The notes beneath the pieces are model-generated. The model was given only the letters and a program-made list of their open reading frames with translations. It did no database searches and was not told where the DNA came from. From Caldimicrobium thiodismutans (GTDB lineage Bacteria > Desulfobacterota > Thermodesulfobacteria > Thermodesulfobacteriales > Thermodesulfobacteriaceae), in contig NZ_AP014945.1 of NCBI RefSeq assembly GCF_001548275.1, forward strand, positions 1,530,001 through 1,562,000: 32,000 nt of DNA, read 5' to 3'. The translations under genes and the position numbers were made by a program. Positions 1-32,000 of this stretch are shown here, piece by piece (the first letter of the stretch is position 1; each line of letters begins with the position of its first letter).

Positions 1-154
1 AAAGTAGTGGCTAACCTGTGTGTTTGCTCGTTATGTGTCCCTTTGCATTACTGGAGTAAATTCATGCAGAAAAGGTCTTTCTGAAAAGGGAGCCTATGAA
101 AATGTCAGTTTTGATTTAAAATGGTGAAAATACCCGAGGAAATGGGAGGGAAAA

Positions 155-613
155 ATGGGTGATAAGGGAGAGATAACTGCTAAGGAAATTTTAGAGTTAC
201 TCCCTCACAGATATCCTTTTTTAATGGTTGATAAGGTGCTGGAGATTGATCCAGAAAGGGAATATATAAAGGCAGTTAAAAATGTGAGCCATAATGAACC
301 CTTTTTTCAGGGACATTTCCCCGGGAACCCCATCATGCCAGGGGTTTTAATTTTAGAGGCTATGGCACAAACCGGAGCTATATATCTTAAAAAAACCTTT
401 CCAGAATGTAAGGAGAAACTCTTTGTCTTAGCTGGAATTGAAAATGTGCGTTTCAAATCCCCTGTTTTACCCGGGGATACCTTGGTGATTGAGGCTGAAA
501 AATTTAAAAGAAAGGGACATATTATTAGAACAAATGTAACCGCTAAGGTTGAGGAAAAAATAGTTGCTCAGGCTGAGATAATTGCTGCCATGATAGAGGT
601 TAAAGATGAGTAA
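155..613 (+). CDS. fabZ: 3-hydroxyacyl-ACP dehydratase FabZ
   Basis: 152-aa ORF with the hot-dog dehydratase signature (LPHRYPFLMVD, HNEPFFQGHFPGNPIMPGVLILEAMAQ). GGGAGGG Shine-Dalgarno lies about 5 nt upstream of the ATG. Overlaps lpxA by 8 nt in the canonical fabZ-lpxA order. Confidence 0.95.
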   Translation: MGDKGEITAKEILELLPHRYPFLMVDKVLEIDPEREYIKAVKNVSHNEPFFQGHFPGNPIMPGVLILEAMAQTGAIYLKKTFPECKEKLFVLAGIENVRFKSPVLPGDTLVIEAEKFKRKGHIIRTNVTAKVEEKIVAQAEIIAAMIEVKDE

Positions 614-1412
614 AATTCATTCTACTGCTTATGTTGACAAAAGTGCTGAGCTTGAAGAGGGGGTTGAAATCGGGCCCAATAGTTATATTGGTCCCAGGGT
701 TTATCTCGGAAGTGGGACCATTATTAAGGCCAATTCTTATCTTGAAAGCCATACCCGTATAGGGAAAAACAATCAAATTGGCCCTTTTGCTGTGATTGGG
801 ACACCGCCCCAACATCTTTCATACAGGGGAGAAGAGACCTATGTGGAGATAGGAGATGATAATATTATCCGAGAGTTTGTAACCATTCACAGAGGAACCC
901 TTCAGGATGCAGGTATTACTAAGATTGGAAATAATTGTTTGCTTATGAGCTATGTCCATATAGCCCATGACTGCCAGGTAGGGGACCATGTAATCATGTC
1001 AAATAATGCTACCCTTGGGGGGCATGTAAGGGTAGGGGATAGGGTGGTTATGGGGGGGTTTGCAGCAGTGCATCAATTTTGCAGAATAGGTGCCTATGCC
1101 TTTGTAGGGGGTATGAGCGGGGTAGACAAAGATGTGCCACCCTTTGTGAAGGTTTTTGGGGTCCCTGCTAAAATTCAGGGTCTTAATCTTGTGGGTCTTA
1201 GACGGGCTGGCTGGGGAAAGGATGAGATTCGCAGGCTTTCTCAAGCCCTGGGCATCTTCTTAGATGGTCCCTCAACTTTAAAAGAGGTCATTCAGGAGCT
1301 CAGAGATGTCTTTGGAGATGATCCCCTGATTGCTCAGTTAATTGCCTTTCTGGAAAACCCTTCTAAACAGGGTATAATGAGAAGAAAGCCCTTTGAAGGA
1401 GAAGATGTCTGA
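606..1412 (+). CDS. lpxA: Acyl-ACP:UDP-N-acetylglucosamine O-acyltransferase LpxA
   Basis: 268 aa. Consecutive hexapeptide (left-handed beta-helix) repeats are followed by a helical C-terminal domain. Sits between fabZ and lpxI/lpxB. Confidence 0.95.
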   Translation: MSKIHSTAYVDKSAELEEGVEIGPNSYIGPRVYLGSGTIIKANSYLESHTRIGKNNQIGPFAVIGTPPQHLSYRGEETYVEIGDDNIIREFVTIHRGTLQDAGITKIGNNCLLMSYVHIAHDCQVGDHVIMSNNATLGGHVRVGDRVVMGGFAAVHQFCRIGAYAFVGGMSGVDKDVPPFVKVFGVPAKIQGLNLVGLRRAGWGKDEIRRLSQALGIFLDGPSTLKEVIQELRDVFGDDPLIAQLIAFLENPSKQGIMRRKPFEGEDV

Positions 1413-2220
1413 AGAGGTAAACCCTAAGATAGGCCTTATCTCTGGAGAAGGCGAGTTCCCCCTGATCTTGGCCAAAGAGCTTAAGAATCTTGATTTTGAG
1501 GTCATCGCGGTTACCTTTTCCAGAGGTCAAGAAAAGAGACTCAAGGAGCTTGCTTCCAGGGTCTATCAAATTTATCTCGGTCAATTAGAAAGGCTAATAG
1601 AAATCTTTAAAAAAGAGGGGGTTTCAGATTTAATCTTTCTTGGAAAGATAGAAAAAAGTTTGGCCTTGAGATTGAGTCTTCCTGATAAAAGGGCTTTTAA
1701 ACTTTGGAAAAGGCTTGCAAACCGAGAAGATAATACTTTACTTAAGGCTATAACTGAAGAGCTTGAAAAGGAAGGTTTCAGAGTTAGAGGACCCGCTGAA
1801 TTTTTACAAAACTTTCTTGTAGAAGAAGGTTGTTATACAGATAGAGAACCTACTGAGGAGGAATGGTCTGACATTCATTATGGCTTACGCATCGCTAAGG
1901 CCATTGGTGAACTTGATATTGGGCAGTGTGTGGTAGTAAAGGATCGTATGACTGTTGCAGTTGAGGCTATGGAGGGAACGGATGCCACCATTTTAAGGGG
2001 AGGTAAACTCAGGAATCAGACCATTGTGGTTAAAATTGCTAAACCTCATCAGGACTTAAGACTGGATCTTCCAGTGGTGGGTCTGCATACCATAGAGAAT
2101 CTTGTTAAGGCTAAGGCCTCAGTCCTTGCTTTGGAGGCTGGAAAGACCTTTTTTTTACAAAGAAATAAAGCTATAGAGCTTGCCAATCGCTATGGAATTT
2201 CCATAGTTGGAGTAAGATAA
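1393..2220 (+). CDS. lpxI: UDP-2,3-diacylglucosamine hydrolase LpxI (DUF1009 family)
   Basis: 275 aa with DUF1009/LpxI-like motifs (IGLISGEGEFP near the N-terminus, DIGQCVVVKDRMTVAVEAMEGTDATILRGG). Located between lpxA and lpxB as in Caulobacter. The track start is TTG 1393; ATG 1405 is an alternative start, and the AAGGAG at 1396-1401 is in-frame ORF sequence lying only 3 nt before that ATG. Confidence 0.85.
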   Translation: MKEKMSEEVNPKIGLISGEGEFPLILAKELKNLDFEVIAVTFSRGQEKRLKELASRVYQIYLGQLERLIEIFKKEGVSDLIFLGKIEKSLALRLSLPDKRAFKLWKRLANREDNTLLKAITEELEKEGFRVRGPAEFLQNFLVEEGCYTDREPTEEEWSDIHYGLRIAKAIGELDIGQCVVVKDRMTVAVEAMEGTDATILRGGKLRNQTIVVKIAKPHQDLRLDLPVVGLHTIENLVKAKASVLALEAGKTFFLQRNKAIELANRYGISIVGVR

Positions 2221-2227
2221 AGGAGTT

Positions 2228-3184
2228 ATGCGAAAACTTAAAATAGCAGTTATTGGAGTTGGGCATCTTGGAGGATTTCATGCCCAGAAGCTCTGTGAAA
2301 TTGAATCTGCAGACCTAAAGTTTCTTGTGGATCTGAGCCCTGAGCGTTTGCAAAAGGTTTCTCAAGGCCTTAAAGAGAGATATCAGAGAGAACCTGCCCT
2401 TTATACTGATTTTCAGAGGGTTTTACCAGAGGTTGATGCAGTAGTCCTTTCTACACCAACTTCTACTCATTATGAAATTGGCAAAGAGGTGCTTTTGCAA
2501 GGGAAGGCCCTTTTTTTGGAAAAACCTATAGCTGATACCCTTCCCAAGGCAAGAGAGCTTGTAGAAATGGCTGAGCAAAAGGGGATACCCTTGCAAATTG
2601 GCTATATTGAGAGATTTCAGAAGGCGGTAAGGCTCCTTTGTGAACGGGTTAAGAATCCCCTTTTTATTGAAGCTCATAGACTTAGCAGTTTCGCAGAGCG
2701 AAATCTTGACATAGATGTGGTGCTTGATCTCATGATTCATGACCTGGATCTGGTTTTTTTATTAAAAAAGGGGGTTGAAGTTGATTTTATACATGCAGTG
2801 GGGGCTCCTCTATTTACAAATAAAGCAGATATTGTTAATGCAAGAATAGTTTTTAAGGATCAGAGCACCTGTAATCTTACAGCAAGCAGAATATCCCTTT
2901 CAAAACAAAGAAAATTTAGAGTTTTTGAAAAGGGCATCTATCATAGTGTAGATACCTTAGAAAAGTCCTACCTTGAGATAAGGCCAAGTCTTGAGACCCG
3001 TAACTTTTCTCTTGATAAAAAGAATTTTCCAGAAGATGATCCTTTAAAAGAGGAGCTTATCTCCTTTGTCAGGGGAGTTCTTGAGGGAAGAGAGCTAATT
3101 CCCTCTGGGAGGGAAGCCCTTTTGCCTTTAGAAGTTGCCTTTAAAATTAAAGAAGAGGTTGAAAAAAGGCTTCAAAGCCTTTAG
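2228..3184 (+). CDS. Gfo/Idh/MocA-family NAD-dependent sugar oxidoreductase embedded in the lpx operon (GnnA-like candidate)
   Basis: 318 aa with an N-terminal Rossmann motif (KIAVIGVGHLGGFH) and the family EKP motif (LFLEKPIA). Sits 7 nt after lpxI and overlaps the long lpxB ORF. Confidence 0.8.
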   Translation: MRKLKIAVIGVGHLGGFHAQKLCEIESADLKFLVDLSPERLQKVSQGLKERYQREPALYTDFQRVLPEVDAVVLSTPTSTHYEIGKEVLLQGKALFLEKPIADTLPKARELVEMAEQKGIPLQIGYIERFQKAVRLLCERVKNPLFIEAHRLSSFAERNLDIDVVLDLMIHDLDLVFLLKKGVEVDFIHAVGAPLFTNKADIVNARIVFKDQSTCNLTASRISLSKQRKFRVFEKGIYHSVDTLEKSYLEIRPSLETRNFSLDKKNFPEDDPLKEELISFVRGVLEGRELIPSGREALLPLEVAFKIKEEVEKRLQSL

Positions 3185-4322
3185 CGGGGCTAAGGTCTTG
3201 AAGGTTTTAATTATCACAGGAGAGATTTCTGGTGACCTTTACGGAGCTTTGCTTGTCCGGAGAATTCGGGAAATTAATCCGAGCTTTCACTTTATAGGTA
3301 TAGGGGGACCAAGGCTTAGGGGATCTGAGGTTGAAGTCCTCTTTTCTGCTGAAGCCCTATCCTTGGTAGGAATTCCTAAGCCAGCTGAACTTAAAAAATA
3401 CCTTTTTATTTACCGGAAGATTGAGGAATTTCTGCGCAAAAAAAAGGTTGATTTGGTCCTCCTTGTAGATTTCCCGGGTTTCAATCTGCGCATCGCCAAG
3501 CTTGCTAAAAACTTAGGTTATCCTGTGATTTATTATGTAGCCCCTCAGGTCTGGGCCTGGCATAAACACCGCATTAATCATCTTAAAAGATATGTGGATC
3601 AGCTCTTTGTGATTCTTCCCTTTGAAGAGGATTTTTTTAAAAATCATGGCATCCCAACGAGGTATTTTGGTCATCCCCTTTTGGATGTTGTGAGGGTAAA
3701 TCTGCCAAGAGAGCTTTTTTATGAGATTTACAATCTAAATCCTGAGACACCTGTAGTGGGCTTTTTCCCTGGGAGCAGAGAGATTGAGATTCAAAGACAC
3801 CTGCCTTTATTTATTAAGGTTTATAAAGAGCTTAAAAAGAGAAACTCAAAGATTAAAGGGATCCTCTGTCGAGCTCCGGGGCTAAAGGATTCGCCTTTTT
3901 GGGAAAAAGCAAAAGAAGAATTTCTCATCCTTGAAAATATGCAATATGAGGTCTTGAAGTATTCTCAAGCCTCACTTCTTGCCTCAGGCACAATAACCCT
4001 GGAGGCAGCTCTTCTTCAAAATCCTGCTGTGGTGACTTACTATCTACCACCCTGGATGTATTTTTTAGCCAAACGCTTGGTTAAGGTGCCTTATATTAGT
4101 CTTCCCAATCTTATTTTAAATCGGGAAATTTATCCTGAGATTTTACAGGACAGGAGTTCCCCATCTGAGCTTGCTTTAGCTCTGGAAAAGGTTATGTCTG
4201 AAGGTGAAAGTATTAAAAAATCTTTGCTTGAACTCAGGAAAGCACTTGGGGCCCCAGGGGTGACTTGGAAGATTGCTGAAGAGATTGTAAAATTTTCTCA
4301 GAGCCTTAAAAATAAACCTTGA
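3135..4322 (+). CDS. lpxB: Lipid-A-disaccharide synthase LpxB (GT19)
   Basis: N-terminal KVLIITGEISGDLYGA matches the usual LpxB start, as do the 375-395 aa length and lpx operon context. ATG 3135 overlaps the upstream gene by 50 nt. In-frame TTG 3198 (MKVLIITGE...) is the more likely true start. Confidence 0.9.
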   Translation: MPLKLKKRLKKGFKAFSGAKVLKVLIITGEISGDLYGALLVRRIREINPSFHFIGIGGPRLRGSEVEVLFSAEALSLVGIPKPAELKKYLFIYRKIEEFLRKKKVDLVLLVDFPGFNLRIAKLAKNLGYPVIYYVAPQVWAWHKHRINHLKRYVDQLFVILPFEEDFFKNHGIPTRYFGHPLLDVVRVNLPRELFYEIYNLNPETPVVGFFPGSREIEIQRHLPLFIKVYKELKKRNSKIKGILCRAPGLKDSPFWEKAKEEFLILENMQYEVLKYSQASLLASGTITLEAALLQNPAVVTYYLPPWMYFLAKRLVKVPYISLPNLILNREIYPEILQDRSSPSELALALEKVMSEGESIKKSLLELRKALGAPGVTWKIAEEIVKFSQSLKNKP

Positions 4323-4375
4323 CAAAAGGAGATTTTTTAAGATACTAAACTAAAAGCCTGATAAGGAGGTGTCCT

Positions 4376-5668
4376 ATGGGAGAAGATCTGAAAAAGATGT
4401 ACAGAACTATTGTGGGAGATCATTTTCCATCGGAACTGCGTATTACCTTTGGAGATCAGACCCTTATTTATAAAAAAAGAACCTGGGATTTGGAGGTAGA
4501 ACCTGGTATCGTGGAAAGAAGGGGCCTTAGATATGGAGAAAATCCTGATCAAGAAGCTGCGCTCTATGAGCTTGTTGCAGGAAATCTCATTTTGGGAGAA
4601 GCAGAATTTATTTCTCCTGGCAAAGGCCTTGTCTCTAATCTTACTGAGGCAGATTTTATTCAATTTGGTAAGCATCCCAGTAAAACCAATCTTACAGATG
4701 TGGACAACTCCTTGAATATTCTAAAATATCTAATGGAAAAACCCTGCTGTATCATTGTGAAACACAACAATCCCTGTGGAGTAGCTTATGGATCAAGCCT
4801 TGAGGAGGCCTTTACCAGAGCTTTTAGTGCGGATAGAGTGGCTGCTTTTGGAGGGGCCATTGCCTTAAATAGGCCCGTTGATAAAGCCTGTGCTGAAGCT
4901 ATTGCAAAGCACTATTTTGAAGTAGTCTCAGCTCCAGATTATGAGGATGGTGCAGTAGAAATTTTAAAAAGAAAGAAGGATTTAAGGATAATCAGGGTAA
5001 AAAGGATGGATAAGCTTGCGGAATATGCCAGTTTTCCAGTTGTGGAATTCAAGAGTCTTATTGATGGAGGTCTTATTCTTCAAGTTTCTCAGAAAAATAG
5101 AATCAGAAAAAAGGAGGATTTAAAGCCTGCTATAGCGGTAAAAGATGGGGTTGAATATAAGTGCCTGCGAGATCCTGATGATAGAGAGCTCAGGGATATG
5201 ATATTTGGCTGGGCTGTTGAGCTTGGGGTGACCTCTAATTCAGTCCTTTTTGTGAAGGATGAGAGAACAGTTGCTATTGGAACCGGGGAGCAGGATAGAG
5301 TGGGGTGTACCGAGATTGCTATTTTCAAAGCCTATAGAAATTATTCTGATTGGCTTTGTTATACCAAACTTGGAATTCCCTATAAGCAACTTGAACTTGA
5401 GGTAGAAAAAGGCTTGAGACCCAAGGAGCAGAAAGAGGAGATAGATGAGGAAACCAAAAAAGACAAGGCCGGACTTATAAATGCAGTTATGGTCTCAGAT
5501 GGTTTTTTACCTTTTAGAGATGCTGCGGATGTAGCTATAAGGCAGGGAATTAGTGCTATTTTACAGCCTGGGGGCTCTGTTAGGGATTGGGAGGTTATTC
5601 AAGCCTGCAATGAGGCCTACCCACCTGTGGCCATGATGTTTACTGGTCAGAGGGCCTTTAAACATTAA
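4376..5668 (+). CDS. purH: AICAR formyltransferase-type PurH lacking the N-terminal MGS/IMP cyclohydrolase domain
   Basis: 430 aa. LRYGENPDQEAALYE lies near residue 50, with VKHNNPCGVA and a C-terminal MFTGQRAFKH as in PurH AICARFT domains. No MGS-like domain precedes them. AAGGAGG RBS precedes the ATG. Confidence 0.85.
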   Translation: MGEDLKKMYRTIVGDHFPSELRITFGDQTLIYKKRTWDLEVEPGIVERRGLRYGENPDQEAALYELVAGNLILGEAEFISPGKGLVSNLTEADFIQFGKHPSKTNLTDVDNSLNILKYLMEKPCCIIVKHNNPCGVAYGSSLEEAFTRAFSADRVAAFGGAIALNRPVDKACAEAIAKHYFEVVSAPDYEDGAVEILKRKKDLRIIRVKRMDKLAEYASFPVVEFKSLIDGGLILQVSQKNRIRKKEDLKPAIAVKDGVEYKCLRDPDDRELRDMIFGWAVELGVTSNSVLFVKDERTVAIGTGEQDRVGCTEIAIFKAYRNYSDWLCYTKLGIPYKQLELEVEKGLRPKEQKEEIDEETKKDKAGLINAVMVSDGFLPFRDAADVAIRQGISAILQPGGSVRDWEVIQACNEAYPPVAMMFTGQRAFKH

Positions 5669-5742
5669 GACCTTTTGATTTCTTGCACAATCCCTAAGAT
5701 TGATTATATTTGAATAAGCTTTAAAGGGGAGGTGTATTTGCA

Positions 5743-6213
5743 GTGACAAAAATTCCTTTTACACCTGAAGGTCTTGAAAGAATTAAAAAAGAACTTGAGC
5801 ACCTTATCAAGGTTGAAAGAAGAAAGACCATTAAAGCCATTGAAGAGGCAAGAGCCCATGGAGATCTCTCAGAAAATGCAGAATATGAGGCTGCCAAAGA
5901 GCGTCAGGCTTACATTGAAGGTAGAATTCAGGAACTTCAGGGGCTTCTTGCTCAAGCTGAGGTTATCCCTCCTCTTAAGGAGGTTCCTGAGAGAGTGCAA
6001 TTCGGGGTAAAAGTAAAACTCCTAAATCTTGAAACCGATGAGATAATGACATATAAAATCGTTGGACCCTATGAGGCAGATCCTTCTAATGGTAGTATCT
6101 CCATAAATTCTCCTATAGCCAGAGGTTTAATTGGTAGAGAAATTGGAGAAGAGGTAAAGATTCAGACACCGTCCGGAATCAAAAAGTTTGAAATACTGGA
6201 TATAGAGATTTAA
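5743..6213 (+). CDS. greA: Transcription elongation factor GreA
   Basis: 156 aa. An N-terminal coiled coil (LSENAEYEAAKERQAYIEGRIQELQ) is followed by a C-terminal FKBP-like domain (SINSPIARGLIGREIGEEV). GTG start is preceded by GGGGAGGTG. Confidence 0.95.
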   Translation: MTKIPFTPEGLERIKKELEHLIKVERRKTIKAIEEARAHGDLSENAEYEAAKERQAYIEGRIQELQGLLAQAEVIPPLKEVPERVQFGVKVKLLNLETDEIMTYKIVGPYEADPSNGSISINSPIARGLIGREIGEEVKIQTPSGIKKFEILDIEI

Positions 6214-6228
6214 GACAAGGAGGAAGGC

Positions 6229-7449
6229 ATGGCCAAGATTACCCTTAGGGAGGACTTTACCCTTATTGTTCCAGATGAGCCAGAAATAGCCTATATTGAG
6301 GGAGATGGTATTGGCCCGGACATTACCAGAGCTATGCTAAAGGTAGTTTCTGCTGCAGTGGACAAGGCCTATAATGGAAAGAGAAAAATACTTTGGAAAG
6401 AGGTTTTAGCCGGTGAAAAGGCCTATAAGGAGACGGGAAATTATCTTCCTGAAGAAACCTTGAAGATTATCCAGGATTGTGTGGTAGCAATAAAAGGCCC
6501 TCTCACAACACCAGTGGGAGGGGGATTCCGGAGTCTTAATGTGACCCTTAGGCAGGTCTTAGACCTTTATGCCTGTGTTAGACCTGTGCGCTGGATACCG
6601 GGAACACCAAGCCCTGTAAAGGAACCTCAGAAGGTTAACATGGTAATTTTTCGTGAGAATACAGAAGATGTCTATGCTGGTATTGAGTATCAGGCTGGCT
6701 CTCCTGAGGCAAAAAAACTTATTGAATTTATTCGGGAAAACTTTGGGAAATCAATCCGGGAAGACTCAGGTATTGGCATAAAACCCATCTCAGTCTTCGG
6801 GACAAAGAGGCTTGTGAGAAAGGCCATCAAATATGCCCTTGAAAATGGTCTTCCCAGTGTCACCTTAGTTCATAAAGGGAATATCATGAAGTTTACCGAA
6901 GGGGCCTTCAGAGCCTGGGGTTATGAACTGGCTAAGGAGGAGTTTCCAGAGGTTTGTATTGCAGAAGAAGAAATTTCAGTGAAATATCCTCAGGGTGTTC
7001 CTTCGGGAAAGGTGATTATAAAGGATCGCATAGCGGATGCCATGTTTCAGTGGGCCCTTCTTAGACCGGAGGAGTATAGCGTTCTTGCAACTCCGAATCT
7101 GAATGGCGATTATCTTTCAGATGCCCTGGCTGCACAGGTGGGAGGTCTTGGAATGGCCCCAGGGGCAAACATAGGAGATGGATATGCGGTTTTTGAGGCT
7201 ACTCATGGTTCAGCCCCCAAATATGCAGGTCTGGATAAGGCTAATCCCTCTTCTCTGATTTTGTCTGCCAAGATGATGCTTGAATACCTTGGCTGGAAAG
7301 AATCTGCTCAAATTATCTGGGATGCCCTCTCTAAAACTATCCAGAGTAAAATAGTAACTTATGACCTTGCAAGACTTCTTGAGGGAGCTAAAGAGGTCAG
7401 GACTTCTGTATTTGCTGATGAGATTGTAAAGAACATTTATAGCCTCTAA
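6229..7449 (+). CDS. icd: NADP-dependent isocitrate dehydrogenase (homodimeric prokaryotic type)
   Basis: 406 aa with isocitrate/isopropylmalate dehydrogenase family motifs ([50 protein letters not shown]). AAGGAGG RBS present. Confidence 0.93.
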
Positions 7450-7462
7450 GGGGTAGGGCCCT

Positions 7463-10051
7463 GTGAAATATTATGATTTTTCTGCCATAGAAAAAAAGTG
7501 GCAGAAGCTCTGGGAAGAAAAAAAGGTTTTCAAGGTCAAAACTGATCTGAATAAACCAAAATACTATGTCCTTGAGATGTTCCCCTATCCTTCTGGAAGG
7601 ATCCACATGGGGCATGTGAGGAATTATACCCTTGGAGATATTATAGCCCGGGTTAAAAGGATGAAGGGTTACAATGTGCTTCATCCCATGGGCTGGGATG
7701 CCTTTGGTCTTCCAGCAGAAAATGCTGCCCTTAAACATGGGACCCATCCAGCTGTGTGGACCTATTCTAATATTGATTATATGCGGGAGCAACTTAAAAA
7801 ACTTGGTTTTAGCTATGATTGGGACAGAGAGTTTGCAACCTGTGATCCTGAATATTATAAATTTGAACAGAGATTTTTTATTGAGATGTATGAAAGGGGG
7901 CTTGCCTATCGGAAGAAAACAGCAGTTAACTGGTGTGAGAGTTGTCAAACCGTCCTTGCTAATGAACAGGTAGAGGAGGGTAAGTGCTGGAGGTGCGGTC
8001 AAGAGGTTATCTCCCGTGAGATGGAAGGTTGGTTCTTGAGAATAACTGCTTATGCAGAAGAACTGCTTGAGGATCTTAAGAAATTGGAAGGCTTTTGGCC
8101 TGAAAAAGTGATTCTCATGCAGAGAAATTGGATTGGCAGGAGTGAAGGAGCAGAGGTAGAGTTTTTTATTCCAGAACTTTCAGAAAAGGTAAAAGTATTT
8201 ACTACCAGACCTGATACCCTTTTTGGTGTAACCTTTCTTGCTCTTTCCCCAGAGCATCCGCTGGCAAAAAGGCTTGCAATGAAAAAGGGCCTGTTTAAAG
8301 AGCTTGAGAGACTTTCTGAAAGGGTAAAAAAAGAAAGAAGACGAATTGAAGAGGGAGTTGCGGAAAAAGAAGGGCTATTTTTAGAGTCCTTTGCTAAAAA
8401 TCCCCTTAGTGGGGAGAGTGTTCCCATTTTTGCTGCCAACTTTGTCCTTATGGAATACGGAACCGGGGCTATTATGTGCGTTCCTGCTCATGACCAGAGG
8501 GATTTTGAATTTGCTAAAAAATATGGGCTTCCTATGAGAGTTGTAATTCAACCCGGAGATAAAACTTTAAAGGCTGAAGAGCTTGAATCTGCTTATGAAG
8601 AACTGGGGATAATGATAAACTCTGGAGAATTTTCTGGTCTTCCCAGCGAGGAAGGTAAAAAAAGGGTCATTGAGAAACTGGAAGCCCTTGGACTTGGGAA
8701 AAAAAGGATTACCTACAGGCTTAGAGACTGGGGAGTTTCTCGCCAGCGTTATTGGGGTTGTCCAATCCCTATGCTTTATTGTGAAAGGTGCGGAATTGTC
8801 CCAGAGAAATTAGAGAATCTTCCAGTCCGGCTTCCATTGGATGCACAGATAGACGCACAGGGCAGGAGTCCTCTTCCAAGGCTTAAAGAATTTGTTTCTG
8901 CCACATGTCCGGCCTGTGGAGGCCCAGCCAGAAGAGAAACCGATACCTTTGACACCTTTGTTGAATCCTCTTGGTATTTTGCAAGATTTACCTGTCCTGA
9001 TTATTCTGAACCCCTTAATTCTCAAGATGTGGATTATTGGTTGCCAGTGGATCAATATGTTGGTGGAATAGAACATGCCATCTTGCACTTACTTTATGCA
9101 AGGTTTTTTACCAAGGTTTTAAGAGATTTAGGATACTTGAGAATAGATGAGCCCTTTAAAAATCTTTTAACTCAGGGAATGGTTATAAAGGAAACCTATA
9201 AATGTCCAAGACATGGCTGGCTTTATCCAGAAGAGGTCTCCTCTGAAGGTAGATGTCTTAAGGATAATTGTGGGGAAGAGGTGATAGTTGGAAAATCAGA
9301 AAAGATGTCTAAGAGCAAGTGTAATGTGGTTGATCCTGATGCCATGATTAAAAAATATGGAGCTGATACAGTTAGGCTCTTTATTGCCTTTGCTGCACCA
9401 CCAGATCGAGACCTTGAATGGAGTGATCACGGCATTGAAGGGGCTTTTCGTTTCTTAAAAAGGGTCTATACCCTGGTTGAGGAGTATGCTGAAAGGCTAA
9501 AGGGAATAACCTATTCAGATAAGGATTTTTCAGAGCTTAGCGGTCAGGCCTTAATTCTAAGAAGAAAACTTCACCAGATGATTAAAAAGGTGCATCAAGA
9601 CTTTGAAGAGAGGCTTCACTTTAATACAGGGATTGCCTCCATTATGGAATTTTTAAATTTCTTACAGGATTCTCTTAAAGAGCTTGATCTTTCAGGGGAT
9701 GTAGAGCTTAAGCTTTTAAAGGAGATCTTTGAAAAGCTTTTACTTGCTCTTTCTCCTGTTTGTCCTCATCTCTGTGAGGAGCTCTGGGCACATCTTGGGA
9801 ATAGTGGGTTTATCTCTGAGGCAAGTTTTCCTCTTTGGGAGGAAAGCCTTCTTAAGGAAGAAAACTTTATCTTAGTTGTTCAAATTAATGGTAAGGTGAG
9901 GGATCAGATTTCAGCTCCTTCAGGAATTTCCAAAGAGGAGGCTCTTGAAATGGTTAAAGGGCTTCCTAAGGTCCAAAAATATCTTGAGGGAAAGACCTTA
10001 AGAAATGTTATCTTTGTCCCTGAGAAACTTATCAATATTGTTGTTTCTTAG
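7463..10051 (+). CDS. leuS: Leucine--tRNA ligase
   Basis: 862 aa. Class I HIGH motif (SGRIHMGHVRNY), KMSKS motif (KMSKSKCNVV), CP1 editing insertion and Cys-rich zinc knuckles. GTG start gives the typical MKYYDFSAIEKKWQ N-terminus. Confidence 0.97.
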   Translation: MKYYDFSAIEKKWQKLWEEKKVFKVKTDLNKPKYYVLEMFPYPSGRIHMGHVRNYTLGDIIARVKRMKGYNVLHPMGWDAFGLPAENAALKHGTHPAVWTYSNIDYMREQLKKLGFSYDWDREFATCDPEYYKFEQRFFIEMYERGLAYRKKTAVNWCESCQTVLANEQVEEGKCWRCGQEVISREMEGWFLRITAYAEELLEDLKKLEGFWPEKVILMQRNWIGRSEGAEVEFFIPELSEKVKVFTTRPDTLFGVTFLALSPEHPLAKRLAMKKGLFKELERLSERVKKERRRIEEGVAEKEGLFLESFAKNPLSGESVPIFAANFVLMEYGTGAIMCVPAHDQRDFEFAKKYGLPMRVVIQPGDKTLKAEELESAYEELGIMINSGEFSGLPSEEGKKRVIEKLEALGLGKKRITYRLRDWGVSRQRYWGCPIPMLYCERCGIVPEKLENLPVRLPLDAQIDAQGRSPLPRLKEFVSATCPACGGPARRETDTFDTFVESSWYFARFTCPDYSEPLNSQDVDYWLPVDQYVGGIEHAILHLLYARFFTKVLRDLGYLRIDEPFKNLLTQGMVIKETYKCPRHGWLYPEEVSSEGRCLKDNCGEEVIVGKSEKMSKSKCNVVDPDAMIKKYGADTVRLFIAFAAPPDRDLEWSDHGIEGAFRFLKRVYTLVEEYAERLKGITYSDKDFSELSGQALILRRKLHQMIKKVHQDFEERLHFNTGIASIMEFLNFLQDSLKELDLSGDVELKLLKEIFEKLLLALSPVCPHLCEELWAHLGNSGFISEASFPLWEESLLKEENFILVVQINGKVRDQISAPSGISKEEALEMVKGLPKVQKYLEGKTLRNVIFVPEKLINIVVS

Positions 10052-10532
10052 TATTAGTCTTTGGGCCTGTGGATATACCCTTCAGGAGAGACCCTCCTAT
10101 TTTAAATCTCACTGGAAAACTATTTATATTCCCCCTTTTAAAAATTATACTCAAGAGTCTGAGATGGGAGAACTTCTGGCTTATGAGCTTCGCCATCGCT
10201 TCAGTCAGGGCAGGCTCCTTATCCCGGTTTATAGGGAAGAGGAGGCGGATTTAATCTTTAAAGGCGAGATTACCAGAGTTTATGTGGAGCCGGTATCTTA
10301 TGAGGTCTTTCTTCAGACTAAGGAAAGAAAAATTCTTTTTGAAGGGAAATTCCAATTGATTGAGCGAATTACTCAAGAAAAGATTTATGAAAATAGAAAA
10401 TTTAATAGATTTGAGACCTATCGTGTCAGTGAGGCTTTAACAGGGCTTCTTGATCCGGGGAAAAAGGAGGCTTTAAAAAAGCTCTCTAAGGATATCTCTG
10501 AGCTTATATTTCAGGAAATATTTTTTAAATAA
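10005..10532 (+). CDS. lptE: LPS-assembly lipoprotein LptE
   Basis: 175 aa. Signal peptide ends in a lipobox-like SLWAC followed by GYTLQ (compare E. coli LptE CGWHLR). Conserved leuS-lptE synteny. Overlaps the leuS 3' end by 47 nt, so the true start could be internal. Confidence 0.7.
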   Translation: MLSLSLRNLSILLFLSISLWACGYTLQERPSYFKSHWKTIYIPPFKNYTQESEMGELLAYELRHRFSQGRLLIPVYREEEADLIFKGEITRVYVEPVSYEVFLQTKERKILFEGKFQLIERITQEKIYENRKFNRFETYRVSEALTGLLDPGKKEALKKLSKDISELIFQEIFFK

Positions 10533-10534
10533 GC

Positions 10535-11134
10535 TTACCAAGTCTTAAATCCCTCTAAGGTTTCTTTAATTTCCTTAGGTTCCCAGAATCTTAGGCCCAA
10601 GGAATCTGCCATGTAAAGGACTCCGCGGTCAGCAGATAGAACAACTCCATCCAGTTCAAGGGCAAGGAGAATAATTTCAAGGTCTTCCTTACTATCAACA
10701 ATTCCTTCTCTTAATACCTCTCTATACTTCCGTCGCAGGGACTTTAATACCTCCTCCGGCTTTTTATAGGTTAAGGCTTTGACAGCCTCTTCAGCAATTC
10801 TTAATCCCTTATTGATACGGTTGCGGATTTCATCAATAAATTCATACATTAAAAAAGCAGGAATATAGAGTTCATATTTTTTCGGTGACTTAACTTTAAG
10901 CACTGATCTTGCTTTGGGAGGAATTTTCATCTGAGAAATCATTCTTTTCAACTCATCATAAACAGAGGTAGGTATATAGACACTTACATCCCCCTCAAGT
11001 TCTGCCACAAGGAGAAGAAAGTTCTGAAAGGCAGAAAGAGGGTCTTCTCCAAACTGATGATAGACATCTGGGTTGGTAAAAATACTGGTATCAGGAATTA
11101 ATCTTTCCTTTTCCATGGGAATGATTTTAAACAA
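10535..11134 (-). CDS. PIN_5/UPF0278-family metallonuclease, candidate HARP (protein-only minimal RNase P)
   Basis: 199 aa. N-terminal acidic PIN motif (LIPDTSIFTNPDVY), central RNRINKGLRIAEE, and C-terminal KYREVLREGIVDSKEDLEIILLALELDGVVLSADRG. As I recall it, this is the pattern of Aquifex Aq_880 and the archaeal MJ0950 family. The size also fits (about 23 kDa). Confidence 0.65.
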   Translation of the reverse strand: MFKIIPMEKERLIPDTSIFTNPDVYHQFGEDPLSAFQNFLLLVAELEGDVSVYIPTSVYDELKRMISQMKIPPKARSVLKVKSPKKYELYIPAFLMYEFIDEIRNRINKGLRIAEEAVKALTYKKPEEVLKSLRRKYREVLREGIVDSKEDLEIILLALELDGVVLSADRGVLYMADSLGLRFWEPKEIKETLEGFKTW

Positions 11135-11196
11135 TAAAATTTTAAGGTCAAGGGAAAAATTGGACTTTACAACTGGAAAAAAAGTTATATGTTTAA

Positions 11197-12270
11197 ATGA
11201 TTATGCGGTTGAAACTTGCCTTGATTGGATGTGGAAAAGCTGCTGAGCGCCACCTCAAAATTTATCAGGCTTTAAAGGATGAGGTGGAAGTGGTTGCTGT
11301 ATCAGATCTAAATCCTGAGAGAGTTAAAATTTTTTCTGAAGCCCTATCTGCTAAACCCTATACAGATTTTCAAGAGATGCTTAAAAGAGAACCTGTAGAT
11401 GTGGTTGACCTTGCCGTTCCATCAGGTCTTCATAAAAAAGTGGGAGAAATTATTCTAAAAAAATTTCGTAAGCATCTTCTGGTGGAAAAACCTCTTGCTC
11501 TTACTCTTAAAGATGCAGAAACTCTGGTAAATTTAGCGGAAAGATATCAACTTAAGCTGGTAACCATTTTTCAAAATAGAGCCAATCTTCCTGTAATTAA
11601 GGTTAAAGAACTTCTTGATAAGGGTTTTTTTGGGAAAATTGTGCTACTTTCAGTAAAGTTTTACTGGTCAAGGAGACAGAATTACTATGACAGTGCAAGT
11701 TGGAGGGGCACCTGGGCTTATGATGGAGGAGCCCTTGCCCAACAGGGTTGTCATTTTGCTGATATGATGACCTATCTTTTAGGAGAGGTTGAAAGCTCTT
11801 TTGCCAAAATGGGAACCTATCTTGTAAATATCGAGGCTGAAGACCTTCTTGTGGGAACCGTTAAATTCAAAAATGGAGCCCTTGGAACAATTGAAGCCAC
11901 AACCTGTGCAAGACCAAAGGACATAAAAGCCGAGGTGGTTTTGCTGGGAGAAAGGGGCTCAGCAATTATTGGAGGATTTGCCATGAATCGGCTTGATTAT
12001 CTTTCCCTTGAAGGAGTTGAAGATCCCACCCCACTCATAGAGGGATACAGGGAAAATCCCCAGCATCCCCTTGGATATTCTCACTTTAGTTATATAAAAT
12101 CAGTCTTTGAGTATTTTAAAAAGGGAGAAAGGGCACCTTATCTTGCTGTTGGAGAAGATGCCCTTCCTTCTCTTCAGCTTATTATCGGACTTTATGAATC
12201 GGCAGAAAGAGGAAAAGAGATTCACTTTCCCTTTAAACCAAGATACTGCAAACTTGGAAAAGGAGTATAA
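11197..12270 (+). CDS. Gfo/Idh/MocA-family nucleotide-sugar dehydrogenase (WbpB/GnnA-like 3-oxidase candidate)
   Basis: 357 aa with a Rossmann N-terminus (LALIGCGKAAERH), an EKP motif (LLVEKPLALT) and FQNRANLP. Sits 2 nt upstream of a DegT aminotransferase. Confidence 0.8.
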   Translation: MIMRLKLALIGCGKAAERHLKIYQALKDEVEVVAVSDLNPERVKIFSEALSAKPYTDFQEMLKREPVDVVDLAVPSGLHKKVGEIILKKFRKHLLVEKPLALTLKDAETLVNLAERYQLKLVTIFQNRANLPVIKVKELLDKGFFGKIVLLSVKFYWSRRQNYYDSASWRGTWAYDGGALAQQGCHFADMMTYLLGEVESSFAKMGTYLVNIEAEDLLVGTVKFKNGALGTIEATTCARPKDIKAEVVLLGERGSAIIGGFAMNRLDYLSLEGVEDPTPLIEGYRENPQHPLGYSHFSYIKSVFEYFKKGERAPYLAVGEDALPSLQLIIGLYESAERGKEIHFPFKPRYCKLGKGV

Positions 12271-12272
12271 AA

Positions 12273-13385
12273 ATGCCCCAGATACCCCTTCTTGACTTAA
12301 GACGCGGTTTTTCTGAAATTGAAGAAGAGGTTTTAAAGGGTTTTAAAGAGGTTTTTCAAAGTATGAAAATTTTAAATGGTCCAAATTTACAGGCCTTTGA
12401 AAAAGAATGGGCTGAATATCTTGGAGTAAAACATGCCATAGGTTATAGTTGTGGGACCTCAGCCCTTCTTGCCAGTTTGCTTGCTTTAGGAATAGGGAAA
12501 GGAGATGAGGTTCTCCTTCAGGCAAATGGTTTTATTGCGGATTTTGAAGCAGTTTATTTTTCAGGGGCAGAACCTGTATTTCTTGAGGTTGATCCAAAAA
12601 CCTTTGGCCCTGATCTCAATGATCTCAGGAAAAAAATTACTCCTCGCACAAAAGCCCTTTTACTTATTCACATGTATGGACACCCCTGTGAGATGGATGA
12701 TATCCTTGAGATTTGTGATAAATATGGAATTATCTTGATTGAAGATGCCTCCCATGCTCATGGAGCTGAGTATAGGAGTAAAAAGGTTGGCACCTTTGGT
12801 AAAGTTGGATGTTTTAGTTGTGGACCTGTTAAGAATTTAAATGCTGTCGGAGATGCAGGAGTTGTTGTTACCAATGATGATGAACTTGCCTTCAAGTTAA
12901 AATATTTTCGTGTTCATGGCCAGGTTGAAAAAAATCACTCCCATTTTCCTGGATTAAATACCCGCCTTGATGAGCTTCAGGCAGTAATATTAAGGGCAAG
13001 GCTTAAAACCCTTGACCAAAAAAATGAAAAGAGAAGAGAAATTGCAAGGTATTACACAGAAAAGCTTTCAGAAATACCTGGGCTTTTACTTCCCCCTCTT
13101 GATCCACCTCATAAAAAAAGTGTCTATCATCGTTATGTTATCGGGACTTCAAAGAGGGAAGAATTAATAAAATTTTTGAAAGAAAGAGGAATAGGAACAG
13201 GTTATTATTATCCCATTCCCCTGCATCAACACAGAGCCTATTTTGAGACCTTTGGGAAATCTTGGAATCTTCCCCAGGCTGAAAGGCTTGCAAGGGAACT
13301 TGTGGCCATTCCCATTTATCCCGAGCTCACTCAGGATGAAATTGATTATATAGTTGACTCAATTAAAGCTTTTTTTAACGCTTAA
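12273..13385 (+). CDS. DegT/DnrJ/EryC1/StrS-family PLP-dependent sugar aminotransferase (GnnB/WbpE/ArnB-like)
   Basis: 370 aa with typical family blocks (FEKEWAEYLGVKHAIGYSCGTSAL, EDASHAHGAEY) and the catalytic-lysine block FSCGPVKNLNAVGDAGVVVTND. Tightly coupled to both neighbours (2-nt gaps). Confidence 0.9.
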   Translation: MPQIPLLDLRRGFSEIEEEVLKGFKEVFQSMKILNGPNLQAFEKEWAEYLGVKHAIGYSCGTSALLASLLALGIGKGDEVLLQANGFIADFEAVYFSGAEPVFLEVDPKTFGPDLNDLRKKITPRTKALLLIHMYGHPCEMDDILEICDKYGIILIEDASHAHGAEYRSKKVGTFGKVGCFSCGPVKNLNAVGDAGVVVTNDDELAFKLKYFRVHGQVEKNHSHFPGLNTRLDELQAVILRARLKTLDQKNEKRREIARYYTEKLSEIPGLLLPPLDPPHKKSVYHRYVIGTSKREELIKFLKERGIGTGYYYPIPLHQHRAYFETFGKSWNLPQAERLARELVAIPIYPELTQDEIDYIVDSIKAFFNA

Positions 13386-13387
13386 AA

Positions 13388-14302
13388 ATGAGTCAGAAGC
13401 TTATTTCTATTCTTATACCCATGCACAACGAAGAGGGAAATGTGGATCTGGTGTATAGTGAAGTAAAGGCTGTTTGTGAGGAGATAAAAAGTGAAAGAGG
13501 CTATGATTACGAAATCCTTTTTGTAAATGATGGAAGCACTGACAGGACTCTTGAAAAGTTAAAAACTCTGAAGGAGAAAGATGGGAGAATAAGAATTCTT
13601 AATATGGATAGAAATAGAGGAGAGGCAGCGGGTTTAACAGCGGGTTTTCAGCTGGCAAAAGGGGATTTCATCTTTACCATGGATGGAGATGGCCAAAATG
13701 ATCCGAGATATTTTAAAGAGCTTCTTTTAAAGCTTGAAGAGGGCTATTTAGTTGCAACTGGCTATCGTCTAAAGAGAAAGGAGCCTTTATTAACCCGCAG
13801 GATACCCTCCTTTATAGCAAATCGTATCATTGCCATAGTTACAGGTGTTAAAGTAAGGGATAACGGCTGTTCCCTTAAGGGATATGTAGCTGAGATTCCT
13901 AAAAGGGTTCAAATTCCCCATGGATTTCATCGCTTCTTACCTGCCCTTTTTGGAGTTAAAAATGAAGAGGTTGCAGAAATCCCGGTTCTTGATAGAAAAC
14001 GCTACTGGGGACGCTCTCACTATGGCTTAAAAAGAACTGTTGAGGTTTTAAGGGAACTTATAACCTTTCCCTTTTTGAAAAGGTCTGTGTTTTATGAGAA
14101 ATTTTTTAAAGTCTGGAGTATTCTCCATGTGTGCGCCCTTTTTCCCGTAGGTATCTCGTTGATATTAAAACCTGGTCTTATAAAGGGTTCTCTATTTTTT
14201 GCCCTTTTTCTTGGTGCCTTAGTAAGTTATGTGATTCACAAAAATTTAAAGCGCTTTAATCTTGCTCAAAGGGAAGGTGTCTTTAAGGTTGAAGATTTGT
14301 AA
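13388..14302 (+). CDS. GT2 polyprenyl-phosphate glycosyltransferase (ArnC/GtrB/DPM1-like)
   Basis: 304 aa with a GT-A domain (ISILIPMHNEEGN, FVNDGSTDRT, FTMDGDGQNDP). Two C-terminal hydrophobic helices match the membrane-anchored ArnC/GtrB class. Confidence 0.85.
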   Translation: MSQKLISILIPMHNEEGNVDLVYSEVKAVCEEIKSERGYDYEILFVNDGSTDRTLEKLKTLKEKDGRIRILNMDRNRGEAAGLTAGFQLAKGDFIFTMDGDGQNDPRYFKELLLKLEEGYLVATGYRLKRKEPLLTRRIPSFIANRIIAIVTGVKVRDNGCSLKGYVAEIPKRVQIPHGFHRFLPALFGVKNEEVAEIPVLDRKRYWGRSHYGLKRTVEVLRELITFPFLKRSVFYEKFFKVWSILHVCALFPVGISLILKPGLIKGSLFFALFLGALVSYVIHKNLKRFNLAQREGVFKVEDL

Positions 14303-15891
14303 AAAATATAATAATTTTTGGATTTATCACCCTTAGTCTCAAATTTTTCCATTTTATAACCTTCTTTTTGAAAGAGATTTAACCATTCTTCTTTTAGGTT
14401 TTTTCTTATAATGATAATCTTACATTTTGAAAGGGCCTCCTCAGGCTTTTTCAAATCTTCAACTTTTTCCTTTATTTCTGCATAAAAATAAAAATTAGCT
14501 ACAGGTCTCTCTTCCAAAGAGAGACTGCAGATTTTTAGATCTTGATTTTTTTCTGAGAGCCTTTTAACAAATAAACCGCTTTCTTTTTCTGTGCTTGAAC
14601 TATAGGCTGGCTGAAGAAAGGAAAAATAGAGAATCTCTGAAAGTAAAAAAATTAAAATTATACTTAAAAATTTTTCCGAAAGTTTAGAGATTTTTATAGA
14701 TTTTATAAGTAAAAAGATCTGGGCAATTATTGTAAACCCAAAGCCTATCCACAAATTTGGGTTAAAAGGATAACCCTTTTTATGAAGAAAATAAAGGGAA
14801 ACAAGGCTCAAAAAAGGTAAAAAAAGGGCTATTCCTTGATGGAGTTTAACTAAAAAGAACTCTTTTAAATTTTTTAGATAAAAGGTAAGGGTGATTATAG
14901 TAAAGGGAAGGATAGGTAGAAGGTAATATCCCCTTCTTGCTTTAGCAAGAGTAAATAACAAGAAGATAAAGAGGTTAGTTAAAAAAAAGAGTTTTTCATT
15001 TTGGGAAAGACTTTTAAAGTTTTTAAAGTTTTTATAAAGAGCTAAGGGAAGAAAAAGGCTGAAAGGAGCAATCCACAGGGGCCAGAAGTAAAAATAGATA
15101 TAAAAGGGTCTCAAATTATCATAGGGATCTACAGCTTGTTTTAGATTTTCCCTAAACCAGAGATAAAAGGGAAGCTGGGTTTGAAGTTCCTTTGAGATAA
15201 GATAATAGTGGAGAAAATAAAGGGAAACTCCGAGGGCTAAAATTATGAAAAGTTTGGGGTTAAAGTGATAGAATCTGCGAAAAAGAACAATGTCAAGCCC
15301 TACAAAAAGACCTAAAACAGCTACTGCAGTAAGACCTTTACTTAAAGCCCCAAAGAGAAGGGCAAATATGAAAAGGGTATATCCTGTAAAGGATGGTTTT
15401 TCCCGATAGTAGATATAAACTGTTAGAGCAGAAACAATGCCGAATAGTTGATAGATTTCCGATTGGGAAAGTCTTGAAAATTCAAGAAAGCCAAGGGAGG
15501 CTCCATAAAGGGCGGTTCCAATAAGGGCCCATTCTTTTTCAAAAAGTTTTTTAGCAAGAAAATAAAAAATGAGGACAGAAAATAAGCCGAGGAGAGCCCC
15601 TGGAAGCCTAACAGTAAATTCAGAAAAGCCAAAAAGCTCTCCACTAATTTTTATAAGCCAAAAGGGAATAAGGGGTTTGGTCACATGGGGTTCAAAATTT
15701 ATAGTGGGAACAAACCAGGAGCTTCTCAAAGACATTTCCCTTGCCCCTTCTGCCCATCTTCCCTCAACCCCAAAAAGTGGCCTCTCCCAGAGATTCAAAA
15801 AGATTCCAGAAAATAGCAAACCAATAAAAAGTAACCTTAGTAAATCAAAAATTTGAATGGTGTTAATAATTTTGTGTATAAAATTTTTCAT
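14266..15891 (-). CDS. ArnT/PMT-like GT-C glycosyltransferase (GT39/GT83 class), polytopic membrane protein
   Basis: 541 aa with many TM helices. The first periplasmic loop motif (EGRWAEGAREMSLRSSWFVPTINFEPHVTKPLIPFW) resembles the ArnT E-x-RYAE...KPPL signature. GAGGGGG RBS lies upstream of the ATG. Confidence 0.8.
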   Translation of the reverse strand: MKNFIHKIINTIQIFDLLRLLFIGLLFSGIFLNLWERPLFGVEGRWAEGAREMSLRSSWFVPTINFEPHVTKPLIPFWLIKISGELFGFSEFTVRLPGALLGLFSVLIFYFLAKKLFEKEWALIGTALYGASLGFLEFSRLSQSEIYQLFGIVSALTVYIYYREKPSFTGYTLFIFALLFGALSKGLTAVAVLGLFVGLDIVLFRRFYHFNPKLFIILALGVSLYFLHYYLISKELQTQLPFYLWFRENLKQAVDPYDNLRPFYIYFYFWPLWIAPFSLFLPLALYKNFKNFKSLSQNEKLFFLTNLFIFLLFTLAKARRGYYLLPILPFTIITLTFYLKNLKEFFLVKLHQGIALFLPFLSLVSLYFLHKKGYPFNPNLWIGFGFTIIAQIFLLIKSIKISKLSEKFLSIILIFLLSEILYFSFLQPAYSSSTEKESGLFVKRLSEKNQDLKICSLSLEERPVANFYFYAEIKEKVEDLKKPEEALSKCKIIIIRKNLKEEWLNLFQKEGYKMEKFETKGDKSKNYYIFYKSSTLKTPSL

Positions 15892-16089
15892 ATTTTGCCC
15901 CCTCGTGTTCCTTCAATTTCTCTCATCTTCTCTCTCCAATTATTTTGATCTTTCTTGCCTGAGTTTTTTAGTATATATTATAAGATACTTCTTTTTTTGT
16001 AAAACACCCGCTGGTATACATAGTGTAAATTCTCTGAATCTAAATATAAAGACTTCCTTGAATAGGGCTTCAAATCTTGGGTCTCAATA

Positions 16090-16117
16090 TTGGTATTTTA
16101 TGGTTCAATGATATAAT
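16090..16117 (+). promoter_or_regulatory. Candidate sigma70-type promoter for the WaaL-like gene (TTGGTA-N16-TATAAT)
   Basis: TTGGTA at 16090-16095 and TATAAT at 16112-16117 with a 16-nt spacer, about 30 nt upstream of the 16148 ATG, in a 256-bp divergent intergenic region. This AT-rich DNA makes chance matches likely. Confidence 0.25.
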
Positions 16118-16147
16118 AAAGGCAATTTTTTAAAAAGCAAAGGGAAA

Positions 16148-17455
16148 ATGGCAGAAGAAATTAAAAAGTTGGATAAAATTCTTAAAAGTTTTTTTTATTT
16201 TGGATGGACTTTACTTTTGATTTCTATATTTTTTAAACATACGAAAACTCTTTGGTGGATAGGAAATAGTTTGATTTTTTTATTTATATTTGTATTTTTT
16301 TTATTAAATAAAGAAATCTTTAAATTTTTTTATAAGTTAAGAGAGCTGAAAAATTTATTAATTATTCTTGCCATTTTTCTTTTTTTGTTACTTCTTTTTT
16401 CATTATTTATTAGTTTAAATAGGATTTATTCAATTGAAGCTTTTATTACAAATTATTTTTTTAATATTATTGTTTTTTTAAGTTTGGTATGTTTAATCTG
16501 TTTTTATAAAAATAATAACATTATATTGATATTGTTTATTTTAATATCTTTTGTCTATGTAATGTTTGTGATGTATTTATTAATGTTTTTTGGTAATTTG
16601 TGTGAATTAAATCTATCATGTTATGTTCTCTCTATTAGTAATGAGATATTTGAAGATGCCATTCTTCAAAAACCTTTAACTATATTGCCCTCAGCTTATC
16701 TTTTATGCTTTAGTGTATTTCTTATAGGTTTTATTACTGAAAGAGGCAAATTGAAATATCTGTTTTTAGTTCTTTTTAGTATTGCTTTTTTGATTATCCT
16801 TTGGTTTAATAGGCGAGCTATATTATTAGGAATTTTTTTGAGTTTGATTTTTTTTATATTTAATGCCCAATCTAAATATATTAAAAAGTTTGTTCTTTTC
16901 TTAACTGGCCTTTTTTTCATATTAGCGTTTTTAATTTTTAATAATCCTTTACTTAAAAATATGTTTTTAGGAAGGGATAACCTTTCAATACTAATTTCTA
17001 AAAATTACGAAGATTTTCCACAAAGTGGATCGCTTGGGATACGATTATATACATGGCCAATTTATATAAAGTATCTAATTAAAAATCCAGTTAAAGGAAC
17101 AGGTATTGGTAGAAAAGTTCAAAAAATAGCAATTGAGAAGGAGAATCTAGATCCTTTAGGAATTGGGAATCCTCACAATACTTTTTTAAATATATGGATG
17201 CAAGCAGGGATTCAAACTTTAATTGTTTTTTTATTACTTTATTTTATGACATTAAAAAGAGCCTTAGAATTATTTAGTTCAAGAATATTCCCCTATGATA
17301 GATTTGGTATTGGATTGGTAGTTTTTTTCATAGCTTGCTTTGTTTATATGAATTTTTTTGGAATGGAAGAAGGAACTCGCTTTGCGCCATTCTGGATAGC
17401 CTCAGGATTAACTTGGGGGTTATGGACAAAATTAAAACTTTCAAATTGGGTCTAA
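16148..17455 (+). CDS. O-antigen ligase/polymerase family (Wzy_C, WaaL-like) membrane protein
   Basis: 435 aa, very hydrophobic. Wzy_C-type periplasmic loop block GTGIGRKV...GNPHNTFLNIWMQAGIQTL. Markedly more AT-rich than its neighbours. Confidence 0.75.
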   Translation: MAEEIKKLDKILKSFFYFGWTLLLISIFFKHTKTLWWIGNSLIFLFIFVFFLLNKEIFKFFYKLRELKNLLIILAIFLFLLLLFSLFISLNRIYSIEAFITNYFFNIIVFLSLVCLICFYKNNNIILILFILISFVYVMFVMYLLMFFGNLCELNLSCYVLSISNEIFEDAILQKPLTILPSAYLLCFSVFLIGFITERGKLKYLFLVLFSIAFLIILWFNRRAILLGIFLSLIFFIFNAQSKYIKKFVLFLTGLFFILAFLIFNNPLLKNMFLGRDNLSILISKNYEDFPQSGSLGIRLYTWPIYIKYLIKNPVKGTGIGRKVQKIAIEKENLDPLGIGNPHNTFLNIWMQAGIQTLIVFLLLYFMTLKRALELFSSRIFPYDRFGIGLVVFFIACFVYMNFFGMEEGTRFAPFWIASGLTWGLWTKLKLSNWV

Positions 17456-17466
17456 TTTTGAAATAA

Positions 17467-19077
17467 ATGAAAGGGACTCTTTATATTTTTATTATTCTTA
17501 TAATCTTCGGGCTTTTACTTTATCTTCCCTTCATCTCTGGAAAGGAATTTCAAGGTGAAGAGGGAAGAAGGGTTCTCATTGCCCTTCAAATGCTTGAAAC
17601 CAAGGAATACCTTCTTCCTCAACTCTTTGGGGAGCCCTATTTTCAAAAACCCCCTCTTTTTAATCTTGCTCTGGCAGGATTTTTCAAATTAACAGGAGAT
17701 CATTCAGAATTTACTGCCAGAGCCTTTTCTGCTCTATCCATGATTGTCTCATCCCTTTTTTTAACCTCTATCTGGATGAAGATTCTGAATAGTCTGGCTG
17801 AAAGGAGAAAAGAATTTTTTATTCTTTCTCTTCTTCCAGGCCTTATCTTTCTTACCACTCCTGAAGTAATAGATAAGGCCCTGCGCGCTGAGATTGACGC
17901 CTTCTATACCTTGCTTATTACTCTTTCCCTTTTCAGCTGGTTCTATCTTCATGAAATTAAAAATAAAAAATATCTTGCCTTTGGTATCTCAGGTTTTTTC
18001 CTTGGCCTTGGAATTCTGACAAAAACCTTTCAGGCTCTCCTTTTCTTTTATCTTGCCTTTCTTCCCTATTTGTTTTTTCAAAAAAGACTTAGAGAATTCT
18101 CTGGACTTCCTCATTTTTTTGGAATTTTAACCATTTTTTCGGTCTTTTTTTTCTGGGCCATTCCTGTAAGTCAGAAGGTAGGCTTAAAGCCCTTTATTTC
18201 AGCCTGGCTTTCTGAATACCTTTCTTCAGCTCGTGCTCAGGAGATGGGATTTCTTCAGCACCTTGAAAGTTTTACTCTTCAAGCTCTTCTTGGCTTTTCC
18301 CCCTGGATCTTTACTTTGCTGGCATTAAGGAAAGAACCCTTAAGAAACTTCTTTAAAGAAAGAGAACCTCTTAATAAACTACTACTTTTTAGCCTTTTTT
18401 TATTTGTTTTTGGTTATTTCTTTCATTTTCTCTTTCCAGGAGCAAGGCTCCGCTACATGCTTCCCTCAATTTCAGGCCTGGTAATGACTGCAACCCTTGT
18501 TTTTTATTACTATTTACAAAGAGATAAACTTTCACAAACTTTACAAACCCTTTTAAAACTCTTTTTATGGCTAAATATAATTTTACTTTTTGCTTTTATA
18601 ATTTACCTTCTTTACAGAACTTTTGAAGTTTCTCCATTCTTTTATCTATTTGTTATCTTTTTTCTTTTTCTTAATTTATTTTTCTTATTAAAAAAATTAA
18701 ATTCTTCGGTTTCTCTTTTTTTCTACCTTGTTCTTTATGTCTTTTTTGCAAAGCAGATTTATGTTAGTTTTTATTACCCCCTTCATCAGAAAGAGATGAA
18801 TTATTTTAGAAATTCAGCCTTTGAAATCGCAGAGCTTATCAAAGATAAAAAAGAGCTCTATCTCTGTCAAGTTATACCTCACCATCTGATATATTATCTT
18901 AAATACCGTTATCAATTAATTGAAAAGGTAGAATATCTTAAAGATTGCACAAGTCTTCCAGAAAAAAGCTACATTCTTTTAAAAGATAAAAATTTACTTT
19001 CCGAGAAAAATAATATAATTAAAATATATCCTTTAGAAATTAGAGGTAAAAATTACTTTCTTATAAAAACAGAATAA
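17467..19077 (+). CDS. Second ArnT/PMT-like GT-C glycosyltransferase
   Basis: 536 aa polytopic membrane protein with the loop motif EEGRRVLIALQMLETKEYLLPQLFGEPYFQKPPLFN, similar to the ArnT family signature. Confidence 0.75.
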   Translation: MKGTLYIFIILIIFGLLLYLPFISGKEFQGEEGRRVLIALQMLETKEYLLPQLFGEPYFQKPPLFNLALAGFFKLTGDHSEFTARAFSALSMIVSSLFLTSIWMKILNSLAERRKEFFILSLLPGLIFLTTPEVIDKALRAEIDAFYTLLITLSLFSWFYLHEIKNKKYLAFGISGFFLGLGILTKTFQALLFFYLAFLPYLFFQKRLREFSGLPHFFGILTIFSVFFFWAIPVSQKVGLKPFISAWLSEYLSSARAQEMGFLQHLESFTLQALLGFSPWIFTLLALRKEPLRNFFKEREPLNKLLLFSLFLFVFGYFFHFLFPGARLRYMLPSISGLVMTATLVFYYYLQRDKLSQTLQTLLKLFLWLNIILLFAFIIYLLYRTFEVSPFFYLFVIFFLFLNLFFLLKKLNSSVSLFFYLVLYVFFAKQIYVSFYYPLHQKEMNYFRNSAFEIAELIKDKKELYLCQVIPHHLIYYLKYRYQLIEKVEYLKDCTSLPEKSYILLKDKNLLSEKNNIIKIYPLEIRGKNYFLIKTE

Positions 19078-19090
19078 TTATTTTAAGTAA

Positions 19091-19843
19091 TTATTTAAGA
19101 TTAAATTTTCTTTCTCGCTTTTTTCTTTTTTTAATCTTCAGTTCTGTATAGTATTCGTAATGAACTTTTCCTAATTCACCCAAGAGATTCTGATAGGCTT
19201 TGAAAATGAGAGTTCCTGCCTCTTTTAGACCAATCCACTCAAGGGTCATGGCAAGGGCTGAAAGATCTTTTAATCGCTCTTTTTTAGATAGGGAAGTTTC
19301 AAGAATTTTTATTCCATCAAGATCAAAGATTTTAAAGCCCTCTTTGGTGTAAAAAAAATTATTATACTTAGTATCCCTAAGAAGAATTCCCTTTTCATGA
19401 AGACTGAAAATGAAATTAACAAGATTTATAAGAAGGGTTTGGGAATTTTCCCTGAAAAAAAGTTCCTCTTTTAGAAAGCCTTCCTCTATAAAGGGATAGA
19501 GAATTCCCCCATAAAAGGGATGCCTTTTTAAATAGGAAAAGAGAGGCCTTTCATAAAAGATGAGGAGAGGATATAATACAGGAATATTTCTTTTTTTTAA
19601 CATTTGAAGATTTTTTATGAAGGCTTTAATTCTGTTTCGTTTAAAGAGTCTTGGTTGATAGACCTTAAGAAAATAAAGGGGTTTTTCTGAGTTGAAGGGT
19701 GAGAGCAAGAAAACAAGATGAGAGGGGGAACGCTTTAGAATTTTAAAGCTAAAGGGTTTAAGAAAAAGAGTTTCTGGGCTTTCAGCCTCACTATAAACAA
19801 AGAATTTAAAGTTTTTCCATTCAGGAAAAAGTATTTCAAGCAT
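19091..19843 (-). CDS. Lipopolysaccharide kinase (Kdo/WaaP/RIO-like) family protein
   Basis: 250 aa with protein-kinase-like blocks: candidate ATP-binding Lys (YFLKVY), catalytic-loop-like GILLRDTKYNNFF and metal-binding-like KIFDLDG. LPS locus context. The motifs are degenerate, so the product call is tentative. Confidence 0.55.
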   Translation of the reverse strand: MLEILFPEWKNFKFFVYSEAESPETLFLKPFSFKILKRSPSHLVFLLSPFNSEKPLYFLKVYQPRLFKRNRIKAFIKNLQMLKKRNIPVLYPLLIFYERPLFSYLKRHPFYGGILYPFIEEGFLKEELFFRENSQTLLINLVNFIFSLHEKGILLRDTKYNNFFYTKEGFKIFDLDGIKILETSLSKKERLKDLSALAMTLEWIGLKEAGTLIFKAYQNLLGELGKVHYEYYTELKIKKRKKRERKFNLK

Positions 19844-19852
19844 AAAAGTTAT

Positions 19853-20908
19853 TTAGAGATCAAGATAATTGAGCAAACAATCCACATAGTTATCCCAGGT
19901 GAGGTGATTAATTAAATGGTGAATTTTTACAGGATCAAAGGGGGTATGCATAGCCTTAAGGATAGCTGATTTTAAAGAAGATATATTTCTTTCAACCACA
20001 AAGCCATTTAAGCCCTCTTTTACAAATTCAGATGTTCCATCATGGTGAGTGGTTATAACAGGGGTTCCGCTTGCTAAGGCTTCAAGGGTTGCAAGGGCGC
20101 CAGGGTCATATAAGGTTGGAAGCACAAAGAGATCACACATAGCATAGATCTCCTCAAGATTTTTAACCTTACCGAGATAATGAATTCTCTCTGTAGAGTT
20201 TCCTTCTGCCCCTGCAATAATTAATTTTACTTTGGGAGGAAGGTTCGGTAAAACTTTTAAAATCAAATCAAGTCCCTTTCTTCTGGTATCGTATCCCACA
20301 AAAAGAATAAGAAAATCCCATTCAGAAAAACCCCATTTTTTTCTTAAAGGGTTTTTTTGAGATTTTAAGAGGGGATTGAATTTGGAAAAATCCATGCCTC
20401 TGTAGCAGATAAAGGTTTTTTCATAGGCAAAGGGATAATAGCTTTTAATTAGGGTTTTCCCCAAAGAAAAGAGGGAGATGACCTTTTTAGCAGAAAGAAG
20501 GGCTTTTTTTTCAAGATTAAGAAGGATTCTATAGCGGGGTCTTAATTTGGCTAAAAAGGGCCTCTTCTGGGCTAAGAGATGGGCTATAAGAGGGTCACAC
20601 ATAATAAAAAGATCTGAAGGATAGGGATAGCGAAAAAAACTTATTAGTTTATAATTACCAAGTTTAGAAAGAAGTCTTTTTGCCTGAAAAATAAAGAAAA
20701 GATGCTTAGGAATAGATCCAAAGCCCTTAATTTTTACAGGATAAAATTTAATTTCTTTAAGGATTTCTTTGGGAAAGGAGATGGTATGGGCAATAATTCC
20801 TATTTTAAAGCCCTTTTCAAGGAGTTTTACAGCTACCATTCCAGCATGATACTCTGCCCCTCCAATCCCAAACCCAATTTTTGGCCTAAGGATAAGAATT
20901 TCCCTCAT
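19853..20908 (-). CDS. GT4-family (GT-B fold) glycosyltransferase
   Basis: 351 aa with the C-terminal EX7E-type block (EALASGTPVITTHHDGTSEFVKEGLNGFVV) typical of RfaG/WaaG-like GT4 enzymes. Confidence 0.85.
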   Translation of the reverse strand: MREILILRPKIGFGIGGAEYHAGMVAVKLLEKGFKIGIIAHTISFPKEILKEIKFYPVKIKGFGSIPKHLFFIFQAKRLLSKLGNYKLISFFRYPYPSDLFIMCDPLIAHLLAQKRPFLAKLRPRYRILLNLEKKALLSAKKVISLFSLGKTLIKSYYPFAYEKTFICYRGMDFSKFNPLLKSQKNPLRKKWGFSEWDFLILFVGYDTRRKGLDLILKVLPNLPPKVKLIIAGAEGNSTERIHYLGKVKNLEEIYAMCDLFVLPTLYDPGALATLEALASGTPVITTHHDGTSEFVKEGLNGFVVERNISSLKSAILKAMHTPFDPVKIHHLINHLTWDNYVDCLLNYLDL

Positions 20909-20941
20909 AAAGAAATTATATCATAAAATTAGAGGACTTTA

Positions 20942-21666
20942 ATGTATTTCATGAAAGATACCTTTTTTGAAAAAATAGGATATCCAAGCTGGGTTGAAAA
21001 AATTTTCTATTTAGGATTAATTTTTCTTTCCTTTGCTATTTTTTTAAAACATACAAAAGGTTTGTTTTGGTTTCAGAAAGATATATAAAAAAAATAATTT
21101 TAGTGTTATTAGCCATGGTAAGTGTATTACTTAGCCTTTTTATTTTAACACCCTTTGGTCAAGAAATTATGTTTAAATCTCGGGATAAGATAGAGTTGTT
21201 GCTAAGCATAAATAAGGAGGATTGGGCTAAAGCAGGCTCTATGGGATATAGACTTTATATCTGGCCCATATATTTGAAAAAATCTTTAGAAGAACCCTTT
21301 TCAGGAACAGGCCTTGGAAGAAGGGTGCAAAAAAGAGTTCTTTCTGAAACCAATAAAAAAGCCCTCTCCCTTGAGCACGCCCATAATATCTTCTTAAATA
21401 TAGCCCTTCAAGCAGGCTGGCATACTGCTCTTCTCTTTCTTATCTTTTATCTGGTTATCCTTAAAAAAGCCTATGGCCTTATAAAGGGGCCAAACTCAAG
21501 GCCCTATTATACAGGGCTTTTCATCTTTTTAATAGCCTTTTTTATTATGTCTCTCTTTGAAGGAATGGAGGAGGGGGTAAGATTTACTCCCTTCTGGATA
21601 GTTTCAGGGCTTATCTGGGGCTTTAATTTGAAAGAAAGAGAAAAAGCCCTTCTTGAGAATAGATGA
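20942..21666 (+). pseudogene. Internally deleted, frameshifted WaaL-like O-antigen ligase paralog
   Basis: A 48-codon ORF at 20942-21088 (VEKIFYLGLIFLSFAIFLKHTKGLFWF) aligns with residues ~13-38 of the 16148 ligase (LKSFFYFGWTLLLISIFFKHTKTLWW). It stops at TAA 21086-21088. The 21067-21666 ORF, in a different frame, aligns with residues ~242-435 (SERYIKK vs SKYIKK; GTGLGRRV...HAHNIFLNIALQAG; GMEEGVRFTPFWIVSGL). About 200 central residues are missing. Confidence 0.65.
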
Positions 21667-22805
21667 AAAATCTTCCAAAGGTTTCCCTTTTCCTTGATAA
21701 TAGAGCCAATCGGAGAAACATTCTTCAAGTTCTTGCCCTGGATAAGGCAGGTCTAAATCCAAAAATAATTGTTTTTAAAGACTTTCCAAAGGATCACTAT
21801 CTCTTTAAAAAAGGTTTAGGAGATAAGCTAATTTATCTTTCAAAAACAAGAAATGAAGGATTTCGCAAATTTTCCCTTAAGGTTCTCTTTGAACTTATCA
21901 AAATTCTGAGAAAAGAAAATATTAAAGTTGTCCTTACACAGAGATGGCGTCTTGTAAAATATTTAGTATTGGCTAAGTTGTTTTATCGAGATCTCAAGAT
22001 TATTTATCATCTTGTTATTGGAGGAAGGTTTGAAAGACTTAGAAGAAGAATTTTTTTGCGTCTTATTTCCCCTTTTTTAGATAAGCTCACTGTAAATAGT
22101 AAAGCCCTAAGAGAAGAAATTCTCAGGTATAGAGTATTTCCAAAAGAAAAAGTTGAGATTTTGTATTCTGCAGTGGATCCTAAGGAGTTTGAGCTTTCTT
22201 TAAGTAAGGAAGAGGCAAGAAGGAGGCTTGGGCTACAAGAGGAAATTTTTCTTTTTGGCATGATAGCTAAGTTCAGAAAGGAAAAGGATCAGGAAGGGCT
22301 TATTAAGACCTTTGCTGAGCTTTTGAAAGAGGAAGTTTCAGCCTGGCTTCTTCTTGCAGGAGATGGTCCAAATTGGGAGAAATGTAAAAGCCTTACTAAA
22401 GCCCTTGGGATTGAGGATAGAGTGTTTTTTCCGGGTAGAATTCATCTTGATGAGGTTCCTCTCTGGCTTAAAGTCTTAGATGTTTTTGTTTATGCTACCT
22501 TTAGAGAGGGTATGCCTATGGCTGTGCTTGAAGCCATGGCAAGTGGGCTTCCCATAATTGCTACCTCAGCTGAGGGTCTTCCTGATATCTTTGATACACC
22601 TCTTGAGATAGGAAGACTTGTTCCTATAGGAGATTACTCAGCATTAAAAAGGGCCATGAAGGAACTCTATGAACTTTCAGAGGAAGAAAGAAAAAAACTG
22701 GGAGAAAATGCCAGAAAAAGACTTAATGAGGGTTTTTCTCCTTCAGCTCTTGAAGAAAAAACCCTTTCCCTATTTAAAGAACTCCTCAATCAGAATAAGT
22801 CTTAA
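21663..22805 (+). CDS. GT4-family (GT-B fold) glycosyltransferase
   Basis: 380 aa with the block EGMPMAVLEAMASGLPIIATSAEGLPDIF...GRLVPIGD typical of GT4. Its start overlaps the stop of the upstream ligase remnant (ATGA). Confidence 0.85.
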   Translation: MKNLPKVSLFLDNRANRRNILQVLALDKAGLNPKIIVFKDFPKDHYLFKKGLGDKLIYLSKTRNEGFRKFSLKVLFELIKILRKENIKVVLTQRWRLVKYLVLAKLFYRDLKIIYHLVIGGRFERLRRRIFLRLISPFLDKLTVNSKALREEILRYRVFPKEKVEILYSAVDPKEFELSLSKEEARRRLGLQEEIFLFGMIAKFRKEKDQEGLIKTFAELLKEEVSAWLLLAGDGPNWEKCKSLTKALGIEDRVFFPGRIHLDEVPLWLKVLDVFVYATFREGMPMAVLEAMASGLPIIATSAEGLPDIFDTPLEIGRLVPIGDYSALKRAMKELYELSEEERKKLGENARKRLNEGFSPSALEEKTLSLFKELLNQNKS

Positions 22806-24327
22806 GAAAAATATTGTGATTGAACCAGGCTGAAATAAGGAAAAGACGCACAAAAAGTTTTTGAAAAAATTTATCATTCTTTGCCTTTTCTTTGATTTTT
22901 TCCCACAGATTTTTCAAAAACCCTTTTTCCCATAATTGACAAGAAAAAATTTCTTCCTCCACATAAAAGGATAGCCCTCTTAAAAAGTTATAGGCACTAA
23001 ATCCATAGGAAAATTTTCCAAGAGCATCTGAATCAAGATCAAGCTTTTCTTTAAGAATTTCCCTTAAAAGAATTTTATTTTTAAAGGTTTTTCTATCAAA
23101 GAGATATTTTTCTGGGAGGCTTCCTACATATTTTGCTAATTCTTCATCACCCCAGGGGAAGATAAAATTTAATTGATAGGCTTCGGCAAAATTTCGCACT
23201 TTTTGGGTAACAAGGGAGAGTTCAGCGTGAGTCCCCCAGAGATCGGCTTTTAAGTCAAAATAATCCCAGTTTTTACGGTCTTTTTCCCAGTTCTTAAATA
23301 TGGGATAAACTCTTTCAGCCTCTGGATAAATTTTTTTACAATCTCTAAAAGTAAAACCAAGAAGGTGATAAAAGGGATATTCACTCCGATAAAGAGAGAG
23401 TTTTTGGAGGGGATTCCCTGAGGGAAGGCGCTCGGAAAGGGGTTTTAAAAGGGATAAAACCGTATATAGATTTTGGCGTGTATATTCAACCTTTCTGGGG
23501 ACATGACCAAAGTAGACATCATTTCCTGATCCATCAAGGATAGTGTGACCTGAAAAGTCATATGTCAGGGTATAAAGAGGATAAGCAAGTGAGACTCCAT
23601 CTCCACAGGGAAGTGTAATGTTTGCAAAATATTTCTGTAAAATTTCTATATGTTTAAGTTCAGGCTTTTCAGGAACTGGTAATTTTATATGTCTAAATCC
23701 GAGTTTTTTAGCAAGTTTTTCTGCAATCTTACTTTCGTCTTTTCTATCTTCAGTTGCAAGAGTGCCAAAGATGGCTTTTTCTTGAAGGCCTGCCTCAGAA
23801 AGAGCAAGAGCTATAGTGTTACTATCTTTACCAAGACTTTGAAAAAGAAAAAGGGGACTTCCTTTATCCCATCTTTTAAAAATCGCCTCAATAATTAGGT
23901 TTAATAAATAATTTTTATCTGGTTTTAAATTTTTTTCTCTTTTTTGGTTAAAATAAGGAAATTCATGTTTAAACTCAAGGAGAAGACCTCTTTCTCCTTC
24001 GTAAATCTCAACCCTATCGCCTAAGGAGAGAACATAAAGGTTTTCAAATATGGTAAAGGGAGAGGGAATAAAGCCATACTGGAGAAAGAAAGTAAGGCCA
24101 AGGGGTGAAATTTTTAAAGGTTTAGAAACAAAGGGGTGGGAGAGAATATCCTTAGGATACTCTCCTAAAAGAAGAAGCTCCTTTTCTTGAAGATAGTAAA
24201 AATATATGGGATATCCTGCGGTTATGGGACCTTTTATAGTAAGAGGCAGGTCTTTTTTTTCTATTATTTTTATTGAATTCTTTGTCTCCATCATGGCAAA
24301 GGAGAAGTTATAGGGGTTTTCCTTCAT
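22786..24327 (-). CDS. Asparagine synthetase B-like ATP-dependent amidoligase lacking the N-terminal Cys nucleophile
   Basis: 513 aa with a PP-loop-like motif (LFLFQSLGKDSNTIALAL, compare SGGLDSS). The AsnB interdomain block FLQYGFIPSPFTIFENLYVLSLGDRVEI is present. The N-terminus is MKENPYN or MMETKN, with no Cys2. Confidence 0.65.
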   Translation of the reverse strand: MKENPYNFSFAMMETKNSIKIIEKKDLPLTIKGPITAGYPIYFYYLQEKELLLLGEYPKDILSHPFVSKPLKISPLGLTFFLQYGFIPSPFTIFENLYVLSLGDRVEIYEGERGLLLEFKHEFPYFNQKREKNLKPDKNYLLNLIIEAIFKRWDKGSPLFLFQSLGKDSNTIALALSEAGLQEKAIFGTLATEDRKDESKIAEKLAKKLGFRHIKLPVPEKPELKHIEILQKYFANITLPCGDGVSLAYPLYTLTYDFSGHTILDGSGNDVYFGHVPRKVEYTRQNLYTVLSLLKPLSERLPSGNPLQKLSLYRSEYPFYHLLGFTFRDCKKIYPEAERVYPIFKNWEKDRKNWDYFDLKADLWGTHAELSLVTQKVRNFAEAYQLNFIFPWGDEELAKYVGSLPEKYLFDRKTFKNKILLREILKEKLDLDSDALGKFSYGFSAYNFLRGLSFYVEEEIFSCQLWEKGFLKNLWEKIKEKAKNDKFFQKLFVRLFLISAWFNHNIFLKTYSD

Positions 24328-24988
24328 TTTTTCTTTTTAAGGTGCGAAAGCGGATGCGAGAGATTTTAAATTTCAAAAGAATTTTCTGTAAAGGAGATAA
24401 TCTTCCTGTTAACTCTTCGTAAAATTTTAGAAAGTTTTGAAAATAATGAGGGCCTTTTTCTCCCAGATATTCTTCAAAGGAATAACCAAGTTGAGCCAGA
24501 TCCTTCACTTGATAATAGAAGGAAAAGACCTTAGTATTTTTTATTCTTGCCACATCAAGAAAGGAAAGCCTCTTTGTTTCTTCATCCCAGTAAAAATGAT
24601 TGAGATAACAATCCTGATGAAAAAGATTTTCTTTATGAAGTTTTCCAAGAAGTAAAGAAAGAGCTTTTAAATATTTATCTTCTGAGTCTGATTTTTTTAG
24701 GATTTCTGAAAGAGGAGTTCCCCTTAAGGCCTCCATGCCGATAACTATTTTTTCTTTTTCTTCTTTTATAAAGAGGGGTTTTGGAACAGGAAATCCCTTT
24801 TCATAAAGAAACTTCAAATTTTCCCACTCCCTTTTCACTTCATCAAAATTATCAAAATACTCCTTTAGATAAAACTTCATACCCTCATATTCATATCCAG
24901 TTATTTTCCGATATCTTTTTTGATGAACAAAAAAGGGAGATTTCAAATCTTTAAGAGAAATTTCTTTAATCTTTTCTTCCCAAACCAT
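24308..24988 (-). CDS. WaaP/InaA-type lipopolysaccharide core kinase
   Basis: 226 aa. Catalytic block LFHQDCYLNHFYW resembles the WaaP/InaA HRDCYxCHF signature, followed by SFLDVAR. LPS locus context. Confidence 0.65.
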   Translation of the reverse strand: MVWEEKIKEISLKDLKSPFFVHQKRYRKITGYEYEGMKFYLKEYFDNFDEVKREWENLKFLYEKGFPVPKPLFIKEEKEKIVIGMEALRGTPLSEILKKSDSEDKYLKALSLLLGKLHKENLFHQDCYLNHFYWDEETKRLSFLDVARIKNTKVFSFYYQVKDLAQLGYSFEEYLGEKGPHYFQNFLKFYEELTGRLSPLQKILLKFKISRIRFRTLKRKNEGKPL

Positions 24989-25886
24989 GGAAAAGACTTT
25001 TTAAAAAGATTTTTGTCTTGAGTTTAAGAAGGGCTTTTTTCCTTTTACCAGAGGGGTAGATTTTTTCTGCTTCTTTAAGAAAGTTTTTGGCTAAAGGAAA
25101 ATTTTTTTGTCTATAAGCCCTTTTTGTGCCCTCTATGTAAGCAAGAAAAAGGGCATAGGGCTTTAAAGGTTGAAATTCTTCAGGTAAATCTTGAAAGAGA
25201 AGCTCTACTGATTCTTTGAGAGAGGAAAAATAATTTGCATCAGAATGTCTAAGTCTTTGGGGGTGTTCCCTGATGATGCCAAAAGCTTCATTTATTATTA
25301 AGGGGTTATGAAAAATAAGCCATTTGGCTTTTACTGAAAAATCTTCTCTTACTCTTAGCCCCGGGTGAAAGGGGTATCTATAAGCTACTTCTCTTTTTAC
25401 CACATATAAGGCTTCAGAATAAGCTCCTTCAAGATAGGCTTTAAATTTTTTTAAAGGATTCTCTTCCAGAGGAAAGGCCTTAAATTTAAGTTTTCCCCCC
25501 TTTTCTCTAAAAGTATTTAAAATTAAGACTTCAGGCCTCTTTTGAGAAATTAAATATTTAATTTTTTCAAGAGCTCCATTAAGAAGGATGTCATCGGAAT
25601 CAAGGAAAAAGATATACTGGCCTTTAGCAAGGTTTAACCCACTATTTCTTGCTTGAGAGACTCCAAGATTTTGGGAATGTCTATGTATCTTAACTTCAGA
25701 ATGATTTTGAGAGACCTCCTTTAAAAATTCCCAGGTTCCATCCTCTGAGCCATCATCAACCACAATTATTTCAATAGATTTGGAATTAACCTGTGACCAA
25801 ACCGAATTAAGAGTATCCTTTAAGAGGGTGAGGCGGTTATAAGTAGGTATTATTATAGAAAGAAGGGGTGATTCTAAGGTATTCAT
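24966..25886 (-). CDS. GT2-family glycosyltransferase (copy A)
   Basis: 306 aa with GT-A motifs (LSIIIPTYNRLTLL, IIVVDDGSEDGT, FFLDSDD). Paralog of 28036-28896. Confidence 0.85.
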   Translation of the reverse strand: MNTLESPLLSIIIPTYNRLTLLKDTLNSVWSQVNSKSIEIIVVDDGSEDGTWEFLKEVSQNHSEVKIHRHSQNLGVSQARNSGLNLAKGQYIFFLDSDDILLNGALEKIKYLISQKRPEVLILNTFREKGGKLKFKAFPLEENPLKKFKAYLEGAYSEALYVVKREVAYRYPFHPGLRVREDFSVKAKWLIFHNPLIINEAFGIIREHPQRLRHSDANYFSSLKESVELLFQDLPEEFQPLKPYALFLAYIEGTKRAYRQKNFPLAKNFLKEAEKIYPSGKRKKALLKLKTKIFLKSLFHGLGRKD

Positions 25887-26458
25887 AGTAAAACAGATAT
25901 TCCTCCAATTTCTGAGATAAGTTTTTCAATTTCTTCAGGTGGGAATTTTTTAACAGGTTCTCCAATCATAGCTTCACTTATTTTTTCTTCAATGACAGTT
26001 CCGTGAATGTGATCAGCTCCCCAAAGTAGCGCCATTTGAGCAAGGCCAATGCCAAGAAAGACCCAGTGAGCCTTAATATGGGAAAAATTATCAAGCACAA
26101 TTCTTGATAGGGCGATGGTTTTGAGTATTTTTTGAGCAGAAGGAGGTCTTAAATAGGAAAGCTTTGTATTTTCCGGGATAAAGGGAAGGGGAACAAAGGC
26201 TGAAAAACCCCCTGTTTCTTCTTGAATTTCTCTAAGTTTCAAAAGATGATCCACTACTTCTTCCTCAGTTTCAATGTGCCCAAAAAGGAGAGTGGCATTG
26301 GTTTTTATTCCGAGTTTATGGGCAGTTTTAGCAATCTCAATCCATCTTTCTGCACTTATTTTACCTTGATAAAGTTTTTTTCTAATTCTTTCAGAAAAAA
26401 CCTCGGCCCCACCCCCTGGAATTTCAGATAATTCTCTCTCTTTTTTCAAAAAAATCAA
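25883..26458 (-). pseudogene. C-terminal half of an MqnC/MqnE (CofH-like) radical SAM enzyme, N-terminally truncated (remnant A)
   Basis: The 191-aa ORF starts at the family block IPGGGAEVFSERIRKKL and continues NATLLFGHIETEEEVVDHLLKLREIQEETGGFSAFVPLPF...WGADHIHGT. The CxxxCxxC radical SAM half (about 170 aa) is absent because cysC occupies the upstream position. It has a TTG start overlapping the cysC stop. Confidence 0.7.
25924..26063. repeat. Direct repeat, copy A (140 bp, about 96% identical to 28934-29073)
   Basis: Manual alignment at a constant offset of 3010 bp gives about 134 of 140 identical positions with no indels. Flanking sequence drops to much lower identity. Confidence 0.85.
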
Positions 26459-27069
26459 ATTTTCTGTATTCCATGATTAAAAATTTTAGGCAGAATATAC
26501 TTTAATAAAAGATTGACTGACTCTTCAACAGTTATGAGATGGGTATCAATGATAAGGTCAGGATTTTCAGGCTCTTCATAAGGTGCTGAAACTCCAGTAT
26601 ACTCAGGAATTAATCCTTTAAAAGCTTCTTTATATAAGCCTTTTGGATCTCTTTGGGCACAAATTTCAATTGGGCAGCGACAGTAGATTTCAATAAAATC
26701 CTTGCCCAATAAATTCCTGAGATATTGTCGATCCCTTCTAAAAGGAGACACAAACGCGCAAAGCACTACAAGCCCTGCAGATAGCAATAGCTTAATAACT
26801 TCGCCTATGCGCCGGATATTTTCACTTCTATCTTCTGGTGAAAAACCAAGGTCAGAACATAATCCATGCCGGATATTATCTCCGTCCAGAGTAATAGTTT
26901 TAACTTTTAGATCATATAATTTGAGTTCTAATTGATGGGCTATAGTTGATTTCCCAGAACTCGGGAGGCCAGTAAACCAAATGACAAGAGAACGATGTCC
27001 GTTTAGATTTTCCCTCATTTCACGAGTGACTTCAGTTTTATGCCAAAATACTAATTTATTTTTTTTCAT
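26455..27069 (-). CDS. cysC: Adenylyl-sulfate (APS) kinase
   Basis: 204 aa with the P-loop WFTGLPSSGKSTIA, LDGDNIRHGL, FSPEDRSENIRRIGEV and the downstream PYEEPENPDL block, all typical of CysC. Confidence 0.93.
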   Translation of the reverse strand: MKKNKLVFWHKTEVTREMRENLNGHRSLVIWFTGLPSSGKSTIAHQLELKLYDLKVKTITLDGDNIRHGLCSDLGFSPEDRSENIRRIGEVIKLLLSAGLVVLCAFVSPFRRDRQYLRNLLGKDFIEIYCRCPIEICAQRDPKGLYKEAFKGLIPEYTGVSAPYEEPENPDLIIDTHLITVEESVNLLLKYILPKIFNHGIQKI

Positions 27070-27075
27070 ATTTAA

Positions 27076-28005
27076 TTATTTTTCATGCTTGAAAATAGGA
27101 TATTTAAATTTTTTAAGTAATGGGAAAGTTAGGAGAGTAACAAGAAATTTATATTTAAGAGGTAATTTTTTATGCCAATCAATATCTTTTTTAATGTAAA
27201 TTTCTTTTTTAAAGGATAGCTTTACTGGATTACCACCTACAAGATGCTTTTTTTTGAATAAAAATATTTTTTTTTCAAAATTGAAAAAAGGTTTAAAATT
27301 AAAAGCGTGTGTTAAACATGTTAAGGAGGCTTGTATATTATTAGTTAAATCTTCATATTTTATTAAATGATAATTTTTATGTTTGAAATTTAAGATCCCT
27401 AAATTATAAATATTCCATAATCTTGCTGAAGTAAAAGGGTGATATCTTTTCATATAAGATCTCAGTGCAGGATGATATTTTTCTTTAGTCCATGAATATG
27501 CAACTCCCCTTGGATCCCTTACCAGATGAATGATATAAAGCTCTATAGGTAAATCTTTTAAAACATATAAATAATGTGGTAATTTTGATGAATCAATAAG
27601 GATTTTGCAACCTGATATTTCAGCCACAGTTTTATAGAAATTCAAGATGAAATCTGAATACTTTTTTAATTCATTTTTATTTTGTAAAAGATATTTGTTT
27701 CGTTTATAATAATTTAAAATAGGAATATTTTCAACAATTTTTTGAAGATAATAGAGTTTTTCTAATTTATCTTTGCTCGGTAAAGAATTATTAAATAATT
27801 TTAATAGAACCTGCTTCCAAAAGGGGCAATCATCTATAGCTTCACCACAAGAACACAAAGGTTTTTCATAGCGTAAAAGATGCTTCCAGAGCAATCTTGC
27901 CTCACCTAAAGAAAAAGCATCATCTATTTCTCCAAGAATGGCATCAAGAAGGGTTGATCCTGATCTTCCAGCTCCAGCAATGTAAATCACTTTAGTTTCA
28001 GCCAT
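27076..28005 (-). CDS. PAPS-dependent sulfotransferase
   Basis: 309 aa. 5'-PSB loop IAGAGRSGSTLL lies at the N-terminus and the 3'-PB-like HLVRDPRGVAYSW in mid-protein. There is a Cys cluster CSCGEAIDDCPFW. It lies 6 nt upstream of cysC in the direction of transcription and is very AT-rich. Confidence 0.8.
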   Translation of the reverse strand: MAETKVIYIAGAGRSGSTLLDAILGEIDDAFSLGEARLLWKHLLRYEKPLCSCGEAIDDCPFWKQVLLKLFNNSLPSKDKLEKLYYLQKIVENIPILNYYKRNKYLLQNKNELKKYSDFILNFYKTVAEISGCKILIDSSKLPHYLYVLKDLPIELYIIHLVRDPRGVAYSWTKEKYHPALRSYMKRYHPFTSARLWNIYNLGILNFKHKNYHLIKYEDLTNNIQASLTCLTHAFNFKPFFNFEKKIFLFKKKHLVGGNPVKLSFKKEIYIKKDIDWHKKLPLKYKFLVTLLTFPLLKKFKYPIFKHEK

Positions 28006-28035
28006 AATCTAAAATACTAATTTTACCAAAAATTT

Positions 28036-28896
28036 TTAATATTTAAAGTTAAATATGCTACTGTGATAGCTTTTTCTTGCTTCCCTTAAATAAGTTAATG
28101 CAAGTTCTTTATTCCCAAATAAATAGGCCTTTTTGGCCAATTCAAGATAGGTAAGATATAAGGCATAAGGGTAAAGATGTTGAAAGTTAGATGGTAAATC
28201 TTTAAAAAGATAATCAATTGAGGATAAAGATTTTTCTATGTAGAAATTAATTAGATATCTCAAGCGATTAGGGTGATCTCTAATAAGAGCAATGGGTTCA
28301 TTGACAATTTTTATCTTATGCAGGGTTAACCACTTGGCCTTAATCACAAAGTCCTCCCGAACTTTTAAATCTTCTGGGAAGGTATAAAGTAGGGTAATTT
28401 TTCTTTTAACAAGATAAAGACCCTCAGAATAAGTTCCTTCAAGAAAGATTTTCAGGCGCCTGACCGGCAGATTTTCCTCTGGAAACTTTTTAAATTTCCT
28501 TTTTCCTTTTTTCTCTCGGAAAGTGTTGAATAAATAAACTTCATAAAGATTCCTTGCTACATGTTGGATAAGTTTTTCGAGTCCTCCAGAAATTAATAAA
28601 TCATCTGAGTCAAGAAAGAAGATATAATCTCCTTTAGCATATTTTAAACCTTTGTTTCTTGCTGAGGAAACACCCAGGTTTTTTTCGTGTCTAACTGCTT
28701 CTATATTTGGAGCAGCCTTTTCTAACTCTTTGAGATATTTCCAAGTTCCATCATTTGAACCATCGTCAACAACTATTATTTCAACAGGTTTATTTTTAGC
28801 CTGTGATAATAATGAGTTCAAAGTTTCTTTCAATAAAGAAAGACGATTATAGGTTGGAGTTATTATAGAAATGAGAGGCCTTTCAGAAAAAGTCAT
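28036..28896 (-). CDS. GT2-family glycosyltransferase (copy B)
   Basis: 286 aa with GT-A motifs (ISIITPTYNRLSLL, IIVVDDGSNDGT, FFLDSDD). By eye, roughly half to two-thirds of residues are identical to copy A. Confidence 0.85.
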   Translation of the reverse strand: MTFSERPLISIITPTYNRLSLLKETLNSLLSQAKNKPVEIIVVDDGSNDGTWKYLKELEKAAPNIEAVRHEKNLGVSSARNKGLKYAKGDYIFFLDSDDLLISGGLEKLIQHVARNLYEVYLFNTFREKKGKRKFKKFPEENLPVRRLKIFLEGTYSEGLYLVKRKITLLYTFPEDLKVREDFVIKAKWLTLHKIKIVNEPIALIRDHPNRLRYLINFYIEKSLSSIDYLFKDLPSNFQHLYPYALYLTYLELAKKAYLFGNKELALTYLREARKSYHSSIFNFKY

Positions 28897-29156
28897 ATTA
28901 AAACTAGTTCCCCACCAATTTCTTTTATCAATCTTTCAATTTCTTCGGGTGGGAATTTTTTAACAGGTTCTCCAATCATAGCTTCACTTATTTTTTCTTC
29001 AATGAATGTTCCGTGGATGTGATCAGCTCCCCAAAGTAATGCCATTTGAGCAAGGCCAATGCCAAGAAAGACCAAGTAAGCCTTTACCTCTTCCTTAGTT
29101 TCAAGATGTCCAAAAATGTGCCTGAAAAGATGGTTAGCCTTTTTATCATGGGGATT
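28893..29156 (-). pseudogene. Second, more decayed remnant of the MqnC/MqnE-like radical SAM gene (remnant B)
   Basis: In-frame translation HDKKANHLFRHIFGHLETKEEVKAYLVFLGIGLAQMALLWGADHIHGTFIEEK aligns without gaps to remnant A (HKLGIKTNATLLFGHIETEEEV...KAHWVFLGIGLAQ...). It carries an in-frame loss of about 60 codons. A stop codon lies immediately upstream at 29157-29159. Confidence 0.6.
28934..29073. repeat. Direct repeat, copy B (140 bp, about 96% identical to 25924-26063)
   Basis: Same alignment as copy A. The mismatches I counted are at 28947, 29006-29007, 29016 and 29039-29040. Confidence 0.85.
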
Positions 29157-29371
29157 TTAATAATTATAAACAGATTTTTTGAAAAATCCACTAAATTGTC
29201 CCTATCTTGAGATTTACAGCTACCTCTTCTGGGAGATAAATCTGTATTTCCTTTTATTATTAACTTGTAAAGCCTTCCTTGGATAGAGGGTGTAAATCCT
29301 TCCTTTTACCCTTTCCCGCCCTTCCTTTTTATAGTAAGGATGTGAACTTATGATAAAGAGTTTTTTATTCA

Positions 29372-29443
29372 AGCCGGCGGTGGGGATTGAACCCACGACC
29401 TGTGGATTACGAATCCACTGCTCTGCCGCTGAGCTACGCCGGC
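29372..29443 (-). tRNA. tRNA-Thr (anticodon CGU), no encoded CCA
   Basis: Reverse complement reads GCCGGCG TA GCTC AGCGGCA GAGC A GTGGA TTCGTAA TCCAC AGGTC GTGGG TTCAATC CCCAC CGCCGGC T. It has a 7-bp acceptor stem, 4-bp D stem, 5-bp anticodon stem with loop TTCGTAA (anticodon CGT), a 5-nt variable loop and a T-arm with GTTCAATCC. Confidence 0.9.
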
Positions 29444-29465
29444 ACTTGCTACTAAAATTCTAATC

Positions 29466-30974
29466 CTAAATCCTTGGACCTTCAAGGACCCTTTTACGAC
29501 TTATCACAGCAATAACTGCTAAAAAGACGATGAAGAGGAGAATAAAAATTCTTGCCAGCCATTTGTAGGGATCCGGTTCTTTAAGAACATCTAATAGTTT
29601 TTCACTAAACCAAAAATAACCAATAAAAAAGATAAAAAGAGGTGAAATTGTCCCTGTAAAATAAACAAAACTTTTAGGAAGTTTAATGGATGTATCAAGG
29701 GTTAATTCCCGATAAAAATTTTCTACTCCAAATACCCAGATGAAAACAATGATTTCTATCAGGGCAAAAAGCAGGAGGAAGACAGCTCCAGCCCAGAAAT
29801 CAAGTTCATCCAGAAAATTAGGTATATAAGCACATAAATGGGCTCCTAATACTACAAGGAGCATGCTAAAGGTTACTGCACGAGTGTGGCTCCATTTCAT
29901 TTCATCTTCAAAAAGGGCTACTAAAGGCTGAGTCAGGGCAAGAGAGGAAGTCAGAGCTGCTATAAAAAGCAAAATAAACCAGACAAAGGCAAGCAATTTT
30001 CCCAGAGGAAGACTCATAAGTATAGCAGGCATGGTCATAAAGCCAAGGCGAAAGGTGCCTTCTTTGGCAAGTTCAGGTATAGCTAAGGCGCCAAACATTG
30101 CAAAGGCAGCTGGTATAGCAATACTTGCACCAATTATAACCTCTACAAATTCATTTATTCCTGCTGTCCACAGACCAGCTTTAATAACATCCTCCTTAGG
30201 TTTCACATAGCTGGCATAGGTTGCAATAGCTCCCATACCAAGGGAGAGGGTGAAAAAGATCTGCCCCGAGGCCTCAATCCAGGTCATAGGATCCTTTAAT
30301 CCTGAAAGATTGAGATTATAAATAAACTTAAGACCCTCAATCCCTATCCAGTTATTGGTAGAAAGGGAGATAACCCCGAGCAGAAGGCCCATAAAGATAA
30401 GAGCAGGCATACCAATTTTGGCTGTTATCTCTATGCCTTTAACAACTCCTCTTTGGAGGATAATCCAGTTTAAGACAAGGGTAATCCAGAGAAAGACACC
30501 TGCAGTAAAGGAGGGAGCTGTATAGGTTTTAAAAAAGGTTACAAAGGGTTCCATAGCTTGATGAGGATCAGAGGTTATAACTGGCTCAGGCATAGCCCCA
30601 AAAAGGGATAAGAAGGCAAAGCCAAGGGTCCAGGATTCAATCCAGATGTAATACATGACAATCAAAATTGGGATAGCCACTCCAAGGGAACCAATAGCCC
30701 TTGCCCAGGATGCATGTCCAAAAAAAAGACCCAGGATGCCTGTCATGGACCCATGGCCTCTTTTACCAGCATATCTTCCAATAACCCATTCAATTAGCAT
30801 TACAGGAAGCCCGAGAAGGAGTAAGGAAATAAAGTAGGGGAGCATAAAAGCTCCTCCTCCATAAAGAGCCGCTTTGGATGGAAAACGAAGAAGATTACCT
30901 AACCCAACCGCATTCCCTGCAGCTGCTAAAATAAGCCCAGCTTTGGTTGCCCAGGTCTCTCTTTTTCTATCCAT
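29466..30974 (-). CDS. Sodium-dependent transporter, NSS/SNF family
   Basis: 502 aa polytopic protein with the N-terminal NSS signature WATKAGLILAAAGNAVGLGNLLRFPSKAALYGGGAFMLPY. Confidence 0.92.
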   Translation of the reverse strand: MDRKRETWATKAGLILAAAGNAVGLGNLLRFPSKAALYGGGAFMLPYFISLLLLGLPVMLIEWVIGRYAGKRGHGSMTGILGLFFGHASWARAIGSLGVAIPILIVMYYIWIESWTLGFAFLSLFGAMPEPVITSDPHQAMEPFVTFFKTYTAPSFTAGVFLWITLVLNWIILQRGVVKGIEITAKIGMPALIFMGLLLGVISLSTNNWIGIEGLKFIYNLNLSGLKDPMTWIEASGQIFFTLSLGMGAIATYASYVKPKEDVIKAGLWTAGINEFVEVIIGASIAIPAAFAMFGALAIPELAKEGTFRLGFMTMPAILMSLPLGKLLAFVWFILLFIAALTSSLALTQPLVALFEDEMKWSHTRAVTFSMLLVVLGAHLCAYIPNFLDELDFWAGAVFLLLFALIEIIVFIWVFGVENFYRELTLDTSIKLPKSFVYFTGTISPLFIFFIGYFWFSEKLLDVLKEPDPYKWLARIFILLFIVFLAVIAVISRKRVLEGPRI

Positions 30975-30976
30975 AT

Positions 30977-31936
30977 TTATTTTTTGGATTTTTCTTTAAT
31001 GCGTTTTATTATAATGTGAGCGGTATTAAATGCAAGCTGAATACTCCCCTTAGGAACACCGATATCTCCAGCAAGAAATACCCCGGGAAGATTGGTTTCA
31101 AAATGTTCATCAACTTTGGGACGGTCCTCAAGATCAAAATCAATCCCAATATATTTTAGAAAACCCTTAGGGGTGCTTCCACCTAAGCAGTAATAGACAT
31201 AATCATAAATATCAGATTTTCCATCTTTAAAATGAACCCTCACCAATCCATCCTCAGCAGTTACTTTTTCTATGTCCGTTCCTAAAAGAAGTTTAACTTT
31301 GCCTTCTGCTACTTTTTCCTCAAGAATCTTTAAATTAACAGGGTTTATGCGGAAAAACTGAGGTCTTCTGTAGGAAAGATAGACCTCGCATTTGGGACAG
31401 AGAAAGGAAGCAACCTCAGCAGCCGTATCCCCTCCTCCTACGACTAAAACTTTGCCACCAGCTGGACAGATATTGGGAGGTTCAAAGAAAACCCTATCTT
31501 TTACTTCCTTAGGAATAGGATAATCTGGTTTCTTGGGCTGGCCAAAAATCCCTATGGCGATTATTACAAATTCAGCCAAAAACTGGGGTTCTCCTTTGAT
31601 AGTTACTTCATATCCTTCAGGGGTTTTTTTGATGTAATTGACCTCGCTGTTTAAACGAATATCAAGCTTATATTTTTCAAGCCAGCTCTTAATTCTTTCT
31701 AAAAAGGCCTCTTTGCTTTCGGTTTCAAAACGGCAAATACCAAGGGGTTCAACTTCAACCCCACGATAGACCGCATCAACTCTTTTGTTGGGCCTGTATA
31801 GCCTCTCAATGGTGTCACAAACATGAGGGGCCTTCTCAAGGATTACAACTGGCTCAAGGCCAGCCTCCTTAGCCTCAATTCCACAGGCAATTCCCGCAGG
31901 CCCTGCTCCAATAATAGCAATCTTTACCCTTTCCAT
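30977..31936 (-). CDS. FAD/NAD(P)-binding pyridine nucleotide-disulfide oxidoreductase family flavoprotein (thioredoxin reductase/YpdA-like, no CxxC)
   Basis: 319 aa with two dinucleotide-binding motifs (IAIIGAGPAGIACG and VLVVGGGDTAAEVA) plus a C-terminal GVFLAGD FAD motif. No CxxC redox pair was seen. AGGAGGAG RBS present. Sits 2 nt upstream of the NSS transporter. Confidence 0.8.
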   Translation of the reverse strand: MERVKIAIIGAGPAGIACGIEAKEAGLEPVVILEKAPHVCDTIERLYRPNKRVDAVYRGVEVEPLGICRFETESKEAFLERIKSWLEKYKLDIRLNSEVNYIKKTPEGYEVTIKGEPQFLAEFVIIAIGIFGQPKKPDYPIPKEVKDRVFFEPPNICPAGGKVLVVGGGDTAAEVASFLCPKCEVYLSYRRPQFFRINPVNLKILEEKVAEGKVKLLLGTDIEKVTAEDGLVRVHFKDGKSDIYDYVYYCLGGSTPKGFLKYIGIDFDLEDRPKVDEHFETNLPGVFLAGDIGVPKGSIQLAFNTAHIIIKRIKEKSKK

Positions 31937-32000
31937 AGGCTTCTCCTCCTATCTCTTTTTCTGTTCCCAAGCCCAGGTATGTTTTATGATTAGCTCAAGG

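Follow-up and report, generated by a model that had tools for sequence, protein, structure and literature searches.

The gene on the minus strand at positions 10535-11116 of the window, i.e., the 32-kb stretch of DNA analysed here, is an ordinary member of the HARP family, small RNase P enzymes that contain no RNA. It had been identified as such in a first-pass annotation made from the sequence, and that identification is correct; it is also already known, since orthologues of the gene have been catalogued as HARPs. HARP, the smallest RNase P known, coexists with the RNA-based enzyme in most of its hosts. With a probability of roughly 85%, we consider the gene to encode a bona fide HARP that is expressed from its own promoter and cleaves the 5' ends of pre-tRNAs alongside the RnpA/RNase P RNA enzyme. 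HARPs have been known in the Thermodesulfobacteria since 2017 and are reported for this class in PMC9945441 and PMC12439589; the enzyme of one member, Thermodesulfatator indicus, has been characterised, and Caldimicrobium was included in a 2025 survey (PMC12153264).

The first-pass annotation described a protein of 199 aa with three sequence motifs, leaving the strand unstated. An uninterrupted open reading frame of 199 codons does run along the minus strand, from a TTG codon at 11134 to a TAA stop codon at 10535-10537. All three motifs are present in its translation, namely DTSIFTNP, INKGLRIAEE and KYREVLREGIVDSKEDLEIILLALELDGVVLSADRG, with the third block reading KYRE..REGIVDSKEDLEIILLALELDGVVLSADRG. 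The length holds for the open frame but probably not for the translated protein. Nearly all close homologues are 193 aa long, which matches a start at ATG 11116 (MEKERL...), and a conserved promoter-like site overlaps TTG 11134; ATG 11116, giving a 193-aa protein, is therefore most likely the true start. This is a real gene and not a chance ORF, as orthologues were found in 24 species-level Thermodesulfobacteriaceae genomes (79-97% amino-acid identity) and dN/dS is low. The relevant features are the following, in window positions:

10535-11116, minus strand: HARP coding sequence (RNA-free RNase P family), 193 aa plus stop, identified from the ORF and from PIN_5, TIGR03875 and PDB matches.
11117-11134, minus strand: six-codon upstream extension to the TTG, probably untranslated, within the promoter spacer/-10 box; orthologues begin at the ATG.
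11124-11151, minus strand: putative sigma-70-like promoter, TTGACC-16 nt-TAAAAT, ending 7 nt upstream of the ATG and matching the consensus at 10 of 12 positions.
11090-11092, minus strand: codon of catalytic Asp D9 (Aq880 D7), invariant in both family alignments and placed by alignment to 8kd9_A.
10709-10858, minus strand: spike-helix (SH) insertion, residues 87-136, with conserved basic residues R98, R106, R128, K130, R132 and R136 and AlphaFold helices 87-114 and 120-136.
10682-10696, minus strand: DSKED motif with D141 and D145 (Aq880 D138/D142; PbHARP D151/D155), invariant columns.
10628-10630, minus strand: codon of catalytic Asp D163 (Aq880 D160; PbHARP D173), invariant and mapped.
29372-29443, minus strand: tRNA-Thr(CGU), the only candidate pre-tRNA in the window, found by ARAGORN and Rfam and listed as context only.

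Profile searches placed the protein in the family over its full length. The Pfam profile PIN_5 (PF08745) matched with a score of 199.1 bits against a cutoff of 27 (E=7.2e-59), the alignment covering residues 11-195 and profile positions 1-202 of 205, and the NCBIfam profile TIGR03875 scored 193.8 bits, which is also above its cutoff (95.3). NCBI names the TIGR03875 family and the orthologues "RNA ligase partner protein", and several orthologues bear the UniRef name "RNA-free ribonuclease P". The score for the narrower equivalog NF003344 was 219.4, i.e., under its cutoff of 241, and the protein is therefore a HARP-family member that lies outside this narrow sub-model. A phmmer search of all PDB chains returned seven distinct sequences, each deposited as "RNA-free ribonuclease P", with E-values from 1.3e-55 (PbHARP, 7E8K/7E8O) to 1.8e-42 (Halorhodospira halophila, 7OG5).

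An AlphaFold2 monomer model, built on a 41-sequence alignment, had a mean pLDDT of 88.8. It consists of a PIN-like alpha/beta/alpha core with four strands (residues 4-8, 44-48, 158-160 and 176-178), two long inserted helices (87-114 and 120-136) that correspond to the SH domain described in PMC8266387, and a C-terminal helix (180-192). When the model was compared with the PDB using Foldseek, ranks 1-34 were all occupied by HARP chains, the top match being pre-tRNA-bound PbHARP (7e8o_B; TM 0.91, rmsd 1.9 A). TM values were 0.81-0.91 for HARP structures that are oligomeric or bound to pre-tRNA, and 0.64-0.71 for those of the apo form and of H. halophila; among non-HARP matches, Nob1 gave a TM of 0.36, and VapC toxins and other PIN proteins gave up to 0.45. 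The first-pass annotation had assigned the protein to PIN_5/UPF0278, with Aq_880 as a relative, and had proposed a profile search and a comparison of the predicted structure with Aq_880 as checks; a missing PIN_5 match or catalytic Asp tetrad would have counted against it. The assignment is borne out, with profiles, PDB matches, catalytic aspartates and predicted fold all in agreement.

Residues of the active site and SH domain are numbered here from ATG 11116, and their Aq880 equivalents were obtained by direct alignment to Aquifex aeolicus chain 8kd9_A. In Aq880, D7, D138, D142 and D160/161 are indispensable, and R125 and R129 of the spike helix are critical (PMC8266387). The aspartates D7, D138, D142 and D160 correspond to D9, D141, D145 and D163, respectively, and are invariant in family alignments of both 10 and 41 sequences; this tetrad is intact by comparison with Aq880, PbHARP and the HARPs of Hydrogenobacter thermophilus and T. 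indicus. In the spike helix, R125, K127 and R129 of Aq880 are retained as R128, K130 and R132. The PbHARP residues named in PMC9051087 are D151, D155 and D173, which are equivalent to D141, D145 and D163, together with R108, R116, R123, R138, R142 and R146. All of these are retained apart from R123, the position of which is occupied by Lys (K113), a conservative change. The basic spike-helix residues for pre-tRNA binding (R98, R106, R128, K130, R132 and R136) are thus conserved in sequence; R128, K130 and R132, like the catalytic residues, are invariant or nearly so in the two alignments. Aq880 K119 and R123 correspond to E122 and S126 and so are not conserved; in Aq880, these two residues were tested solely within a quintuple mutant.

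The closest experimentally tested relative is T. indicus HARP (Tin HARP; P0062; "UPF0278"/RNA-free ribonuclease P), likewise of the class Thermodesulfobacteria, which is 67% identical over its full length and shares all of the catalytic and spike-helix residues. In vitro this enzyme is a robust RNase P, and it rescues RNase P-depleted E. coli (PMC9945441, PMC12439589). Functional rnpA and rnpB are present in its host too, and a P RNA is found in T. geofontis, a species of the family to which Caldimicrobium belongs (PMC9945441). T. indicus HARP differs in belonging to another genus, from a marine vent as opposed to a probable terrestrial hot spring, and in its length of 199 aa with a short N-terminal extension; furthermore, its activity has been assayed, whereas the window protein is known from its sequence. 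A. aeolicus Aq_880 (7F3E, 8KD9) and H. thermophilus HARP (8SSF, 8KDA) matched with E-values of 3e-48 and 8e-52, respectively, and TM values of 0.83-0.84, but are only 42-48% identical to the window protein. In the Aquificaceae, moreover, no RNase P other than HARP is present, and the pre-tRNAs have evolved along with it (A at -1) (PMC12439589), whereas an RNP enzyme would be expected alongside HARP here. PbHARP (Planctomycetes bacterium GWF2_40_8; 7E8K apo, 7E8O with pre-tRNA) was the best match in the PDB by both sequence and structure, although it comes from another phylum and is 46-47% identical; the model lies nearer to its substrate-bound form than to apo 7e8k (TM 0.67).

On the basis of these homologies, the protein would be a PIN_5 metallonuclease of ~22 kDa with an inserted two-helix spike domain. 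Monomers would pair through their spike helices, and the dimers would build higher oligomers; HARPs form a dimer via the SH domain and then assemblies from a tetramer up to a dodecamer, which are required for activity (PMC8266387). The basic spike helices would grip the elbow and acceptor stem of the pre-tRNA, and the active site of a neighbouring subunit would cut the 5' leader at +1 using Mg2+ held by D9, D141, D145 and D163. The protein is predicted to be made from its own conserved promoter directly before the ATG and to work, like the T. indicus protein, beside a classical RnpA/RNase P RNA enzyme instead of being the only RNase P; by analogy, coexistence of the two enzymes is the most likely situation in this Caldimicrobium-like host. 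Oligomerisation and pre-tRNA cleavage are ascribed to the protein by homology. Four of the five tested HARPs from bacteria with dual RNase P were inactive on pre-tRNA in vitro, though oligomeric (PMC9945441, PMC12153264), so that conserved sequence alone does not guarantee activity; the only one that was robustly active in vitro and in E. coli complementation was T. indicus HARP (PMC9945441).

Most bacterial HARP hosts outside the Aquificaceae also have rnpA and rnpB (PMC9945441, PMC12439589), as the first-pass annotation had stated. It had further confined HARPs to some Aquificota, other thermophilic bacteria and many archaea; thermophilic hosts are indeed represented, but the family also occurs in non-thermophilic haloalkaliphiles, and the restriction does not stand (PMC12153264). 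The host of the window gene belongs, as judged by orthologues, to the Thermodesulfobacteriaceae and is Caldimicrobium-like, not a member of the Aquificota. Identity to the protein was 97, 93 and 87-90% in Caldimicrobium MAGs and 79-84% in Thermodesulfobacterium species, followed by 72-58% in Thermosulfurimonas, Thermodesulfatator and Thermosulfuriphilus, and 44-48% in Planctomycetes and Aquificaceae. Proteins at the window ends have exact copies on a 582-kb contig (JAEDZT010002866.1) of GCA_017880035.1 and on contigs of JGI metagenome 3300038964 or Logan runs. C. thiodismutans TF1 has a GC content of 38.3%, not far from the 37.1% of the window, and a genome of about 1.8 Mb, according to its row in Table S1 of PMC12153264. 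The HARPs of this strain and of the Caldimicrobium MAGs are orthologues (87-97% identical) that share the same convergent lptE-leuS-icd-greA synteny; they differ at the species or strain level only, and their upstream neighbour varies between genomes.

Wherever dS could be estimated, dN/dS against orthologues was 0.015-0.057, with dS at or near saturation throughout. HARP is thus under very strong purifying selection, and one Caldimicrobium orthologue (L001) has 97% amino-acid identity but only 84% DNA identity. Across more than 20 genomes, the 79-97% identity of HARP tracks that of Icd and GreA and exceeds that of LeuS (73-87%) and LptE (36-83%). The GC content of the gene is 0.388, with a GC3 of 0.345, compared with 0.371 for the window as a whole. 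Recent horizontal transfer was rejected as an explanation for the position of HARP, since its composition is typical of the window.

HARP is convergent with leuS-lptE and lies on the opposite strand, the two stop codons being 2 nt apart (lptE TAA at 10530-10532; HARP TAA, on the minus strand, at 10535-10537). No terminator-like hairpin was found in 10300-11400, and given this and the spacing of the stops, the leuS-lptE and HARP transcripts should overlap, each being antisense to the other. Related loci show the same close tail-to-tail placement. The first-pass annotation had placed the gene where holA commonly sits after leuS-lptE in proteobacteria, the E. coli gene order being leuS-lptE-holA. 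The map position is as described, but because HARP is convergent with lptE, on the opposite strand, it stands outside the leuS-lptE operon. Neither holA nor rnpA, rnpB or Rnl3 ligase was found within the 32-kb window. Of 24 Thermodesulfobacteriaceae loci, 22 share the convergent HARP/lptE-leuS-icd order; neither lptE nor leuS was detected downstream in the remaining two, L002 and L023. The upstream neighbour varies among loci, and may be pyruvate kinase, xseA, STT3, clpB, a beta-CASP RNase, cytochrome b or a tadA-like deaminase; in the window, a gap of 80 nt separates HARP from a divergent oxidoreductase gene. As for LptE, its start is uncertain, because the JGI caller places it ~160 nt further downstream (122 aa) than the long form of NCBI (175 aa); with its longest ORF, lptE would share 47 nt (10005-10051) with the 3' end of leuS.

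The TTGACC-16 nt-TAAAAT sequence is the best promoter-like site in the region, and it encloses TTG 11134. In 16 of 25 orthologous loci, TTGAC is found 35-37 nt before the start codon and an A/T-rich -10 box 6-9 nt before it, with no Shine-Dalgarno (SD) motif, and the site is kept in these loci despite their differing upstream neighbours. In two loci where HARP directly follows a co-directional gene, GGAG is found instead. As the spacing between promoter and ATG is conserved, HARP is probably a self-contained, monocistronic unit with a leaderless or near-leaderless mRNA. Lack of an SD motif is not by itself diagnostic of a leaderless mRNA, given that an SD-like motif precedes only 14 of 30 window genes; the same figure raises the possibility that leaderless mRNAs may be common in this organism. 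For the divergent GFO/IDH/MocA oxidoreductase gene, a promoter-like TTTACA-16-TATGTT in the region 11166-11205 ends at 11193, i.e., 3-9 nt before candidate ATGs at 11197 and 11203, and no SD motif is present.

In some relatives, HARP lies beside other genes for RNA processing. A beta-CASP/RMMBL metallo-beta-lactamase RNase gene, recognised with Pfam, is found directly upstream of HARP in Thermodesulfobacterium thermophilum (L018, 8570-9979 of that locus), and in this species and in T. hveragerdense (L019, 8570-9979) a GGAG ribosome-binding site replaces the promoter-at-ATG arrangement. This suggests that HARP is co-transcribed with another RNA-processing nuclease. In a Thermodesulfobacteriaceae MAG (L011, 9254-9727), the gene immediately upstream of HARP, running in the same direction, encodes a tadA-like tRNA adenosine deaminase. 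At the matching position in three further loci (L002, L004 and L009) lie ORFs of comparable size, the Pfam scan having covered L011. The adjacency could be a tRNA-processing pairing or a coincidence.

The remainder of the window is an envelope-biogenesis region, in which fabZ-lpxA-lpxI-(GFO oxidoreductase)-lpxB, a purH-like gene, greA, icd and leuS-lptE are followed by HARP on the opposite strand. Beyond HARP are the GFO/IDH/MocA oxidoreductase, a DegT aminotransferase and a long glycosyltransferase/O-antigen-ligase/sulfotransferase/APS-kinase cluster, and after this glycan cluster come tRNA-Thr(CGU), an SNF-family transporter and a thioredoxin-reductase-like gene. The tRNA-Thr has U at -1 and discriminator U73, and CCA is not encoded. 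The 24 related loci, scanned with coevolution at A(-1) in mind, contained no tRNA genes, which leaves the U at -1 of the window tRNA-Thr as a single case (n=1). Between this tRNA and the next glycosyltransferase gene are 475 nt (28897-29371) with no convincing ORF and no Rfam match even at E-values up to 1; a gap of similar size exists in a near-identical NCBI strain (L033).

Within the glycan cluster, an APS kinase (cysC) and a sulfotransferase are encoded at 26455-28005 on the minus strand, and their location among LPS/O-antigen glycosyltransferase genes suggests a sulfated surface polysaccharide. The GC contents of the sulfotransferase gene (0.270) and of the gene for a full-length, 435-aa Wzy_C protein at 16148-17455 (0.244) are far under the window mean of 0.371, which is what one would expect of O-antigen genes that are exchanged horizontally, and the near-identical NCBI strain has a different set of genes in this cluster. 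A 199-aa ORF with a TTG start (21067-21666, plus strand) aligns only with the distal two-thirds of the O-antigen-ligase domain Wzy_C and may be a truncated or frameshifted paralogue. Similarly, a 191-aa ORF between the APS kinase and a glycosyltransferase (25883-26458, minus strand) matches radical-SAM CofH/MqnC-type proteins solely in their C-terminal part (profile positions 106-164 of Radical_SAM, plus CofH_C), without the N-terminal half that normally bears the Cys motif; it could be the remnant of a gene, or its start may have been mis-called.

In two archaea, knocking out HARP caused no phenotype, and four HARPs from bacteria showed no activity on pre-tRNA (PMC9945441, PMC12153264). It is thus possible, if on balance unlikely, that the window gene encodes a HARP-family protein with a specialised or stress-linked RNA role, perhaps together with an Rnl3 RNA ligase encoded at another place in the genome, and that the RNP RNase P does the housekeeping. 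The NCBI name for the orthologues fits such a role, as do the figures of the survey, in which Rnl3 is present in 89% of HARP-positive genomes and the Table S1 row for C. thiodismutans TF1 gives it as ligase-positive (PMC12153264). The same part of that table, however, enters TF1 and several Thermodesulfobacterium and Thermodesulfatator genomes, positive for both HARP and Rnl3, as not co-localised. The window agrees with this: no match to Rnl3 (PF18330/TIGR01209) was found among the 30 window ORFs that are 100 aa or longer and were judged to be genes, so none lies within about 5 kb of HARP, nor was Rnl3 found directly upstream of HARP in ten related loci. In addition, a functional connection of HARP to the ligase has not been demonstrated in the literature. 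T. indicus HARP, the closest tested relative, is robustly active on pre-tRNA in vitro as well as in vivo (PMC9945441), and conservation at the level of Icd and GreA with dN/dS below 0.06 fits a constantly needed function better than an accessory one. The preferred reading remains a HARP that cleaves pre-tRNA beside the RNP enzyme.

It is very improbable that HARP is instead the sole RNase P of the lineage, Caldimicrobium having lost both rnpA and rnpB as the Aquificaceae did. An Rfam gathering scan for rnpB and other RNAs recovered only tRNA-Thr from the window, and nothing more from three further loci (61,878 bases) that reach ~10 kb past each window end, the window and flanks examined amounting to about 52 kb of this or a near-identical genome. 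Likewise, tblastn with RnpA (E. coli, B. subtilis and T. maritima) and L34, and a P4-motif search (GAGGAAAGTCC), gave no credible match in 548 kb of HARP-centred loci. Selection on HARP as strong as that on housekeeping genes and the compact C. thiodismutans genome would also fit this reading. The sequence examined is, however, a tiny and biased fraction of any genome, for which reason these absences are uninformative genome-wide; T. geofontis has a P RNA and T. indicus functional rnpA and rnpB (PMC9945441), and reviews place replacement of the RNP enzyme in the Aquificaceae group only (PMC12439589). There is a negligible chance that the protein is, in place of an RNase P, a PIN toxin of the VapC type belonging to a toxin-antitoxin or defence module. 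HARPs do fall within the VapC structural group of PIN domains (PMC9945441), and the protein gave weak matches to PIN-TPR-GreABC (E=0.005, below the cutoff) and to 2lcq, "putative toxin VapC6" (E=5e-4), but the latter, though deposited as VapC6, is a structure of the Nob1 endonuclease. We reject membership of a VapBC system because no antitoxin-sized ORF is adjacent (HARP has only the 80-nt gap to the divergent oxidoreductase upstream and convergent lptE downstream), PADLOC returned no match, TM values to VapC structures are 0.36-0.45 as against 0.8-0.9 to HARPs, and the 193-aa protein carries a 50-residue spike-helix insertion absent from a compact PIN domain (~130 aa). The synteny fixed across the family and the high conservation are likewise unlike those of mobile TA genes.

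The comparative gain from this analysis is modest, in that HARP keeps a fixed position, is preceded by a conserved putative promoter of its own and is under constraint like that on core housekeeping genes; family-wide fixation, a putative dedicated promoter and strong constraint are only mildly new observations. Because of these three properties, the data suggest that HARP is more than a dispensable backup in the Thermodesulfobacteriaceae, and they support species of this family as a model for whether the two types of RNase P share the workload. A bolder reading, which we regard as speculative and rather doubtful, is that throughout the Thermodesulfobacteriaceae HARP is constitutively expressed and indispensable in tRNA 5' maturation, being co-essential with the RNP enzyme or dominant over it; pointing in this direction are its presence in 24 genomes, the fixed synteny, the conserved promoter abutting the ATG, and conservation that is at the level of Icd and GreA and above that of LeuS. 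If true, the family would represent, in stable and living form, the "transition state" that has been postulated for the Aquificaceae ancestor.

Follow-up and report, generated by a model that had tools for sequence, protein, structure and literature searches.

What would a sulfotransferase gene and an APS kinase gene, side by side in a lipopolysaccharide (LPS) locus of a 75 °C-class anaerobe, do for their host, and how did they come to lie there? The pair occurs in Caldimicrobium thiodismutans TF1, in a 32,000-nt stretch of the genome (hereafter the window). A first-pass annotation had proposed a three-gene module, made of a GT2 glycosyltransferase (GT2-B), a sulfotransferase (ST) and an APS kinase (CysC), that would sulfate the LPS core or another envelope glycan. 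The names of the three genes are already given in the GenBank annotation of the strain; the features discussed here are listed in Table 1.

Table 1. Features in and around the cassette (window positions)
Feature	Coordinates	Strand	Description
Asparagine-synthase-like amidotransferase	22786..24327	-	PF00733, E=1.9e-8
Kdo/WaaP-family LPS kinase	24308..24988	-	PF06293, E=2.5e-15, 56.9 bits
GT2-A (BAU23924)	24966..25886	-	PF00535, E=3e-34
Direct repeat copy A	25389..26074	.	Radical SAM tail and 5' part of GT2
Radical SAM remnant A (BAU23925)	25883..26458	-	191 aa, C-terminal 57% of a CofH/MqnE-type gene
APS kinase CysC (BAU23926)	26455..27069	-	204 aa; PF01583, E=6e-62, full profile
Mobile two-gene ST-cysC cassette	26460..28007	-	Bounds are homology breakpoints
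Sulfotransferase ST (BAU23927)	27076..28005	-	309 aa, cytoplasmic, PAPS-type
GT2-B (BAU23928)	28036..28896	-	286 aa; PF00535, E=6e-39, 134.1 bits
Direct repeat copy B	28399..29084	.	Radical SAM tail and 5' part of GT2
Radical SAM remnant B	28893..29117	-	Final ~70 codons of a CofH/MqnE-type gene, with an 11-codon relic
tRNA-Thr(CGT)	29372..29443	-	ARAGORN; Rfam tRNA, 71.1 bits

The sulfotransferase and its APS kinase

The three genes lie on the minus strand and are as tightly packed as had been claimed: a gap of 30 nt separates GT2-B from ST, and one of 6 nt separates ST from cysC. Profile searches placed both ST and CysC above the Pfam and NCBIfam cut-offs. ST matched Sulfotransfer_3 (PF13469; E=7.5e-9, 36.6 bits, cut-off 27) and Sulfotransfer_1 (PF00685; E=1.2e-5, 25.3 bits, cut-off 22), and CysC matched TIGR00455 (243.6 bits, cut-off 138.7) and NF003013 (265.5 bits, cut-off 163). 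By family membership CysC is an APS kinase, predicted to produce PAPS from APS.

All four motifs named in the first-pass annotation were found in the translations. CysC has the P-loop GLPSSGKST. In ST, the 5'-PSB loop GAGRSGST occupies G11-T18, after beta-strand 1; the 3'-PB block RDPRGVAYS contributes the pair R163...S171; and the cysteine cluster, quoted as CSCGEAIDDCPFW, has the form C51-x-C53-x6-C60. The loop, the 3'-PB pair, the cluster and E35 were invariant or nearly so in two alignments (24 and 120 sequences). In the larger alignment R14, G16, T18 and R163 were invariant, S171 was conserved at 90% or more, and S15 and E35 belonged to the same (nearly) invariant set. The family hallmarks are the invariant C-x-C-x6-C cluster and a C-terminal H-x4-N-P block.

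The confident AF2 model of ST (pLDDT 94.5, pTM 0.93) shows the sulfotransferase alpha/beta fold, and all of its top 15 Foldseek matches in the PDB were sulfotransferases (E 3e-7 to 1.4e-4). The fold and the conserved PAPS-binding residues expected of a sulfotransferase are both found. The nearest relatives in sequence and structure are the ST domains of CurM and OLS and the tyrosine sulfotransferases TPST1/2 (PDB 4gbm, 4gox, 3ap1-3, 5wrj). With them ST has in common the PSB loop, a Glu that follows beta-strand 2, and a 3'-PB R...S pair spaced by eight residues; the aligned motifs of CurM ST are PRSGST (loop), PPE (E35) and LVRHP...S (3'-PB).

The predicted outcome, PAPS-dependent sulfation of LPS, is that of Sinorhizobium meliloti LpsS, an LPS sulfotransferase (Cronan & Keating 2004, cited in PMC12445080). 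LpsS had been named as the best-known case of LPS sulfation, but it is an Stf0-family protein (PMC12445080), whereas ST is a Sulfotransfer_3/Sulfotransfer_1 protein, and the parallel does not extend to the enzymes. A Pfam scan of ST at E<=0.01 gave only PF13469 and PF00685. The family of LpsS and the Stf0 sulfotransferases is PF09037 (Sulphotransf). The Stf0 structure 1tex was a weak match to the ST model (Foldseek rank 24, E=3e-3, TMq 0.36). By these comparisons ST is outside the LpsS/Stf0 family. To our knowledge, LpsS has no cassette linkage to cysC.

Homologue searches, in which the 99% cluster representative P0001 stood in for ST, returned more than 2,000 matches for ST, with at least 587 confirmed stretches in species genomes. 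A search of metagenome contigs with the single ST protein gave just one irrelevant match, at 26%.

A mobile gene pair and its insertion scar

In the window, as in loci L002-L005, L089/L090 (a WOR-3 MAG) and L097, cysC immediately follows ST. The pair is present in four lineages, each time beside LPS-core-type genes. The homology of the L002 cassette spans window positions 28007-26482, and no GT2 lies directly upstream of the pair on the same strand in L002, L089 or L097. GT2 is therefore not a conserved partner: on these comparisons the conserved unit is the two-gene ST-cysC and not the GT2-ST-cysC trio, and GT2-B is a duplicate carried with a radical SAM remnant. A genome contig search on the very common 3'-PB pattern, which gave mostly distant homologues, served as a background for the linkage; among the matches listed, only 4 of 79 broad-family loci (29-37% identity) had an APS kinase within 10 kb. 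In the locus of L085, a close ST homologue, cysC is absent within 10 kb. Homologues of cysC were rejected as a guide to the origin of the cassette because APS kinase is too conserved.

GT2-B is intact, with a GT-A domain and a DxD motif (FLDSDD in the translation). It is 54% identical to GT2-A and 68% identical to the single GT2 of a sister Caldimicrobium MAG (L093), and its C-terminus is ~20 aa shorter than in either. GT2-A is the resident GT2 of a conserved GT2/Kdo-kinase/AsnB-like unit whose order is kept in L002 and L093. In sequence, GT2-B is a diverged duplicate of GT2-A, the first glycosyltransferase of the locus. It would be a duplicated allele left by the recombination that delivered the cassette, and may or may not make the acceptor.

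The cassette lies between two direct repeats, which the repeat search and blastn both recovered (families D1, D4 and D8, spacing 3010 nt; 74.6% identity over 519 nt between copies A and B). Remnant A has no N-terminal portion of its radical SAM domain. It matches positions 158-342 of 351 in TIGR03700 (MqnE) at 224.7 bits, under the cut-off of 434.55, and aligns at 88% identity with residues 146-331 of the L093 protein, which is intact at 331 aa. In remnant B, tblastn with remnant A and three-frame translation revealed that the 11-codon relic is fused across an internal deletion; over 70 aa the remnant shares 74-76% identity with intact homologues, and its 60-aa ORF had no Pfam match. The 191-aa and 60-aa ORFs are thus, as judged from these alignments, remnants of radical SAM genes, the former because its MqnE match is partial and below cut-off and intact homologues have 331 aa. 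An intact CofH/MqnE-type copy (BAU23849) is found elsewhere in the same genome. The radical SAM gene beside ST in L002 was considered as the source of the remnants and rejected as unrelated, with no tblastn match.

The MAG L093 is collinear with the window from 26444 to 15225. Where the window has the cassette, the MAG keeps the radical SAM gene whole and lacks ST, cysC and a second GT2; its homology to the window ends at 28020 in GT2 and starts at 26444 in the radical SAM gene. Acquisition, which had been proposed from base composition, is better supported by this collinear sister. The AT-richness described for both ST and GT2 held for ST (GC 27.0%, GC3 18%) and not for GT2-B (32.2%), which is within the range of the locus (cysC 36.1%; most other genes 31-37%; a Wzy_C gene 24%).

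Shared repeats at the cassette junctions were looked for in the window, L002, L089 and L097, and none was seen. The tRNA-Thr gene, the sole hit of an Rfam scan of the window, stands at the boundary between a flank of normal GC and the AT-rich LPS locus. It was rejected as an integration site: its 3' end is not repeated in the window and no integrase is present, so island integration there is unsupported. O-antigen and LPS loci are exchanged by recombination in conserved flanking genes, such as the enterobacterial galF/gnd. The locus resembles that type of exchange in being an AT-rich variable region with cassettes swapped between relatives, and in having junctions marked by remnants of a flanking gene, here of the CofH/MqnE type. 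Unlike in that type, the anchor remnants are doubled as direct repeats and the functional anchor is elsewhere.

Across both cassette junctions, a metagenome contig of independent origin matches the window at 99.8% identity, and the proteins encoded by ST and cysC are 99-100% conserved in an independent assembly from the environment. Judged by this conservation, the cassette is real and maintained. Scans of expression signals gave no excess over shuffled sequence, either for promoters (27 vs 19.9±5.7, none convincing) or for terminators (4 vs 7.0±2.9).

The glycan locus and the likely acceptor

Downstream of the cassette the co-directional gene string includes the Kdo/WaaP kinase and ends with the AsnB-like amidotransferase, which follows the kinase in L002 and L093 too. 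The locus further has two GT4 genes, two PMT_2 genes, which are ArnT-like but score far under the ArnT equivalog cut-off, a complete Wzy_C gene and a Wzy_C fragment. The window also has lpxA, lpxI, lpxB and lptE; no WaaA or heptosyltransferase was seen in it. Of the envelope neighbours described earlier, one Kdo/WaaP kinase, Wzy_C, GT4 and PMT_2 are borne out, while the second kinase-like ORF (19091-19843) has only a weak, sub-threshold Pkinase match. We call the locus "core" because of its Kdo/WaaP-family kinase, Wzy_C and PMT_2 matches, some of them weak.

ST and cysC are inside a GT2/GT4/Kdo-kinase/PMT_2/Wzy_C glycan locus in L002 and L089 as they are here. In the close clade, defined as ST homologues with at least 44% identity, all informative loci have Kdo/WaaP kinase, GT4, PMT_2, Wzy_C or GT2 neighbours. 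The LPS-type context of ST recurs independently in at least five lineages, at different insertion points. Association with envelope glycans and not with secondary metabolism thus holds wherever the close-clade context was recovered. On balance, we consider it somewhat more likely than not that ST-cysC is a self-contained sulfation cassette recombined into a lipid A-core-type LPS locus, with a lipid A-core sugar as the likeliest acceptor. Of the sulfated-glycan module first proposed, the intact ST with a dedicated APS kinase in an LPS-type locus stands; GT2 as a conserved partner does not.

The acceptor could instead be another surface polymer, such as an O-antigen, capsule, EPS or protein-linked glycan assembled on Und-P, which we regard as unlikely although several observations point that way. 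A 37% ST homologue of Thermodesulfobacterium hydrogeniphilum is in a Wzx/Wzy O-antigen or EPS-type locus, between Wzx and Wzy_C and near Wzz, an initiating phosphoglycosyltransferase, GT2 and GT4, and this context suggests that members of the ST family act on other glycans. About half of the broad-family loci, among the matches listed, have GT2 or GT4 nearby, and the Wzy_C proteins of the window could be polymerases or O-oligosaccharyltransferases and not WaaL. Sulfated clusters of this kind are documented: the CPS/O-antigen cluster of Vibrio sp. KMM 8419 has ST and PAPS-synthesis genes, a co-occurrence regarded as a hallmark of sulfated polysaccharide synthesis, and horizontal transfer and strain variability are reported for such clusters (PMC11641403). 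It shares with our locus a PAPS-type ST and cysC among surface-glycan glycosyltransferases. However, cysC is alone here, without cysD or cysN, and the Vibrio cluster is an ABC-transporter CPS, whereas the constant neighbours here, a Kdo/WaaP-family kinase and ArnT-like PMT_2, are typical of lipid A-core modification. Neither the window nor the close-clade loci have Wzx, Wzz or an initiating transferase.

It seems quite improbable that ST sulfates something other than a sugar, be it a hydroxyacyl chain, a tyrosine in a secreted protein or peptide, a small molecule or a membrane lipid, and that its location in the LPS locus is incidental to recombination. The models for such acceptors are CurM for a hydroxyacyl chain and TPST/RaxST for tyrosine. 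The nearest solved relatives of ST do act on beta-hydroxyacyl-ACP and tyrosine, not sugars, and the locus, with its several gene remnants, is a hot spot of recombination. Yet ST resembles these relatives only distantly (TM about 0.55, 13-21% identity), the surroundings of the cassette contain no genes for a PKS, a peptide precursor or an exporter, and the LPS-type context recurs across lineages. Very unlikely, finally, is a non-functional passenger, that is, recent DNA left unexpressed or inactive in a decaying, rearranged region: the flanking pseudogene remnants, the truncated Wzy_C, the extreme AT content of ST and the promoter scan would fit it, but ST and cysC both have complete ORFs that retain every residue invariant in the family, the proteins are conserved in the environmental assembly, and the genes form a tight co-directional string with overlapping stop and start codons.

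APS supply and the proposed sulfation

As the first-pass annotation had stated, the window has no ATP sulfurylase: nearly all of the substantial non-nested ORFs scanned were assigned to other families, and its largest intergenic gaps are under 300 nt. A 199-aa ORF outside the scan (10535-11134) is not long enough to encode Sat, CysD or CysN. The host, supposed to be a possible dissimilatory sulfate reducer, is instead a disproportionator of sulfur, thiosulfate and sulfite (PMC4911364, PMC12998232). The idea that plentiful APS feeds a lone cysC is probably right in essence: in a genome set that includes C. thiodismutans all but two named members are reported to have the complete dissimilatory sulfate-reduction pathway (PMC9948710); the statement is made for the set, and we found no direct sentence in the literature naming sat in the C. 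thiodismutans genome. With the Sat/Apr pathway present as reported, APS should be available to CysC; no cysD or cysN accompanies cysC, and APS would have to come from that pathway.

Our best reading is sulfation of an envelope glycan, most likely the lipid A-core, at the cytoplasmic face. The Sat/Apr pathway of energy metabolism would yield APS, which CysC would phosphorylate to PAPS. With PAPS as donor of the sulfuryl group, ST, which is soluble and lacks a signal peptide, would then sulfate a hydroxyl on a glycan intermediate assembled by the locus. Because PAPS and ST are both cytoplasmic, this step would precede flipping of the glycolipid and take place on the cytoplasmic side of the inner membrane. 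With a lipid A-core sugar as the likeliest acceptor, the product would be LPS with an anionic sulfate-ester group.

Genes for ST and PAPS synthesis in glycan loci are already known, and from its gene content the cassette is a plausible new instance of an established type of system. C. thiodismutans probably puts sulfate esters on an outer-membrane glycan. If the prediction holds, a cultured, genome-sequenced thermophile would make sulfated LPS, through a very widespread enzyme family with no characterised member among the homologues found. The sister lineage, which has the locus without the cassette, is a natural control that would make a comparison of LPS by mass spectrometry informative. It would also be a case of a lone cysC drawing on dissimilatory APS, in a host that presumably needs little assimilatory sulfate activation. 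More tentatively, it is possible that a mobile ST-cysC, in Caldimicrobium and in thermophile lineages near it, taps dissimilatory APS and sulfates the lipid A-core by means of an uncharacterised Cys-cluster ST family that has no relation to LpsS. Such an LPS core would be the first sulfated one beyond the rhizobia; sulfate might spare or replace phosphate, and the flux of energy sulfur would be directly linked to the charge of the outer membrane.

Genes of the module and their neighbourhood

The window encodes a GT2 glycosyltransferase (GT2-B), a sulfotransferase (ST), and an APS kinase (CysC), with spacers of 30 nt (GT2-B/ST) and 6 nt (ST/cysC). The Sulfotransfer_3 score of ST was 36.6 bits against a cut-off of 27, and CysC exceeded the TIGR00455 equivalog cut-off (243.6 vs. 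138.7 bits; NCBIfam). The motifs GAGRSGST, RDPRGVAYS, CSCG...C.FW, and GLPSSGKST, on which the first-pass annotation of a sulfated LPS core or envelope glycan module relied, were all found in the window translations. As their BAU accessions and the annotations of ST and cysC indicate, the genes of the trio are already named in GenBank; our literature search found no published discussion of them.

Coordinates of the features in the window
Feature	Position	Strand	Description
GT2-B	28036-28896	minus	286 aa; Glycos_transf_2 E=6e-39 (Pfam); BAU23928
ST	27076-28005	minus	309 aa; Sulfotransfer_3 E=7.5e-9, Sulfotransfer_1 E=1.2e-5 (Pfam); BAU23927 'sulfotransferase'
cysC	26455-27069	minus	204 aa; APS_kinase E=6e-62 (Pfam); BAU23926 'adenylylsulfate kinase'
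Radical SAM remnant A	25883-26458		191 aa; MqnE profile positions 158-342 of 351, far below cut-off
Radical SAM remnant B	28893-29117		last ~70 codons kept
Direct duplication	25389-26074, 28399-29084		
GFO/IDH/MocA, DegT, ArnC-like GT2 group	2228-3184, 11197-12270, 12273-13385, 13388-14302		
Second cassette replacement	16148-17455, 21067-21666		
tRNA-Thr(CGT)	29372-29443		

The neighbourhood also agreed with the earlier description: a Kdo/WaaP-family kinase, two GT4, two ArnT-like PMT_2, and Wzy_C proteins were identified (Pfam, NCBIfam), and ATP sulfurylase was absent from the window. An asparagine-synthase-like protein was present too, and fabZ, lpxA, lpxI, lpxB, and lptE were found further upstream. 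The claim that ST and GT2-B are more AT-rich than the locus was borne out for ST (GC 27.0%, GC3 18%) but not for GT2-B (32.2%), which falls within the LPS-locus range, as does cysC (36.1%). The other LPS-locus genes have a GC of 24% to 37%, and the flanking genes 39-45%.

Two GFO/IDH/MocA oxidoreductases are encoded in the window, one between lpxI and lpxB, and a DegT aminotransferase and an ArnC-like GT2 adjoin the two PMT_2 genes; this gene content hints at an amino-sugar-based or glycosyl-modified lipid A. The tRNA-Thr gene marks the exact border at which the normal-GC flank, with its SNF transporter and flavoprotein genes, gives way to the AT-rich LPS locus. Neither a repeat of its 3' end nor an integrase was found within the window.

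Insertion of the ST-cysC cassette

A repeat search revealed a direct duplication with a spacing of 3010 nt and about 75% nucleotide identity. Each copy comprises the 3' end of a CofH/MqnE-type radical SAM (rSAM) gene and a GT2. Remnant B also holds an 11-codon relic (IFGHLETKEEV) joined across an internal deletion. An intact rSAM gene (BAU23849; 331 aa) is located elsewhere in the TF1 genome and has 78% identity to remnant A.

The locus of a sister Caldimicrobium MAG (L093, GCA_049973155.1) has the order intact rSAM, GT2, Kdo kinase, AsnB, GT4, Wzy_C, GT4, hypothetical, PMT_2, PMT_2. It is collinear with the window from 26444 down to 15225 and lacks ST, cysC, and the second GT2. Similarity to L002, a locus with an ST homologue, covers 28007-26482, which gives the homology breakpoints of the cassette; similarity to the L093 GT2 ends at 28020, and similarity to its rSAM begins at 26444, right at the cysC stop codon. 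The L093 GT2 is 68% identical to GT2-B and 59% to the resident GT2-A (BAU23924), and these two share 54% identity. The acquisition proposed for the sulfation module is thus upheld by the collinear L093 locus and by the remnants and direct repeats that flank the cassette, which on this sequence comparison reads as an insertion bounded by gene remnants. Diverged direct repeats of the 5' end of the locus on either side of the inserted genes would be the expected outcome of single-crossover integration, and equally of unequal recombination involving two LPS-locus haplotypes. Misassembly is excluded, since both junctions are covered by an independent metagenome contig with 99.8% identity to the window across 26403-28977.

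The rSAM gene lies directly upstream of an LPS-core-type locus in L085/L086, L093, and L099; in C. thiodismutans and L095/L096, a MiaB-like gene instead comes after the intact copy. The rSAM gene seems, from this gene order, to be a conserved recombination anchor of the LPS locus. A second cassette replacement was observed in this LPS locus, where a 199-aa Wzy_C remnant occupies the place of the full 424-aa Wzy_C of L093. At the site of a 92-nt spacer in L093, the window has a full-length Wzy_C of extremely high AT content (GC 24%), flanked by the two PMT_2 genes. The 582-kb MAG contig L095 (GCA_017880035.1, JAEDZT010002866.1) encodes an ICDH 100% identical to that of the window. RNase Y and YmdB each occur two times in a 14-kb stretch of this contig (191-2602 and 13969-16380), and its GT2-A homologue is split into 145-aa and 144-aa pieces; both are probably assembly or sequencing artefacts.

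The conserved unit among relatives

ST homologues with at least 44% identity were considered the close clade. In L002-L005 (63%), ST and cysC overlap and are followed by GT4 and Wzy_C, with convergent AsnB-like, Kdo kinase, and GT2 genes. The order is ST, cysC, PMT_2, DUF2905 in the WOR-3 MAG L089/L090 (46%); ST, cysC in L097 (44%); ST, GT4 in L087 (44%); and CofH_C, GT4, ST in L099 (46%). L085/L086 (45%) has no cysC; PMT_2, a hypothetical gene, GT4, and Kdo kinase diverge from ST, which on its other side converges on a GT2 and an intact CofH-type rSAM gene.

Our results showed cysC immediately downstream of ST in four of the six informative close-clade lineages, the window included. Among the matches listed, an APS kinase was found within 10 kb in only 4 of 79 distant ST-family loci (29-37% identity). 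In no relative with ST-cysC was ST immediately preceded by a GT2 in the same orientation, so the partnership with GT2-B falls away, and the conserved unit, judged by synteny, is ST-cysC rather than the trio. The envelope-type context of ST recurs at insertion points that differ between lineages, which points to a functional connection with what the LPS locus makes and disfavours a role in secondary metabolism. The Thermodesulfobacterium hydrogeniphilum homologue (37%) lies in a Wzz/PGT/Wzx/ST/Wzy_C/GT2/GT4 locus, so the wider family probably also serves repeat-unit polysaccharides.

Sulfotransferase family, APS supply, and predicted acceptor

The ST family is large: the scored candidates included 2031 matches at E<=1e-3, and species genomes contained at least 587 confirmed stretches. 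Residues invariant or nearly so in alignments of 24 and 120 sequences were R14, S15, G16, and T18 of the 5'-PSB loop, E35, C51, C53, C60, W63, D138, K141, the 3'-PB pair R163 and S171, H254, N259, and P260. The C-x-C-x6-C-x2-W cluster and H254 are invariant across the 120 sequences, which suggests a putative structural metal site. The only PDB match at the sequence level was the CurM sulfotransferase (E=0.0055), whose PRSGST, PPE, and LVRHP...S align to the PSB loop, E35, and the R163...S171 pair. The AlphaFold2 model (120-sequence alignment; pLDDT 94.5, pTM 0.93) had only sulfotransferases among its top 15 Foldseek PDB matches (CurM ST, TPST1/2, OLS ST; E 3e-7 to 1.4e-4, TM about 0.55). The protein starts directly at beta-strand 1 and the PSB loop, and ST therefore has no signal peptide.

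LPS sulfation is already known through LpsS of S. meliloti. ST is not related to LpsS, a member of the Stf0 family (PMC12445080): the Pfam scan of ST gave no Stf0 match, and Stf0 ranked only 24 in the structural search. The presence of sulfotransferase and PAPS-synthesis genes in a glycan locus is recognised as a hallmark of sulfated polysaccharides (PMC11641403). The window module differs from those clusters and from LpsS in its ST, an uncharacterised Cys-cluster branch of Sulfotransfer_3, in carrying cysC only, in being a portable two-gene cassette, and in its host, a thermophilic sulfur disproportionator.

The sulfation module and its acquisition stand; besides the GT2 partnership, the premise of a sulfate-reducing host fails. 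Dissimilatory sulfate reduction does not support the growth of Caldimicrobium species (PMC4911364), and strain TF1 (genome of 1,814,952 bp) disproportionates S0, sulfite, and thiosulfate (PMC12998232). [quoted passage not shown]

The most likely acceptor, as gene context indicates, is lipid A-core: ST is constantly accompanied by a Kdo/WaaP-family kinase, ArnT-like PMT_2 enzymes, and GT4 or GT2 enzymes, and no Wzx, Wzz, or initiating transferase is present in the close-clade loci. Sulfation of another Und-P-linked polymer is a less likely, though credible, alternative. The resemblance to CurM and TPST would favour a non-sugar acceptor, which we consider improbable. That the cassette is a silent passenger is very improbable given its intact invariant residues and its near-identity in an environmental population. 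In the mechanism proposed for the cassette, APS would come from Sat/Apr catabolism, and CysC, whose family assignment is supported, would convert it to PAPS. Cytoplasmic ST would then act before export, on the inner side of the membrane, and transfer sulfate to a hydroxyl group on a glycolipid intermediate made by this locus.
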